A DNA stretch of 64,000 bases. Source: an uncultured bacterium (GTDB lineage: Bacteria > CSSED10-310 > CAZUFC01). Below the pieces are notes generated by a model that worked only from the letters and a program-made list of their open reading frames with translations, was not told the origin of the DNA and ran no database searches. The stretch is taken from positions 32,001-96,000 of the forward strand of contig CAZUFC010000007.1 in the NCBI GenBank assembly GCA_964619725.1, read 5' to 3'. A program made the translations under genes and the position numbers. Below, piece by piece: positions 1-64,000 of the stretch (the stretch's first letter is position 1; each line of letters opens with the position of its first letter).

Positions 1-2343
1 TATCCAGTAAGTCGCATCCGTTTGCTTGTAATACAACGTTCCGTCGCAGGCCGCCGACGTCTTCCAACTGAACGTCACGTCGCGGCTGCCCGTGGTCGTC
101 CCATTCGCCGGAAAACGCTGGCTTACGCTCAACTGTCCGTCAACCTCCAACTGAGCCGTCCGCACATAGTTTATCCCCATCTGGCGCGACGATGCCACAA
201 CCTCAAACGGATAATCGCCAATGACGGAACATGTATCCGGTATCTCCACCGTAATAATGGCTATGCCTGCGCCGCCCGCTTCGATCTCCAGTTCCGTCTG
301 ATCGATCTCATACCAAGACGGCGGCAAGGAACCCGTAAGCGTCAAATCGAATATGTCCGCCCCTTGGTTGTCGTTCAATATCAAAATTAAAAACCATGTT
401 TCATTCCCCACGATGCCCGTACCGATTTCGGGCCACAGCCAGTAAGTTATCGCCCCCTCGCAATAGTTTATCGGCACATGCCTCCAGGCCGAATTGTTCG
501 ACTCCTTCGATTCCTCCACATCATCGTAAACGTCCGCTTCAACCTTCACCCTTGCATCACATACAGCAGTGAAAGGTATCGATACAGTCTGCTCGTTACC
601 CGGCGATATGTATCCCAGAACCTTTTCACTTCCGATCTGGATGTACCCCGCGCCGTAATCAGCATAAAAACGCACCGTGCAAGGTCCCGACGTCGCTGAA
701 CCCTCGTTGTGCACCGTCGCCGATAATGTCGTCTCCTCGTTCTCCTCCGGATAGGAAGGATCGAACACTATGTCGCCGCCCGATATGACCAGATCAGGCC
801 GGGGAGAAGGGGTATCAGTAGCGGTCGGAGTCACCGTCCACGTCGGAGTATTCGTCCGCGTCGGCGATATCGTCGGACTCCGCGTCGGCGTCCGGGTCGG
901 ACTCCGGGTCGGGGTCTTCGTCGGCGTTCGAGTCGGAGACAACGTTGGAGACAATGTCGGCGTCCTCGTCGGTGATCTCGTCGGCGATATCGTCGGCGTC
1001 TTCGTCGGCGTGCGTGTCGGCGTACGCGTCGGCGTGAGCGTTATCGTCGGCGTCTTCGTCGGCGAACGGGTCGGCGTGCGCGTTGGAGTTAACGTCCTGG
1101 TCGGAGTTCTCGTCGGCGTTCGCGTCCGCGTCGGCGTCTTCGTCGGAGTCCTTGTCGGGGCAACTCCCAGATTTACGTAAGCTGCTCCCGCATCCGTCCC
1201 GTGATCATCATCGCCTATCGCTCCCATAATTATGAAACTGCCCGATATGTGCACCGAATAACCCAACTGATCGCCGCCCTGACCGTCATACGCTATGTAT
1301 TTCGCATCCTGTATCCAGTTGGAACCGCTGCGACGGAACTTGTAAGCAGAACCGGAGTTTCCTCCGTTGTCGTCATCCTGATACGCCCCGATGACCGCAT
1401 AATCGCCGTACAACTGAACCGAGAACCCAAAAAAATCTTCGCCCGATGCATCTGATGCCGTTATCTTATCCTGCTGAGACCAAGTCGAACCGCTTCGGAC
1501 AAAAACGTAGGCGCTGCCTGAACTTTCTCCGTCATCATCGTCAAAAGGAGCCCCTATTAAGGCATAACTTCCATAAATTGATACAGAACGGGCAAAACTA
1601 TCTGAACTTGTCCCGTCAGATGACTGCAGCGTATCCTGAAGAGACCAGCTCGATCCGCTTCGGACATATACATAGGCAACGCCGACGTCATATGCATAGG
1701 GAGACCCTACGATCACATAACTCCCGTAAATATCTACTGTCCATCCTGTAAAAACCAAGTTTTCCGGAGGATAAAGCTTCTGCTGCAACGACCACGTGGA
1801 GCCGCTTCTGTAATATACATACGCCGATCCGAAATAGTTGGGATCAGATCGATCGAAGGGAACTCCAACAACAAAGTAATCCCCATAAATGGCCACAGAA
1901 TATCCCATAAGCGTTGCCTGAGCCGCGTATACCTTGTGCTGATATACCCAACTGCTGCCGTTCCATCGGTAAATGTAAACCGATCCGTAGGCATTTCCCC
2001 CAAGCTCATCATCGCCCTGTGCGCCTGCTACAATGTAATTCCCATATATATCCACAGAGAATCCGAAATAATCTTCAGCCTCTCCGTCCGACGGAACAAG
2101 TTTCTGAAACTGGGACCACGATGAACCGTTATAATGATAAACGTAAACGGAACCTGAATTCTGCCCCTTGGGATCATCCTTATAGGCTCCCACCACAGCC
2201 CAATTGCCGTACACCGCCGTTGAATATCCGAAATTGTCGCCGTTAGAACCGTCCGATGCCGTCAGCTTGGCTGCCGCTTCAGTCGATCCGGCGAAAAAAG
2301 TCAAACTAAAGAGACTCAATATGATAATCGCTGATACTCTCAA
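1..2343 (-). CDS. Secreted FG-GAP repeat protein with Pro/Thr linker and CARDB-like domain (runs off the window edge)
   Basis: Absent from the ORF track; translated by hand. TTG at 2343 after AAGGGGG; signal peptide [23 protein letters not shown]; 7 repeats like [36 protein letters not shown] linker; [20 protein letters not shown] (CARDB-like); frame open to position 1. Confidence 0.9.
808..1165 (-). repeat. Pro/Thr-rich degenerate tandem repeat ([12 protein letters not shown]) linker
   Basis: Recurring GTCGGCGT/GTCGGAGT units at roughly 12 bp periodicity. Confidence 0.9.
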
Positions 2344-2769
2344 TTGAAACCCCCTTGGATCATGCAAATAATAATTTTTCTGTTTCCATTATCCCCCGAA
2401 TATTTAAAAATTGCAAGCTTCAAATGAATTTTATGCGCCCGTTTATCCCAACCTGCTCAACATACATAAAAATCCTCCAAATGGGCGTTTAAGCCGAAAT
2501 TGATCCCGCATCACGAGAAAGAAAAGAAGCAATTAATTTGACATTCAGAACCAAAGGATTATAACCATAATGAGGGTTTGATTGGGGGTTGTCCCGTTCT
2601 GATCGACATAACCAAAAAAAACAAATGAAAAGGCGCTTGAGATCGTCGTTTTTCATTTTAAATTCATTGATTACCAGTAATTTAACGGCATGCAGCCGGC
2701 ATAATTGCTGATTATTTTCGGACAATTTTTTCTTGTCATTCCCGTGAGACGCCAAAAACGGAGACGGAT

Positions 2770-5103
2770 ATGCAAAACGAATCGAAGAATAAAGAGGTTA
2801 CGCCAAAAACCAATGATGAAAAAAACGAGATTCCTGATTACTTGAAGGCCATAGACAAAGTTTTATTGGAAGTTTTCGACGGAATCCAGAACGGATTAAG
2901 CGTCATCGACACCGACTTTAATATCCTTGGCGCCAACAAATGGTTTCGAGAAATTTTCTCTGATTCAGCTCCTTTAGTCGGCAAGAAATGTTATGAGGTG
3001 TACCAGCAGAGGCAAGAGCCCTGTCCTTATTGTCCGGCCGCTGCAACGATAGAAACCGGGTCTATGCAGGTCACGATAGCGCCCTTGCGTAAAAACAATA
3101 AGGACAAAGGACTGCTGGAACTCACGACCCTTCCCTATAAAGATGAACAGGGCGCTGTCAGAGGGGTCATAGCACACGTTAAAAATATAACGGATCAGTT
3201 TGAAGCTGAGGAAAAATTCCGCGCTTTGGCTTATGCCATGGAATTATTGGCGGATGGAGTCGCAGCGTTGAATACTGAAGGAGAATTGCGGTACAGCAAC
3301 CAATCTTTTGCCGAGCAATTGGGTTGCTCTAAGGCTGAATTGATCGGCAAACAATTCACCGATTTCATGACGGACAGACAAAAAGATCAGTTTCTGCAGG
3401 ATATGGAAAAAATACGACAGGGCAACGTCGTTTCTTCGGTGGAATATACAGGGAAAAAAAGTGACGGTACTTTGATCAATTGGAGTCTCAGTCTTTCAGG
3501 AACGAACAATGACAATGGATATCCATCCACAATAATCGTAGCCGCCCGGGACCTGTCCAGGCAGAAAAAAACGGAAGCCGCGCTGGAAAAGCAGGAAAAA
3601 AAATACAGATTCCTGATAGAAAATTCTCCGCTGGGGATATTATCGACAGATACTGACGGCAACCTTGTCGATGCGAACAGAATGGCCCTGAATATATTGG
3701 GATTGCGGTCAGCTTCTGCAGCCCGGTCCGTCAATGTTCTTAAATTTCCTCCTCTCGTCGGCGCCGGAATAGCCGGCGATATTGAGGAATGTATTCGCTC
3801 CGGCAAGCCTGACATCCACGAACGCCGCTATACATCATTGAAAGGCAAGCAGATGGTCCTTATGTACCATACCACGCCCATTTTAAATCAGGATGGAAGC
3901 ATACTGGGAGTGCAGGGAATAATGGAGGACATCACTGAACGCAAGAGACTGCAGAAACACCTTTACCAGGCGCAGAAAATGGAGGCAGTGGGAACGCTTG
4001 CCGGGGGCATCGCTCACGATTTCAATAACCTGCTTATGGGAATCCAGGGCCGTACGTCATTAATGCTGATGGACATTGACAAAGACCACGAACATTATGA
4101 ACATGTCAAAGGCATAGAAACTTGCATTAAAAGCGCCGTGTCCCTGACGGGACAGTTGCTCGGATTCGCCAGACGCGGCAAATATGAAGTCCGCGCTGCC
4201 GATATGAACGACATCGTCCTGAACGCGTCTGAAATGTTCGGTCGAACGCGGAGGGAGATTCAAATCGTAAAGGATTTACAGCAAAACCTGTGGAACGTTG
4301 AAGTCGACCGTGGTCAAATAGAGCAGGTGATCCTTAATCTTTACGTCAATGCCCGGCAGGCCATGCCCGGAGGCGGGAAAATAGATATTGAAACGCGGAA
4401 TATAACGGTTAATGAAGAATTTTCCCGTCTTTACGAGCTTAAACCCGGCCGATTCATCAAAATCTCAATATCCGATGAAGGGGTAGGCATGGATGAAGAG
4501 ACCCAGCAGAGAATCTTCGAACCCTTTTTCACTACGAAAGAAATGGGCCGGGGAAATGGACTGGGCCTGGCATCAGCGTACGGCATTATCCGTAATCATG
4601 GCGGCAGCATTGCGGTCCACAGCATTAAAGGTGAAGGCGCCACTTTCGATATTTACCTTCCGGCTTCCGACAAGGAAATCCGTCATAAAGACGAATCCGA
4701 CGGAAAAATCAGAAAAGGCGCTGAAACAGTATTATTAATCGATGACGAAAAAACGGTCATTGATGTGGGAATCAAGCTTCTCCAAAAACTCGGTTATAAA
4801 GCCCTTTCCGCGGACAACGGGAAATACGCAGTCGAAATCTTTAAAAATCGCCATAACGAAATCGATCTGGTAATCCTCGATCTCATCATGCCTGAAATGA
4901 ACGGCGGGACCGTGTTCAGAGAACTCAGGACAATAGATGAACACGTCAAAGTGCTGCTTGCCAGCGGATACAGCCTGGAAGCCGAAGCGGAAAAGCTGAT
5001 GAATGACCCCGGCGTCAGTTATATCCAAAAACCCTTCAGCCTCTCCGAATTTTCACAGAAAATAAGACAAGTCCTCGATTCGCCTCTATTGCATTCCGCA
5101 TAA
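2770..5103 (+). CDS. Hybrid sensor histidine kinase (3 PAS, HisKA, HATPase, REC)
   Basis: QAQKMEAVGTLAGGIAHDFNNLL H-box; NARQAM; DEGVGM; FEPFFTTK; GLGLA; C-terminal LLIDDE..DLIMP..KPF receiver. Confidence 0.95.
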   Translation: MQNESKNKEVTPKTNDEKNEIPDYLKAIDKVLLEVFDGIQNGLSVIDTDFNILGANKWFREIFSDSAPLVGKKCYEVYQQRQEPCPYCPAAATIETGSMQVTIAPLRKNNKDKGLLELTTLPYKDEQGAVRGVIAHVKNITDQFEAEEKFRALAYAMELLADGVAALNTEGELRYSNQSFAEQLGCSKAELIGKQFTDFMTDRQKDQFLQDMEKIRQGNVVSSVEYTGKKSDGTLINWSLSLSGTNNDNGYPSTIIVAARDLSRQKKTEAALEKQEKKYRFLIENSPLGILSTDTDGNLVDANRMALNILGLRSASAARSVNVLKFPPLVGAGIAGDIEECIRSGKPDIHERRYTSLKGKQMVLMYHTTPILNQDGSILGVQGIMEDITERKRLQKHLYQAQKMEAVGTLAGGIAHDFNNLLMGIQGRTSLMLMDIDKDHEHYEHVKGIETCIKSAVSLTGQLLGFARRGKYEVRAADMNDIVLNASEMFGRTRREIQIVKDLQQNLWNVEVDRGQIEQVILNLYVNARQAMPGGGKIDIETRNITVNEEFSRLYELKPGRFIKISISDEGVGMDEETQQRIFEPFFTTKEMGRGNGLGLASAYGIIRNHGGSIAVHSIKGEGATFDIYLPASDKEIRHKDESDGKIRKGAETVLLIDDEKTVIDVGIKLLQKLGYKALSADNGKYAVEIFKNRHNEIDLVILDLIMPEMNGGTVFRELRTIDEHVKVLLASGYSLEAEAEKLMNDPGVSYIQKPFSLSEFSQKIRQVLDSPLLHSA

Positions 5104-5131
5104 TCGCCGACATGCTTCCTGATATTCTCCT

Positions 5132-7075
5132 TTACGCGTTCTCCTTATTCTTTATATAATTCAGCAAACCTCCCGCCAGGATTATATCACGGCTTCTTTC
5201 CGACAACATGTGAACGACCGGAATCCGTATGTTCCTGGTAACATTATGCAGCGTCAGGTTCTCGTCATTCTCCAGTTTTTTTCTGACGTCCGGAACGGCG
5301 ACATGATCGCCCTGATCAATCTTGTCGTAATCTGTCTCATCGGCAAAGGACAAGGGCAGTATGCCGAAATTGACCAGATTCCCCGTGTGAATCCTTTCCA
5401 GGCTTTTAGCGATTACGGCTTTGACCCCCAGATACATGGGGCACAGAGCGGCGTGTTCTCTGGAAGAGCCTTGACCGTAACTTAAACCGCCTACGATAAA
5501 ACTGTGTTCTCCTTTTTTCTTTGCGTCGAGAGTCCTTTCAGGGAAGGCAGGATCGACAGGTTCAAAAACGAATGTGGAATACTTGGGCACATTTGATCGA
5601 TATTTGAGGCGAGAACCGGCCGGCATGATATGGTCTGTGGTTATCTTGTCTCCCACCTTCAGCATAATTCTGCCCTGAATCACTTCCGGCAGCGGTTCAT
5701 TGGACGGCGGATCGCCTATGTTCGGACCCCGTTTTATCTCCACCCCGGACGGGTCTTCCGCCGGCTCAACCACCATACTGTCGTCAATATAAAATTTATC
5801 GGGCATTTCTACCGAAGGATACTCCATACCCAGGTCGCGAGGATCGGTTATGACTCCTTTGACGGCGGCTGCAGCCGCTGCTTCAGGACTGACCAGGAAA
5901 ATTTTTGCGGACCTGGTTCCGGAACGTCCCAGGAAATTCCTGTTGTTGGTTCTAAGCGATACGGCTTCCGTGTTCGGGGCCTGACCGTTGCCAATGCAGA
6001 AACCGCATGTCGACTCCATTATCCTGGCGCCCGCTGATATCAAATCAGCTAAAGCGCCGTTGTCCGCGATCATTTTAAAAACCTGCTTGGAACCGGGAGC
6101 TACGGCTAAGCTCACGTTCGGATGTACCGTTTTGCCCTTCAGTATCCTTGCCGTCGTCACCAGGTCCTTATACGAAGAGTTGGTACAACTGCCGATGCAA
6201 ACCTGGTCCACTTTCATCCCGGTAAGTTCCCTGATCGTCACCACGTTGTCCGGGCTGTGCGGTTTTGCCGTTAAAGGAACAACCTCGGACAGATCGATAA
6301 CGATTTCTTTCTGATATTTCGCGTCATGGTCCGCTTTCAGCTCTGTCCAGGCTTCCTCTCGTTCCTGCGCTTTTAAAAATTCCCTGGTGGTTTCGTCGCT
6401 GGGAAATATCGAAGTGGTTACGCCCAATTCAGCGCCCATATTGGTAATCGTCGCCCTTTCCGGAACAGACAACGTTTTTACTCCGTCTCCGGCATATTCA
6501 ATGACGGTCCCCACATTGCCCTTGGTCGAGAGGATTTGCAGCAACCGGAGAATAACATCCTTGGCCGTAACCCAGGGATTCAGCCCGTTCTTCAACACAA
6601 CCCGGGTTACGGCGGGACAGGTCAGATAAAAAGGACTTCCGCCCATGGCCGCCGCCACGTCCAGACCGCCCGCTCCAATAGCTATCATTCCTATGCCTCC
6701 ACACGTGGGCGTATGACTGTCCGATCCCAGCAGCGTTTTACCGGGCGTGCCGAACCTCTCCAGATGCACCTGATGACATATGCCGTTCCCGGCCCGCGAA
6801 TATTTTATCCCGTATCTGGCCGCAACAGACTGCAGATAACGATGATCGTCCGCATTCTCAAAACCTTCCTGCAACGTATTATGATCCACATAACTGACCG
6901 ACAGCTCCGTCTTCACCCTCGGCAACTCCATCGCCTCAAACTGCAGATAAGCCATGGTCCCCGTCGCATCCTGCGTCAACGTCTGATCTATCCGTATGCC
7001 GATCGGCTCTCCCGGCTCCGTTCGCCCATCTTCAAGATGCGAATTGATTACTTTTTGAACAATATTGTATCCCAT
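5132..7075 (-). CDS. acn: Aconitate hydratase
   Basis: TQDATGTMA, GICHQVHLE, GSDSHT, IGSCTN, CGFCIG, TTDHIMP, YGQGSSREHA; start moved to ATG 7075 after GGAGGAG. Confidence 0.93.
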   Translation of the reverse strand: MGYNIVQKVINSHLEDGRTEPGEPIGIRIDQTLTQDATGTMAYLQFEAMELPRVKTELSVSYVDHNTLQEGFENADDHRYLQSVAARYGIKYSRAGNGICHQVHLERFGTPGKTLLGSDSHTPTCGGIGMIAIGAGGLDVAAAMGGSPFYLTCPAVTRVVLKNGLNPWVTAKDVILRLLQILSTKGNVGTVIEYAGDGVKTLSVPERATITNMGAELGVTTSIFPSDETTREFLKAQEREEAWTELKADHDAKYQKEIVIDLSEVVPLTAKPHSPDNVVTIRELTGMKVDQVCIGSCTNSSYKDLVTTARILKGKTVHPNVSLAVAPGSKQVFKMIADNGALADLISAGARIMESTCGFCIGNGQAPNTEAVSLRTNNRNFLGRSGTRSAKIFLVSPEAAAAAAVKGVITDPRDLGMEYPSVEMPDKFYIDDSMVVEPAEDPSGVEIKRGPNIGDPPSNEPLPEVIQGRIMLKVGDKITTDHIMPAGSRLKYRSNVPKYSTFVFEPVDPAFPERTLDAKKKGEHSFIVGGLSYGQGSSREHAALCPMYLGVKAVIAKSLERIHTGNLVNFGILPLSFADETDYDKIDQGDHVAVPDVRKKLENDENLTLHNVTRNIRIPVVHMLSERSRDIILAGGLLNYIKNKENA

Positions 7076-7306
7076 ATCTCCTCCCGAAAAATCCAACGCC
7101 CGTTATATCAGACCGTTTTTCGTTAAATGAACAGCGGGGCTCGATTATTTTCAGGCTCATCTACCGTACCAGACATCCATCAGGCACGCCTTAAAAACAA
7201 CCGAACCCCGTTTCCGGTTTTTTTCGCTTCGCCGCCTCAACAGCCGATGACCTTCTTAAACCGCCATCACCGATGCGCAGTAAGCTACTCAAAACCCTCT
7301 GTTATA

Positions 7307-8584
7307 TTACGCTACGCCGATAGCTTTCTTCACGCCCTGAGTCGTCAGCGATTTGGGCCTGGTTATCGGCTCGCCCATCGCTCTCGACATCACAGCCTGT
7401 GAACAAAGTCCCAAGGCACGAGATACCGCAAAAGGCACTGTGTAATAAGGAAATTCCTTTATTCCAAAGTAATACAGCAACGAACCCGAACCCGCATCCA
7501 CATTCGGCCACGGATTCTTCGCCTTGCCATGCTCTTTCAGCACTTCGGGCACGATGTTGAACATCTTTTCTACAATCTGGAACGCCGACGAATCTGAGCA
7601 ATACTTTTTACCGAAATCTATAAAGGCGCTGAATCTCGGGTCCGTCACCCTCAACACCGCATGGCCGTATCCCGGTATCACCCGGCCTGAATTCAGCGTA
7701 TCCCAGCAGAACTGAGTCAATTCCTCGTCGGAAGGAACGCGTCCGTACTTGTCATAGATGCTCAATACGAAACCGAGACATTCCTGATTGGCCAGTCCGT
7801 GAAGCGGTCCCGCCAATCCGTTGAATCCGGCAGATACCGAGTAATACAGATCGGAAAGCGCCGAATTCACTATATGACAGGTGAACGCGCTTACGTTGCC
7901 GCCCTCGTGATCGCTGTGCAATACCAGATACAAGCGCATCAAATCCATGAACTCATCCTTGTCGTTCACTCCAAGCATCCGGGCATAATTGGCCGCCCAG
8001 GACAAGTTCGGATCAAAATCTATCCGGGGTCCCTTGTTATACCTGATCCTATATACGCCGGCAGCTATGCTCGGCATCTTCGCCAGCAAACTTAAAGCAT
8101 CCTCGAGCGTCGGGCGCCAATAGTCCATCTTGCTCATGCCTTCATCATATTTCTTCTTGAATATCGAATACTTCTGCATCGATAATATCGCCGTATCCAG
8201 CATCGCCATCGGATGAAAATCATCAGGAAGCGCTTCAAGAACCTTCCATACGTATTCCGGCACCTCGGCTCGCTTGTTCAATTCCTGCTGTAAGTCCTTC
8301 AATCCCTCCTCATCAGGCAGCTCACCCGTCAACAACAGGAAAAAAATCTCCTCCGGCAAACGATCCTTTAAATCAAATATCGGACGCCCGCGGATGATCA
8401 ATCCCGCATCAGGAGACACCAACGAAGTATTGCAGAATAATCCCTTTACTCCGCGCATCCCTCCGAATGCCTGCGTCACAGTCACATCGGACAACTTCTT
8501 GTCCCCATGCTCCTTCAACAGATCGCGGATTTCACCCTGCCATTCGGGTATCTTCTTTTCCAATGTTTGCATAAGAGTCGCCAT
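7307..8584 (-). CDS. gltA: Citrate (Si)-synthase, eukaryote-like type
   Basis: GGMRG, DHEGGNVSA, LAGPLHGLANQE, PGYGHAVLR, NPWPNVDA; likely start MATLMQ at 8584. Confidence 0.93.
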   Translation of the reverse strand: MATLMQTLEKKIPEWQGEIRDLLKEHGDKKLSDVTVTQAFGGMRGVKGLFCNTSLVSPDAGLIIRGRPIFDLKDRLPEEIFFLLLTGELPDEEGLKDLQQELNKRAEVPEYVWKVLEALPDDFHPMAMLDTAILSMQKYSIFKKKYDEGMSKMDYWRPTLEDALSLLAKMPSIAAGVYRIRYNKGPRIDFDPNLSWAANYARMLGVNDKDEFMDLMRLYLVLHSDHEGGNVSAFTCHIVNSALSDLYYSVSAGFNGLAGPLHGLANQECLGFVLSIYDKYGRVPSDEELTQFCWDTLNSGRVIPGYGHAVLRVTDPRFSAFIDFGKKYCSDSSAFQIVEKMFNIVPEVLKEHGKAKNPWPNVDAGSGSLLYYFGIKEFPYYTVPFAVSRALGLCSQAVMSRAMGEPITRPKSLTTQGVKKAIGVA

Positions 8585-9160
8585 TCCACCTGCTCCTTTC
8601 AAAAAAGTTTAATTCGTTAAATGAAACACTTCTCACATCTCGCTGAAATGTTGATCTTTCACCCCCTTCTTCAATCCTTAAAGATTATGAAAAAAATCTT
8701 TCTTCTTGAAATTATCTGCTGGATTATTCTCAGTATTGTTCTCCTTAAAAGCAAGAGCGGAAAACGTTCAATAACCGCTAATATACAATTTTTTCATGGA
8801 AAATCAACCCTTTTTGTAAATTTTTCGGAAAAATCCAGTTAAAAATAATTTTGCCTGCATGCCGGTTTCGGGGTCCGTGAGAGCGGCTTGATTCGAAAGC
8901 TCTATTCTTTTAAGATAATTCCACGTTTCACAGGTCCCAGGGGCCGAATAAATCCGGCGGCTCCCCTGAAAAGCAATGAAGAATTGACCGGGAAGTGAAA
9001 AGAGAAATTCCTGCGGATGGACCGGGAAAGGGGACCGGAGGGAACAGAAATTCAGAAGTCCCGGTTGCGAAAAGGCGAAGAACGAACAGGAGCTGATTAT
9101 GCCGGAGAGTTTCAAAATAGGTGCGTCAAGTGCAACGCATTGCATCGGAAGGGCATTACA

Positions 9161-11167
9161 GTGAAAATTTCATCTGACGCCGGGACACTGGTGGGCGTGG
9201 ATATCGGTGGAACCTTTACCGATTTTTTTATGGTCAAAGGTGACAAGACGACCGTTTTCAAATTGCCCTCGAATCCGGCATATCCTGGGCAGCCTTTAAT
9301 AGAAGGATTGGAGTTTCTGGAACCCGGGGATGCCGCTGCGGTAACTCACGGCTCCACCGTCGCCATAAACGCGGTGCTGGAAAACAAGACTGCGGAGACT
9401 GCTTTGATAAGCACGAAAGGTTTCAAGGATATAGTAGCCATAGGCCGTCAATCCCGCAGCGAATTATACGATCTTTTTTTTGAGCAGCCAGAGGAATTGG
9501 TTTCTTCTGGTCTGCGTTTTGGAGTAACTGAGCGCGTTAATTGCCGGGGTGAAATAGTAACTGAGCTGGACTTGAAAGAGGTTCAGGAGGTCGTATTTCG
9601 AATTGGGGAGCGTAAAGCCGCAGCCGCGGTATGTTTTTTATTTTCATTTTTGGAGCCGCGTCATGAAAAAGCTGTGGGCGAACTACTGGAAAAAGCGGGA
9701 ATATCCTGCTGTTTATCCTGCGAGGTATTGCCGGAATTCAGGGAATACGAAAGAACAACGGCGACCATTTTAAACGCCTCATTGAAACCCGTAATGGACG
9801 GTTATTTAAAGAAATTGACGCAAAGCAGCCTTTTCAGTCGATTCACAGATTTCAGGATTATGCAGTCCAACGGCGGGACGATACCGGTTCAAGCAGCGCG
9901 GGAATTCCCTGTAAAGACATTGTTTTCAGGTCCTGCGGCAGGCGTCATAGGCGCTTTTTCCATAGCTGAAACTTCAAACTACAAGGATATAATCACCTTT
10001 GACATGGGCGGCACTTCCACCGACGTCTGCTTATGCCCCGGAAAAATACGCTATACCCGGGAATTCAAGATAGCCGGTCATCCTTTGGCGATACCCATGA
10101 TAGATATTCATTCCGTCGGCACAGGCGGAGGCTCCCTGGCGAAACTGGAAAAAGGCGCCTTTCTCAGAGTAGGCCCTCAAAGCGCAGGAGCCGATCCCGG
10201 ACCTGCCTGCTACGGAAAAGGAAAGAATCCGACCGTTACGGATGCGAATCTGGTTCTCGGTAGAATCATACCCCGGTTCTTTATGGGCGGAAAGATGAAG
10301 CTGTACCCCGAAAGAAGCAGGGATGCCGTTAAGAAACTCGGCGATAAGATGGGCTTATCCCTGAAGCAGGCTGCAGAGGGAATAATAAAAGTGGCGGTCA
10401 GCAGCATGGGTCGCGCAGTAAAAGTGGTTTCAGTTCAGAAAGGTTATGATGTGCGGAATTTCACATTATTTGCTTACGGTGGAGCGGGCGGACTGCATGC
10501 CGCGGAACTGGCTGAAAGCGCCGGCATAACCAGAGTCGTCATTCCGCCTCATCCCGGTATTTTATCCGCTGTCGGGCTGGCTGTTGCGGATGCTCGTCGA
10601 GATGCGGGAAAAACCGTTATGAAACCCCTGAGCAGAGAGCATTATATTGAATTTCAGGAATGCTTTGGGAGTTTGATGAGAGGACTTGAAAAACAATTAA
10701 TCAATGAAGGACATTCTCCCGAAAGCATACTGTTTCAACTGTCCGCAGACATGAGATATAAAGGACAGTCGCATGAACTTACAGTCGAAGTCGACAATCC
10801 TCCTTATTTCTCCGCCTGGGACAATAAATTTCACGAAACTCATTTAAAGAGTTATGCCTGTTTCGATGCACGGAATGCAATCGAAGTCGTTACTTTGCGC
10901 GTCACAGCAGTCGTCAGAACCGTTAAACCCGACCTTCAAAAACTGATGACGGATGTCGACCGATCCGGACGATCAGATCAATTGTCCCGACAGATCAATT
11001 CAAGCAACGGTCCTTTTCCCGTTAGAGCTCGCAATCGACTTGCACCGGGGGAAATCTTACGTGGACCTTCGGTGATCGTATCGCCCTATTCCACAGTTTA
11101 TCTGCCTGAAAAATGGCGATTGAGCACGGACGGACATCAGAACATCGTAATGGAGTTGAACGAATGA
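9161..11167 (+). CDS. Hydantoinase A/5-oxoprolinase subunit A family
   Basis: GVDIGGTFTD, HGSTVAIN, MQSNGG, SGPAAG, DMGGTSTD, SAGADPGPACYG, PTVTDA; probable GTG start 9161. Confidence 0.92.
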   Translation: MKISSDAGTLVGVDIGGTFTDFFMVKGDKTTVFKLPSNPAYPGQPLIEGLEFLEPGDAAAVTHGSTVAINAVLENKTAETALISTKGFKDIVAIGRQSRSELYDLFFEQPEELVSSGLRFGVTERVNCRGEIVTELDLKEVQEVVFRIGERKAAAAVCFLFSFLEPRHEKAVGELLEKAGISCCLSCEVLPEFREYERTTATILNASLKPVMDGYLKKLTQSSLFSRFTDFRIMQSNGGTIPVQAAREFPVKTLFSGPAAGVIGAFSIAETSNYKDIITFDMGGTSTDVCLCPGKIRYTREFKIAGHPLAIPMIDIHSVGTGGGSLAKLEKGAFLRVGPQSAGADPGPACYGKGKNPTVTDANLVLGRIIPRFFMGGKMKLYPERSRDAVKKLGDKMGLSLKQAAEGIIKVAVSSMGRAVKVVSVQKGYDVRNFTLFAYGGAGGLHAAELAESAGITRVVIPPHPGILSAVGLAVADARRDAGKTVMKPLSREHYIEFQECFGSLMRGLEKQLINEGHSPESILFQLSADMRYKGQSHELTVEVDNPPYFSAWDNKFHETHLKSYACFDARNAIEVVTLRVTAVVRTVKPDLQKLMTDVDRSGRSDQLSRQINSSNGPFPVRARNRLAPGEILRGPSVIVSPYSTVYLPEKWRLSTDGHQNIVMELNE

Positions 11168-12750
11168 AGGATAAACGAAGACTCGATCCTGTTGAGCTTG
11201 AGATTTATAATCATCTTTTCTCATCAATAGCAGAAGAAATGGGCGCCGTCCTCGAAAGAACCGGTTTTTCTCCCAATATCAAAGAACGAAGAGATTTTTC
11301 ATGCGCTCTGTTCACAAACAAGGGAGAAATGTTCGCTCAGGCCGCCCATATACCCGTTCATCTGGGTTCCATGGGTTCGGCTATCCGTACGACGATCAAA
11401 CGAATGACTCTGGATGAAGGCGATGTAGCCATCCTTAACGATCCTTTCCTGGGGGGGACCCATCTTCCCGACATCACCCTGATAGCGCCCCTGTTTTTCT
11501 GCAGTGAGTGCGCCGGCTATGCGGCAGCAAGAGCACATCACAGCGATATCGGCGGCATTTCTCCCGGGTCCATGCCTTTGTCGAATGAAATATTTCAGGA
11601 AGGCCTGATAATACCTCCTCTGAAATTATTTCAAAATAATAAACTGAATAAAGATGCCCTGAATCTTATCCTTTCCAACGTCCGGACTCCTGAAGAACGA
11701 AAAGGGGACATCGACGCGCAGAAAGCAGCGCTGGATAAAGGCATATCGCGAATCTTGACCCTGATCCGTCAATACGGTCTCCCGGACATACAAAACGCAT
11801 TCCGGCAACTGCTGGACGCCTCTGAAAAAGGTATGCGAAACGAAATCCGGCAGCTCGGAGAAGTTCAGTGCCAATTCGAGGATTTCCTGGACGACGACGG
11901 CTGGACGAATAATCCCTTGAGAATACGCTGCAAAATATATTTCTCGAATGGAAACGCCTTCCTGGACTTCAAAGGCTCTTCCCCTCAAACAGACGGTCCC
12001 GTCAATGCAGTCAGGGCCGTCTCGGAATCCGCCGCCCGTTATGTTTTTAAAGCCGTTTTCGGGAAAGAATTACCCGCTAACGACGGCGCCTTCCGACCCA
12101 TAATCCTGAAAACCGAACCGGGAACCATCGTGGATGCCCTATTTCCGGCTGCTGTCGCTGCAGGAAATGTGGAAACTTCGCAGCGAATAGTCGACGTGCT
12201 GTTGGGCGCCCTGTCGAAAATCATACCCGGTAAAATACCTGCCGCAGCGGCAGGTACAATGTCGAATCTCAGCCTGGGTGGAAAAGACTCCGGTATAAAC
12301 AGCGAACCTTTTTCCTATTACGAAACGATCGCCGGCGGCATGGGCGGCGGGGAAGGGAAAAACGGAGCCCATGCCGTCCAAACGCATATGACCAACACCA
12401 GAAATACACCGGTCGAAGCGCTTGAGTTTTCCTATCCGTTGCAAGTCGTTCGTTACGAAATAAGAAAAAACAGCGGCGGTAAAGGACAGTTCTACGGCGG
12501 CAATGGTCTGATCAGAGAAATTAAAACGCTGGTCCCGGCCAGAGGCGCTCTGCTGGCGGACAGATTCAAAAGAGCCCCCTACGGATTGAAAGAAGGAAAA
12601 CCCGGAAATACCGCTAAAGCCTATATTATAGATAACAGAAAACGAAACGATATTAAATCAAAATGCAATTTTGAACTGCCGCCGCAATCCTCCATCTGCA
12701 TAGAAACACCGGGAGGAGGCGGCTACGGTTCCTGTGACGATAAAGAATGA
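11164..12750 (+). CDS. Hydantoinase B/5-oxoprolinase subunit B family
   Basis: SPNIKERRDFSCA, HIPVHLG, NDPFLGGTHLPD, AHHSDIGG, HMTNTRNTP, ETPGGGGYG; ATGA overlap with subunit A. Confidence 0.93.
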   Translation: MKDKRRLDPVELEIYNHLFSSIAEEMGAVLERTGFSPNIKERRDFSCALFTNKGEMFAQAAHIPVHLGSMGSAIRTTIKRMTLDEGDVAILNDPFLGGTHLPDITLIAPLFFCSECAGYAAARAHHSDIGGISPGSMPLSNEIFQEGLIIPPLKLFQNNKLNKDALNLILSNVRTPEERKGDIDAQKAALDKGISRILTLIRQYGLPDIQNAFRQLLDASEKGMRNEIRQLGEVQCQFEDFLDDDGWTNNPLRIRCKIYFSNGNAFLDFKGSSPQTDGPVNAVRAVSESAARYVFKAVFGKELPANDGAFRPIILKTEPGTIVDALFPAAVAAGNVETSQRIVDVLLGALSKIIPGKIPAAAAGTMSNLSLGGKDSGINSEPFSYYETIAGGMGGGEGKNGAHAVQTHMTNTRNTPVEALEFSYPLQVVRYEIRKNSGGKGQFYGGNGLIREIKTLVPARGALLADRFKRAPYGLKEGKPGNTAKAYIIDNRKRNDIKSKCNFELPPQSSICIETPGGGGYGSCDDKE

Positions 12751-12925
12751 ATTCAATTTCTGACATGTCAGGGAGCTCTAAGAAGCGATATTTAGACGAA
12801 AAAGACCGTAAGAACAGCCATTTCGCAGAAATGGACGGTACCTATATTTCACCGTAACCGGAATGAAACGGCTAATCCCTGCATAAAACTCTTGCCCTTG
12901 CGAACCCGGCATCCAGCTTCCGCCG

Positions 12926-14149
12926 CTATCCTGGCGGCGATTCTGTATCCTTTGTCACTGATTGTCTTTTTCTATACAACATATCGACGAATGCTTCCAG
13001 CCTTGTTTCAACGCCTGTTTTCGACGCATGTTCATCGAAAACCAAAGACATGATCGGTATATTGTAATCTCTGGATACTCTTGTCAGAATAGTCTGAGCC
13101 ACCATTTCCGGCATGCATGTGAAAGGCAGGATATGCACTATCCCGTCGTATCCCTGCCTGGCGAATCGAATCGCTGTACCGACCGAAAGGAGCGATTCCC
13201 CGCCGGCGTTTTCTCTTAAATATTTTTTCGCTTCGCGCTCCGCCTTTTTCAAAGGACTGGATCGAAGCGGCGCGAAGTGAATCCTTTCGTTAAACCAGTC
13301 CGTTAATGTCACGGCCCTTTTTACTGCCGCCCCAGCTTCTCCCAGCATTATTTCTATGTCCAGGTTGGCGAAAGCCTCCAATACCATGAAAATTTCGCCG
13401 ATCAATCCTATCTTGACCGGTTTTCTCGATCTGTCCAAGGAAATTTCCTCATAATGCTTCTTCAGATTACGCTCCAATCTCATCAACTCAAACAAACCGG
13501 ACGTCTGATCGATCATATCCTGCAGCTTCTGATGTATTTTTGTCGTCGCTCCTTTAACTTTTTCGTAAGGACGGAATACGTTTGCAAAATTGTGAGCTTT
13601 ATCCAGAGCTATAAGTCTCCTGAAAATGAAATAGAAATTTTTAATCAGGCGGCTCCTGCTGTTAATGCCGCTTACTTCTCTCATGGTATGCAATATGTTT
13701 TTCAAATGGTCAGGATCATCCGTCCTGATTATTTCAAACCGATAACCCAGCCTTTTCAATATCTGCTCCTGAACCACGCTGTAATACCCCAACCGGCAAG
13801 GTCCCGAACCTCCGATCATCACGATCGTATCAGCGCCCTTTTCCAGTCCTTCGATAAAATTTCCCAGCGTCATTTTGAAAGGCAAACACGCGCCTTCAGG
13901 GCTATGAGGGCTTCCTATCTTCAATGAACGGGAAGCGGTTCGGTCCGGTTCCACGACTTCAACGCCCAGATTCCTCAGAGCGCCCATAAAGGCGAGACTC
14001 ATCGTACCCATATGTGGAAAAACGATTTTCAATTGAGCGATAGAGGATGCAATCCGATTATTTTCTGAACGCAAATGACGCCTTTTCCGTTTTGCCGGAT
14101 CATCTTTCGTTTTATACCAGGCCGCTCCCGCTGACCCGCGTTTCCCCAA
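12926..14149 (-). CDS. CoA-substrate enzyme activase-related / 2-hydroxyacyl-CoA dehydratase family protein
   Basis: FPHMG, SPEGACLPFK, GPCRLG, IGLIGEIF, PFTCMPE, DEH..TRLEAFVD; true start may be near 14032. Confidence 0.8.
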   Translation of the reverse strand: MGKRGSAGAAWYKTKDDPAKRKRRHLRSENNRIASSIAQLKIVFPHMGTMSLAFMGALRNLGVEVVEPDRTASRSLKIGSPHSPEGACLPFKMTLGNFIEGLEKGADTIVMIGGSGPCRLGYYSVVQEQILKRLGYRFEIIRTDDPDHLKNILHTMREVSGINSRSRLIKNFYFIFRRLIALDKAHNFANVFRPYEKVKGATTKIHQKLQDMIDQTSGLFELMRLERNLKKHYEEISLDRSRKPVKIGLIGEIFMVLEAFANLDIEIMLGEAGAAVKRAVTLTDWFNERIHFAPLRSSPLKKAEREAKKYLRENAGGESLLSVGTAIRFARQGYDGIVHILPFTCMPEMVAQTILTRVSRDYNIPIMSLVFDEHASKTGVETRLEAFVDMLYRKRQSVTKDTESPPG

Positions 14150-14253
14150 TTCAGCGCTTCTTCAATGGAAGAAAAAAAATAAACATTGCGGATCACAAAA
14201 TTACTGCGACTGTCGCCTCTGCATATCCATGAAAATAAGCCTGCAGACCGCCG

Positions 14254-15075
14254 CTAGTTATTGATATGAGAAAAACTCTTCTGAGAACTCTGTCCCATGA
14301 AACCCATTCCCGTGACATATTCATAAATCTGCTGCTCTTCTTCTTCACTCAGGTCGCCGGATTTCATTTTGTCCTTCAGCGCATAAAGATCGCCTAATTC
14401 CACCTTCTGCTCGCTTTTCGTTCTTTTCGACCCCGGCCCCTTGATTATGTCTATTTCTCTCGCCTGGGCCGTTTTCCGCTCCGGTTTTCTCTCAACGACT
14501 TCAACATCCTTTTCCGCTTCCTTTATCATCTGCTCCAGGGCCGCAATAATTATCCTTCCTTCAAGTTCGTTAATCTTCGACGCCAACCGGCTTCCGGGGT
14601 CCTTAGACGATATGCTCCAGGCCTTCTCATATACTTCCAGCGCACTCATGTATAAACCTTCCTGAAGATAAAGGTCTCCTTTTTCAACGAGATTATCCAG
14701 CCGGCGGCTTTGCAGATTCTCGATTCTCTTCCTTACCTGCTCCGTCCTGTTCGACCCGGCACGGATAAGAAGTATCAATATTTTCTCATATTGCTCCAGA
14801 GCGGCATCATAACTCCCCTTCTCATACAAGGAATCAGCCACCGTCTTTATATTCTCGGCCTGCGCCAGAGCTTTGCATTCTTTCAGAAGACGCCGGGCTT
14901 CGTCCCGAAATTCGCTCTTCGGATGGTCCCGTATGACGCGCCTGAATTCCGCTGTCGCACGCTCATACATCCCCGCGTCCATGTAACGCTTGCCCTTGTC
15001 CAAATGAACTTTTCCGTCACAAGCAGAAAACAGGACGATACAGGCCGTCAATAAACAGTATGAAAATATTTTCAT
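14254..15075 (-). CDS. TPR-repeat lipoprotein
   Basis: MKIFSYCLLTACIVLFSAC lipobox; TPR-like helices (GMYERATAEFRRVIRDHPKS; GSYDAALEQYEK; GLYMSALEVYEKA). Confidence 0.75.
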   Translation of the reverse strand: MKIFSYCLLTACIVLFSACDGKVHLDKGKRYMDAGMYERATAEFRRVIRDHPKSEFRDEARRLLKECKALAQAENIKTVADSLYEKGSYDAALEQYEKILILLIRAGSNRTEQVRKRIENLQSRRLDNLVEKGDLYLQEGLYMSALEVYEKAWSISSKDPGSRLASKINELEGRIIIAALEQMIKEAEKDVEVVERKPERKTAQAREIDIIKGPGSKRTKSEQKVELGDLYALKDKMKSGDLSEEEEQQIYEYVTGMGFMGQSSQKSFSHINN

Positions 15076-15116
15076 GCTCACTAATCGCCTGATGAAATTC
15101 ACGTTTATGATCAATT

Positions 15117-17615
15117 CTACAGCAATTCCGGGTCCCCGCCCGCCAGAATTTCCACCATGTAATCATGAAAATAATCATGCTCGTCGCTTATCTCTGAGGG
15201 GACTTTTTCTAAATACAAACTTCTGCCGCGAGCAATTTCCTCGCCTAAGCTCATGAGTATATTTTCATTGCTTCTGGCAGTCTCCAATTGCTCCTTGTTA
15301 TAGTTCTTTATATCAAGAAGAATCGTTCGAGCCAGTCTCTTCGCTTTCTCTCTCGCCTCCGACATAGGGTCCTGGCGGCCTGGAGGTGCAGCGGCTTGCG
15401 GAGCGCCCCTTCTCATTCCGGCTTTATATTCTGTCGATTCTTCCCGCTCAACTTCGTCTACAAGCTCAGACACCCAATCTTCCCCTTCCGTATCCGCTCC
15501 AAAATCTGTCTCCATTTTCTCTTCTTCGCCGGGCTTCTCATCCTGTAATTCTCTTTCCTCTTCTTCAAGTCCGAAATCGTATTCCTCCTCCTGCATCGCT
15601 CCTGAATACGCATCTCTCTTCTCTTCGGATTTCCCGGCTTTCTTCGTCTCATCGGTTGTGCCGATTACACCCTGTAAAAGATCGGATACCCATTTCTCAT
15701 CCCTCTTCGGCTTGTCTTGCCGGTCGCCCGCCCCTTCAGTGGGACCCATTATTTTCTCCATCCAGTCTTCCGATTCCTCTTCCTTCCGCTCCTGCCTTCG
15801 ATGTTTTCTCTTTTCAATCAAACGATTCAGCAAGTGTTCCGAACCTACTCCCTTTTCCTCGCTTTCTTCCTCTTCAAACTCCTCCGATATCTCTTCCCCC
15901 TCTTCAGTCTCCTTTTCCTCCGGGAATTCTTCTATTTCCGCTTCCGATTCCTCAACACCCGCTGCAATGCCTTCTTCAACAGCCGCCGGTTTCTCTTCCT
16001 CAGGCTCTTCCGGCTCTTCCGGCTCTTCCGGCTCTTCCGGCTCTTCCGGCTCTTCCGCTCCCTTCATTTCTTCCGCTCCAACTTCTTCTTCAACCGCAAT
16101 CCGTTCCTCCTGCTCCTCTTCGGTTATCTCCTTCGCTTCAATCGGCCCCTCTTCCGCTTCGTCTGCTTCTTCAACCTCTTCCTTTACTGCATCGGTTTGC
16201 TGCGTCGACGATACCGGTTCACTGACTTTGACTTCTTCCCTCTTTTCAACGACTTCCGCTTCAACCTTTTCTTCAGCTCTTTCCTTCTCCTCATCAACTT
16301 TCGGCTCCACTTCCGCTTCAACCTCAGCTTCCGTGATCTTCTTTTCCTCCTCCTTAACCTCAATATCCTCGTCCTTTTCCTCTTCCGCTTCAACCCCGGC
16401 TTTCGCCGCCTTTTCTTCCTCCGCTTTCGATTCTTTCTGCCTGAGCGCTTCAACCGCCTCTTCCGGTTCTGCCTTCTCTTCTGCTTCAACCTCTTCAACC
16501 TTATCCCCGGTTTCCGCATCCTCGCTGGTTCTGTAGGCTATCTCAATAACCTTCTCCTTCACCGCCGGCTCTCTCTTCTCCTCTTCCTCCGTAAGCTCCT
16601 CCTCGACTTTCTTTTCTTCCTTCCCGGCAACCGGTTCTTCCGGCGTTTCTTCCGCCTGAACATCTTCCGTTTCCCTGATTTCCGCCTCTTCAGAAGTCTC
16701 CTTAACAACCTCCTCCTCAAACACGGTCGCCTGCTCTTCCTTCCCTGCCGGTTCAGATTCTTTGGCTTCCAGTTGCGCTTCCTCCGCCTCCAGCTTCTCT
16801 TCTCCCGGTTCCAATTTCTCTATCCCCTTCAGAATCTCTTCAGACATCTTGCGTTCCGCTTCGCTCTTCTCTGCGTCCTTCTCTGCTTCCTTCTCTTCAA
16901 ACGTTTCAAGCGATTTGAGCCGGTCTTCAATCTTATCGAATGAATCCAGGTCTATCTCGTCAGCTTCCTTACCGGCCTGCTCTTTGCCCAATACCTCAAT
17001 TTCTTCGCTAATTCGCCCGTAATCATCCTCCCGGGAATCAACCGTTTCCAGCTTGTCCGTTATGCTGTCCTCTAGAAATCCCCTTTCTTCGAGCAATTCG
17101 TCGATCATTTCATCATGATCTTCCGTATCCCCTGTCAGAGAAAATTCATCTCCCGTCTCTTCCACAATTTCCAGCTCTGATTCCTTCAACGCGTCCGATC
17201 CTAATTCAACCTCCGTACCGGAAACCGGAAACTCCTCATCTTCCTCTATTTCCCTTTCTGCAAACTCGTCAATCTTTCGTTCGTCCTGAAAAGAAAATTT
17301 TTCTATTTCCGTTTCAATTTCCGGCTCCGCCTCATCCTCAACTTCCAACTCTTCTTCCGCCGTCATCTCAGGCTTCATATCATACTTTTCGTGATACACT
17401 TCCGTCAGCGTATCCGCCTCGAATTCAAACTTCTCGGGTATCTCCGGATAATCTTCCACTCCAATCGAAGACTCTTCCCGGTCCAGTGCGCCGCCGCTTC
17501 TGGTTGAAGGAGTCTGCGACTCTTTTTTCGGTTTAAAAAATGTCAAAAAGAGTCCGATCAGGATCAGCAAAAGTCCAAAAAAGGCTATGATGTAAACATA
17601 ATTCATTGCGCTCAT
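15117..17615 (-). CDS. Membrane-anchored Glu-rich protein with conserved RomX-like C-terminal domain
   Basis: N-terminal TM helix, about 700 aa acidic low-complexity region, C-terminal AKRLARTILLDIKNYN..EEIARGRSLYLEKV..LAGGD. Confidence 0.8.
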   Translation of the reverse strand: MSAMNYVYIIAFFGLLLILIGLFLTFFKPKKESQTPSTRSGGALDREESSIGVEDYPEIPEKFEFEADTLTEVYHEKYDMKPEMTAEEELEVEDEAEPEIETEIEKFSFQDERKIDEFAEREIEEDEEFPVSGTEVELGSDALKESELEIVEETGDEFSLTGDTEDHDEMIDELLEERGFLEDSITDKLETVDSREDDYGRISEEIEVLGKEQAGKEADEIDLDSFDKIEDRLKSLETFEEKEAEKDAEKSEAERKMSEEILKGIEKLEPGEEKLEAEEAQLEAKESEPAGKEEQATVFEEEVVKETSEEAEIRETEDVQAEETPEEPVAGKEEKKVEEELTEEEEKREPAVKEKVIEIAYRTSEDAETGDKVEEVEAEEKAEPEEAVEALRQKESKAEEEKAAKAGVEAEEEKDEDIEVKEEEKKITEAEVEAEVEPKVDEEKERAEEKVEAEVVEKREEVKVSEPVSSTQQTDAVKEEVEEADEAEEGPIEAKEITEEEQEERIAVEEEVGAEEMKGAEEPEEPEEPEEPEEPEEPEEEKPAAVEEGIAAGVEESEAEIEEFPEEKETEEGEEISEEFEEEESEEKGVGSEHLLNRLIEKRKHRRQERKEEESEDWMEKIMGPTEGAGDRQDKPKRDEKWVSDLLQGVIGTTDETKKAGKSEEKRDAYSGAMQEEEYDFGLEEEERELQDEKPGEEEKMETDFGADTEGEDWVSELVDEVEREESTEYKAGMRRGAPQAAAPPGRQDPMSEAREKAKRLARTILLDIKNYNKEQLETARSNENILMSLGEEIARGRSLYLEKVPSEISDEHDYFHDYMVEILAGGDPELL
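16003..16056. repeat. Perfect 9-bp tandem repeat (GGCTCTTCC)x6 encoding (EEP)6
   Basis: Read directly from the sequence. Confidence 0.95.
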
Positions 17616-17757
17616 GTGTTCAGCCTCAAGTTATCTTCATTTGAAAATTTTAAATATAAGAATCAAGCGCTCACCGTTCCAACAGAAAATTAACAAAGGA
17701 TTCCCCTGTTGTCAAATACGGGAAAAGCGAAAAGCGAGTCTTCATCATATCATAATT

Positions 17758-18792
17758 CTAATTCGGGGCCCTGTTTTCCCAGCAGTGATCGCAAATGGAA
17801 AGCATGCTTTTACTTCCCTTGATCATCGAATTTCTTATTTCCATCATTTTCTGTCCGTTCCAGCAATCCTCTTCGTGAATATTACCGAATTCTTTTCTCG
17901 GAATAATCACGCAACATGGAGATATATTACCATCGCCGTCAATAGTCAACATCCGGAAAGGATGCGGACAACAGGTCGTGGTCAGGTCAGGACGAACGAG
18001 CCTGGGCGGCAAAATTTCCATCGAGCCGACAGACAAGGGAATTGCGGCGATTTTCTTTCTCATTTCATTAGTATCGTAGAGACACTTTTCATGGCTTGTC
18101 ATCTCTGAGCATTCGTAAGACAAAAGATTTTGAAATAAAACGCGGTCAACTCCCAGAGTCGTACCGAGTTTTATAAAATCATTCATTTTATCATAATTAT
18201 CCGTGCTTACGACATGTGAGAGAGCTATTTTCAGTCCTGATCCTTCTTTTTCTCTTTCGGAGGCGAGAGTCTCAATCCCCTTGACGATTCTCCAGTATAA
18301 TTCTTCGGACCCTTTGCGCAGACGTTTATACCCATCAGGATCAGAAGCATCCAGGCTGACATTGAGAACATCGAGCGGAGAACGCAGCAATTTCTTTATA
18401 TTATCCTCTGTTAAGAGCGTTCCGTTCGTTGAGACGGTCGTATGAAGATCATTGTTCGACGATATTCGTATAAATTCAAACAGGCGCTCGTGCAAAAACG
18501 GCTCGCCTCCCACCAGGCCGATGGATTCAGCAGAACGGTTCTCCGCTGTGAATTTTTTAAACATCTCAACGGTCATATCCTGAAAAGGCTTTTCAGGTCC
18601 GAAATTCGAATGCGAGGCGAAAGGACATGTGTTGCAGCTCATATTGCAGCGATGAGTGATAAAAGCCATCAATTCCAGGGGTCTGTAATTCAATCTGGGA
18701 GAATCCGTCCCAAAAATTTTGCGCTTCATCCGGTTCAGAAGCTGCCGACGATTCAATCTCCCGGCCAGAGCCAATTTTGATCTTAAACCCAA
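17758..18792 (-). CDS. Radical SAM protein with SPASM/twitch domain
   Basis: CNMSCNTC, GGEPFLH, STNGTLL, VSLD, CPHPF..DGNISPCC..FGNI..CDHC. Confidence 0.9.
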   Translation of the reverse strand: MGLRSKLALAGRLNRRQLLNRMKRKIFGTDSPRLNYRPLELMAFITHRCNMSCNTCPFASHSNFGPEKPFQDMTVEMFKKFTAENRSAESIGLVGGEPFLHERLFEFIRISSNNDLHTTVSTNGTLLTEDNIKKLLRSPLDVLNVSLDASDPDGYKRLRKGSEELYWRIVKGIETLASEREKEGSGLKIALSHVVSTDNYDKMNDFIKLGTTLGVDRVLFQNLLSYECSEMTSHEKCLYDTNEMRKKIAAIPLSVGSMEILPPRLVRPDLTTTCCPHPFRMLTIDGDGNISPCCVIIPRKEFGNIHEEDCWNGQKMMEIRNSMIKGSKSMLSICDHCWENRAPN

Positions 18793-18842
18793 ATTTCTCC
18801 TCCGTATGAAAACTGCTCACAAGCAGACGGTTGAATCGCCTG

Positions 18843-19319
18843 TCATCCTGCCGCCGTTATCAGGGCCGTGAACCATCCCGCGGCCATGAAGGGGAGAAAA
18901 GGCGCCCTGATCTCCCCACAATCCCTTTTAACAAAAAAGCGATTTAAATACCAGATAAAATGAATGAGCGCTGCGGCAATGAATGCGACCGGTATAAAGA
19001 GCCATGGAAACGCGGGAGGATGACAGCAAAAGATCAGAGCAATGGAGGCTTTCACGTCTGCAGGATGAACAAGTCCTGAAAATAGGTAGAAAACAATGAC
19101 AAGAGCAGAAAAACCAAGCGGAGCCAGAAAGGAACTTATATTTTTCTCATCGGTCAGATAAAGAAAAATCGCCATCAGGAATATGAAAAACCATATCCCG
19201 TTTGAGAATTTCCTGAATCTCCAATCCTGGATGCTTCCCCACACCAGCAAAGCCGAGACGATAATCTTGACCGTGGTTATCGACGACGGCAAATCGTTTA
19301 ACGTTTCATCACCCAACAA
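18843..19319 (-). CDS. A24 prepilin peptidase, short TadV/CpaA-like
   Basis: Multi-TM protein; QDWRFRKFSN and HPADVK carry both catalytic Asp; C-terminal APFLPFMAAG. Confidence 0.75.
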   Translation of the reverse strand: MLGDETLNDLPSSITTVKIIVSALLVWGSIQDWRFRKFSNGIWFFIFLMAIFLYLTDEKNISSFLAPLGFSALVIVFYLFSGLVHPADVKASIALIFCCHPPAFPWLFIPVAFIAAALIHFIWYLNRFFVKRDCGEIRAPFLPFMAAGWFTALITAAG

Positions 19320-19402
19320 GCATTATCCCCAATTTTGCGTTGTCCTTCCACATGGAACCTTCAGCATGCCGTCTCCGTTTTTATTCCCCATTAACAGCAA
19401 CA

Positions 19403-20476
19403 TCAACAGCAATCGCAACAGAACGTATCAATAGCCCAGCATGCGCAAAGTTGCTCCACGCATCGATCAGACTCCGAATAACGTTTTCCGCAACACATCC
19501 TTGAAAAACATAAAAACAGAAAACAGCATGCTATGCAGCCGCCGCATTCCTCTATGATGCCCTCCTGGGCCGTCAGAAAATGTCCGATCCGGCTGTTGAA
19601 CACCGGGTCTGTTTCGGGCAGCTTTTTCGGAAGATGAACAAGCAGCGAGCTATCGAATATTCTTTTGCATATTTCATAATTCGGCAGCTCCGTTAACTCA
19701 TCCCATAAGGAATTCAGAATCGTCATCTCTTTTTCAAAGGCTTCTCTGATCGGCCTTATGTCCACAGCCATCACATCTTCGCTGATCTGAAGCGTAAAAC
19801 AATTTAAAACCGCGTTGAAATAACGCCTTCTGACATCCTTTTTAAAATCAAGACAGGCGTCCAGCAAATAAATCATCCGGCCCAGGCGCTTACCGAACTC
19901 TCCCAATACTTCAACCGTCCTTGAAATAAAACCTGCCCTCACGCCTGACGCTTGCAGAATGTATTTTAAGCCTTCAGCGGAAGATTCAGCATAAACTTCA
20001 TATTGATCCCGGTCATCTTTTTCATTGCTCGCCTGCTTCCTGAACAATCCGTGAAGCCTTTTCATATCCAGTCCGCAGCTTTCCTTCACTCGGGTCTTCA
20101 TCCTGTCGAATGTCCTCCCGTAAAAACGATAAAATAACTTGTCCCTTAAACCGCCCCTGTCTTCAATGTGATCAATCGCCTTAAAATATCCCAGAAGAAC
20201 GCTCATATCGGCAGCCCTGTCGAACATCGGATCAGACAGACTTACGGATATCTTTCTTAAAGGATTAACAGGACACTTTCCACGGAATTCGACAAATGAA
20301 GCCTTCGCGTTGGACGTCAGCAATGATGTGAAAAGCGCATCATGACTCGTCATCATAGCTGCCTTGCCGCCGTAACGGTTTCTTAATGCGCTGCAGACGC
20401 TGCAATAATATCCCCTGTATACTTTTTGAAAATCTTTTTCGCCGGCGGGTGTTCGAGGTTTTAAAAAACCATACAT
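19403..20476 (-). CDS. DUF5685-like protein with Cys-rich C-terminal tail
   Basis: MYGFLKP..YRGYYCSVCSALRNRYG, KAIDHIED, IYLLDACLD; last 51 aa contain 14 Cys. Confidence 0.75.
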   Translation of the reverse strand: MYGFLKPRTPAGEKDFQKVYRGYYCSVCSALRNRYGGKAAMMTSHDALFTSLLTSNAKASFVEFRGKCPVNPLRKISVSLSDPMFDRAADMSVLLGYFKAIDHIEDRGGLRDKLFYRFYGRTFDRMKTRVKESCGLDMKRLHGLFRKQASNEKDDRDQYEVYAESSAEGLKYILQASGVRAGFISRTVEVLGEFGKRLGRMIYLLDACLDFKKDVRRRYFNAVLNCFTLQISEDVMAVDIRPIREAFEKEMTILNSLWDELTELPNYEICKRIFDSSLLVHLPKKLPETDPVFNSRIGHFLTAQEGIIEECGGCIACCFLFLCFSRMCCGKRYSESDRCVEQLCACWAIDTFCCDCC

Positions 20477-20479
20477 CCT

Positions 20480-21088
20480 CTATGCCTCCCGTATTTTGAA
20501 AACTTTATAAAATAAAAACGCTGCCGATAACGCAATCAGAAAAAGAACGAACTGTACTGCAGATAAACGTTCCCTCAACGTTTCCCCAAAATAATACGAA
20601 ATCCCGGAGAAAATGAAAACATAAAACAGGGAGCCTGCCGCGGTCGTCCAGATAAATCGGAGATAATTAATCCTGACGACGCCTGCCATACCGGTGAAAT
20701 ATTTGCCTATTTTCGGCACAAAACGGCACCAGAATATAATGGAACGGGGATAACGCCGCATCCAGTTTTCAATTTTATCCGTGTATGAGCGTATTTTATC
20801 CCTTCTCGACAGATAATCCTTCAATCGATCTCGAACCAGGACTCCCGCAAGGTAAAACAACTGATCGCCCAGGCAGCAACCGAAGAAGGCGCTGATGATG
20901 ATCTTATGCAATTCAAGCCCGCCCATAGCGGCGATTATGCCGCCGGCGAGCAGCGCCGTGGGAATGCCTGACCTGTCCCAGACCGAAATGACGAATATGC
21001 CTGCATATCCCCACTGATTAATAAATTGATTGACGTCAAAATCGAAAAACATATAATCCATCCATAAACCGCCAAAATGTTCGAACAC
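20480..21088 (-). CDS. DedA family membrane protein
   Basis: WGYAGIF..GIP, LGDQLFYLAG, RFVP, AGVVRINYLRF. Confidence 0.88.
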   Translation of the reverse strand: MFEHFGGLWMDYMFFDFDVNQFINQWGYAGIFVISVWDRSGIPTALLAGGIIAAMGGLELHKIIISAFFGCCLGDQLFYLAGVLVRDRLKDYLSRRDKIRSYTDKIENWMRRYPRSIIFWCRFVPKIGKYFTGMAGVVRINYLRFIWTTAAGSLFYVFIFSGISYYFGETLRERLSAVQFVLFLIALSAAFLFYKVFKIREA

Positions 21089-21255
21089 CCGGAATTTCCG
21101 CGCCGGCTAAACATTACAGGATTTCCTCACTCGTGACAAACGCAGGTCCACCATATCTCTGAAAGCCAGTCACCTCTTACTTCGAACCAGAATGAATTAC
21201 CGCTGAATGAGGACTGAATCCGGGACAGCTCCCTCGAAACAGCGCCAGACTGCTT

Positions 21256-21519
21256 CTACTCACTGCGTAAATCGCTCAGGTCCGAATTTGTAAATTTATC
21301 TCTTATCCTCCGAATCACGCCTACATCAGGTTCCGCGCTTTCCACTGCGCTCTCGTTCGCCTGCATCACTTTTTCCTGCAGCTCTCCTCTTAGTATTCGG
21401 ATATCTTTAGGGGCTTTAATTCCAATTTTAACCTGTTCTCCAGCGACTTGAAGTATTCTGACCTCAATATGAGGGGAAATACTTATCCATTCATTTTCTT
21501 TTCTTTGAAGAACAAGCAT
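21256..21519 (-). CDS. csrA: Carbon storage regulator
   Basis: MLVLQRKENE..QVKIGIKAPKDIRILRGEL; adjacent to fliW. Confidence 0.92.
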   Translation of the reverse strand: MLVLQRKENEWISISPHIEVRILQVAGEQVKIGIKAPKDIRILRGELQEKVMQANESAVESAEPDVGVIRRIRDKFTNSDLSDLRSE

Positions 21520-21947
21520 TATTCACATTCTTTATACAGAGGATAATTAATTTCGTAATCGCAATCCTGAATAATAAATTGCAGCCCCTTTTTTTCCGCT
21601 GAATTGATCAATACGGGCGCCTGGAGATTTATGGTTATTTTCTGAGGATTCTTTCGGAACGTCGTTACGAGGAAAACGCTGAGGTCTTCAGCTTTTTCGG
21701 CCTTGAGCATTTCCTGTTCTCTATCGGGGAAAGTAAACTGGTAATCGTTCAGATACGCTGCGCTGAAAATGAAAAAGGAAACATGGGGCTGTTCGATGGA
21801 TTGCAGCAGCATAAAAGGTTCAATGCAGGGATCATCGATGAGGATAAACTTTTTATCGTTCGGAAAACCGAGCATACCCTCATCGAATTGAATAATGGAA
21901 TTTTGATTAACTTCGATCTCGCCGAAACGTGAGGTTTTGATTTTCAC
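21519..21947 (-). CDS. fliW: Flagellar assembly factor FliW
   Basis: KTSRFGEI, GMLGF, LQSIE, TINLQAPVLIN. Confidence 0.92.
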   Translation of the reverse strand: MKIKTSRFGEIEVNQNSIIQFDEGMLGFPNDKKFILIDDPCIEPFMLLQSIEQPHVSFFIFSAAYLNDYQFTFPDREQEMLKAEKAEDLSVFLVTTFRKNPQKITINLQAPVLINSAEKKGLQFIIQDCDYEINYPLYKECE

Positions 21948-21950
21948 TTT

Positions 21951-22835
21951 TTATCCCAGGAAGTCCATCAGACTCAGATTCTCCACACGCGCCATAAAAG
22001 ATAAAGTAGATTTAACGGAAATTTGCTCTTTTGTCAGCTCCATGATCGCCTCGGCATAATCCGTTCCTTCCAAATCGCCTTTCAAACCTTTATAAACGAC
22101 TTCCAGGTCCAGATATCGATTCTGCATTTCATCGATATGCTGGATTCTGGCGCCAATTTCCGTTTGAGCCGAGATGATCTGATTTTCAATAACGCCCAGG
22201 CGGTCCAGTTGATCCTGCAGAGTAGCCTGATCGTTATTTCTTATGGATTCGGCAATCGTATGCATTACATCGAAGACATCATCATTTTCCAGGAAAACCT
22301 GTGAACCCGGGATGTTTTTCTTGACCTGCACGCCCGAACCTATCACCATTTCGGTATACTCATCGTTGCCGTGGTATACTACATGGTCTTCATCCCATTC
22401 AAAGGGTTCCTCCATGGTTTCGGTCCCGCCGAAAATATAAAAATTCAAATGCTTGGAATTGGCTGTCGCCATTATTCGATCAAACAGCGCATCCATTGAT
22501 TCTGCAAGTATTTCCCTTGTTTCCGCGCTGTTCTCCGAAGAAATAGCGCTCATGGCGGTTTCCCGCGCTTCCACGACGATATCGTAAAGATCGTCCAGAT
22601 TCGTTTCAGTCACGCTCATCCAACTGTAAGCGGAATCCACCGTTTTGATGTACGCCCGGGATTCCTGTATCAAGTTTTTTAAATTGGAGATTTTTACTGC
22701 GTCCACGGGATCGTCGGAAGGTTTATGAATTCTTTTGGCGGTAGCGATATTTTCTTCATAGGTCTGCAATCGATCATACGAACGGTTGAGATATTCAAGA
22801 AGGTTTCTCATCCGCATTGATGCTACTACTCGCAT
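21951..22835 (-). CDS. flgL: Hook-associated protein 3
   Basis: KRIHKPSDDPV, YIFGG..PF, C-terminal LSLMDFL. Confidence 0.92.
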   Translation of the reverse strand: MRVVASMRMRNLLEYLNRSYDRLQTYEENIATAKRIHKPSDDPVDAVKISNLKNLIQESRAYIKTVDSAYSWMSVTETNLDDLYDIVVEARETAMSAISSENSAETREILAESMDALFDRIMATANSKHLNFYIFGGTETMEEPFEWDEDHVVYHGNDEYTEMVIGSGVQVKKNIPGSQVFLENDDVFDVMHTIAESIRNNDQATLQDQLDRLGVIENQIISAQTEIGARIQHIDEMQNRYLDLEVVYKGLKGDLEGTDYAEAIMELTKEQISVKSTLSFMARVENLSLMDFLG

Positions 22836-22894
22836 TATTACACTCCTTTATATTCTGCGACGATCATCCGGAACTCCCCTGAAATAATTCATCA

Positions 22895-24283
22895 TCAAAC
22901 CATTTCAAAAACCCGGTCGCACATCTCATTAACTGTCTGTAAAAACTTCATAGCCGCCTGGTAGGAATTCTGATACACCAGCAGATTGGCGGCTTCCTCA
23001 TCCAACGAAACGCCTGAAACGCTGTCTTTTTTATTCCTCAAAAAAAGCATTACATCCGCCTGCGTATCTTCTCTTTCAGTCAATTGCTGCACTTCCAGAC
23101 CCAGTTCCGAGGATATTCCGTCAATGTATTGATAATAGGTCATGGTATTACCGTTCATGGTTTGTTCGGAAGCCAAATCAAAGATCAGAAGGGCATTGGC
23201 ATTGTCTCCCGGCGAATCTGTTCCCGCAGCGGCCAGCAACCCCGGATCATCTACAATGTCTTCATTTACTTCTATCTGGGAAGCGGCTAATTCAGGATCG
23301 GCATAAGCCTCAAAAAACAAGTTTCCCGTTTCGCCTTCTAAGCCGTATCCTGTCGAATGAAGCCCGTTCACTCTGTCTATCAGATCGATCGCCAGTTCAT
23401 TCAGTTGATCGATCCTTTCAGGAAGAACTTCATCGCGCAAACTTATCAAGCCTCCGATTTTCCCGCTTTCAATGACATCATCCATCTTTATCGACTTGCC
23501 CGAATAGTTCCAATAAATCGAATGAAAACTGTTCTCAGCGTTCTTTTGTATTTCCAATTCATAATTCGTAGAGCCGAGAACCAGCGCCTGCCCCTTTCCT
23601 GCCGAAATAGTCATGGACCCGTCATCCATCTCATGCGATTCGAAATCAATATAGCCCGCAAGCTCCTCCATCAACACATCCCTTTGATCTCTGAAATCGG
23701 AAGCTTCTGATTGCAATTCCGCTTCCTTAATCTTTGCGTTCAGCTCAGCAATATTTTCCGTTATCGAATTTATTCTTCCCACTGCAATCACGATTTCTTC
23801 ATCAGTGTCCGACTGCTGATTCATCAGATGACTGTATTTTTCCTTGATGCCGGCGGCCAGATCGATCCCCTGATGTATCACGCTCTGTCTTAACGCCATA
23901 TCCTCCGGTTCCGATGCCAGCTCCTGCCAGGCTCCGAAATAATCATATAAATTCGCGGTCAATCCCTCATTGTCCAGCTCGTTAAAGTAAGATTCAACCA
24001 GCTCAAGTCCCTCACGCTTCGTTTTCAGTTCCTGATGCAAGCTTTCGCCTTTATTTATCTGACGAACGACGAATCCGTCGTGCATTCTTCGTATGGCTTT
24101 AACATTGACGCCCAGTCCGATATATTTGTCATACGACCCCCCGCAGCTCGAAGTCAGAACAAGCTGCTGTCGCGAATATCCGGGCGTATTTACATTGGAA
24201 ATGTTGTGACCGGCCACCCATATACCGGTCTGGGAAGCATGCAAAGCCTTCATCCCCATATTCAGCGCTCCGTATATGCTCAT
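22895..24283 (-). CDS. flgK: Hook-associated protein 1
   Basis: GHNISNVNTPGYSRQ, RDQRD, SVSGVSLDEEAANL. Confidence 0.95.
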   Translation of the reverse strand: MSIYGALNMGMKALHASQTGIWVAGHNISNVNTPGYSRQQLVLTSSCGGSYDKYIGLGVNVKAIRRMHDGFVVRQINKGESLHQELKTKREGLELVESYFNELDNEGLTANLYDYFGAWQELASEPEDMALRQSVIHQGIDLAAGIKEKYSHLMNQQSDTDEEIVIAVGRINSITENIAELNAKIKEAELQSEASDFRDQRDVLMEELAGYIDFESHEMDDGSMTISAGKGQALVLGSTNYELEIQKNAENSFHSIYWNYSGKSIKMDDVIESGKIGGLISLRDEVLPERIDQLNELAIDLIDRVNGLHSTGYGLEGETGNLFFEAYADPELAASQIEVNEDIVDDPGLLAAAGTDSPGDNANALLIFDLASEQTMNGNTMTYYQYIDGISSELGLEVQQLTEREDTQADVMLFLRNKKDSVSGVSLDEEAANLLVYQNSYQAAMKFLQTVNEMCDRVFEMV

Positions 24284-24408
24284 CAGTTCCTCCCACGTCT
24301 GTTCCGATAAATTACATAGCTCATCGTTATCTTCTTATTCATATATTCCGTTCTTATCGCTTCCCATGATTCAGCCGACGCTTATCCCTTTTCCTTACGT
24401 TTAAATAA

Positions 24409-24810
24409 TCAGATATTTTTGTAACTCATTAAGCCTTCCGGACCATAGAACTGATCCCGGTCTTCTCCGCTCATCATCATATTCTGAAATTCAAAACTCA
24501 TGTTCATAACGCTCGTCATTAAAGCGGCCAGACGATGATTCGCCTTCCTAAGCTCTCTCGTCTCCTCAAGAAGGATTCTCCTCCTGGCTTCTCCTGCTTC
24601 TTCCCCTATGTAATCATGCATCCGGGTCTCCGTCAGCTTCGTCTGCTTGATTAATTCGATCGTTTCCTCTTCCAGCTTTATGCCCGCATAAGTCCCCGTT
24701 TCGATTATCCGCTTCCGCTCTTCATTCAGCAACTCTCTCAATCTTCTGCATTTCGCTCTCCGCTCCTCGAATATCTTTTCGTCCGCGCTTTTCTCTTCCT
24801 GTCTCATCAT
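24409..24810 (-). CDS. Probable FlgN-like export chaperone
   Basis: Helical 133 aa protein between flgM and flgK; call is mainly positional. Confidence 0.55.
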   Translation of the reverse strand: MMRQEEKSADEKIFEERRAKCRRLRELLNEERKRIIETGTYAGIKLEEETIELIKQTKLTETRMHDYIGEEAGEARRRILLEETRELRKANHRLAALMTSVMNMSFEFQNMMMSGEDRDQFYGPEGLMSYKNI

Positions 24811-25106
24811 GCTTCTTCCGGCGCCATGTCTTCCAGAATTTTTTCCGCCAGCATCCTGTCATCAATCTTATAACTGTCGTTATCCAGCTTCTGCTGTAAT
24901 TCCCGGACCTTCGACAACCTTATCTCAGGCTCGCTCTTAACCGCCTTGTAAAGTTTCGCATACAATCCTACTTCCGAAGAAATTTCTATCCTGTCCTGAC
25001 TCAATGAAGCCTTTTTCAACTTGGCCTTTTCTTCGGAAGAATTCTGGTTTTGATCAACGATGCGACCGAATGCTTTGTCCGGTCCTTCTGTTCCTGATAT
25101 TTTCAT
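24807..25106 (-). CDS. flgM: Anti-sigma28 factor
   Basis: DRIEISS..IRLSKVRELQQKLDNDSYKID..LAEKIL. Confidence 0.88.
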   Translation of the reverse strand: MKISGTEGPDKAFGRIVDQNQNSSEEKAKLKKASLSQDRIEISSEVGLYAKLYKAVKSEPEIRLSKVRELQQKLDNDSYKIDDRMLAEKILEDMAPEEA

Positions 25107-25142
25107 CTTCTTTCCTCCTCAACCCCAAACTACTCACCCTAT

Positions 25143-25169
25143 TCATCGGAAGTTTTTTGAAAAACTTTA
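25143..25169 (-). promoter_or_regulatory. Sigma28 promoter upstream of flgM
   Basis: Minus strand TAAA-N15-TCCGATGA versus consensus TAAA-N15-GCCGATAA. Confidence 0.75.
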
Positions 25170-25192
25170 GAAAAAAACTTCGCTTGCAAGCT

Positions 25193-25516
25193 TCAGGTTG
25201 ATTCATTTTTTGAGGTCAATTGCTTATAAAGCATTTCCGATAAATAGTCCTCGGTCGATTCTGCCGTCGTCTGCGACATATGTTTTTGGAAAAAAAATGA
25301 GACCAGGGAATTTTGAGAGTTTTCCTCATCCGACAGTTGTTCCAGTCCTTTGGTCATGCTTTTTAAAACATACATCCAGAAAACGGACGAGAATTCTTTG
25401 CATTTTTGCTTCAGGTCCGCTTCTTCGTTTTGAATGGCCCGATTAATTTTTTCCCGGCCCGGATTCTCTGCCAAACGTTTGAACGCGTCGACCGGGGCCT
25501 GATTCGTTATTTTCAT
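25193..25516 (-). CDS. flgJ: Short FlgJ-like rod-binding protein without muramidase domain
   Basis: LKQKCKEFSSVF..LKSM..LSEMLYKQL; follows flgI. Confidence 0.7.
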   Translation of the reverse strand: MKITNQAPVDAFKRLAENPGREKINRAIQNEEADLKQKCKEFSSVFWMYVLKSMTKGLEQLSDEENSQNSLVSFFFQKHMSQTTAESTEDYLSEMLYKQLTSKNEST

Positions 25517-25565
25517 TTAAGTCTCCTTTCCCTGCCGTTTTTATGACGCTTCAACATAAGCAACA

Positions 25566-26708
25566 TCAGATCACCACGAGTTCGGCTTGAAGTCCTCCTG
25601 CAGCTTTGATGGCCTGGAGAATTGAGATGAGGTCCCTGGGGGTGACGCCTAGTGCGTTGAGCGCTGTGACTATCTCTGAGATTGCGGCGCCTTCCATGAC
25701 CGAAAGATTAGATTTTTCTTCTTCGACATCTATTTCCGATTCGGTGGTGACCGTGGTTTTTCCTCTCGACATAGGCGGAGGCTGACTGACATAATCCTGA
25801 GTAATAATTTTCAGCGTTAAATCTCCATGCGCCACTGCGACCTTTTTTATTCTTACGTCCGCTCCCATTACGACTGTCCCTGTCTTTTCATCTATAACGA
25901 CTTTTGCGGAAACGGCCGGGTCTATTTCCAGATTTTCGAGTTTCGAGAGGAATTCCACTTTATGAGCATTCATCGATTCAGGCATTGAAACCCTTATCGT
26001 TCGGGAATCCATAGCTTCGACGGAATATTCGGGGAAGCCTGTCCTCAAGGCGGAAGCGGTTCTGGCGGCTGACGTGAAGTCGCCGTCTCTCAATACAATG
26101 TTGAATTCATTCATATCTTTCAATCTGAAAGGAAGGCTTTTCTCTACAATAGCTCCGCCCGGCGCTTTGGCTACGGTGGGGTGATTCTTCTGAGTCTTGC
26201 TTCCTTCCGAGCCTGTGGACCAGCCGCCTACGACCAGCGGCCCCTGAGCCACCGCATATACCTGGTCGTCCGCTCCCCTCAAAGGCGTCATCAGCAAAAC
26301 TCCGCCTAAAAGACTTTTGGCATCTCCAATAGACGAAGCCACGGCGTCTATTCGGCTACCGGTTCTCATAAATGGAGGCAGAACGGCAGTTACCATTACT
26401 GTCGCTACATTTTTCACCTTGACCGATTTCTGATCGACCGAAATGCCCATTCTCTCCAGCATGCTCGACATCGATTGCTGGATAAACTTGACGTTATTGG
26501 GCGAATCTCCCGTGCCGTTTAATCCCACCACCAGGCCGTAACCAATCAGAAGGTTATCCCTGACGCCCTGAATATCCGCAATGTCCTTTAATTTTGCCGA
26601 ATAAGCCGCTTCCGGCCCATAAAAACCGGTCAATGCCAGAACAAAGAGCAAACATCCGCAGTGTATTCGTAAATCTTTAATTATCCTTAGCGTCCTATTT
26701 TTTTCCAT
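25566..26708 (-). CDS. flgI: Flagellar P-ring protein
   Basis: GVRDNLLIGYGLVVGLNGTGD, VYAVAQG, ILQAIKAAG. Confidence 0.96.
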   Translation of the reverse strand: MEKNRTLRIIKDLRIHCGCLLFVLALTGFYGPEAAYSAKLKDIADIQGVRDNLLIGYGLVVGLNGTGDSPNNVKFIQQSMSSMLERMGISVDQKSVKVKNVATVMVTAVLPPFMRTGSRIDAVASSIGDAKSLLGGVLLMTPLRGADDQVYAVAQGPLVVGGWSTGSEGSKTQKNHPTVAKAPGGAIVEKSLPFRLKDMNEFNIVLRDGDFTSAARTASALRTGFPEYSVEAMDSRTIRVSMPESMNAHKVEFLSKLENLEIDPAVSAKVVIDEKTGTVVMGADVRIKKVAVAHGDLTLKIITQDYVSQPPPMSRGKTTVTTESEIDVEEEKSNLSVMEGAAISEIVTALNALGVTPRDLISILQAIKAAGGLQAELVVI

Positions 26709-26731
26709 GTCTTATTTCTCACTCATCCTTT

Positions 26732-27478
26732 TTAAAACGGCCAAACCCAGTCCAGCATCCACGTCAACCATCCCCGTCGCTGGTCCGCACTGATGATGCC
26801 CCTTCCTCCATACACCACCTGAAGGTCCGAAATATTGGTCGAAATAACGCAATTCGAATCGTCGATGTCTTGAGGCCTCACCAGTCCCTGGATGCTCAAT
26901 ATCTGTCTTTCATCGTTAATTACCAGCTCACGATGCCCTTTTATCACAAGATAACCGTTCGGCAGAACATCCACGACCCGGGCAGCCATGGTTGCGACAA
27001 GATTTCCGCTGCGCTTCGTAGAACCCTCGCCTTCAAACGATTTCGCTCCCTTCGTCTTTATCATTGTCGATGGGCTTATCATATCATTGGACCATTCGGG
27101 AATTTTCGTCTCCAGCCCGAAAAGATTCTCAATCCCCATGTCCATTTCCGATTCCTTCGAAGTCGCTGTCGTCGCTGATTGAGAAGCATCCACAGTCTCC
27201 ACGATCCTCACAGTTATTATGTCGTTGATGCGGCGCGCTTTGGAATCCGTGAAAAGGTCCAGGCCGATACGGGACGGCCGCCATATCGATGCCGGCTCCT
27301 TATAAGCATCATCCAGCCCCGTCTCATAAATCTCTGGTTCTTCCGTCATTTCCGCTTCCGGAGGCTTCTTCCTTTTGAACATGCAACCGTTGATCAAAAC
27401 GCAGGCCGTTAACATAACCACAAATACAAATCCGCAGCGGTATCTTTTGCTTCTCATCCTTATCTCACGGCGCTTCAT
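26732..27478 (-). CDS. flgH: Flagellar L-ring lipoprotein
   Basis: LINGC lipobox, LFTDSKA, VLPNG, GLVRPQDI, GWL..WPF. Confidence 0.95.
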   Translation of the reverse strand: MKRREIRMRSKRYRCGFVFVVMLTACVLINGCMFKRKKPPEAEMTEEPEIYETGLDDAYKEPASIWRPSRIGLDLFTDSKARRINDIITVRIVETVDASQSATTATSKESEMDMGIENLFGLETKIPEWSNDMISPSTMIKTKGAKSFEGEGSTKRSGNLVATMAARVVDVLPNGYLVIKGHRELVINDERQILSIQGLVRPQDIDDSNCVISTNISDLQVVYGGRGIISADQRRGWLTWMLDWVWPF

Positions 27479-28226
27479 ACCATAAATTTCCTTCCGTTCC
27501 GACGGTCGCCTGAAGTATCTTCCGAGAACTCGAATTCTTCACCTTTATACTCTCGCCGGCATAGCCGTTCTCACACGCTTCCACAAACATGCTTATCTCC
27601 AGGTTTTCCTTACGACAAAAAAGCTTGGCCCGTTCCCCTCTGCGTATCACCGGGGTCTTATCCAGACAGTTCAAGGAAACAGTCTCCCCTTTCGTCATGC
27701 TGATCCTGGTTTTCTTTCCGATCACAGAGGCCGGCGTTAAAGCCGGATTCTTTTCAGATTTTGAAATCTCCTTTAAACGCCACTCAATGTCCTCTTTACC
27801 TATGACGGAACCCGCCGGCAAATCACGCATCAAAACCGCCGCTTTCACCGTTACTTTAGTCTCAGCCAATATCCAGCAGTTTTTCTCCCGCTCCCCGTTC
27901 CGCCTGACTGTCAGCAGTAAACGCAACATTCCCCAGGAAATATCGCCCACCTTTCGCGAAATTTCCAACTCAGTATCTGCCCGCAACAGATAATCGCGGA
28001 TGCTCGAAGGATATCGCAATTCTCCAATGGTCACAGAATGAGGCTGCCAATCGGTCTTTTGAAGAATATAGTCCTTTACTTCGCTGCGAAGCCTCTCTTC
28101 TGCTTTCTGAAGTCCCGTCGAGGCGGCGGACATGCCTGCAGCGCCCAGGATCATTGCGCCCATACACATACAAACGATCAACCATCTTAAATTTTTCATT
28201 TTTCTTTCGTTCCCAGGAGATTTCAT
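27465..28226 (-). CDS. flgA: P-ring formation chaperone
   Basis: Signal peptide, SAF-like RDLPAGSVI, VIRRGE, IKVKNSSSRKI; gene order. Confidence 0.85.
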   Translation of the reverse strand: MKSPGNERKMKNLRWLIVCMCMGAMILGAAGMSAASTGLQKAEERLRSEVKDYILQKTDWQPHSVTIGELRYPSSIRDYLLRADTELEISRKVGDISWGMLRLLLTVRRNGEREKNCWILAETKVTVKAAVLMRDLPAGSVIGKEDIEWRLKEISKSEKNPALTPASVIGKKTRISMTKGETVSLNCLDKTPVIRRGERAKLFCRKENLEISMFVEACENGYAGESIKVKNSSSRKILQATVGTEGNLWYEAP

Positions 28227-28254
28227 TCAATCAACTGCCGCCTGCCCTTATATT

Positions 28255-29043
28255 TTACCTATGAAGATTACTCACCTGAGCAAGCATCTCATCAGCCGTT
28301 CTTACCGCCCTGCTGTTAATCTCATAAGCCCTTTGCCCGACTATCATCCTTACCATTTCTTCGACCATATCCACGTTGGATTTTTCCAGGTAACTCTGCA
28401 CCAGCTTACCCAGCGAACCGGTTCCGGGCGTCCCCACTATCGGTTCTCCCGAAGCTGAAGAGGGCCTGTATAAATTCCTTCCCATGCTGATTAATCCGGA
28501 AGGATTAACGAACTGAGCCAGTTCGATTGTTCCCAGTTCCGCCGGCGCCGACTGATCCGGTAAAGTCGCCGACACCTTTCCGTCTGATGAAACGTTTATG
28601 GCCAAAGCATTGCTGGGGATCGTTATGTTCGGTTCCAGAAAATACCCCTCCGAATTGACCATGTTGCCGTCACCGTCCTTCTTGAAATTTCCCGCACGCG
28701 TGTAGGCCATCTCTCCCGAAGGCAAACGAATCTGAAAAAAACCTGATCCTTCAATAAGAACATCCAGCGGATCACTCGTCGTCTGGTAATCTCCCTGAGA
28801 AAAATTCCTGTTGGTACATACCATCCTTACGCCATGTCCGACTTGTATCCCCGTGGGTATGCGCCCCACCTCGCCCGCGGGCGCCCCAGGTCCCGACAGC
28901 ATCTGGTAAAAAAGGTCCTGGAATTCAGCACGGCTCTTCTTGAATCCGTCAGTATTGACGTTGGCTAAATTGTGCGACGTTACCTCAATGGAAAGTTGCT
29001 GCGCCTTCATTCCTGACGCCGCTATCCAGAGCGCTCTGTTCAT
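28255..29043 (-). CDS. flgG: Distal rod protein
   Basis: NLANVNTDGFKKSRAEFQDL, YTRAG, LEKSNV, QRAYEINS. Confidence 0.96.
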   Translation of the reverse strand: MNRALWIAASGMKAQQLSIEVTSHNLANVNTDGFKKSRAEFQDLFYQMLSGPGAPAGEVGRIPTGIQVGHGVRMVCTNRNFSQGDYQTTSDPLDVLIEGSGFFQIRLPSGEMAYTRAGNFKKDGDGNMVNSEGYFLEPNITIPSNALAINVSSDGKVSATLPDQSAPAELGTIELAQFVNPSGLISMGRNLYRPSSASGEPIVGTPGTGSLGKLVQSYLEKSNVDMVEEMVRMIVGQRAYEINSRAVRTADEMLAQVSNLHR

Positions 29044-29152
29044 TTTTTTCTCCTTCTTGTTTCGCTTTCCTCTACGATCTGTTTTCCTGTGCCTCTCTTA
29101 TATCTTATTAATAATTGAAATATTACAGGGCCGCTCTCCGCATTAAACTTCA

Positions 29153-29866
29153 CTACGGTATCCTCCCCAGTTCGTTCGCACGGGTCGCCGATTGGGTCAG
29201 CAGTTGACGCACCACTCGCTGACTGTATTCAAAATGTCGCAACGCCGTTATCATCCCCGCCATGCTGTCCACTATCGATACGTTGGAACTCTCCAAATAT
29301 CCCTGAAGCACTTCAACATCCGTCTTATCGTTCGCCGGCTGCTCACGCTCACCGCTCCGATAAAGCGAATTCCCCTCCCGCATTAAATTGTGCGGCGCAT
29401 TGAATTGAACGACCTTAATCCTGTCCAGCTCAACTCCATCCTGAAAAATCGTCCCGTCAGGCTTTACCTCTATCGCTCCCGCTCCCAGAATTATGGCGCC
29501 GCCCTCGCCCATAACACGACCTGATCCCTCCAATATCAAATAACCGTAATTGTCCGTCTTGAAACTGCCGTTGCGCGTATAACGCCGCCCGGCGCCGCTC
29601 TGGATAACAAAAAATCCGTCACCCTTTATCGACAGGTCCAATTCCCGCTCCGTCATCCTGTGTTCGCCTTCCTCCAAATTAAGGGCCTGGCGGTTATGAA
29701 TATTGTATATGCCGACTTTATCCGTCGTCTCCCACAGCACTTCATTGAACGATACGTCGCCTTTGAAACCGGCCGTCGTCGAATTCGCCAGCTTATCCGT
29801 CTGATTCTCCAAGTTACGCAACTGGCTCTTCATTGCAGAACCGCTGAGATAAATCGAATTGTTCAT
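29153..29866 (-). CDS. flgF: Proximal rod protein
   Basis: LANSTTAGFK, YTRNG, QGYLESSNV; precedes flgG. Confidence 0.88.
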   Translation of the reverse strand: MNNSIYLSGSAMKSQLRNLENQTDKLANSTTAGFKGDVSFNEVLWETTDKVGIYNIHNRQALNLEEGEHRMTERELDLSIKGDGFFVIQSGAGRRYTRNGSFKTDNYGYLILEGSGRVMGEGGAIILGAGAIEVKPDGTIFQDGVELDRIKVVQFNAPHNLMREGNSLYRSGEREQPANDKTDVEVLQGYLESSNVSIVDSMAGMITALRHFEYSQRVVRQLLTQSATRANELGRIP

Positions 29867-29919
29867 CGCTTATCTCCCGTCAGGAAACCGACTTCATACG
29901 TTCCCCCGAACTGAAAAGA

Positions 29920-29936
29920 AGCAACATTTATGCCTA
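29920..29936 (-). promoter_or_regulatory. Sigma54 promoter upstream of flgF
   Basis: TAGGCATAAATGTTGCT (GG-N10-GC). Confidence 0.8.
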
Positions 29937-29944
29937 ATGTACCT

Positions 29945-29971
29945 TTATCGGCCATTTCTTCCGAATCTTTA
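29945..29971 (-). promoter_or_regulatory. Sigma28 promoter upstream of flgF
   Basis: Perfect TAAA-N15-GCCGATAA. Confidence 0.82.
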
Positions 29972-30041
29972 GCAGTTTTTTTAATTAAATTCATTATCTC
30001 CCTTTTTACAATCAGTTACAACAAGTTTGCCGGCACTCTTC

Positions 30042-30257
30042 CTAACCGTTCAACTTCCTTACCAGCCGGAAGACTACACCCGGATACAACGATTCTATTT
30101 TCACCAGCACCCTGTCTCCCTTTCGCATCCGCGCCCGGAAACGGGCGACCACCCAGAAATCTTCAAAACGTAATGCCGCTCTCTCCTCGTCCAACAATCG
30201 CACCACATAACCGGACAGATAGTCCCCTTTTTTGAGACATAATTCATCCGCTTCCAT
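30042..30257 (-). CDS. Small beta-rich hypothetical protein (71 aa)
   Basis: MEADELCLKKGDYLSGYV..KGDRVLVKIESLYPGVVFRL; a start at 30257 avoids overlap with the upstream gene. Confidence 0.6.
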   Translation of the reverse strand: MEADELCLKKGDYLSGYVVRLLDEERAALRFEDFWVVARFRARMRKGDRVLVKIESLYPGVVFRLVRKLNG

Positions 30258-30301
30258 TTTTTCATTGGTTTCGGGGTCTCTTAATGGTCCGCCGTGGACT
30301 T

Positions 30302-31150
30302 TCAAGCCGGTCTTCCCCGATCCCGTAAATACACGTCTATCCATTTGTCCCTGGTTTCCATTCGTATCCAGAATCCGGAATTGTATTTCCCCCCGCCGGA
30401 TATGCTGTATTCTGAATCGTCGATAGAACGGACAATTCTGTCCAGACCGTCCACATCATCCAGTGAAATTGAGTGTTCGGTTTTATTCTCTGTGCTTTGC
30501 TGTCCGTCAGAGTAATATTTCTGCAGCGCCTCCTGAAGCGCTGAGTCGTCGGTCACCAGGATCGACAGTTCGACTCTCAAAACAGATTCGATAAAGTCTA
30601 TAACCTCTCCATTGCCCGGATTCTCCATTACCGCCAGCAGCCTGTTGTGCCTCCAGTCCCATTCCAGGGGCAAAATTCCGGCATTGAGAGCAATGAACGG
30701 CGGTATCATCGCCAGCGTCTTCGCAGGAATATTCACCCTACGGACATCGATCCACGGCAGATTGTACTGCTTGCTCAAGGCAAGCGTTATATCACGCTCC
30801 TCAGCCAGTCCCATATCGACCAGTCGTCTGCCTATCTTCTCTTCCTTCCCATCCTCGTTTTTTAAAACCATGTCCAATTGCTCACCCGATATCTTCTTCA
30901 TGACAAGCAACTGCTCCCCAATCCTTAATTTAGGCTCTATCCTTCTTTTTCTTCTGTTTACGGACAATCCCGCCGATATCTTTTCCCGGATATAATTCAG
31001 TCGGCATTCCCGGGAGCAAAACCACATCCCTTCCCATTCCTCGCCTTTTCTCTTTGAAAACAGTCCGGCCAGACCCATAGATCGTTTTCCCGGACACTTC
31101 TCGTTACTGCATTTCCTGATCGGCATCATCTTTCGAACATCCTTGTTCAT
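30302..31150 (-). CDS. Stand-alone MshEN/GspE-N domain protein with Cys-containing N-terminus, no ATPase
   Basis: RIGEQLL..ISGEQL..L and KIGRRLVDMG..LALSKQYNLPWID; CSNEKC..CSREC. Confidence 0.8.
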   Translation of the reverse strand: MNKDVRKMMPIRKCSNEKCPGKRSMGLAGLFSKRKGEEWEGMWFCSRECRLNYIREKISAGLSVNRRKRRIEPKLRIGEQLLVMKKISGEQLDMVLKNEDGKEEKIGRRLVDMGLAEERDITLALSKQYNLPWIDVRRVNIPAKTLAMIPPFIALNAGILPLEWDWRHNRLLAVMENPGNGEVIDFIESVLRVELSILVTDDSALQEALQKYYSDGQQSTENKTEHSISLDDVDGLDRIVRSIDDSEYSISGGGKYNSGFWIRMETRDKWIDVYLRDRGRPA

Positions 31151-31601
31151 TCTCGGACAGCGGCGTCAGTTTTCTGAAAAATTTCTGGATCATCTCCACC
31201 TCCGCACGCGGCCTGTCTAAATTCTCAGCTATCTCCTGCGTCGTACATCCCTTATCCGTCATTGAACGCACGTCAGATAAGAATCCGTTCCCCTTACTAG
31301 ACAATAATTCGTTGTCGCCTCCCGACCTCTGCTTCACCATCTGACCCGCTAACGACAGTTTAAATTCCACTCCTTCACTCACCTGCTCGATCTTCTTTAA
31401 CTTCCTGTTCAGCCTTTTCTCCGCCTTGACCTGCTCCTTCAATTTCTCCTCCACCAGATGAGAAGCCTCTATCAGCCTCTCCTCCAATGAACCGTTGCGC
31501 CTTATGCTGAGAATCAAACCTGTTATCGTTATGCATGTTATTATGATTAAAGCAGTAATATTTACTGCCAGCATCCATGCCTGTAAGCCGTCCATAATCA
31601 T
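31104..31601 (-). CDS. Membrane-anchored coiled-coil protein with HTH-like C-terminus (DUF2802-like)
   Basis: N-terminal TM, coiled coil, GCTTQEIAENLDRPRAEVEMI. Confidence 0.7.
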   Translation of the reverse strand: MIMDGLQAWMLAVNITALIIITCITITGLILSIRRNGSLEERLIEASHLVEEKLKEQVKAEKRLNRKLKKIEQVSEGVEFKLSLAGQMVKQRSGGDNELLSSKGNGFLSDVRSMTDKGCTTQEIAENLDRPRAEVEMIQKFFRKLTPLSENEQGCSKDDADQEMQ

Positions 31602-31616
31602 ACGCCCCTGAACCCG

Positions 31617-31736
31617 TCAACTATTTCCGTACATTAAGTCCTTGACGCCCATGCTCCTGAAGTCGGCCCCCATTGCGACGGCCGAAAAATTTAAACGCTC
31701 CGGATAATTCGCTTCGGTTGTTTCTGATTTTTTCAT
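31617..31736 (-). CDS. Putative 39-aa small protein
   Basis: GAGGAG directly adjacent to the ATG and GGAG 10 nt upstream; MKKSETTEANYPERLNFSAVAMGADFRSMGVKDLMYGNS; fills an intra-operon gap. Confidence 0.4.
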   Translation of the reverse strand: MKKSETTEANYPERLNFSAVAMGADFRSMGVKDLMYGNS

Positions 31737-31777
31737 CTCCTCTAGGCTCCCTTGTATCCAGTAACTGACTATAATCC

Positions 31778-32110
31778 TCATATCTTGATATGAAGCAGCA
31801 TCCCCGGATAATTGTACATTCCCTCGACCATCCCCGTTTCCTCGCCTTCTTTAGAATCCTTTATTCCGGCTTCTGAACTGTTCGCTCCGTTCGTCCTGTT
31901 CCTCGCCCTCAACGCTACAGCATCTTTAGCGGTTTTCTTTCCATCCTGCCCATCTTTCTTTAAATCTCCGGCATATTCCTCTCCTAGGCTGAATCCCTCC
32001 TCCTCCTTCCTCCGTCTCCTTTGCTGTGAAGCAGTATTCTGTTTGATCCTGGTCGTTAAATTGTTCGCTGGTACGCTGTTTGTTTTGTTGACCATAATCA
32101 ACCCCCTCAT
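31778..32110 (-). CDS. Hypothetical protein, first gene after a sigma54 promoter
   Basis: ORF; likely start MVNKTN after GAGGGG; hydrophilic. Confidence 0.65.
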   Translation of the reverse strand: MRGLIMVNKTNSVPANNLTTRIKQNTASQQRRRRKEEEGFSLGEEYAGDLKKDGQDGKKTAKDAVALRARNRTNGANSSEAGIKDSKEGEETGMVEGMYNYPGMLLHIKI

Positions 32111-32123
32111 CCGTTATTTTTTC

Positions 32124-32140
32124 AGCAATTTATGTGCCTA
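32124..32140 (-). promoter_or_regulatory. Sigma54 promoter
   Basis: TAGGCACATAAATTGCT (GG-N10-GC). Confidence 0.85.
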
Positions 32141-32225
32141 ACTGCTCTTTTTCATTAAATCCAATACTTTGCATTTGTTCGCACCTCTTCAAAATCGCAC
32201 CTTTCCGTCAAACTACCGAATTTTC

Positions 32226-32239
32226 GTCATCAAATTGAC
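32226..32239. promoter_or_regulatory. FleQ-box-like activator site
   Basis: GTCATCAAATTGAC about 90 bp upstream of the sigma54 promoter; weaker partner GTCAAACTACCGAA at 32207-32220. Confidence 0.6.
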
Positions 32240-32492
32240 ATGTCCGGCGGTATAATAATTGCACAATGACTGTCCGGGTCCGGAAAAGTGGCCGGCCCGC
32301 GGGGTTGTTCGTGTTATCGTCATTTTACCCTGAGTTCTCATTTTTAGTTAATATTTTTTGTTTTTCGGATTCTTTTTCGCTCAACGAAAAAACAAAAAAA
32401 AGCATAAAGAGGAAGGATCGTTGGACAGACGGCGATCCGAGTACGCATGCAGGCACAGTTTTCGTCTGCAGGAATTATGGTTTAATTAAGGA

Positions 32493-33518
32493 GTGAATAT
32501 TTACATGGACCAATCGGTATTATTGCTTAACGATTTCAATATGGTAGGAAAAAGCAAGGCGATGAATGAGGTATTCGAGTTGATCCGGCTGGTTGCTCCC
32601 ACCAGAAGCACAGTGCTGATCCAGGGAGAAAGCGGAACAGGAAAAGAGCTGGTGGCTCAGGCCATCCACAATTCCAGCAACCGGCGCCGTAAAAAAATGA
32701 TTTGCATCAACTGCGCAGCCATCCCGAAAGACCTGCTTGAAGATGAACTTTTCGGCCATGAGAAGGGCGCTTTCACCAATGCAGTCAACAGAAAACCCGG
32801 AAAATTCGAATTGGCTGACGAAGGCACCCTGCTGCTCGATGAAATCGGCGATATGCCCATGGACCTGCAGGTCAAACTCTTAAGGATTCTTCAGGATCAG
32901 GAAATTTTCAGAATAGGCGGAACCACGCCCAGGAAAGTTGACGTCAGAGTAATAGCAGCTACGAACTCCAACCTAGAAAAACTCGTTGCCGAAAATAAAT
33001 TCAGAAGAGACCTCTACTACCGATTGAACGTCATTACCGTCAGAGTTCCGGCGCTTCGCGAAAGAAAAGAGGACATACCGGTTCTGAGCCGTTTTTTCCT
33101 GGAAAAGATATGCAGGCAAAACGATATCATGAACAAAACCTTATCCGATGACTTCCTCAGGGAAGCCCTGAATTACGACTGGCCCGGCAACGTCAGAGAA
33201 CTGGAGAACGCGGTAGAACGCGCCGCTGTTCTGTCCGGATGTAAGGAAGACCTCACATCCGCTTACCTTACTTCTGGAGAGGACAAAAATAATTCCGACC
33301 TCTGGAATACCAGTCATCCCCTGTCAGCCATCCCCGGAAGCGGCATTTGCCTGAAGTCCCTCGTAACCGAATATGAAAAAAAACTCATTGTTCAAGCGCT
33401 GAAAAAAAGCCGGGGTAAAAAGAACAGGGCCGCACGGTTGCTTAACGTTAAACGCACCACACTGGTGGAAAAAATAAAACGTCTTAATCTCAATCCCGAA
33501 ATCAGCGTCAACGTTTGA
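32493..33518 (+). CDS. Sigma54-dependent activator, FleQ/FlrA-like, without N-terminal sensory domain
   Basis: [50 protein letters not shown] ending RTTLVEK; start may be ATG 32505. Confidence 0.92.
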
Positions 33519-33618
33519 ATTCTGGTTCGACTCTGTTAGTTTTTTAATGTCCCGTATAGATTTCAGTCAGCGCTAATTGTAACCTCAAAACATTATCTTT
33601 CAATCATTGTCATAATCA

Positions 33619-34824
33619 TTATCCCCGGGAACCCAGATTCATTTCCGCTGCTGCAGGACATAACTGACGTAAAACCCTTTTCCTTCTTCTGAAATCTATG
33701 CTTTCTCTTCCTGCAGGCAAATCGCATTTCGAAAGCGCTTTTCTCTCCGCTGTTTTAAAAATCTCCGTCCATAAATGAAAATATCGGTCCTCCCAAAAAC
33801 TGATACGGATCGCTTTATATGGTATAGGAACCGTCAAGTCCGATTGAAGAACTTCAAAAAGATTTTCCTGCAGGTTTCTCCAAATTCCGCTCAGCTTGCT
33901 TAATTCCCTGCTCAGAGATGCAAAATTGATCTTCATGGATGGACCCATATTCTCTCTGCTCATTCGCTCTTCCGTCTCTGAAAATCTCTTTATCACTTCT
34001 TCCGCTTCTCCCTTTTCGGATCGATTCAGATGATATTCGATTAACTTTGCATAGGGAACAGGGTCTTTCACTCCCTTTTCAATCAACTCTGTTAAAATGC
34101 TGACCGCTCGCGGCTCATTGCCATGGTCCCACAAAAAAAGTCCGAATCTCATCTTGCCCTCATCATCCAAATTTCTGCTGAAAGCTTCGTCAGCAAAATG
34201 CAATGACTCGTCATAATTTCCCTGGCGTCCCAAAAGAAAAGATTTCTGAAGATAAAGTCTTGGAGAATGCTCATCCCGACTCAATCCTTCTTCAACGTAA
34301 AACATGGCCTCATCATATTCGCCGCTCGCCTTCAGCGTTTCGCTCAGTTCATAGAATAGGTTACTCTGTCTGGGCCATAATTTAATGCCGTTCTTCAATT
34401 CCTTTTCGGCAGCCTCCAGTTGTCCTACATGGCGTCGCGTCAAACCGGCAAACAATGCCGGCACAGAGGGAAAATGGCGGAAATAATACCAGACCGTATG
34501 CAGCCGGCGTCCCGTTTTTACTTTTTCATCGAATCTCATTAACAAGTCATCATAATCGCCGTATTCATCCCTTAAAACATTATTTGCGGCATTCGCTCCC
34601 TTCACCGTCATACTTTCCAGACGATCTGAAAGCATCTTTTCATCCGCCTGCGCATCTCGTTTAAACCGTAAGCCCCAGTATTCCATTTCTTCACTATGAA
34701 TATAACTCAAACCCGGCTTATCTTCGATATTCGCAACAGCTTTCGCATATTCAGCATGTATGCTGCGAAGGCTCTCGACACATCGCCCCGGTATCTCTTT
34801 TCTCTCCCAATCGCTTCTTCCCAT
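33619..34824 (-). CDS. TPR-repeat protein
   Basis: GQLEAAEKELKNGI, GEYDEAMFYVEEGL, GNYDESLHFADEA. Confidence 0.75.
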   Translation of the reverse strand: MGRSDWERKEIPGRCVESLRSIHAEYAKAVANIEDKPGLSYIHSEEMEYWGLRFKRDAQADEKMLSDRLESMTVKGANAANNVLRDEYGDYDDLLMRFDEKVKTGRRLHTVWYYFRHFPSVPALFAGLTRRHVGQLEAAEKELKNGIKLWPRQSNLFYELSETLKASGEYDEAMFYVEEGLSRDEHSPRLYLQKSFLLGRQGNYDESLHFADEAFSRNLDDEGKMRFGLFLWDHGNEPRAVSILTELIEKGVKDPVPYAKLIEYHLNRSEKGEAEEVIKRFSETEERMSRENMGPSMKINFASLSRELSKLSGIWRNLQENLFEVLQSDLTVPIPYKAIRISFWEDRYFHLWTEIFKTAERKALSKCDLPAGRESIDFRRRKRVLRQLCPAAAEMNLGSRG

Positions 34825-35027
34825 CTGCCTATCCCCTCATATTTCAACTTGACCTGAAATTTATACTGTCTATTATTCATTCTTACTATTTCTGTCAAAG
34901 TATTTTATCCGCCGGCGCTGAAAGAGCTGCTTCTATCTCAATCTCCAGCCCACCCCTGACCAAAATCGAAACTAAGTATATTCTGAATAATTATTTCGGT
35001 CAAGCGACAGATGCCGAATGAATCATC

Positions 35028-35180
35028 CGGGACTGATCAAAGAGCAGTCACACTTCTTTCAATACTTTTGACGGGACTTATCAAACCGGGGTAACAATTT
35101 CTTGAAAACTTTTGACAGTTTGTTTCAGTAATCGGGGGTCGGGCTCGGTATCGCAATCGCAATCGGAATCGAAACTAAAT
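35028..35180 (+). repeat. Two tandem 44-bp units plus an (ATCGNN)n tract; copy 1 of a ~100-bp direct repeat
   Basis: CGGGACTGATCAAA..CTTTTGA (35028-35071) and CGGGACTTATCAAACCGGGG..CTTTTGA (35072-35115); inverted partial copy at 35352-35378. Confidence 0.85.
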
Positions 35181-35730
35181 GGGGAAATTCGGAATAATTG
35201 ATCAAAAACAGATGATTTCGGTTTACACTTACTAATGCCTGGGCATGTATCTCGAGGGCTCGCCTGTGCCCATACCCGCAAACGAACCTGAGCACGGTCG
35301 CTGGACCGGAAAGGGCCGCAGATTTTCCAATGAACGCATGAAAAATAATGTGAAAGTTACCCCATCTGATCAGTCCCGGTTCACTGTTGAAATATTGTTG
35401 ATATTCCTGCAATAAATTGTTATTATGAAAGGTGTGGGATTGAAGGGGACCGGAAATTAACTTTCCATTTCGTTACTCTTATTTCATTATCGGATATAGA
35501 ATAAAAACAAAACTGGTTGAACCGAAATGTCGAAAAGTCTTTTCAACCTTCGGCAGGAACCCGCTCTCCTCAAAGAGAATGCCATAATTGCACTTTAACT
35601 CCGTTTCCTTATCCTGAGATAATAATCAATCACATCGAATGATCTCATTAGATTCGTTTAATAACCTGTTTCAGCGTCCGGCAAAAGGCGCCTGATCTCA
35701 AAATAATCTGAATAAGGAGGAATACGTCAA

Positions 35731-36420
35731 ATGTCGCAGCTCAGGTTACTTGATGTTAAAAGCGTAAAAAAAGAATATGAAGATTTCGAGGGTCCTTATC
35801 AAATCCCGGAATCTTTGCTGGGCCGCATCCTGGATGCATATGATGAAACCGAAATCACACTTTTTACTCCGGAAAATTCCAGAGCCGGTTATATGGATAT
35901 CCATGAAATGAATATCCTGGTAAAGGCAACAAAATGCCTTGATCCAATCAACATTTTCGAAATCGGTACCTTTGACGGGTTAACAGCCTTGAATCTGGCC
36001 AATAATACGACAGCCCGGGTTTTTACGCTGGACCTGCCTGCAACTGATATTTCTCAAGCCAAATTTCTTTTAAACAAATTTAATGTATCTCTGGTTCAAA
36101 AACCGGAAATAGGCGCGTTCATAAAAGATGATCCGCGAATAGTTCAGCTTTTCGGAGATTCAGCTCAATTCGATTATTCTCCCTATATCGGAAGCATGGA
36201 CATGGTTCTGGTAGACGGTTGCCATTCCTATGAATACTGCAAAAGCGATTCCTTTAAAGCTTTTCAGATGGTCCGAAAGGGGGGAATCGTATTCTGGCAC
36301 GATTACAATAAGGTTCGGGACTTACCCGGCGTCACATCCTGCCTTCACGAATTCGCCCGCTCAGGGAAAAAGTTGTACTGGATAAGAGACACTTCCCTCG
36401 TTCTTTATGTAAACGTTTAA
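35731..36420 (+). CDS. Class I SAM-dependent methyltransferase (Methyltransf_24-like)
   Basis: IFEIGTFDG, LFGDS, VLVDGCHSYE, GGIVFWHDY; AAGGAGG RBS. Confidence 0.9.
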   Translation: MSQLRLLDVKSVKKEYEDFEGPYQIPESLLGRILDAYDETEITLFTPENSRAGYMDIHEMNILVKATKCLDPINIFEIGTFDGLTALNLANNTTARVFTLDLPATDISQAKFLLNKFNVSLVQKPEIGAFIKDDPRIVQLFGDSAQFDYSPYIGSMDMVLVDGCHSYEYCKSDSFKAFQMVRKGGIVFWHDYNKVRDLPGVTSCLHEFARSGKKLYWIRDTSLVLYVNV

Positions 36421-36430
36421 TAAATTTATT

Positions 36431-36527
36431 CAGGACTGATCAAACCGGGGTTACACTTCTTTGAAAATTTTTGACGGTTTATTTCAGCAATCGGGGTCGG
36501 TATCGGGATCGCAATCGAAACAAAATG
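36431..36527 (+). repeat. Copy 2 of the ~100-bp direct repeat
   Basis: CAGGACTGATCAAACCGGGGTTACAC..TTTTGAC..TTTCAGCAATCGGGG..ATCGAAAC aligns with 35072-35180. Confidence 0.85.
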
Positions 36528-36612
36528 ACTGGATATTCTGTAAAATTGTAACCTCAAAAGACGTATTTTTGATCAATGCCGAAAATTGTAATCTTGAAAT
36601 GTGCCCTTCTGA

Positions 36613-37821
36613 TCAATTCCCACAATTCTTGTCACTTTTTTCAGAAACCCTGGATTCGAGTATCATTCTCGTAAATAATTTTGTGTATTTCTCAAGTGTA
36701 ACTTCCCACAGAAACTTTTCTCTAACCGTGTTTAATCCCTGTCGAGCGATAGCCGTTGTTTTTTCTTTATTACCAGTTAATTGCATAATTGCCTCGGTAA
36801 TTTCATCGACACAGCTCGGTTTAAAGGTTAATGCATTTTTACCATGCACTGCGATATCGAGCGTCCCTTCAACGGCGGAACAAATCACCGGAATGCCGCA
36901 GGCCATGGCCTCCAGTATGACTATTCCCAGTCCTTCGCTGTAAGTAGGCAGGATGAAGAGGTCTGCGGCATGCAGAAAAGTTTTTGGATTCTCTGCATAT
37001 CCTACGATCTCAATGTGGTTCAGCATCCCGATATTCACAATTTTTTCCTTGATTTGAGCGAGATAGTCATCATCTTTAAACGCGCCCACAAGGTAACCTT
37101 TTAAATTTTCTCTATGAGAACGGCGTTTGAATTTTGCGAGGGCTTTAATGAAATCCAGTTGCCCTTTTCTAGGTTCGATGACGCCGAGTTCGACAGCGAC
37201 GAACTGATCGCCGGCTATGCCGAGCGCATCACGCGCAATACGACGTGATTTTTTGTTAACGGGATCGATTTCACGCCTCTTCAAGCCCGGATGAATGACC
37301 TCAATTGCTTCTTTCCTGAGTCCTTTTTTTACGAGGAAATTTCTGTAATAGTGAGAATCGCATACGATCCTGTCGCACCGGGAGAAGGCGTTTAAATCAT
37401 CCCGGTCCATCCAGGAAGGTCTTTCCGGGTTCCAGCTATGAAAAACGGCAATCAGGGGCGCGCTGACTCCCACTGTTTCCATGGCTTTTTTAGCTATTGC
37501 TGCGGGAACGCCGGCATGCGCATTAATCAAATCGAAATCATTGCTCCTGATCAATCGAATCATCTCTTCAGTCGCCTCTTCCATCGCTTTTTCATCCCTG
37601 TGAAAAAGATCGACCACATGGTAAGCGATACCGTCTTTCTCCAACGCTTCAACATACTGTTCCCAGTCCGGATAGGCTCCTTTCGATCCCGAAGAGACGA
37701 CAGCAACCTTATGTCCTTCAGCAGAAAGACCCAACGCCAGATCGGTTATCACTCGCCCTGCGCCGGACTGCAGCATCGGCGCGGCGATAAGAAATTCATA
37801 TTTTTTCTGTAATTCATCCAT
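36613..37821 (-). CDS. GT4 glycosyltransferase
   Basis: GVIEPRKG, EGLGIVILEAMACGIPVI. Confidence 0.92.
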   Translation of the reverse strand: MDELQKKYEFLIAAPMLQSGAGRVITDLALGLSAEGHKVAVVSSGSKGAYPDWEQYVEALEKDGIAYHVVDLFHRDEKAMEEATEEMIRLIRSNDFDLINAHAGVPAAIAKKAMETVGVSAPLIAVFHSWNPERPSWMDRDDLNAFSRCDRIVCDSHYYRNFLVKKGLRKEAIEVIHPGLKRREIDPVNKKSRRIARDALGIAGDQFVAVELGVIEPRKGQLDFIKALAKFKRRSHRENLKGYLVGAFKDDDYLAQIKEKIVNIGMLNHIEIVGYAENPKTFLHAADLFILPTYSEGLGIVILEAMACGIPVICSAVEGTLDIAVHGKNALTFKPSCVDEITEAIMQLTGNKEKTTAIARQGLNTVREKFLWEVTLEKYTKLFTRMILESRVSEKSDKNCGN

Positions 37822-37839
37822 TCTTTATGACTTTATCCC

Positions 37840-38955
37840 TCACTCTCCGATCATTTTCCGGTAAACATTCAAAGTTTCCCGGGCTGTTCTTGACCAGGAA
37901 AATTGCTTTGCGCGCTGTTTTGCCATGTCGGCCAGTTTGAGGCTCCGGCATCGGCAAGTAAGCGCTTCGGTCATCTTATTTTTCAACTCAGAAACATTTT
38001 TTGGATCAAAATATTCCGCGCCGTCATCCATGAGGCTTCGAAAAACCGGCCGGTTGGACACCAGCAAGGGGCAACCGCATGCAGCCGCTTCGAGCACGGG
38101 CAGCCCGAATCCCTCGTCAAAGCCGGCGAAAACGAATAACGCGGCTGCATGATACAGCGCCAGCAACTCCTGGTCTGACGGCGAATGTGCAATTACTATC
38201 TGGCCGGAAACAGGGCATTCCTCCAAAGCTTTGTGGAATTCACCCGTTTTCCATCCCCAGCGTCCTGCGATAACGAGCCTTCCCCGGTATTTTTCCTTTT
38301 CGACCATCTCGGAGAATGCCTTGATGATGAGCGAGTGATTCTTTCGCGGCTCGATCGTTCCCACGGTCAATACGAATCCGTTCTCAAGTCCGTATTTTTT
38401 CTTGACTCTGACGACGTTGCTCTTTTCAGGCGATTGATTGAATATGGGCGCCGGCGCCAGGGGCGCCACTTCGATTTTATGATCGGGAACGCCCAGGTAT
38501 TTTTTTATATCCGCGGCTGTCTGTTCGGCATCCGTGATGATTTCAGAGGCGATTCCAGCGCCGTAAACCCACTGATCCCTCATTTGCTCGACGGTTCTTT
38601 CGGGAAAAAACTGGGGATATTTCAACGGAAAAACATCGTGGATCGTCTGGACGCTTCTGCATGAAGCGTATCGAGGCGGAGCGCCGAATGGAGCGTGGAA
38701 AATATCTAGATCGAATTTCCGGCTGAAGTACGTGAAAAAGACCTGTTCATTAAATCTTCTGAAAGGAATGCCGGCCTGTACGTAAGTGACGTTGGGCAGA
38801 CGAATGGGATTCCGGTCACAATTCTTATTGTGAAAAAGAATGAACTCCAGGTCAGGAGCCTGCTGCGGCATCTCCCTCATCAACTCTTTTACGTACCGGC
38901 TTATGCCGCCCCTTTTCAACGCTGCCAGTCTGTAATCGATCCCGATCCTTTTCAT
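37840..38955 (-). CDS. GT4 glycosyltransferase (mannosyltransferase-like)
   Basis: GISRY, TIHD, VGTIEPRKN, EGFGLPVLEAAACG. Confidence 0.92.
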   Translation of the reverse strand: MKRIGIDYRLAALKRGGISRYVKELMREMPQQAPDLEFILFHNKNCDRNPIRLPNVTYVQAGIPFRRFNEQVFFTYFSRKFDLDIFHAPFGAPPRYASCRSVQTIHDVFPLKYPQFFPERTVEQMRDQWVYGAGIASEIITDAEQTAADIKKYLGVPDHKIEVAPLAPAPIFNQSPEKSNVVRVKKKYGLENGFVLTVGTIEPRKNHSLIIKAFSEMVEKEKYRGRLVIAGRWGWKTGEFHKALEECPVSGQIVIAHSPSDQELLALYHAAALFVFAGFDEGFGLPVLEAAACGCPLLVSNRPVFRSLMDDGAEYFDPKNVSELKNKMTEALTCRCRSLKLADMAKQRAKQFSWSRTARETLNVYRKMIGE

Positions 38956-39000
38956 GAGATTATCTCTTCTCTGAAAAATCCAACTGAAGGCGTCATCTTT

Positions 39001-39546
39001 TCACTTCAGCCGGTCAGACAACTTCTCCCATTCTTTTACCAGCTCATTAACCGCAATCCTGTATAAATAGAGGGGCAGCGCCGCCGACCAGGCCTTTATT
39101 CTCGATCGAAGCGTCCTGTAAAACACATTCACGTTCAAAGGTTCAGGCTCCGAATCTTCCAACCATCTGTATACGGAATTTTTAGGTCGCCTTAATAAAA
39201 GCAGAGTCAGCGAAACATTCAGATAACTTTCTCCCGTCCCACAGGGCACGGTAAAGCATATCTCCTGGAAGTCACGCTTCAGGCTCCACAGCAGCAGGTT
39301 GAAACTCCTCAAGGGACTGATATTGCTTTTGCCGTAACGCGGAATCATTCGGCATTCGTCTCTCCTTGATCTCTCCAGCGAATGATAGTACTCCCTCGAA
39401 CAATAAAGAAACAGATTTTCGTCCTTATATCGCCCTGCGAGTCCGCTCCACATATTATTCAATGTTCCCGCATCACAGCATGGAACGATGAGTATATCTG
39501 AACTGCTTGCTTTTAACCCCGTATTATCTTTATCGATTGTGCTCAT
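39001..39546 (-). CDS. Hypothetical protein in the glycosylation island
   Basis: In-operon ORF; start moved to MSTIDK (39546) to avoid overlap. Confidence 0.6.
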   Translation of the reverse strand: MSTIDKDNTGLKASSSDILIVPCCDAGTLNNMWSGLAGRYKDENLFLYCSREYYHSLERSRRDECRMIPRYGKSNISPLRSFNLLLWSLKRDFQEICFTVPCGTGESYLNVSLTLLLLRRPKNSVYRWLEDSEPEPLNVNVFYRTLRSRIKAWSAALPLYLYRIAVNELVKEWEKLSDRLK

Positions 39547-39589
39547 CAGAAAAACGGCAGAAGGAAGCAGAGCGCCCAAAACAGGAAAA

Positions 39590-40711
39590 TCAGGAAAAAC
39601 AGGAAACAAGTCTTTCCATCCGGGAAACCAGTTCTCCATAGGAATTATTGTAACTTTCAACGGGAGCTAATCCGTCGGTTATTCTGAATATTCTTTCGTC
39701 GGACATTCGCCTCTGTTTCTGAATATTCTCCCGAGCCGTCAAAATGTTCTCTAAATTACCGAAAACATCATTCAGTACAGCCTGCGCTATTACATTTTTT
39801 TCCTTCAGGTTTTCCGCTCCGGAACGGGGAAACGGCGTTCCCTTTTCCAGGTTCTCCAGGATGCTTTTCACCTGCGTCCAGGCAGCGGTATCCTCCATTT
39901 TAGTTCTGTACAGAAAAGACATCAGGTTCATGAAAACGGTTTGAAGGCTTTGAGCGTTTTTAAAGAACGTATAAATTTTGTTTCTCTCGTACAGCCAGCG
40001 CCGGATGCCTTCGTGCGTCGCCTTCATGGTGGCGGAACCTTTATGCAGAACTACGGAATCGCTGATCACCTTGACCTGCATCCCGCATATCCAGGCTCGC
40101 CAGCATAAATCAACGTCTTCATAATATATGAAAAAATCGTCATCGAATCCGCCCAGTCTCATAAAATCGCTTTTTTTAACTGCCATGGCGGCTCCGCACG
40201 CGTAAAAAGTCAATTTCTCTCTCTGCTCTTCAGTCGACTCCTTGTATTTTTCGCCGAAATTCAGATGCATGGGCGACCCGTCTTTTGACAGAGAACCTCC
40301 GTTATAATCTATTTCCGTGCCGTCGCGGTTCAGTATCCTGCAGGCAGCGATGTAATCTCCTCCACCCTTTTTAAAAGTCCTCAGAAGATTGTCAAGCCAC
40401 CCCTCCGTTACGCATACATCATTGTTCAGGAAAACAAGATATCGTCCCCTGGCGTAAGCAGCGCCTTTATTATTCCCGGACGCAAAACCTATGTTTTTCG
40501 AATTAAGAACGAGATTCACTCCTGGAAACAACCTCCGACATTCAGAAACGGAATTATCCGTGGATGCATTATCCACCGTTATGACCTCGAAACTTGCCCC
40601 TTCGCCGCCTGTTCGACTGTAAACGCTCTCCAGACAGGAAAGCAAAAAATCCCGGCCGTTTCTATTCAATACGATAATTGAAACCAGGGGATTTACGGCC
40701 GAATTCACCAT
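39590..40711 (-). CDS. GT2 glycosyltransferase (rhamnosyltransferase-like)
   Basis: VSIIVLN, VDNASTD, NIGFASGNN, FLNND, GGFDDDFFIYYEDVDLCWR. Confidence 0.93.
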   Translation of the reverse strand: MVNSAVNPLVSIIVLNRNGRDFLLSCLESVYSRTGGEGASFEVITVDNASTDNSVSECRRLFPGVNLVLNSKNIGFASGNNKGAAYARGRYLVFLNNDVCVTEGWLDNLLRTFKKGGGDYIAACRILNRDGTEIDYNGGSLSKDGSPMHLNFGEKYKESTEEQREKLTFYACGAAMAVKKSDFMRLGGFDDDFFIYYEDVDLCWRAWICGMQVKVISDSVVLHKGSATMKATHEGIRRWLYERNKIYTFFKNAQSLQTVFMNLMSFLYRTKMEDTAAWTQVKSILENLEKGTPFPRSGAENLKEKNVIAQAVLNDVFGNLENILTARENIQKQRRMSDERIFRITDGLAPVESYNNSYGELVSRMERLVSCFS

Positions 40712-41265
40712 TTCTTTACCGTTTCCTTTTCAAACAATCCCAGGATTACAAACGGCACAAACACAGCCGTAAGCAACACAGCCAATGCCGCTCCTCTTAT
40801 CATTCGGGGGATCGTCCAACATAAAAAATCCAGCATATCGTTGATGAATGAAACCACAGCCTCTGCGGAAAATTCTCTTTTTTTGTCGTAGGTAATCAAC
40901 TCCCCGCTTACACGATGAACAAGTATATTCTTCGTGCCCGCCAGCTTCGCCGCCATGTTAAGATGATGCGTGCCTTTTCCCTCCGGATTATTCCACGGCA
41001 CGATCACACAATCGTACTTGTTCCTCCGCCAGCTCTTCCACCAGGCAAATGGTATCCGGAAAATATTAAAAAAACCTCTATCGTAATTGAACGTTTTCTG
41101 AATACGCGCATCAGTCTCCAGGGCATCCATTATTGCAGGCTGCCCCACTACATGTATTTCTGCACCCGGATAACCCGCCTGAACCTTCTGCAGAAGCATC
41201 TCAAACTGAGTCATCGTACAAGACCTGAAAATCAATATTTTCATGTTCGCAACCCTTTCAATCAT
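40705..41265 (-). CDS. Hypothetical protein resembling a GT9 N-terminal half-domain, with a C-terminal TM
   Basis: KILIFRS..YPGAEIHVV..RRNKYDCVIVP; hydrophobic C-terminus. Confidence 0.6.
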   Translation of the reverse strand: MIERVANMKILIFRSCTMTQFEMLLQKVQAGYPGAEIHVVGQPAIMDALETDARIQKTFNYDRGFFNIFRIPFAWWKSWRRNKYDCVIVPWNNPEGKGTHHLNMAAKLAGTKNILVHRVSGELITYDKKREFSAEAVVSFINDMLDFLCWTIPRMIRGAALAVLLTAVFVPFVILGLFEKETVKKW

Positions 41266-41338
41266 TAATTCAACGCAGCCTTATAAAATCCACAAATCAT
41301 AACCCATTCCCTCTTCCATCCTTCCACTCTTCCCCGCT

Positions 41339-42964
41339 TCAAGCAACTTTTCGAAAACCGCTCACCGCCGGGATCATCCTGACTTCTCGGAAACATACTC
41401 TTCCGCAATTCTCTAAATCTTCGGCATTCGCAACAGCAACAGTCCTCAGTTTCAATTCGGCTGAATCATAGCCGTTAACCGTCCACGGCAATCTGTAGCG
41501 GCCCCAGTTCGATTTGAGGTTAATTTTTCCCAGGATTTTATCTTCAGAGGAAACGATAAGTTGCTGTTTGCCTTCCCTTTCAGGATTGTAAACGATGAAT
41601 TCTATATATCCCTGACCACCCATAGATTCATGAACAGCCAGCCTGACAGCGGACTCGCCTTCCGCCCACCTGCCCTGCATAGAACCATCGAAAGGCTCGA
41701 ATCCGTAAAGCATCCCTCTTTCATCTATTCCGGCTATGATGGCTGTCGTCATGAATTCCATATCCAGCGCTCGCTTTGACGGTACGCGCGCATAAACCTC
41801 GTTTAATATATCAGCAAATCTCTGACCGGCTCTCTCCCACGTAAATTCATTCAATACCTTTTTCCTGGCTCTCATTCCTATTTCCCGCAATTTCGCTCCA
41901 TCCCTGAACATCTCTTTTATATACACGTCCAGATGTTCGATATCCTCCAGAGGAAAAATCTCTATCTCTTCCCCTTTTTGAAAATGCTCGCCCAACAGCG
42001 TCTTGTCTGATATCAGCGCCGGGGCTCCTGTCGCCATAGCTTCCAGAGGAGCCAAACCGAAAGATTCCCAGGCGGACGGAAGAACGTAAAGGTCAGCTCG
42101 ATACATCTGATTTTTTAATTCTTCTTCTGAAACGTACCCAAGAAACTTGATTCTGTCGTTTAAACCTTTTTCTTCGATCTTCTCCCGGCACCTGTCATAA
42201 TACCATTGATCGGCAATACCTCCTATTATTTTCAAGCTGTATTCCTCAGGCAATTTCGAAACAGCATCGATCAAACCGAAATAATTTTTCCTCGGACAGA
42301 AATTTCCAACGCTGATCAGACTCTTGCCTTCTGATTCTCTTTTATCCTCGTTCAACGAATTCCTCTTGTCATCCGCAAACATCTCTTTTCTGATGCCGCC
42401 CCAGACAACATGCAATGATCCCGAATACTTACTCATAATCTCCTTTTCTTTGTAACTCAGCGTTATAACGGCATCGCACATTTCACTCAATTCCCGCAGT
42501 TGTCTGTCATATGTTTTGGCATTCGGCGGATTCAATTCTTCAAAATTTTCCCAGTAGGGCGAAAAAACGGCTTTCTTCTTGAACTTCATAACAGTTTTCG
42601 CCAGAGGCGCGAGAAAACCGGTAGACCAGAAATTATGAAAGTAAATTATATCATTTTCTTTGATAAGCGAGCGACATCGACCTAATTCACTCAACTTCAA
42701 TACAGGCGGCATATAGTGGAATCCGTCTCTCCACCACTCCTGATCAGCCGTGTCGACCCTCTCGATTTTAATTCCGTCTTTTTCCTCGTATCTCTCAAGT
42801 CGCTTCCACTGAGTGTTCTGAGTCCTCTGCGGGGCTAAAACGGTAACGTCAAATCCTATATCGACGAGTACTCTTGAAACTTCATGAACTAAAAACCCCT
42901 GCCCTCCGACGAAGTATTCGGAGGGATAATCGGGAGTGATGTGCAGCAGTTTTATTTTATGCAT
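41339..42964 (-). CDS. GT4 glycosyltransferase with C-terminal accessory domain
   Basis: VGNFCPRKN, ESFGLAPLEAMATG. Confidence 0.9.
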   Translation of the reverse strand: MHKIKLLHITPDYPSEYFVGGQGFLVHEVSRVLVDIGFDVTVLAPQRTQNTQWKRLERYEEKDGIKIERVDTADQEWWRDGFHYMPPVLKLSELGRCRSLIKENDIIYFHNFWSTGFLAPLAKTVMKFKKKAVFSPYWENFEELNPPNAKTYDRQLRELSEMCDAVITLSYKEKEIMSKYSGSLHVVWGGIRKEMFADDKRNSLNEDKRESEGKSLISVGNFCPRKNYFGLIDAVSKLPEEYSLKIIGGIADQWYYDRCREKIEEKGLNDRIKFLGYVSEEELKNQMYRADLYVLPSAWESFGLAPLEAMATGAPALISDKTLLGEHFQKGEEIEIFPLEDIEHLDVYIKEMFRDGAKLREIGMRARKKVLNEFTWERAGQRFADILNEVYARVPSKRALDMEFMTTAIIAGIDERGMLYGFEPFDGSMQGRWAEGESAVRLAVHESMGGQGYIEFIVYNPEREGKQQLIVSSEDKILGKINLKSNWGRYRLPWTVNGYDSAELKLRTVAVANAEDLENCGRVCFREVRMIPAVSGFRKVA

Positions 42965-44765
42965 TTTTACCTCCGATAGAGCGGACCATGATCCCGAGCG
43001 TTCTGTCGTCTGCTTTCATTTTTTCTTTCGGTACGGTTTTTTCCGCTTCCAGGACAATTTCCAGAAATTCATCGTTGATTCCGTTCAACGGCACTTCATA
43101 GAATCTCCATCCGGGCATCAACGTCACTTTGCTTTCTATTTTGCCGTTAACCTTGATGAGGGCCTGCTGAGTAGAATCTTCAAAAAACGTATTGAGTTCC
43201 AGGTTCAGGTTTGAACCGTTTTGAGGCCGCTTGATAAAGACCACGGCTTTTTTGGCAGTCCACCGAAAACCCTCTTCAATGGGTTCGTAATTATACCATC
43301 CGCAAAGCAAACCCTTTTCATTTTCTCCCATTCTGATGTGATCTTTTAATTCTTTCCACACAAAGGGGGCTTTGGCGAGCGTGCGCGGGGGAAGCAACGG
43401 ATGTCCGCCGTGCCTTTCATAGAACTTCATTTTCACTTCTTCAATAAGAGATTCGATTTCTTTTTTCGACAGGTCCGGATAAGATAGTACTGACCCGAAA
43501 TTGCCGTCAAAGTTTTTCCAGTCCTTTGTAACAAACCAGCCGTTTTTTTCAGCTTCCTTCCAGAATTCGGTTCCCGGAAAAGGTGTAGCGATGGAAAACT
43601 GGGCCGTATCCATGCAGAGTTCCGAAGCCAGATCGAGCGTTTGCATGGCCGTCTCCCTGGTTTCTCCCGGCAAACCGATCATGAACGTACCGTGCACTTT
43701 CAATCCCGCTTCTTTGGCGTATTTGAATACCGGCGGCACATCTTTCAGCTTTATGCCTTTCTTGATTTTCTGCATGAGTTTTTCCGAACCTGTTTCCACG
43801 CCGAATTTAATTCTTCTGCAGCCGGCTTCTGCCATAAGTTCCAGAATTTCTTTGTCTACCGTATCCACGCGTCCCATGCAGCTCCAGATGATATTGAATT
43901 CTCTTTTTATCATCTCATCGCATATCTTTTTCACTCTTGACTTTCCGATAGTGAACGTATCGTCGTCAAAAAATATTTCACCCGGCTTGTGCTTTTCCAG
44001 GCAATGTTCTATCTCATCGGCAATATTTTCAGGAGACCTGGCTCGGAATTTCCTGCCATACATCACCTGTGGCCAGGCACAAAAAGTGCACCGGTACGGG
44101 CACCCGCGACTCGTAATCATGGTGATCCACGGTAATTTTTCATAAATGGGTTCATGATAGCGTTCCCAGGGATACAGCTCTCTCGCCGGAAACGGCAAAG
44201 AATCAAGATCATTCAAAGGCTCTCTGTCGGGATTTATCCTGACGTCGCCGTTCCTTCGAAGACTCAACCCTTCTACAGCATCCAGCGAACCTCCTTCCTC
44301 CAACCTCTTAACTATATCCAGTATGGTCATTTCATATTCGCCCCGTATGATGCCGGATATTTCCGGATTCTCCTGAAGAAGTTTCTTATGATAAACAGAG
44401 GCGTGCGGCCCGATCAGAAATATCTTTGCATCAAGATTCTCATCCAAAGCGCGAATGGTCTCGACATCATGATCGAAAGAAGGCGTCGCAGTTTCCAGAA
44501 TGATCACATCAGCATTTATCTCTGCCGTTTTATTCAAGTAATCGGTCAAATCAAGCGCATCGACCGCAGCATCTATCACGTCGCAATCATACCCCCGGCT
44601 CCGTAATAATGCTGCAGCATAAGCCTGGTACAAAGGAAAATGAAATGAACTTTCCTTGTGATGATGATAATCTCGCAAAGGTATGGTAAACGGCCACCTT
44701 ACGTTGCTGCGAAATCCTATCGATTCTTCTGTGATCCATGGAGGATTCGTGATAAGTATTTTCAT
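42957..44765 (-). CDS. Cobalamin-binding radical SAM enzyme with C-terminal accessory domain
   Basis: GPHAS, RGEYE, LDSLPFPAR, TSRGCPYRCTFC, DDDTF, GVETG, FMIGLPGET. Confidence 0.92.
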   Translation of the reverse strand: MKILITNPPWITEESIGFRSNVRWPFTIPLRDYHHHKESSFHFPLYQAYAAALLRSRGYDCDVIDAAVDALDLTDYLNKTAEINADVIILETATPSFDHDVETIRALDENLDAKIFLIGPHASVYHKKLLQENPEISGIIRGEYEMTILDIVKRLEEGGSLDAVEGLSLRRNGDVRINPDREPLNDLDSLPFPARELYPWERYHEPIYEKLPWITMITSRGCPYRCTFCAWPQVMYGRKFRARSPENIADEIEHCLEKHKPGEIFFDDDTFTIGKSRVKKICDEMIKREFNIIWSCMGRVDTVDKEILELMAEAGCRRIKFGVETGSEKLMQKIKKGIKLKDVPPVFKYAKEAGLKVHGTFMIGLPGETRETAMQTLDLASELCMDTAQFSIATPFPGTEFWKEAEKNGWFVTKDWKNFDGNFGSVLSYPDLSKKEIESLIEEVKMKFYERHGGHPLLPPRTLAKAPFVWKELKDHIRMGENEKGLLCGWYNYEPIEEGFRWTAKKAVVFIKRPQNGSNLNLELNTFFEDSTQQALIKVNGKIESKVTLMPGWRFYEVPLNGINDEFLEIVLEAEKTVPKEKMKADDRTLGIMVRSIGGKNA

Positions 44766-44769
44766 TGTT

Positions 44770-46014
44770 TCAGTTCACCCCATCAGTTAATTTTTCGTAA
44801 ACTTCCCTGACTTTATTGTAGGCGATATCAAAAGTATATTTTTCCAGTACCTTCCGGTGTCCCCTTTCGCCCATTTTTCTTTGCATTTCTTTATCTTTCA
44901 GTAACTTTTGTATCGTTTCCGCGATAAACATTACATTGGCGAAAGGCGCCAGGAAACCGTCGTAACCGTCTTTTATCAGTTCAGGGACGCCTCCGGCAAA
45001 AGCGCCGATAACGGGATTCTTGTAATACCATGCTTCCAGATAACTGACTCCAAAGGAATCGTTTCTTGAAGGCATGACGAATATGTCGCCGGCGTCCAGA
45101 AGGTCTTTTTTCGTCTCATCAGAAGCGTTGGTGATATTTATGACCCGGTTTCGAACAAAATCGCTCCAACCCTTATTCCATTCAATGAAATCCTGATTTT
45201 CCATTCCCAGCAGAACCAGTCTGGCCTGCTCGCCGTGTCGCCATAAATATTCCATAGCTTCCACCACATGATTTACCCCTTTATCATGGGTCTTGGTTCC
45301 TATATAGAATATGATTTGCCTCGAACCGAGATCATACTCTCTGCGAAACTTTTCTCCGTCGCCGCCGCAGAGCTTTGCCGGTTCGATGCCCATACCGAAC
45401 AGACTCATTTTTTCTTTGTCTAACTGCGGATTTAATTCCAAAAGCGATTCCGCCTCTTTCTCACTGTGAACGAAAATGTGATCGGCCTGCTGAAGAACGG
45501 CAAGCTGAGCCGGGTCCGCATGATGATATCTGATCCCCTTGTCGGCATCTTCTCCGCTGTGATGACAGGGGGTAACAACAAAGGGGCAGTCAGAGGTTCT
45601 GGCGGCCTTCAAGCCGCTGTAAAGACAGAATCCGTAAGGCAGCAGGCCGGCATGCACGATATCCCACTCTTTTCTTTTGATTGATTCAAACCACATGCCG
45701 GGCACGAAACATGGAGTCGTCATACAGCGGAATTCCTGTGTCGGCATGAATGAACGTAATCTTTCCATAGTCCTGAAATGGTCCGGCAAAGCCAGAGGCT
45801 TAAACCGCCGGACATTCACTCCGTTGATTTTCTCCGATCCGGGCTCAGCATGTCTGGCCTGGTTTGACCACAGTCTTTCAATATCGAAAGCATCCGTCGT
45901 CCAGACAGTTACATCGTGTCCCTCCGATGCCGAACGTTCTGCCATAATCTTGTGTCGATATCCCGAACCGCATCTCGCCGGATAATAATGATGTACGATT
46001 TCCAGTATCTTCAT
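44770..46014 (-). CDS. GT4 glycosyltransferase
   Basis: GHDVTVWTT, PSRNDSFGVSYLEAW..PVIG. Confidence 0.9.
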   Translation of the reverse strand: MKILEIVHHYYPARCGSGYRHKIMAERSASEGHDVTVWTTDAFDIERLWSNQARHAEPGSEKINGVNVRRFKPLALPDHFRTMERLRSFMPTQEFRCMTTPCFVPGMWFESIKRKEWDIVHAGLLPYGFCLYSGLKAARTSDCPFVVTPCHHSGEDADKGIRYHHADPAQLAVLQQADHIFVHSEKEAESLLELNPQLDKEKMSLFGMGIEPAKLCGGDGEKFRREYDLGSRQIIFYIGTKTHDKGVNHVVEAMEYLWRHGEQARLVLLGMENQDFIEWNKGWSDFVRNRVINITNASDETKKDLLDAGDIFVMPSRNDSFGVSYLEAWYYKNPVIGAFAGGVPELIKDGYDGFLAPFANVMFIAETIQKLLKDKEMQRKMGERGHRKVLEKYTFDIAYNKVREVYEKLTDGVN

Positions 46015-46031
46015 GATCGTTTTTACTCCCG

Positions 46032-47930
46032 TCAGGCCGCCTTTGCGCCAGGTTGCCCGCTAATATCCGTATATGCCTCTATTTCTATCTTCCTTACTTT
46101 CACTCCGAGCGATTCTTGAGAATGAGGATTTGCCTTGAATTCCGGCTCTGCTCTTATTTCGAATTCGCCATCGGCACTCTCAATATTACGCCACAAAATC
46201 TCATACTCCCGCCATCCTTTTCGCAAACTCAAAACTTGTTCTTCGCCTTTCGTGCTTACAATTAATTTCTGCGTCAAATCAGGATACAAAGAACTGATCT
46301 CCAATTTCATTCGAGCAGCATTTCGATTGTCGGGCAACGACAGCATAAAACTGGCCTTCCTGTCCGTCCAGCGGGATGAATCACTTCGACTGTAAGCATG
46401 CCAGCCGCTTAACAAACCGTTTTCATCCTTTCCGATTAATATCCTGCTCGATACCTTTTTCTTTTCTGAGGATAGAGGACTTCTGACGAAAACCGAATGC
46501 TTCGGCAAAACCGAAACCTCTGAAATTCGAAATGCCGCATCAGTAATCATTCCCGTCTCTTCAGGACTGTAGAGATTCTCCGCCTTAAATCCTAAAACTC
46601 TATCTTCCCCTGAGTCTTTTTCCATCAGACTAGAGGGCAAATCCAACAGATATGTTTTCCACTCATGCGAAGGTTCAATGCTTCCGATTTCTTTATTGTT
46701 TAAATAAACATGCAATTTGTTTTCTCTTATATTCCTGAACGGATTGGAAACCATGACCTGCAAAATTCCGCCTTCAGGAAAATCGGGAATCGGCAGATAT
46801 GCTCCCTTACCGATGTACCGGCAAAAAGCGCCTTCACGCCTCAGTCTATACCATCCTTTTCCCAGCCCCTCATCGCTTATGCCCATCAATCTCCTTCGCG
46901 GCGGCGATTTCCCCGCCTGAACAGCAGGCTCTTCGGGCAGTTCGCAGTGTATATCGACTCCCTTATCCTCTCTTATTAATTGGGAAAATTTTGTTCGTCT
47001 CCCCTCACGCAGTTCCTTGAATCGCTTTTTGAACAACGCCGGAACCGACTTCAGCAGTTCCCATAACGCGGTCCACTCTACATAAGAAGCCGTGGCATTA
47101 TTGTGAACCCTGCACGCATCGAACTTCTGCATCTCGCATTTGAATACTTTGTAAGCTATGGTATGCATTTTTTTCAGCGGATAGTTCCTCAGTAATATCC
47201 AGAACCGGTTTCTTAAATTCAGAAACTCCTTACGCAACCGGTTGGCTCCTTCCCCCATGGTCGCTGAAAACTTGTGATATACAATCGCTTCCGGCACGTA
47301 TATTATCTTATATCCCCGGTCCCACAAACGCAGACAAAGGTCCATATCCTCCAGGTAAATGTCGAAATCGTCAGGCAGCAATCCCGCTTGCCTTAAAGCC
47401 TCCGAACGGACGAAAAAAGCCCCGCCGCAGACTCCCGTCACTATGTCTCTCTTCCGGTATTCCAAACGGTCCTGCCGACCCAGATTCCTGTCCCAACCGT
47501 TTCCATACCAGGTCATTTCAACCCCAGTGGAATTAATTATGTTCCTGGTATAAAACATCAACATACGCGACGAACAAGCGCCGATGCTTTTATCCTGCTC
47601 GGCCGCCCTCGTCAAATGCGTCAGCCAGTCAGGATGAACTTCCGTGTCGTTATTCAGCAATACGACATACTCTGCACCGGCTTTTAACGCTCTTTCCATA
47701 CCTGCATTGTTGCCTCTGCAAAAACCTACGTTTTCAGGCAGAACCTGCAGCTTTACCCAGGGATGTTTCTCCCTTATATATTCATTCGAACCATCCGTTG
47801 AACCGTTGTCCACGACGAGCGCTTCATAATTCGAATAATTCAAATTCTTTAAAGATTCCAAACATACAGGTAGATGCTCTCTGCCGTTCCAGCTCACTAT
47901 GATTACCCAAACTGACGGTTCTTTTTTCAT
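46032..47930 (-). CDS. GT2 glycosyltransferase with two accessory domains
   Basis: VSWNG, VDNGSTDGS, NVGFCRGNN, LLNNDT, YLEDMDLCLR. Confidence 0.92.
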   Translation of the reverse strand: MKKEPSVWVIIVSWNGREHLPVCLESLKNLNYSNYEALVVDNGSTDGSNEYIREKHPWVKLQVLPENVGFCRGNNAGMERALKAGAEYVVLLNNDTEVHPDWLTHLTRAAEQDKSIGACSSRMLMFYTRNIINSTGVEMTWYGNGWDRNLGRQDRLEYRKRDIVTGVCGGAFFVRSEALRQAGLLPDDFDIYLEDMDLCLRLWDRGYKIIYVPEAIVYHKFSATMGEGANRLRKEFLNLRNRFWILLRNYPLKKMHTIAYKVFKCEMQKFDACRVHNNATASYVEWTALWELLKSVPALFKKRFKELREGRRTKFSQLIREDKGVDIHCELPEEPAVQAGKSPPRRRLMGISDEGLGKGWYRLRREGAFCRYIGKGAYLPIPDFPEGGILQVMVSNPFRNIRENKLHVYLNNKEIGSIEPSHEWKTYLLDLPSSLMEKDSGEDRVLGFKAENLYSPEETGMITDAAFRISEVSVLPKHSVFVRSPLSSEKKKVSSRILIGKDENGLLSGWHAYSRSDSSRWTDRKASFMLSLPDNRNAARMKLEISSLYPDLTQKLIVSTKGEEQVLSLRKGWREYEILWRNIESADGEFEIRAEPEFKANPHSQESLGVKVRKIEIEAYTDISGQPGAKAA

Positions 47931-48043
47931 TTTTTAACATCCCTTATTTGAATTGAATGACAACATGACGTCTCATAAGCTTGTTTGGTCATGATTTTTT
48001 TCTGTATGCTCCCCGGTCCAGCCGACGCCGCAGTCCCTGAATG

Positions 48044-50587
48044 CTAAGCAACTTTCTTGCCATACTCGCCGCAGGACTCCTGCAAATACACTGAAACGGC
48101 CTTCCGCCGGGGATAATATCCCTCCCTCAGAAATAATGTTTCACAATATATCGAATTCGGATTCCTGACCGATCCCAGGTTAAAAAATACCCAGCTTAAG
48201 ATATTGTCGATAAATTCTTTTGAAACAAAACCCCTTTTTCGCGTTGATAATATCCTCTCAATGGTCGTTTCCACTCGTTCAAAATCAATCAGTCCGTATT
48301 TCTGATGTTCACGGATGTTTATGTCGTCAATATATTTCAAAACGATATTCTCCGCTCTTCTGTTTTCTTCTGAATCGATGGGGCCGGTTATGAACACCGC
48401 TGCCGAAGCGACTCGAATGAGTTCTTCTACCGCCGCATCACGCAGTTCCACGGGGAGATGCTCCAGGGTGTCGAGACATGTCACGACTTCGAATGAATCG
48501 TCCCTGAATGGAATCCTTTCTGCGCTTCCTATGATGTCAGGTTCATTGCCGATATCTAAACTGATCACATTACGCAAGCCGAATTGCTTCAGCAGATTTC
48601 CCGCGCCTCCCCCTACGTCCAGAACTCTCACCCCATTCATAGGCAATCTACGGATTCTATCGATTGTGTATTCCATCCGCCTGTGACATTCCCAGTAAAA
48701 ATCCTCGTCAGCCGTCTCAATCCTCAAGACTTTTATTCCCCTGATATGATTATCATGCGGATTTACGGCTTCCATGTCCGTGACTTCCAGGAAGGCTTCA
48801 ATCGTTTTTTCGTATGTCGCATCACAGTGGAACTCGAAATGATTCCAACCTTTATGCAGTTCAATCTTTTGACTGTATCGCCCCCAATAAACGATGGCCC
48901 TTTGAACTCCAGCCGCCCGCACGCTGCCTACGTCCATTTTTAACCTGAAAGGTACGCCCGGTCGCGGCGTTTTCAGTTCAAATTTAATTCTCCTGCCCGT
49001 CCACCGGAACATTTCAACGCGATCGAATCCTTCCCATCCTTCGATCATTCCCGTTTCTTCCACACCAGCTTGAATCACACAAGACATCGGTTTGCCGTCG
49101 GAATTCAAACCCCGCCGGAGAAATACGGAATCTTCACTCAAAAGACTTATTTCTGCAAACCTGTACCCGGCGTAAAACGGCTGCTGAGAAATATCCGGAG
49201 GGTAAACGAAATCCGTTACGAATAAGAGGGTATGATTGTTTTTCGGTTTTTCCGGCGAAATCGCACACGCATTTTCAGGCAACCTGATAATGTAGGAGCC
49301 CCAAGTTCTCGCTGCCTTTATTTCTCCGGCCAATTCACCGTTGAAATATATCTCCAGGCGATTTTCGTTTAAATGATCGAAAGGATTAGAAACCATCAAC
49401 TGCAAATATTCGCCTTTTATTCCACCTTTGAAAGTGATTTCCGCCTGTCTGCCCAGGTAACGACAGAAAGCCCCTTCACGACGCAAAGAATACCATCCCG
49501 CTCCCAAACCCTCCTCTTCAATACCCATTAATATCCTTGAATCGCCGCCGACTGCTCCGCTCCTCGAAATCGAAACAGGAGTCTCCAACTCCCTCTCCAA
49601 CTTCTCTTTGACGAAACGCCAAATTTTTGACCCGCCGTTCCCCCCTTTTCGCCTTATTCGATATCGAAGCAGAGCTCCAATTGACAAAAACGTTGATCTC
49701 AGTTCTTCCCATTTCCTTCGCGATTTCTTCGAGTCTCTCTCCCTGGCCGCAGCATCCAGTTTCGTAACCTCTTCCTGGAATATTTCCACCGCAATCTCCC
49801 GCAGCTCTTTCAGAGGATAATTTCGTAAGATAAGCCCCAACCGGTCCTTTATGCTTATCCTTTCCGGTATCCTTTTACCGGCTTCTTTTTCAAGAACTTC
49901 ATCACCCCCTTTCATATAAACGACAGCGGAAGGAACATACGCAACTCTATATCCCTCTTCCCAAAGCCTTAAACATAGATCGACCATTCCGAAACCAAAA
50001 CTGTGTTCTTCTTCAATGAAACCGGTCTTTTCCAGAGCTTTCGTTTTTAATATGAATATCTCCTCAGATACTGAAGCAATATCGCACTCTTCATTTTCGG
50101 CGCCTTCTATGATCTCGCCGCTGCCGCGTTTTTTTATCGATCCATTGCGATAAATATCGGTTCCCTGCGAAAAAATTACGCCGCCCGTGTTCTTCATCAG
50201 CACGCACGGTCCGCAGGCTGCAACTCGATCGTCCCTCTGGAATGCTTGTAAAACGTTATGCAACCAATCCGGGGAAATTTCCAGACGGTTGTCGGCATAA
50301 ACCACATAATCGAATCCCATTTGCAACGCTCGCTTTAAGCTTTCGTTCAAGGTCCCTTTTGATGATGCACATGCGGGGTCAAAGCAGATTCTCGAATTTC
50401 TATGCAAAACGCCATTGTCCGGGATTCTTTTCCCCTTCTCCGATATAATCGAAATTTTCCTGTTCGGATAATCGATCTTCCTCAATGACCGGATCAAATC
50501 CGCCGTGTTCTTGTCCTTGCCCCTATTTACAGTCAGAAACCATACCCACGGCTTCTCTGCTTTTGTGCTCATATCAGTCCCCGTCAA
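48044..50587 (-). CDS. Degenerate GT2 domain, two accessory domains and a class I methyltransferase fused
   Basis: Paralogous to 46032-47930; C-terminal VLDVGGG, IPFRDDSFEVVTCLDTLEHL. Confidence 0.85.
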   Translation of the reverse strand: MTGTDMSTKAEKPWVWFLTVNRGKDKNTADLIRSLRKIDYPNRKISIISEKGKRIPDNGVLHRNSRICFDPACASSKGTLNESLKRALQMGFDYVVYADNRLEISPDWLHNVLQAFQRDDRVAACGPCVLMKNTGGVIFSQGTDIYRNGSIKKRGSGEIIEGAENEECDIASVSEEIFILKTKALEKTGFIEEEHSFGFGMVDLCLRLWEEGYRVAYVPSAVVYMKGGDEVLEKEAGKRIPERISIKDRLGLILRNYPLKELREIAVEIFQEEVTKLDAAARERDSKKSRRKWEELRSTFLSIGALLRYRIRRKGGNGGSKIWRFVKEKLERELETPVSISRSGAVGGDSRILMGIEEEGLGAGWYSLRREGAFCRYLGRQAEITFKGGIKGEYLQLMVSNPFDHLNENRLEIYFNGELAGEIKAARTWGSYIIRLPENACAISPEKPKNNHTLLFVTDFVYPPDISQQPFYAGYRFAEISLLSEDSVFLRRGLNSDGKPMSCVIQAGVEETGMIEGWEGFDRVEMFRWTGRRIKFELKTPRPGVPFRLKMDVGSVRAAGVQRAIVYWGRYSQKIELHKGWNHFEFHCDATYEKTIEAFLEVTDMEAVNPHDNHIRGIKVLRIETADEDFYWECHRRMEYTIDRIRRLPMNGVRVLDVGGGAGNLLKQFGLRNVISLDIGNEPDIIGSAERIPFRDDSFEVVTCLDTLEHLPVELRDAAVEELIRVASAAVFITGPIDSEENRRAENIVLKYIDDINIREHQKYGLIDFERVETTIERILSTRKRGFVSKEFIDNILSWVFFNLGSVRNPNSIYCETLFLREGYYPRRKAVSVYLQESCGEYGKKVA

Positions 50588-50659
50588 TCACAACAACCGT
50601 CGACGAATCGATTATGCCCCCGCTCCCCCGAAGCCGGCGGCAGTCAAAAAAACGTTGAA

Positions 50660-50673
50660 GTCAAAAAATTGAC
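50660..50673. promoter_or_regulatory. FleQ-box-like palindrome
   Basis: GTCAAAAAATTGAC within AAGTCAA-N4-TTGACTT, upstream of the first GT gene. Confidence 0.55.
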
Positions 50674-50709
50674 TTTCCTCTTATGGTATGTCGTCCATTT
50701 CATGCTTCG

Positions 50710-51330
50710 CTAATCGAATCGGAGTCTCTGAATCCTGATGTTCCCGGTTTCCAGACCCTTTATTGATTCGTATATCTCTTTCTGATAGCCCAGCGAAGTT
50801 ATGATGACCACATCAGGGTCCAGAATCTCAATCTGATCAGGCGACAATATCTGCCGTCCCGAAAAATAACGTCCCTGCTTTTTCTTATCGCTGTCCACAA
50901 CGCCTACAACTTTCAATCCCATCTCTTCAACCGCATTTATTATCACTTCCGCCGTGTCCCCGGCGCCGAACAACACCACACGGCTTAAATTAGTCCTGTT
51001 GAAATTCAGAAATATCCTGCTGAATTCCGATTTCGCCTCCTTGTATAAACGAATAGTCTCAAGCAAATACTCCAGAAATAACTCGTTCTTCCGGTTCATT
51101 CCCCTCTTCGTCAGATGATAGGTCCGCGTTTTGTGATTCGATCCGCCGAACTCGATTATCCCATCTTCAGAAAGCCTTTTTATATAACGATTAACCATCG
51201 ACGGCGCCAGATGTATTCGCCGGGCCAGCCTTTCCTGGCTGATCGTCCCGTCGTCCGCTATCAGCTTCAATAAATTGAGTTCTTTAAGTTTGGGGGCGCC
51301 TTGCAGAAATGTTTTGCTTGTGTTAGCCAT
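50710..51330 (-). CDS. Winged-helix (MarR-like) regulator with C-terminal Rossmann-like domain
   Basis: ISQERLARRIHLAPSMVNRYIKRL..YHLTKRG; VVLFGAG; start MANTSK at 51330, downstream of the promoter. Confidence 0.85.
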   Translation of the reverse strand: MANTSKTFLQGAPKLKELNLLKLIADDGTISQERLARRIHLAPSMVNRYIKRLSEDGIIEFGGSNHKTRTYHLTKRGMNRKNELFLEYLLETIRLYKEAKSEFSRIFLNFNRTNLSRVVLFGAGDTAEVIINAVEEMGLKVVGVVDSDKKKQGRYFSGRQILSPDQIEILDPDVVIITSLGYQKEIYESIKGLETGNIRIQRLRFD

Positions 51331-51383
51331 ATTGTGTGCTTCCCGGTCAAATTCCGTCCTCTTTTGGACAGAACATATCATGA

Positions 51384-51400
51384 GGCAAATTTCATGCCGG
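51384..51400 (-). promoter_or_regulatory. Sigma54 promoter facing the glycosylation island
   Basis: CCGGCATGAAATTTGCC (GG-N10-GC). Confidence 0.75.
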
Positions 51401-51413
51401 ATTCTCGGTTCCT

Positions 51414-51430
51414 TCGGCATAATATTTGCT
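51414..51430 (+). promoter_or_regulatory. Sigma54 promoter facing the TPR gene
   Basis: TCGGCATAATATTTGCT (GG-N10-GC). Confidence 0.8.
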
Positions 51431-51461
51431 CCCTCCTCTCCGGGTGACTGGAGAACCGACT

Positions 51462-53264
51462 ATGAATCGAAACAGCCGAAAATTAATATTCGCCGCCGCA
51501 GCCATGGCATGCCTTATCTTTCGTAATGACGAACGTTTATTGGGCATGCGCCTTCAGGACAAAATTGAAGAGGGAATATCACTGATGGAAAGCGGTGATC
51601 TTTTTGAGGCTACTTTCATGTTCCAGAACATCATTGAGAACGATGCGGATGATCCTGAATCGGTCGAAGCTTTGTTTTACCTCGGAAAAATATATTTTAA
51701 AAGTCAGGCTTATGAAAAATGCGTCAGCGTCTTTTCGCGGTTCCTCGAAAAATCGTCCGACGAAACCAAGGTCCATGAAGCGGCGCGGCTGGCGGCCAAA
51801 AGCCTCTACCTGATGAAAAAATATGAAGCCGCAGCGATTCAATTCGAATCTACGCTCAGCGTCAAAAAAATGGACGCCGGTATCCCCCTGGAAACATACA
51901 AAATGTGGGCCGACAGTCATTTTAAAACGGAAAACTATCAGGAAGCGGAAAAAATTTACAGGGCGATCTACGAAAAAATGCTGCTGGAAGATTCTGAAAA
52001 TCCCGATATTCTGCCCATTCGCTTCAAACTGGCGGATTGCTGTCGAAATGAAGGCGAACTGGACCAGGCTTTCATTCATTATGAAGATATATATTACCTT
52101 GCTGAAGAGGATGAACTGCGGAATCGGGCTTCACTGGGAAAAGCGAAAATACTGATTAAAATTCAAACTCGAAAAGGAAAAAAACAGAGAAGCGATTATG
52201 CTGTATCCACCGATATCCTGGAATCTTTAATTCAAAAGACCGGTTATCCTGAAATACAATCTGATGCTCTCATAACGCTGATCGAACTCCAATGGATGCT
52301 GGATTCGCCCGCAGATGCTTTCACTCTTACAAAAAAACTCTTTGAAAATTTTCCTCCACAGGACCTGCCCCCATCCTTTCTCAAACGCTTCCATGAAGAA
52401 TTCGACCAATATATCCGAAATTTATTCGATCACGACAACATGCTGCTCATACTGAAGTATCTCGATGAATTTCACTCATTTGAAACTCTCTCCTTCCAGT
52501 TGAATCCATGGTGTTTCGATGTTCTAAGGAATCTGCTCGAAACGCGACGCTATGAAATGGCCTCACAACTACTGAAAGAATTCCGTAATTATAACGCTGC
52601 AGAAGATGAACGGCAGTCTTTGAATTTGTATTCTTCGCTTTTATCTTGCGCCCGTAACAAATGCGATGAACTCACAGAACTTCAGAAAATGCAATTGAAA
52701 AATCCTCCGCGTAATACATTAATATGGGCCTTACCCCTGGTTTATGTCTGCGATATCAAGCCGGAATTGCCTGATTTTGACGAAATAAAAGAATTGAATG
52801 AAGAGCAGGATTATATAATTGAGCGCGTTATGAAAACGGCAGATAAAGCTTTTATTGATGAGGATTGGAATTATGCCGTCCTGCTCAACGAATGGCTCCT
52901 GAATTCCGGATTAATCTCTCTCGACGACGAGGAAACTCAAGATATTTACCTGCAGTTGTCGATTGCTTATCTGGAATTGGATTTTCCGGAAAATTCGCGC
53001 TTTCTGCTTTTTGAGGAAGCGACTGCGGCAGGTCTTGCAAACGACGCCGCAACGGAACAATGGCGCATTTATTTTCGGACTTTCAAAAATACGGATGACC
53101 GGAATGGTTCCTCCGATAAGGCTCAAAATCTTGACGAAAGGTGGTTTGCGGATATTCTGAAGTGGAATGAAGAATATGAAAATTTTATGGAAAGATGGAA
53201 GAGGGAATGGGGCGAGATCAATACATTTTATGAAACGAAGGAAGATTCAGAGGAAAAAGAATAA
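51462..53264 (+). CDS. Exported or membrane-anchored TPR protein
   Basis: Basic/hydrophobic N-terminus; ALFYLGKIYF and further TPRs; GGAG RBS before ATG 51462. Confidence 0.8.
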   Translation: MNRNSRKLIFAAAAMACLIFRNDERLLGMRLQDKIEEGISLMESGDLFEATFMFQNIIENDADDPESVEALFYLGKIYFKSQAYEKCVSVFSRFLEKSSDETKVHEAARLAAKSLYLMKKYEAAAIQFESTLSVKKMDAGIPLETYKMWADSHFKTENYQEAEKIYRAIYEKMLLEDSENPDILPIRFKLADCCRNEGELDQAFIHYEDIYYLAEEDELRNRASLGKAKILIKIQTRKGKKQRSDYAVSTDILESLIQKTGYPEIQSDALITLIELQWMLDSPADAFTLTKKLFENFPPQDLPPSFLKRFHEEFDQYIRNLFDHDNMLLILKYLDEFHSFETLSFQLNPWCFDVLRNLLETRRYEMASQLLKEFRNYNAAEDERQSLNLYSSLLSCARNKCDELTELQKMQLKNPPRNTLIWALPLVYVCDIKPELPDFDEIKELNEEQDYIIERVMKTADKAFIDEDWNYAVLLNEWLLNSGLISLDDEETQDIYLQLSIAYLELDFPENSRFLLFEEATAAGLANDAATEQWRIYFRTFKNTDDRNGSSDKAQNLDERWFADILKWNEEYENFMERWKREWGEINTFYETKEDSEEKE

Positions 53265-53345
53265 GGAATTTGTCCGAAATGGAACATCAGAACGATAGAC
53301 AGCGTAAAAACTGCAATTTATTCGGACACACCGGCCTGAAATTTT

Positions 53346-53362
53346 CGGGCGCTGATTTTGCT
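53346..53362 (+). promoter_or_regulatory. Sigma54 promoter upstream of flgB
   Basis: CGGGCGCTGATTTTGCT (GG-N10-GC). Confidence 0.72.
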
Positions 53363-53422
53363 ACATCGGTAGGAGGGGAAAAAACTTTAGTTTTTTTTTC
53401 CTGAAAGAAACGAGAGGGAAAC

Positions 53423-53806
53423 ATGAGCAATATTGACGGAAATCTTGATATGCTGGGGGCTTTGATGGATCGCTGTGCGGTCAGGAGCAGAGTTCTGGCC
53501 GGCAACATCGCCAATATGGACACTCCCGGTTACAAGGCAAAAGACGTCGTATTCAAGGAAGTATTGGAAAAGGTGGTTGACAGGGATTCGGATATGCGAA
53601 TCGGACGCGACCGGCAGATCAGATATAAAATGAAATATAAGCCGGAAATAGTTGAAAAAACGGCTGATCCCCGGCCTGACGGAAACACGGTCAAAGCGGA
53701 CCAGGAGATGGTGAAATTTTCATCCAACGCCATTACGTTCATGACCGCATTGCGCTTGTATTCCATGAAATCGAACATTTTGAAAATTGCAATCAAAGGC
53801 GGATAA
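53423..53806 (+). CDS. flgB: Rod protein FlgB
   Basis: NIANMDTPGYKAKD, DGNTV. Confidence 0.95.
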   Translation: MSNIDGNLDMLGALMDRCAVRSRVLAGNIANMDTPGYKAKDVVFKEVLEKVVDRDSDMRIGRDRQIRYKMKYKPEIVEKTADPRPDGNTVKADQEMVKFSSNAITFMTALRLYSMKSNILKIAIKGG

Positions 53807-53811
53807 ATATC

Positions 53812-54246
53812 ATGAAACTGTTTGACGTAATGAAAATAGCCGGCACGGGCTTGACAGCGCAAAGAAAACGAATGGAAGTTTCTGCCTCAAACCTGGCCAA
53901 TGTAGACACTATAAAAACGGCAGGCGGAGGGCCCTACAAAAAAAAGCACGTCATTTTTGAAACTGCGCCGGTCAATGATTTCAGAGATTTTTTGAGTTCG
54001 GAAATCGACAAGGAAATCTCCGGGGTCAGAATCCGGGGAATCCGGGAAAATAACTCTCAACCTCTTATGAAATATGAACCCGGTCATCCTGAAGCCAATG
54101 CAGAAGGATATGTTGCCTATCCGGCCATTGAACCGGTCGATGAAATGATCGACGTCATGTCTGCCTCCCGATCTTACGAGGCTAACGTCTCCGTTATAGA
54201 AACCATGAAAAAACTGGCTGTAAGAATACTGGAAATAGGACGATGA
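53812..54246 (+). CDS. flgC: Rod protein FlgC
   Basis: NLANVDT..GGPY, YEPGHPEAN, ASRSYEAN. Confidence 0.96.
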   Translation: MKLFDVMKIAGTGLTAQRKRMEVSASNLANVDTIKTAGGGPYKKKHVIFETAPVNDFRDFLSSEIDKEISGVRIRGIRENNSQPLMKYEPGHPEANAEGYVAYPAIEPVDEMIDVMSASRSYEANVSVIETMKKLAVRILEIGR

Positions 54247-54302
54247 TCCATCGTTCTCACGTGAAAATCATTAACGGCCTGTGATCTCAAAAGGAGTGTC
54301 AT

Positions 54303-54611
54303 TTGAAAGCGGATATTTCAATCAAAGGTCCCCTTAAAAATCAATTTCTGTCTGATTCGGCCGGTCCTTCAAAAAATTCTTCCGAGAAGAAGACGCCGTT
54401 TGCAGACCTGTTGAAGTCCTCCATCGAGCATGTCGACGATATGCAACAAAATGCCGACCAGGCCATACAGGATTTTGTTGAAGGAAACGTCAAAGATGTC
54501 CATCAAACTCTCCTGGCCGTCAACAAAGCCGATATTTCCTTTAGGACTATGCTCGAAATAAGAAACAAAGTCATCCGCGCTTATGAAGAAATAATGAGGA
54601 TGCCGATTTGA
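54303..54611 (+). CDS. fliE: Hook-basal body protein FliE
   Basis: IRNKVIRAYEEIMRMPI. Confidence 0.95.
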   Translation: MKADISIKGPLKNQFLSDSAGPSKNSSEKKTPFADLLKSSIEHVDDMQQNADQAIQDFVEGNVKDVHQTLLAVNKADISFRTMLEIRNKVIRAYEEIMRMPI

Positions 54612-54696
54612 CGGCGGTGAGATTATGGAAAACATTTTATCGAGTATGTGCACGGCCGCGCCTGAAGCGAACTGATGCTGAAAGGGAATGCTCTGA

Positions 54697-56415
54697 ATGC
54701 CTGATATAAAAGCTTCTTTCAATAAAATTTATGAACAGTTCAACCAGTTCTGGGATTCGCTTAGCACAGGCAAGAAGGTCACGCTGATCGCGGCCGGCAT
54801 CCTGCTGCCCCTTGCCGTCGTTACTCTCGTGGTGATGGCGAATAAAACCTCATTCCACTTGCTCTATTCGCAACTGCCCCAGGAAGACGCTTCCTACATA
54901 GTGGAACAACTGCAGAACGACGGTATTCCCTATGAGCTCTCTCCGACCGGATCGGCAATCTACGTTCCTGAAAATCAGGTGGCATCCGTTCGATTGAGCC
55001 TGGCCGGACAGGGATTGCCCAAAGGCGGCGCCGTCGGTTTCGAATTATTCGACAGTCAAAGTTACCTCATGTCCGATTTCGTCCAGGAGCTGAACTACAG
55101 ACGAGCGCTGGAAGGCGAACTCGCCCGGACTATTCAGCAGATGTCGGAAATCGCTCAGGCCCGCATACATATCGTTCTGCCGGAAGATTCCCTGTTCGCT
55201 GATAAACAGTCGCCGGCCAAAGCGTCCGTAGTCGTTACCCTCAACAACGGAAGAAGACTGAACAATGAAGAAGTTCAAAGCATTACCTATCTCGTTTCCA
55301 GCGCTGTTAAAGATTTGATGCCGGAAAACGTCACGATCGTCGATACGCAAGGGCGAATCCTCTCCACAGAAAATCAGTCCTCCTGGAATTCAAATGTTTC
55401 CATGACCCGCCTCGAATTCCGTCAAAATTTTGAACAATACCTCAAGCAAAAAGTCCTCTCCTTGCTCGAACCGCTTGTCGGCAACGGCAGGGCTTTCGTC
55501 CAGGTCTCCGCAGAAATAGACTTCAACCAGGAGGAAAGAACCCTGGAACAATATGACCCGGAAAAAACAGCGGTTAGAAGCTCGACCAAAACAGAAGAAA
55601 AATCCGTAGGCGATGCAAACACGGGGGGCGTTCCCGGCACTGCTTCAAATCCAGGGCTCCAGCCGGGGCAGAACGCGGCCGCAACCTTGAATCAAAAACA
55701 GAATGAAACCGTCGAATACGAGGTTTCTAAAGCTATCATTCACAAATTGATTCCGGGCGGCCTCATTACAAAATTGTCTGTCGCTGCCTTATTAGATGAT
55801 GCAGATTATGTGGACGACCAGGGTAAAACGGTTCATGTGCCCAGAAAACCTGAAGAATTAAGTAAAATAGAGGAATTGATCAAAAAAGCCGTCGGATATG
55901 ATGAAGAAAGAGGAGACCAGGTTATCGTTCAAAATATTTCTATTCCGAGCGCAGCAAAGACCGCAGGACTGGGGCCGATGGATGAATCAGGCGAATCTAT
56001 CGTCAGCTATATCGTTTGGGGAGGCATCTTTTTCGTATTCCTGATCTTGCTCCTCTTAATCGTTAAAACCCTGCGGAAAGTCTCTTCACTTAAATATTCC
56101 CATGCCGCCTCCTTGCCCGCCCCGCCTTCAAGCGCTGCACTCCCGGGAAGCCACCAGGAAAGCGATCCTGATACCGCGGCAACAGGTGCATTCGCTTCCG
56201 ACGAAAGTCTGCCGCAAAACGAACTTGCGGACGGCGAACAGGAATTAAAGGAAATGCTTCAGAAAAAACAGGAAATTAATCCTCAAAAAGAACTCGTAGC
56301 CCGTTATCAAACTTTCAGAAAAGATATTCTGAATAAAGTGCAGACCGATCCGCAAACCGTCGGAACTCTCTTGAAAGCCTGGATGGAGGAATTGGACAAG
56401 GAGGAGGTTGAATAA
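54697..56415 (+). CDS. fliF: MS-ring protein
   Basis: GFELFD, RALEGELARTI, ASVVV, GGVPG; two TMs. Confidence 0.96.
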   Translation: MPDIKASFNKIYEQFNQFWDSLSTGKKVTLIAAGILLPLAVVTLVVMANKTSFHLLYSQLPQEDASYIVEQLQNDGIPYELSPTGSAIYVPENQVASVRLSLAGQGLPKGGAVGFELFDSQSYLMSDFVQELNYRRALEGELARTIQQMSEIAQARIHIVLPEDSLFADKQSPAKASVVVTLNNGRRLNNEEVQSITYLVSSAVKDLMPENVTIVDTQGRILSTENQSSWNSNVSMTRLEFRQNFEQYLKQKVLSLLEPLVGNGRAFVQVSAEIDFNQEERTLEQYDPEKTAVRSSTKTEEKSVGDANTGGVPGTASNPGLQPGQNAAATLNQKQNETVEYEVSKAIIHKLIPGGLITKLSVAALLDDADYVDDQGKTVHVPRKPEELSKIEELIKKAVGYDEERGDQVIVQNISIPSAAKTAGLGPMDESGESIVSYIVWGGIFFVFLILLLLIVKTLRKVSSLKYSHAASLPAPPSSAALPGSHQESDPDTAATGAFASDESLPQNELADGEQELKEMLQKKQEINPQKELVARYQTFRKDILNKVQTDPQTVGTLLKAWMEELDKEEVE

Positions 56416-57431
56416 TGAACGAGTATGATTCCCTGACCAACCTGCAAAAAGCCGCAATCCTCATGATCATCCTGGGTGAACAACCATCCAGCAAAGTTCT
56501 GCAATACCTTCGACGAGAAGAGATTGAACTGATTTCTGAAGAAATTTCCAAGATAGATACTGTTCCTCCGCAAATCGGCGAAAAAGTCCTCGAAGAATTC
56601 AAGGAAATTCTGCATTCGCAGGAAATTTATATTAAAGGCGGCATGGACTACGCCCGTAAAGTTCTGCTTATGTCCCTGGATTCCTCCGGATCGGAATCGG
56701 GCAGCAGCCAGGTTAAATCCGCATATAAACGCTTTTTCAGTATGGAAATATTGAAAAAAATGTCGCCGAAACAATTAGCCGACACCATCGTTAATGAGAA
56801 TCCTCAGACCATCGCAGTTATCCTGTCGCACATGAATCATAACGCGGCCGCTGAAACCTTGTCCCATCTGCCTGACGGCCTTCGTTCGGACGTCATTCAA
56901 AGAATTGCGAATCTCGAAGGCATATCATCGGAAATTCTGGAAGGCATTTCCCGCACCTTAAAAAAGAAATCAGCCAGCGCCGTAAGCGTCGAAACTGAAG
57001 CTACCGGAGGCCTGGAAGCCGTCGTTCAATTATTCAACCGCCTCGACAATGCGACTTCCAAAAAAATACTTAAGAAAATCGAAGAAACCGATTCTCAACT
57101 GGCCACCAATATAAAAGAAAAATTGCTTGTCTTCGAAGACATCATGAATTTCAGCGATTTCGCCATCAGAAAAATCGTGGAAAATGTCGATAAAAAACTT
57201 CTGACCAAAGCGCTCAAAGGAACACCTCCGGAACTTCAGGAAAAAATTTTCAACAACATCTCCCAGCGCGCCGCTACGCTGGTTAAAGAAGAAATGGAAT
57301 TGATGGGGCCCGTGAGGCTTAAGGACGTCGAAGATGCTCAGAAGGAAATACTGAACGTCATAAGAAAACTTGAAGAAGCGAATGAAATTTCCGTGAACGA
57401 TTCAGAAGGAGCGAACGAGCTTGTCTTTTAA
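56415..57431 (+). CDS. fliG: Motor switch protein
   Basis: KAAILM, ENPQTIA, VFEDI, GPVRLKDVEDAQ. Confidence 0.96.
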   Translation: MNEYDSLTNLQKAAILMIILGEQPSSKVLQYLRREEIELISEEISKIDTVPPQIGEKVLEEFKEILHSQEIYIKGGMDYARKVLLMSLDSSGSESGSSQVKSAYKRFFSMEILKKMSPKQLADTIVNENPQTIAVILSHMNHNAAAETLSHLPDGLRSDVIQRIANLEGISSEILEGISRTLKKKSASAVSVETEATGGLEAVVQLFNRLDNATSKKILKKIEETDSQLATNIKEKLLVFEDIMNFSDFAIRKIVENVDKKLLTKALKGTPPELQEKIFNNISQRAATLVKEEMELMGPVRLKDVEDAQKEILNVIRKLEEANEISVNDSEGANELVF

Positions 57432-58344
57432 AGAACTGGACATACTGAAAAAGAGCAGCATAGCAGATGACTCTCTTCAGAATTACGCGTTTCCTGATGC
57501 AAGCGCTGAGCAGGACGACAATCAGAAAAAAAATGAAAAACATAAAACGCAAGCTGTTCGGAAAGAATCCTGCGAGACTTCTGAAAATTCATCTGATGAT
57601 GAATCTTCAGTAATCAAATATTCTTCTGCTGACGAATGGATGAACCGCATCGAAGAAAAAATAGTGCATGTAATAACCGAGTCTGCTGAAAGAAAAGCGC
57701 AAGAGAAAATAGATCAAATGCTCAAGGAAGCACGAAGCAAAGTGGAAGAAATAGAACAGACGGCATATCGGCAAGGACTTGAGAAAGCCGAAAACTCCAT
57801 AGACCAGAGAATAAGCCAGGAAATGGCTGATATAATCTCCCGATTCGAAAAAGCCTTGCGAAATGCGGACGAACGACTGACTGAAATATACAACAAACTT
57901 AATGAACGATTGCTGCCTTTGTCGGTCGAAATAGCCGAAAAAATACTGCATGCGGAAATAACGATCAATCCCGGAATATTGGAAAAGACCCTGGGCGCCT
58001 TGCTGGAAGAATTCGAGAGAGCAGAAAAGGTAACCGTCAAAATGAACGGCTCTGATGCCGCTGTCTTGCAGGATTATATAGATAATCACAGGAACTCCGA
58101 TTCTTCATCAGCTAAAATAAAAATAGCAAAGGAGAGCGGCCTGGATCGGGGAGATTTTATTCTGGAATCGTCCATAGGTTCCATTGATGCAAAAATAAAA
58201 ACTCAATTAAATGAAATTGAACGGACGTTGAAACAAGCGGACATTTTCGATAACGAGAATATAGAAATGGAACAGGATGCAGAAAACCATGAAACCGCCG
58301 ACGAAGGTGAAACTCATGAAACATCGCAAGCTGAAGCAGCGTGA
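57421..58344 (+). CDS. fliH: Export protein FliH
   Basis: AYRQG, IAEKIL, GSIDAKIKTQL; between fliG and fliI. Confidence 0.88.
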   Translation: MSFKELDILKKSSIADDSLQNYAFPDASAEQDDNQKKNEKHKTQAVRKESCETSENSSDDESSVIKYSSADEWMNRIEEKIVHVITESAERKAQEKIDQMLKEARSKVEEIEQTAYRQGLEKAENSIDQRISQEMADIISRFEKALRNADERLTEIYNKLNERLLPLSVEIAEKILHAEITINPGILEKTLGALLEEFERAEKVTVKMNGSDAAVLQDYIDNHRNSDSSSAKIKIAKESGLDRGDFILESSIGSIDAKIKTQLNEIERTLKQADIFDNENIEMEQDAENHETADEGETHETSQAEAA

Positions 58345-59749
58345 TGCTGTGGCTGCCGGAACTCCGGCACAGGTTCAAAAAGCATCGGGAAGCGAGCTGC
58401 CGAAAAATGATAAGGCGCGCAGTTCGCGGGGAACTTGCAGAGGTTTATTATCCGAAGGGAAATTCAAGGCGCTGAACAACGTCAAAACGCACAAAAGGTA
58501 TGGTACGATTAAGAAAATAGTAGGATTGTATATAGAATCACAGGGTCCTGACTCTTCGATAGGCGATCTTTGCACGATATATGCGCATGGCGGAGGAAAG
58601 GAAATTCCCGGGCAGGTGGTAGGTTTTCAGGATAAATCAGTAATCGTGATGCCATTCGGCGATCCCGAAGGCATAAGACCTGGTGACAAGGTGGAAGAAT
58701 CGCCGGCTGAACAGACTTTTCCTGCGGGGGAGAAGCTTCTGGGACGTGTGCTTAATGCGCTAGGGCGCGCTATAGACGACAAACCGCTGACGGGTATAAA
58801 GGAGCGTATTGCAATCCAGCCCACGCCCGTGAATCCCATGGATAGAGAATTAATCTGCTGTTCGATGCCGACAGGCGTGAGAGCCATTGACGGAGCGATC
58901 ACGATCGGATGCGGTCAGAAGATAGGGATCATGGCCGGAAGCGGAGTAGGAAAAAGCACATTGCTGGGGATGATAGCAAAATACGCTGAGGCTGACGTGA
59001 ACGTGGTCGCGTTGATAGGGGAGCGCGGACGCGAAGTGCCCGAGTTCATCCATAATGTTTTGGGCGAGGAAGGTTTAAGGAAATCGGTGATCATTACAGC
59101 CACTTCGGACGAAGCCGCGCTTCTCCGCATAAGAGCGGCTTATGCGGCTACCGCCATAGCCGAATATTTCTGCAGAAAAAACAAAGACGTCATCCTCATC
59201 ATGGATTCTGTGACGCGTGTAGCCATGGCCCAGCGAGAAATTGGACTGGCTGTCGGCGAACCTCCTTCCGGCAAAGGTTATACTCCTTCTGTATACGCCA
59301 TGATGCCTCGCCTGCTCGAAAGATGCGGCAATTTCAAAAATCAGGGAAGCATTACCGGCATCTATACCGTCCTCGTAGAAAACGACGATATGAATGATAC
59401 TCTCGGAGATGCTCTCAGAGCCATCCTGGACGGTCATATAGTCCTTACCAGGAGCCTGGCTGAACGAAATCATTATCCGCCCATCGACGTCAACGCCAGC
59501 GTCAGCCGCGTCATGAAAGACGTCGTATGCGCTGAACACGTATCCTTGTCGAACAACATGAAAAGAATCCTCGCACGCTATTCCGAAGCGGAGGACCTGA
59601 TCCGGGTCGGCGCATATGCTGCCGGCAGCGATCCGGAAATCGATGAGGCCATTAAAAAAATAAAACCTATCAATGACTTCCTTAAACAAAAAGACAATGA
59701 AAGCGTCTCTTTCAATGATGCTCTACAGGAGTTGAAAAAAGTCATTTGA
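58277..59749 (+). CDS. fliI: Flagellar export ATPase
   Basis: AGSGVGKS, LIGERGREV, DSVTR, GEPP..GY, LDGHIVL; start uncertain. Confidence 0.96.
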   Translation: MQKTMKPPTKVKLMKHRKLKQRDAVAAGTPAQVQKASGSELPKNDKARSSRGTCRGLLSEGKFKALNNVKTHKRYGTIKKIVGLYIESQGPDSSIGDLCTIYAHGGGKEIPGQVVGFQDKSVIVMPFGDPEGIRPGDKVEESPAEQTFPAGEKLLGRVLNALGRAIDDKPLTGIKERIAIQPTPVNPMDRELICCSMPTGVRAIDGAITIGCGQKIGIMAGSGVGKSTLLGMIAKYAEADVNVVALIGERGREVPEFIHNVLGEEGLRKSVIITATSDEAALLRIRAAYAATAIAEYFCRKNKDVILIMDSVTRVAMAQREIGLAVGEPPSGKGYTPSVYAMMPRLLERCGNFKNQGSITGIYTVLVENDDMNDTLGDALRAILDGHIVLTRSLAERNHYPPIDVNASVSRVMKDVVCAEHVSLSNNMKRILARYSEAEDLIRVGAYAAGSDPEIDEAIKKIKPINDFLKQKDNESVSFNDALQELKKVI

Positions 59750-59759
59750 ATTCCATCCT

Positions 59760-60254
59760 ATGAAAGCGTTTAAATTCCAATATGAAACCATTCTCAGAAT
59801 CAATTCGCTCTTCGAAAAAATCAAAAGAAAAGAATTCGCCGTCGTCAACAGACAACTCATTATGAAAAAAAATCTTATCAATTCCATAGTGGATCAGCAA
59901 AAACAACTGGAACGCGAACTATACCAGAAAGAAGTGGAGGGCTTATCTCATCCCTACAGGTTGCTCTACCTGAATTACAGAAATGCCCTCAAGGCTTCTT
60001 TGCTCCGCCGGCGAAAAGAATTGGAACAATTGAACATCATCTGGAAAAATAAACAAAAAGAATTCCTCAAAGCAAAAAGAAAAAAAGAAGTGTTCGCCAG
60101 GCTCAAAGAACTTAAAAAGAAGGAACATCTTTACCTGGCAGATCGAGAAGAACAAAAAATATTGGATGACCTCAACCTTATCAGATTCAATAATAAAAGT
60201 TTTTCCGCAACTAAAACCCTGCATCCTGAATCGACCGAGTATGAAAACGAATAA
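59760..60254 (+). CDS. fliJ: Export protein FliJ
   Basis: MKAFKFQYETIL, coiled coil, EQKILDD; follows fliI. Confidence 0.85.
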   Translation: MKAFKFQYETILRINSLFEKIKRKEFAVVNRQLIMKKNLINSIVDQQKQLERELYQKEVEGLSHPYRLLYLNYRNALKASLLRRRKELEQLNIIWKNKQKEFLKAKRKKEVFARLKELKKKEHLYLADREEQKILDDLNLIRFNNKSFSATKTLHPESTEYENE

Positions 60255-60858
60255 AAATATAAAAAAATACACACTTTTCCTAAAAATATTTCGCTGCTTC
60301 CTCTCTCTCTCACTCTTCTCCTTTCTCTATCTCCTTTTCGGAATTCATATCCTGAGTACGCCCGCAGAAGAACCGAAAAAACCGGCCCACGGCGATCCTG
60401 ATTATGTTATTGAGGAACTCGATGATCTGTGCAGACAAGAATTCAAAGAAGTTTTTCGTTCCCTTGAAAATATGGAAAAAGACCTTAATGAACGTGAACA
60501 ACAGTTGAAAGCAAAAGAAATGCTGATTAATGAACTGGAATCCCAATTGTCGGAGCAACAAAACGCGCTGCAGAATATTAAATTTAAACTGGAAGACTTC
60601 CTGAATAAACGCAAATCAAAAAAAGCCTCTTATCAAAGATTAACCAAATTTTATGAAAGTATGAACTCTGAAAATGCTGCACAGACCCTTATCGAACTCC
60701 ACAAGCTGGACCATATCGCAGCTCTGGAAATTCTTTCCGGCCTGCAGAACAGAAAGTCCGGCGAAATAATGAATTTCATTGGTGAAACTGATCCCCAATT
60801 CGCCGCAGAATTAATGTCTCAACTTACAAAAAAATTGAATTGGGGAAATGAGGAATAA
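60166..60858 (+). CDS. MotE/YlxF-like protein
   Basis: TM, coiled coil, LTKFYESMNSENAA..KSGEIM; between fliJ and fliK; start probably 60241. Confidence 0.75.
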   Translation: MTSTLSDSIIKVFPQLKPCILNRPSMKTNKNIKKYTLFLKIFRCFLSLSLFSFLYLLFGIHILSTPAEEPKKPAHGDPDYVIEELDDLCRQEFKEVFRSLENMEKDLNEREQQLKAKEMLINELESQLSEQQNALQNIKFKLEDFLNKRKSKKASYQRLTKFYESMNSENAAQTLIELHKLDHIAALEILSGLQNRKSGEIMNFIGETDPQFAAELMSQLTKKLNWGNEE

Positions 60859-60861
60859 ATT

Positions 60862-63819
60862 ATGTCGTTTAAAAATAATTCAATGTGCATCAATAACGCA
60901 GAAGCCAAAGGCAGCAAAGCAAAAAATCATCTTCCCTCCTTCCTTAACTCATCGCAAAAATCCTCGCGCAATGCGTTCAAAACGGACCACAAATTCCTGA
61001 ATGCTTTTACTGACTGCCTGGCGAATATTTCAAACCGGTCAGCGATCAAATCGGAAACAAATGGAAACATGTTCGTTCAGAATAAATTGGAAGAACTGTA
61101 CTCATACATTCGAAATATGAGAGAAGAAAGATTCCAGAACGAAGAGAGGACTGGATTCAGTCAGCAATTATTGACCTTGCTGTCAACTCTCACTTCAGAA
61201 TTTGACGTCAGCACACTTCGGGCTTCAGATATACAGGATGAGGAAACTCTTCAACGAATTCTGCTGGAAACCGTTATTTCACAGATTATCGTAAATTGTC
61301 CGATTGAAAGCGACAAAACAGCATCGCAAAAGAATCAAAACCCGGGCATGCGTTTCCAGCTCCAGGAAAATGCAGAGTCATTAAAAAATCTGTTTCAGGC
61401 TGGAAATATCTCTATGGAAAAACCAGAAAGTAAAACATGGCTATTCACCCATTCCGGGTCGTCGGGGAAAACAGACCATCATCGGAGCTGGAACTTACCG
61501 GCTCATCTCAAGACCCTGAAATCGATCAATGAAGCTCTTCCATTACCTCAGAACATAAATATTAGACCGGCCCCCGTAAAAATATTAGACTCCCTTGTTC
61601 AATTCAAGCAAGAATCAGAGTTTCTCAGCCGGTCTGCTGAATCCCCGGCGAAATCAGGGAATGAATCCGGAAAAATGAAGCGCCTTGATATTTCAGCTTC
61701 ATACAGGAACAACAAAGCGCCGAACGAAAAAACAGGTTTAAGTGTAACAAAGCAAACCAGACAAAATGAAGCGCTGCAAGCCCGTTCTTTGCTTTTTAGC
61801 GAAAAATCAGCCGTGGATTTAACAAGTTTTTCTGACGGCGACATACCGGATCATTCGGTAAAACGAACAGAGCCCGAAAGGCAAACAGGACTGGAAAACA
61901 AAGTGTATTTGAGAAAACAGACCGGTTTACCCCAAGAAACGAACATGAAAGGGCGCAATGTATTTGGAAAAGAGACAGACCCGAAAAAACAAGCCGGCTT
62001 CGCTAAAGAACTGAACTTTCGAGAATTAAACGTCTTTACCGAAGAACAGGGTTTGGATGAGCGCTCGATAACCGACCGGCCGAATGGAAGTGCGGCCTCT
62101 CAGGGTACATCAAAACGAGCCCCTGCAATAAGCATGAGGAACGTACCCGCCGATTTTAAGGCATCTTCCTTCGATCATTCAAAAACGAATTTCGAAGCGC
62201 TTGAGAAACTCAACCAGGATATAGAACAAACAGGAGGCGAAATACGATCTGGAAAAACCCGGAGCTCATTGCGATTCATAAATTCTGATGAAACGGGACC
62301 TCTAACGATTAAAATGAATCTTGACGAATCAGGACGACTCAAAGCGGCCGTTGAAATTTCATCGAAAAGCGCGGGTAACGCTGTTAAAGAATGGTCCGAA
62401 AGCCTTCATCGCATTTTGTATGACCGGTCGTCTTATTCTGATCAGCGGAATCCAAAGGGGATGACCGTCAGCAGAGCCGATAACGCATCCATCCACTCAC
62501 CGTCCAATCAAACCTCAAGGTTCACAAATCAAAACAAAACGTCTGACTACGGATACGCTGAACAAAAGTCCGCTGCATTCAGTTCAAAACCTGAAAAATC
62601 GCCTTCGTTTTCGCCACCAAAGAGCAAGTTCAAGGCTGAACAAGAAAATCCAGTCCGTAACGTTGCAGGCGACAGTCATGCCGAACAAACGGATGCTAAA
62701 GCAGCTAAAAGACATCCGAAACCTGGAGCGTCCGGCGAAAAATTTGAATTCAGAAATAAAATCCTTAGCGAGAATACCTCTCATAATATTTCGAGCCAGG
62801 TATCAGACACGGAAACACCGCGCAGTCCCGCATCCGGCAGCGAGAAGGAAAGCGATTCATATCCGGGCATGAAAAAAACAGATGCAGATTCGGCGGGAAA
62901 AGGTAATACGGTCCCTGAACAAAAGGCCGACGGCCGCGAAGAAAAAGTAAATTCCCCTGTCGTTGAGAGAGCTGAAACTTCCGCACGACGGATTGCCCGT
63001 GACATAACTGCGGCTGCAGGGAATGAAGGCGACAATGCCGGAAAAGGAAACGGCATGGGAAACGACGACAGTCATTTGAATGACGGCTGGAGAGATCGAA
63101 ACCACGGCGAAAAATATGAGAAAACCGCTCCTTCATTGGAAACAGAGAAGAAGGTCGAAAAGTCCTCTGAGAATTCTAAAAGCTTCGAAATTCCGGCGAG
63201 TGGCGGCACGAATGAAAATAAGATCGTAATGGAGACTTCCGCCAGGACTGAATCGATCCACCCGGATACCCCAGCCGGCGTTGAAGTCAGGGAATCCTCT
63301 CAAAGTTTTCAGACTTTATACGGAAAAGAAGGAAAAAGCCTATACGGCGAAACGGAACTGAAGAATCTGTTGAATATGATATTCAAAAATGCTCGTTATC
63401 TGAAAAAGGGCGATGTTCATAATCTCCGCGTTCAATTGCATCCCCCCGAATTGGGCCGGATGTCCCTGCGCCTGATATACAGGGAATCAGGTTCCATGAC
63501 CATAAACATAAAAGTCGAAACAGAGGAGGCTGAGCAGAAACTTGAAAAGATGGTCCCTTCTCTCCTGGGTTCCCTGGATATTCGAAGCAAAAATACTGAG
63601 ATAAGAATAGATCATGTCGGCGAAAATTATGAATACTACGGAGAGATGGACGGTGACGGCAATGACGATGGTGAGGAAGCCGAAAAAGATGAATCCGGTT
63701 CATTCGATGAAGATGAATTTTTAACGGCAAATGATGAAAACGAAGGCGATTCGAAATTCAGCTCTGCACATCCCGCGAGCCGCAAAGGCGGAATTGATAA
63801 TTTACATGTTAAGGCTTAA
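60862..63819 (+). CDS. fliK: Hook-length control protein (985 aa)
   Basis: C-terminal LRVQLHPPELGRMSLRL; long low-complexity body; gene order. Confidence 0.82.
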   Translation: MSFKNNSMCINNAEAKGSKAKNHLPSFLNSSQKSSRNAFKTDHKFLNAFTDCLANISNRSAIKSETNGNMFVQNKLEELYSYIRNMREERFQNEERTGFSQQLLTLLSTLTSEFDVSTLRASDIQDEETLQRILLETVISQIIVNCPIESDKTASQKNQNPGMRFQLQENAESLKNLFQAGNISMEKPESKTWLFTHSGSSGKTDHHRSWNLPAHLKTLKSINEALPLPQNINIRPAPVKILDSLVQFKQESEFLSRSAESPAKSGNESGKMKRLDISASYRNNKAPNEKTGLSVTKQTRQNEALQARSLLFSEKSAVDLTSFSDGDIPDHSVKRTEPERQTGLENKVYLRKQTGLPQETNMKGRNVFGKETDPKKQAGFAKELNFRELNVFTEEQGLDERSITDRPNGSAASQGTSKRAPAISMRNVPADFKASSFDHSKTNFEALEKLNQDIEQTGGEIRSGKTRSSLRFINSDETGPLTIKMNLDESGRLKAAVEISSKSAGNAVKEWSESLHRILYDRSSYSDQRNPKGMTVSRADNASIHSPSNQTSRFTNQNKTSDYGYAEQKSAAFSSKPEKSPSFSPPKSKFKAEQENPVRNVAGDSHAEQTDAKAAKRHPKPGASGEKFEFRNKILSENTSHNISSQVSDTETPRSPASGSEKESDSYPGMKKTDADSAGKGNTVPEQKADGREEKVNSPVVERAETSARRIARDITAAAGNEGDNAGKGNGMGNDDSHLNDGWRDRNHGEKYEKTAPSLETEKKVEKSSENSKSFEIPASGGTNENKIVMETSARTESIHPDTPAGVEVRESSQSFQTLYGKEGKSLYGETELKNLLNMIFKNARYLKKGDVHNLRVQLHPPELGRMSLRLIYRESGSMTINIKVETEEAEQKLEKMVPSLLGSLDIRSKNTEIRIDHVGENYEYYGEMDGDGNDDGEEAEKDESGSFDEDEFLTANDENEGDSKFSSAHPASRKGGIDNLHVKA

Positions 63820-63879
63820 TAAAATGAAAAAAGGCAAGAATGTGGATAAATACTTCAATGAAAGGAGGTGAGGAAAGCA

Positions 63880-64000
63880 ATGGATTTAACTCCCTTAAAC
63901 GGCAGTAAATATTCCTATTCGAATTCTTCCGAGGATTATTCCGATCCCTGGGAAAACAACAGTTCATCGGGCGCTGACGGATACGGCAACGATTATAATA
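63880..64000 (+). CDS. Start of the next gene, probably flgD (truncated)
   Basis: AAGGAGGTGA RBS, ATG 63880, open to the window edge; identity from gene order only. Confidence 0.45.
   Translation, partial: MDLTPLNGSKYSYSNSSEDYSDPWENNSSSGADGYGNDYN

Follow-up and report, generated by a model that had tools for sequence, protein, structure and literature searches.

Layout of the locus

Four genes of like orientation lie close together on the minus strand of the window, by which we mean the whole 64,000-nt stretch of DNA that was analysed. The gaps between them, re-derived from the ORF coordinates, are 3, 83 and 50 nt, just as the earlier note on this DNA had reported. The features of the region are the following.

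20480..21088, minus strand: DedA/VTT-domain membrane protein, 202 aa (PF09335)
19403..20476, minus strand: DUF5685 gene, whole ORF, 357 aa (ORF call)
19559..20476, minus strand: DUF5685 core, residues 1-306, predicted isoprenoid-synthase-fold domain (PF18937, AF2 model)
19403..19558, minus strand: cysteine-string tail, residues 307-357 plus stop codon (residue counts)
18843..19319, minus strand: small divergent A24-like membrane aspartyl peptidase, 158 aa (PF01478, below cut-off)
17758..18792, minus strand: radical SAM (rSAM) enzyme with SPASM/twitch-type C-terminal domain, 344 aa (PF04055, PF13186)
17692..17710, minus strand: weak terminator-like hairpin, 48 nt past the rSAM stop codon (consensus scan)

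The DedA protein matches the VTT/DedA family PF09335 with E 2.5e-11; its 44.5 bits exceed the cut-off of 33.9. With the NCBIfam models of the DedA/UptA undecaprenyl-phosphate flippases it scores 43 bits, far under their cut-offs of 236-300. It is encoded by one of four VTT-domain genes in the genome. No DedA gene was seen adjoining any other DUF5685 locus examined, and DedA is linked to DUF5685 only by position.

Upstream on the same strand are flgK-flgL-fliW-csrA, separated from the four genes by 167 nt. The hairpin beyond the rSAM gene has eight pairs, three of which are G-C (consensus scan), and could be where the transcription unit ends. This is weak evidence, because the region contains 13 terminator-like sites in all, compared with 8.0 +/- 2.9 in shuffled sequences. 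The four genes are probably co-transcribed in the window, yet they do not make up a conserved system.

The position of the genes bears on the possibility that they are coincidental neighbours, i.e. that the Cys-tailed DUF5685 protein is self-contained and the DedA, A24-like and rSAM genes only share a transcript located at the end of a flagellar operon. Their trailing of the flagellar genes is consistent with this, as is the presence of four DedA paralogues and three A24 paralogues in the genome. By contrast, the 3-nt spacing between the DedA and DUF5685 genes suggests coupling. We return to this below in the light of other loci.

Fold and motifs of the DUF5685 domain

The second protein had been called DUF5685-like, a description that can now be strengthened. 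It is a true member of PF18937 (E 1.3e-36), scoring 126.9 bits where the cut-off is 26.7, and the match spans profile positions 1-243 of 272. There are at least 2642 representative homologues in bacteria and archaea. We found no published function for DUF5685/PF18937; the one paper found to mention DUF5685 is an in-silico listing, and none was found that mentions PF18937. Residues C28, C68, D102, D106, D206 and D210 are invariant in 75 homologues, while C25, D214 and N221 are conserved in at least 90% of them; all nine are present in the window protein. The motifs there are YCxxC, D102xxxD106 and D206xxxD210xxxD214, the last being followed by N221.

The AF2 model of the protein has a pLDDT of 82.6. 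Its best match in VIA-align is hexaprenyl diphosphate synthase 2azj (Z 16.5, rmsd 3.6 over 244 aligned residues), and ranks 1-47 of the best 50 are all occupied by proteins of the isoprenoid-synthase fold. These comprise prenyl diphosphate synthases, prenyltransferases (MoeN5, Ord1), squalene synthases and terpene synthases, and the top Foldseek matches belong to the same families. Judged from the model, the DUF5685 domain is of the class I isoprenoid-synthase fold. The motifs DHIED and DACLDFKKD each close a long helix of the model (residues 83-107 and 185-209 respectively); in prenyl synthases the donor-binding Asp motifs are likewise located at the ends of long helices.

The resemblance does not extend to the sequence. 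PF00348 gave no Pfam match to the protein at E <= 0.01, and a profile search of PDB sequences returned nothing better than E 0.17, the best prenyl synthase being found at E 0.69. Moreover, the Asp motifs are DxxxD, as opposed to the DDxxD of trans-prenyl synthases, and this counts against a role in prenyl chemistry. Ahead of D206 the consensus reads G-R-W-I-Y-L-x; the window protein has M-I-Y-L-L there, and no Gln occurs in either. On a fused-precursor reading like that of the earlier note, DUF5685 would be a mere carrier. The isoprenoid-synthase fold together with the invariant DxxxD and DxxxDxxxD motifs indicates instead an enzyme-like protein, so it is unlikely to be a passive carrier.

Cysteine strings that accompany DUF5685

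The C-terminal tail of the window protein has 14 Cys in 51 aa, as the earlier note had counted, compared with 7 in the first 306 residues. Near its start, at residues 311-325, is a Cys-rich stretch of hydrophobic character (the best 15-mer has a mean Kyte-Doolittle value of 2.21), and the tail contains a single Trp. Residues 312-357 have pLDDT below 50 in the AF2 model. The closest homologue, P0088, is 32% identical overall; the two tails align, having in common G306-I-I-E309 and eight Cys. Only P0088 has the same order of G306, IIEE and hydrophobic Cys stretch, which restricts the proposed cleavage motif G|IIE to these two proteins. We take G-I-I-E with the hydrophobic Cys stretch to bear a loose resemblance to a class III signal cleavage site, where a Gly at -1 precedes a hydrophobic helix.

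In other lineages an adjacent gene provides the Cys string in trans. The gene immediately downstream carries one in 13 of 25 bacterial loci, in Bacillota; these 13 genes have 5-11 Cys within the last 30 aa, and ten of them encode J-domain proteins. In the Thermoplasmata a membrane Cys-string peptide of about 100 aa (86-130 aa) adjoins DUF5685 in 11 of 12 loci, and an rSAM/SPASM gene occurs with DUF5685 and a Cys-string peptide in all 12. Fused forms, having at least six Cys in the last 60 aa, account for 14 of the best 150 DUF5685 representatives, including the window protein. A quick tree groups 15 of 16 fused forms within a set of 18 rows that has 99% support, so that by sequence they appear to be a single, mostly monophyletic subfamily. 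These observations support the view that the Cys tail and the DUF5685 domain form a functional pair that recurs. Alignment of the window tail with the clostridial partner tails scores 9.8 bits, a value reached by 1302 of 2000 shuffles, so the resemblance is one of composition only.

Three Bacillota genomes have the fused form in one conserved cassette, together with a PF00348 protein and an A24-like gene. The PF00348 protein has an intact FARM motif and a degenerate SARM (NDxNN). The window genome has two PF00348 genes, both on other contigs. The Bacillota fused tails follow a His run and do not have the motif of G plus hydrophobic stretch.

The principal alternative to lipidation is that the tail binds metal or an Fe-S cluster, with DUF5685 being metal-dependent or metal-handling and the neighbouring genes unrelated. 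The tail would then be comparable to the Cys/His-rich tails found in metallochaperones. Several fused tails are rich in Cys, Asp, Gly and His rather than hydrophobic; those of the sister genome G004 and of two Verrucomicrobiota take the form of CxC repeats of this composition, as might be expected of metal ligands. The His run preceding the Bacillota tails points the same way, and in the core C25, C28 and C68 could hold a metal or cluster. Many Cys-rich archaeal proteins are predicted to bind cofactors, according to the account in PMC13692751. One copy of the cassette is located between hypF and hypE/D/C, but the other two copies lack this context. Against metal binding, the Cys strings of the window, P0088, the clostridia and the archaea lie in stretches that are hydrophobic rather than acidic, the cassette has a member of the prenyl-synthase family as its conserved partner, and the fold and Asp motifs point toward diphosphate chemistry. 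We regard a metal-binding tail as unlikely.

Several known systems offer partial parallels. The cysteine-string protein DnaJC5 is a J-domain protein anchored in the membrane by a palmitoylated Cys string, which the clostridial DUF5685 partners resemble in combining a J-domain protein with a Cys string. We know of no prokaryotic Cys string that has been shown to carry lipid. In the borosins (OphMA) the core peptide is fused to the C-terminus of the modifying enzyme, with split versions in other organisms; there the chemistry is N-methylation, and a prolyl oligopeptidase releases the product. In the window protein the presumed substrate is similarly a tail on the enzyme-like domain, although chemistry and fold differ. 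Eukaryotic prenyltransferases have a different fold, being alpha-alpha barrel heterodimers. In eukaryotic CaaX proteins the lipidation of a Cys close to the C-terminus is followed by trimming by a membrane protease (PMC13290415). The proteases there are Rce1 and Ste24, not A24 enzymes (PMC13290415).

In ComQ/ComX, PalQ/PalX and the P domain of ChrPC, a fold of the isoprenoid-synthase superfamily serves to modify a ribosomal peptide or protein whose gene adjoins that of the enzyme (PMC13290415, PMC10853753); DUF5685 has the fold and the adjacently encoded partner in common with them. Ord1 (9v4g), a related prenyltransferase, aligns with the DUF5685 model at Z 13.6, and the PF00348 protein of the Bacillota cassette is like ComQ, which has a FARM and a pseudo-SARM (PMC10853753). 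However, the trans-IDS-like peptide prenyltransferases characterised in the account of PMC13290415, ComQ and PalQ among them, all modify Trp and not Cys, whereas the partner of DUF5685 is a Cys string. DUF5685 further differs from ComQ and PalQ in having two DxxxD motifs and three conserved Cys, in lacking a Gln ahead of the second Asp motif, in having no sequence-level similarity to prenyl synthases and, in the window, in the fusion of the acceptor to the enzyme.

Neighbouring genes and a proposed chemistry

The earlier note had stated that the A24-like peptidase retains both catalytic Asp, and this holds: D32 and D88, together with K90, are invariant across six aligned sequences (the window protein, its A24-like counterpart at a Bacillota locus and four canonical A24 peptidases, of which two are CpaA-like and two PilD-like). 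The protein also has the C-terminal PF...PF..G motif in common with PilD, TadV/CpaA and FlaK, and its size fits the short TadV/CpaA type. It departs from canonical A24 peptidases in its match to Peptidase_A24 (PF01478; E 3.6e-4), which at 21.4 bits is below the cut-off of 26.5; counterparts at other fused-tail loci score 28.1, 27.1 and 20.3 bits. In the window and counterparts the second motif is HPAD or GAAD instead of GxGD. No prepilin-like gene is nearby, and a Pfam scan of the 35 larger ORFs of the window revealed neither a pilin nor a tad gene, in keeping with the earlier note. In the ESM Atlas PF01478 is set on 22 of the 30 nearest clusters, while a word-based search for homologues recovered only the protein itself. 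The AF2 model is poor (pLDDT 60.3, pTM 0.39), and its best structural match is unrelated (Z 6.9). The gene is the third A24 paralogue of the genome; one PilD-like and one CpaA-like gene are on other contigs, the latter being followed, as judged by eye, by a Flp/TadE-like ORF. A24-like genes with the two Asp are common to the window and to the Bacillota cassette of another phylum. The recurrence of such a gene beside a Cys-tailed DUF5685 in a second lineage is thus supported, and is a newly seen partnership.

The rSAM protein matches Radical_SAM PF04055 (E 8.8e-21, 75.2 bits) and SPASM PF13186 (E 4.2e-8, 33.8 bits against 21.5), both above cut-off. Its CxxxCxxC motif (C49, C53, C56) is unchanged in two aligned orthologues of 41% identity. 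The CxxC at C334/C337 is followed by no more than seven residues, so that by comparison with what we take to be the SPASM consensus the pattern of seven Cys seems incomplete. Among the best 25 of 78 NCBIfam matches none reaches its cut-off, the top being TIGR04317 (105.7 against 380 bits); StsB scores 61.4 bits against a cut-off of 625. The enzyme was not seen to group with sugar-modifying enzymes, a placement that the earlier note had held to be incompatible with its proposal, so the proposal is not contradicted on this point. No PqqD/RRE family matched the protein at E <= 0.01, again as the earlier note had found. The closest relatives (41% identity) are in genomes without DUF5685. No DUF5685, A24 or DedA gene was present at any of 29 loci with relatives of the enzyme, and PF18937 was absent from 14 of 15 such genomes, the exception having it on another contig. 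No Cys-rich ORFs adjoin the six closest relatives. The window enzyme and that of the archaeal modules gave no match at E <= 10.

In Methanococcus voltae the SPASM rSAM enzyme CrpC introduces ranthionine crosslinks into the Cys-rich protein CrpA, showing that SPASM enzymes can act on whole proteins beyond short peptides (PMC13692751). The window is similar in that an rSAM/SPASM gene adjoins one for a protein with a Cys-rich C-terminal region. However, the CrpC family TIGR04463 is not among the best 25 of the 78 NCBIfam matches to the window enzyme, CrpC has an RRE (PMC13692751) where none was found here, and the Crp cluster as described in PMC13692751 includes no DUF5685 or A24 gene.

The earlier note had proposed that the four genes form one peptide-maturation system, in which the tail would be a fused precursor released by A24 cleavage after G306, the rSAM enzyme the source of thioethers, and DedA the export or immunity protein; DUF5685 would then serve only as leader or carrier. 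Tight packing and co-orientation favour this, as do the G-I-I-E and hydrophobic Cys stretch shared with P0088, the A24-like genes that accompany fused forms in another lineage, the CrpC/CrpA precedent, and the rSAM/SPASM genes beside Cys-string peptides at archaeal DUF5685 loci. Yet when seven fused-tail loci were compared the full set was found in the window alone, and the gene-neighbourhood check did not find it recurring elsewhere. The A24-like gene is present in four of the seven (two lineages), the window is the only one with an adjacent rSAM gene and likewise the only one with DedA, and the remaining three have DUF5685 with none of these. The joint conservation of precursor and tailoring genes that characterises a RiPP biosynthetic cluster was not found among the loci compared. 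The loci of the rSAM relatives, their lack of Cys-rich ORFs, the missing RRE, the absence of the G-plus-hydrophobic motif from the A24-linked Bacillota tails, and invariant enzyme-like residues that a carrier does not need all weigh against it further. A RiPP-like system of four genes is very unlikely. What survives of the peptide-maturation idea is the pairing of the Cys tail, the recurrence of A24 and the presence of rSAM at archaeal loci; the conserved four-gene set and the carrier role do not.

The same comparison bears on coincidence. The three fused forms that stand alone are in its favour, but the A24-like gene and fused form recur as a conserved cassette in another phylum, and an rSAM/SPASM gene recurs with the DUF5685 module in archaea. 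We consider it improbable that the neighbours are wholly unrelated.

The reading that we prefer, with a probability of about 45%, is a fused DUF5685–cysteine-string module having prenyl-dependent chemistry on the Cys tail and lineage-specific accessory genes. The core of the finding would then be a single gene, the fused form of a widespread and unstudied two-part module. The DUF5685 domain would bind a prenyl diphosphate via Mg2+ and the Asp motifs, and the bound prenyl group would alkylate thiols of the protein's own hydrophobic Cys tail, generating a lipid-modified tail embedded in the membrane. We put this chemistry forward tentatively, the odds being somewhat against it. The A24-like peptidase could be a lineage-specific accessory that cleaves the tail at the face of the membrane, perhaps after G306, although this is doubtful. 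More doubtful still, the rSAM/SPASM enzyme might add thioether crosslinks; the link to it is drawn from the 50-nt same-strand gap and from the co-occurrence of DUF5685, Cys string and rSAM in archaea. Taken to its full extent, this would make DUF5685 the first protein-cysteine S-prenyltransferase of prokaryotes, an enzyme lipidating Cys strings in both bacteria and archaea and acting in cis in the window, where intramembrane cleavage after G306 by a dedicated A24-type protease and SPASM crosslinking would then give a free, lipidated, thioether-bridged membrane peptide. That complete sequence of events is distinctly unlikely.

To our knowledge the lipidation of protein cysteines with isoprenoids is so far known from eukaryotes. 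The association of a prenyl-enzyme fold with Cys strings leads to the testable idea that prokaryotes do this also. The fused form in the window is the simplest object for such a test, because the enzyme and its presumed substrate share one polypeptide, and the A24-like gene, as a newly seen partner, hints at processing. Were the tail to bind metal, DUF5685 would instead be a new metal-dependent enzyme family of the isoprenoid-synthase fold.

The four genes and their surroundings

The four genes lie on the minus strand in the following order.

21088-20480, minus strand, VTT/DedA (Pfam)
20476-19403, minus strand, DUF5685 (Pfam, 126.9 bits against a cut-off of 26.7)
19319-18843, minus strand, Peptidase_A24 (Pfam, 21.4 bits, under the 26.5 cut-off)
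18792-17758, minus strand, Radical_SAM plus SPASM (Pfam)

The intergenic gaps are 3, 83 and 50 nt. The earlier note had reported four co-oriented genes with these gaps, a 51-aa tail with 14 Cys on the DUF5685 protein, and both catalytic Asp in the A24-like protein. The reading frames and Pfam agree with the first of these, and the residue count with the second, there being 14 Cys in the last 51 residues of the protein compared with 7 in the first 306. In alignment with four canonical A24 proteins the A24-like protein keeps D32, D88 and K90; the catalytic residues are thus present and the Pfam cut-off is missed. Taken together these results confirm the observation.

The row is preceded by flgK-flgL-fliW-csrA on the same strand, within a large flagellar region. 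Since only 167 nt separate csrA from the four genes, they may be expressed by read-through from a late flagellar operon. A weak terminator-like hairpin lies 3′ of the rSAM gene. The wider surroundings contain the following.

21256-31150, minus strand, and 54697-63819, plus strand, flagellar region (flgF/G-like, flgA, flgH, flgI, flgK, flgL, fliW, csrA, fliF, FliK-like)
15117-17615, minus strand, directly downstream of the rSAM gene, 832-aa hyper-acidic protein with an N-terminal hydrophobic helix, Glu-rich tracts and a PEEPEE repeat
36613-50587, minus strand, six glycosyltransferase genes in a row (GT4 and GT2), together with a large methyltransferase-domain protein
42957-44765, in the same stretch, B12-binding radical SAM enzyme

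The hyper-acidic protein matched no Pfam family at E ≤ 0.01. The genome assembly is 9.17 Mb in 344 contigs and 91% complete; the sample of its phylum comprised 14 genomes, and the genome samples are partial.

Conservation of the gene set

The four genes had been proposed to form a RiPP-like system. Seven loci carry DUF5685 with a fused Cys-rich tail, i.e. the window, L005 in the sister-phylum genome G004, L081, L129 and L130 in Bacillota, and L121 and L122 in Verrucomicrobiota. An A24-like gene adjoins the fused form in four of the seven (the window and the three Bacillota loci), and an rSAM/SPASM gene and DedA each in the window only. The Verrucomicrobiota and G004 fused forms lack all three alike, and neither a VTT nor a SPASM domain was present among 126 neighbour proteins of 25 bacterial loci. 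The set is not kept at the other six loci; for the most part the four genes are not a system, and the proposed RiPP cluster is not conserved. In G004 a broken rSAM-like frame that Pfam does not recognise lies 3.5 kb from DUF5685.

We note that the interval 3416-5731 of L005, near the Cys/His/Asp-tailed DUF5685 gene, contains a LanC-like gene, an M23 peptidase and an FHA protein, together with a frame-broken ORF bearing CxxxCxxC that received no recognition from Pfam.

The rSAM enzyme of the window is a generic SPASM/twitch enzyme as judged from its sequence, reaching no curated family cut-off. Its nearest relatives (41% identity) are from candidate division CSSED10-310, and are neighboured by ATP-grasp, B12-rSAM and another SPASM gene. 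DUF5685, A24 or DedA was found at none of 29 loci holding rSAM relatives. PF18937 is absent from 14 of 15 genomes with such relatives, and in the exception it is on a different contig. Beside the six closest relatives the only Cys-rich ORFs look off-frame. For a SPASM enzyme that acts on a Cys-rich protein there is a published precedent, CrpC/CrpA (PMC13692751).

An A24-like gene accompanies fused DUF5685 in a second lineage, namely the Bacillota. There it belongs to a cassette with a Cys-tailed DUF5685, a membrane protein of ~150 aa and a PF00348 protein, conserved in three genomes in three different flanking contexts. The PF00348 genes are located as follows.

L081, 7565-8512, cassette PF00348 protein
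L129, 6410-7384, cassette PF00348 protein
L130, 5034-6011, cassette PF00348 protein

All three orthologues have an intact FARM (DDxLDxD) and a SARM degenerated to NDxNN. Instead of elongating chains, the protein may act as a prenyltransferase or be a non-catalytic subunit. The window's genome (91% complete) yielded no copy of the ~150-aa membrane protein.

The fold model of the window's A24-like protein is poor (pLDDT 60.3), and its matches in a wide structural search were all unrelated helical proteins, the highest at Z 6.9; a word-based homologue search found nothing beyond the protein itself. That the clostridial module's small polytopic membrane protein might be a hidden A24 peptidase was considered and rejected (hhalign probability 0.08%). 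On another contig of the window's genome (C22; L114, 646-1701) an ORF whose N-terminus looks Flp/TadE-like by eye comes immediately after the gene for a CpaA-like A24 peptidase. Elsewhere in the genome there is therefore a Tad-type system that has a peptidase of its own.

The fold of DUF5685 and its pairing with Cys strings

DUF5685 is a large family, with at least 2642 representatives in a full HMMER scan (E ≤ 0.001). Six residues are invariant across 75 aligned homologues (C28, C68, D102, D106, D206 and D210), and C25, D214 and N221 are conserved in at least 90% of them. The AlphaFold model (pLDDT 82.6, falling below 50 for tail residues 312-357) predicts an isoprenoid-synthase fold for the domain. 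It superimposes on prenyl diphosphate synthases with Z 16.5 and rmsd 3.6 over 244 aligned residues, and ranks 1-47 of the best 50 structural matches are isoprenoid-synthase-fold proteins, including the prenyltransferases MoeN5 and Ord1, squalene synthases and terpene synthases. Foldseek returned the same families with weak E-values. Pfam gave no PF00348 match to the protein, and when the 75 proteins were run as a profile against PDB sequences no match was under E 0.17.

The pairing of DUF5685 with a Cys string, i.e. a Cys-rich C-terminal stretch either fused to it or on a neighbouring gene, is recurrent. PF18937 occurs in 23 of 201 genomes of the phylum of a Eubacteriales genome (Bacillota), and 25 loci were sampled, 20 from these genomes and five from metagenomes. 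In 13 of the 25 the directly downstream gene on the same strand encodes 5-11 Cys in its final 30 residues; ten of these 13 are J-domain proteins. A membrane protein of 4-6 helices comes next in about ten loci.

In Thermoplasmata PF18937 is present in 16 of 151 genomes. Twelve loci were examined, and in 11 of them a membrane peptide of 86-130 aa carries the Cys string; in one of these, L111, the string is 1.8 kb away. One orthologous radical SAM gene lies within 5 kb in all 12; Pfam, applied to five of these, found Radical_SAM in each and SPASM also in two. No relationship is detectable between this archaeal enzyme and that of the window. Besides the string peptide, a second small Cys-rich ORF (82-87 aa, 9-11 Cys) occurs at the 3′ end of DUF5685, for example at these positions and in others.

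L103, 4560-4811, second small Cys-rich ORF
L107, 4666-4920, second small Cys-rich ORF
L113, 4668-4916, second small Cys-rich ORF

Among the best 150 DUF5685 representatives, 14 have at least six Cys in the last 60 residues, the window protein included. A quick maximum-likelihood tree of 55 cores, midpoint-rooted for drawing only, places 15 of 16 fused proteins within one set of 18 rows (99% SH-aLRT). In it the window protein pairs with P0088 (96% support), its closest homologue (32% identity), whose tail is homologous to that of the window protein. In other lineages the string is supplied in trans and here it is fused, so the window holds a two-part module in its fused form.

The tail of the window protein opens with a hydrophobic Cys-rich stretch, and by eye resembles the partner tails of the clostridial loci (CxxxLxAxWAxDTxCCxC). 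Homology was considered and rejected, only composition being in common. Against an HMM of 12 partner tails the window tail reached 9.8 bits, a value that 1302 of 2000 composition-matched shuffles attained as well; for P0088, 960 of 2000 shuffles scored as high.

In three Bacillota loci (L083, L084 and L085, at 5449-5995) a DUF3786 gene is directly upstream of a DUF5685 that falls with the fused clade. The Cys string of L084 and L085 belongs to a 123-aa protein in which Pfam recognised no J-domain; no Cys-string protein was called in L083. In the Verrucomicrobiota genome G619, DUF5685 is fused to Sel1/TPR repeats and has no Cys string (L123, 2-1183, cut by the contig start).

Possible chemistry of the module

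We infer that the DUF5685 domain would bind a prenyl diphosphate through its two Asp motifs and alkylate the thiols of the Cys string. Such prenylation is supported by the cassette PF00348 protein with its intact FARM and degenerate SARM, a pattern that ComQ, a peptide prenyltransferase, also shows (PMC10853753), and by the embedding of many Cys strings in hydrophobic stretches. Against it, the characterised trans-IDS-like peptide prenyltransferases described in PMC13290415 all target Trp, and the DUF5685 motifs read DxxxD. Several fused tails are rich in Cys, Asp, Gly and His and look like metal binders, the window and clostridial tails share composition only, and the two PF00348 genes of the window's genome are located elsewhere. 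Cleavage of the tail by the A24-like protein could occur after G306; of the G-I-I-E motif there, P0088 is the only other bearer, and the Bacillota tails have no such site.

In its proposed working the module is most like the ComQ/PalQ class, combining an isoprenoid-synthase-fold enzyme with a neighbouring peptide, but it has neither a Trp acceptor nor a Gln ahead of the second motif, the features that define that class. A literature search found no published function for DUF5685, only a mention in an in-silico survey, and a search with PF18937 found nothing. The central gene of the row thus belongs to a widespread and genuinely unexplained module, for which the fused form is a convenient test handle.
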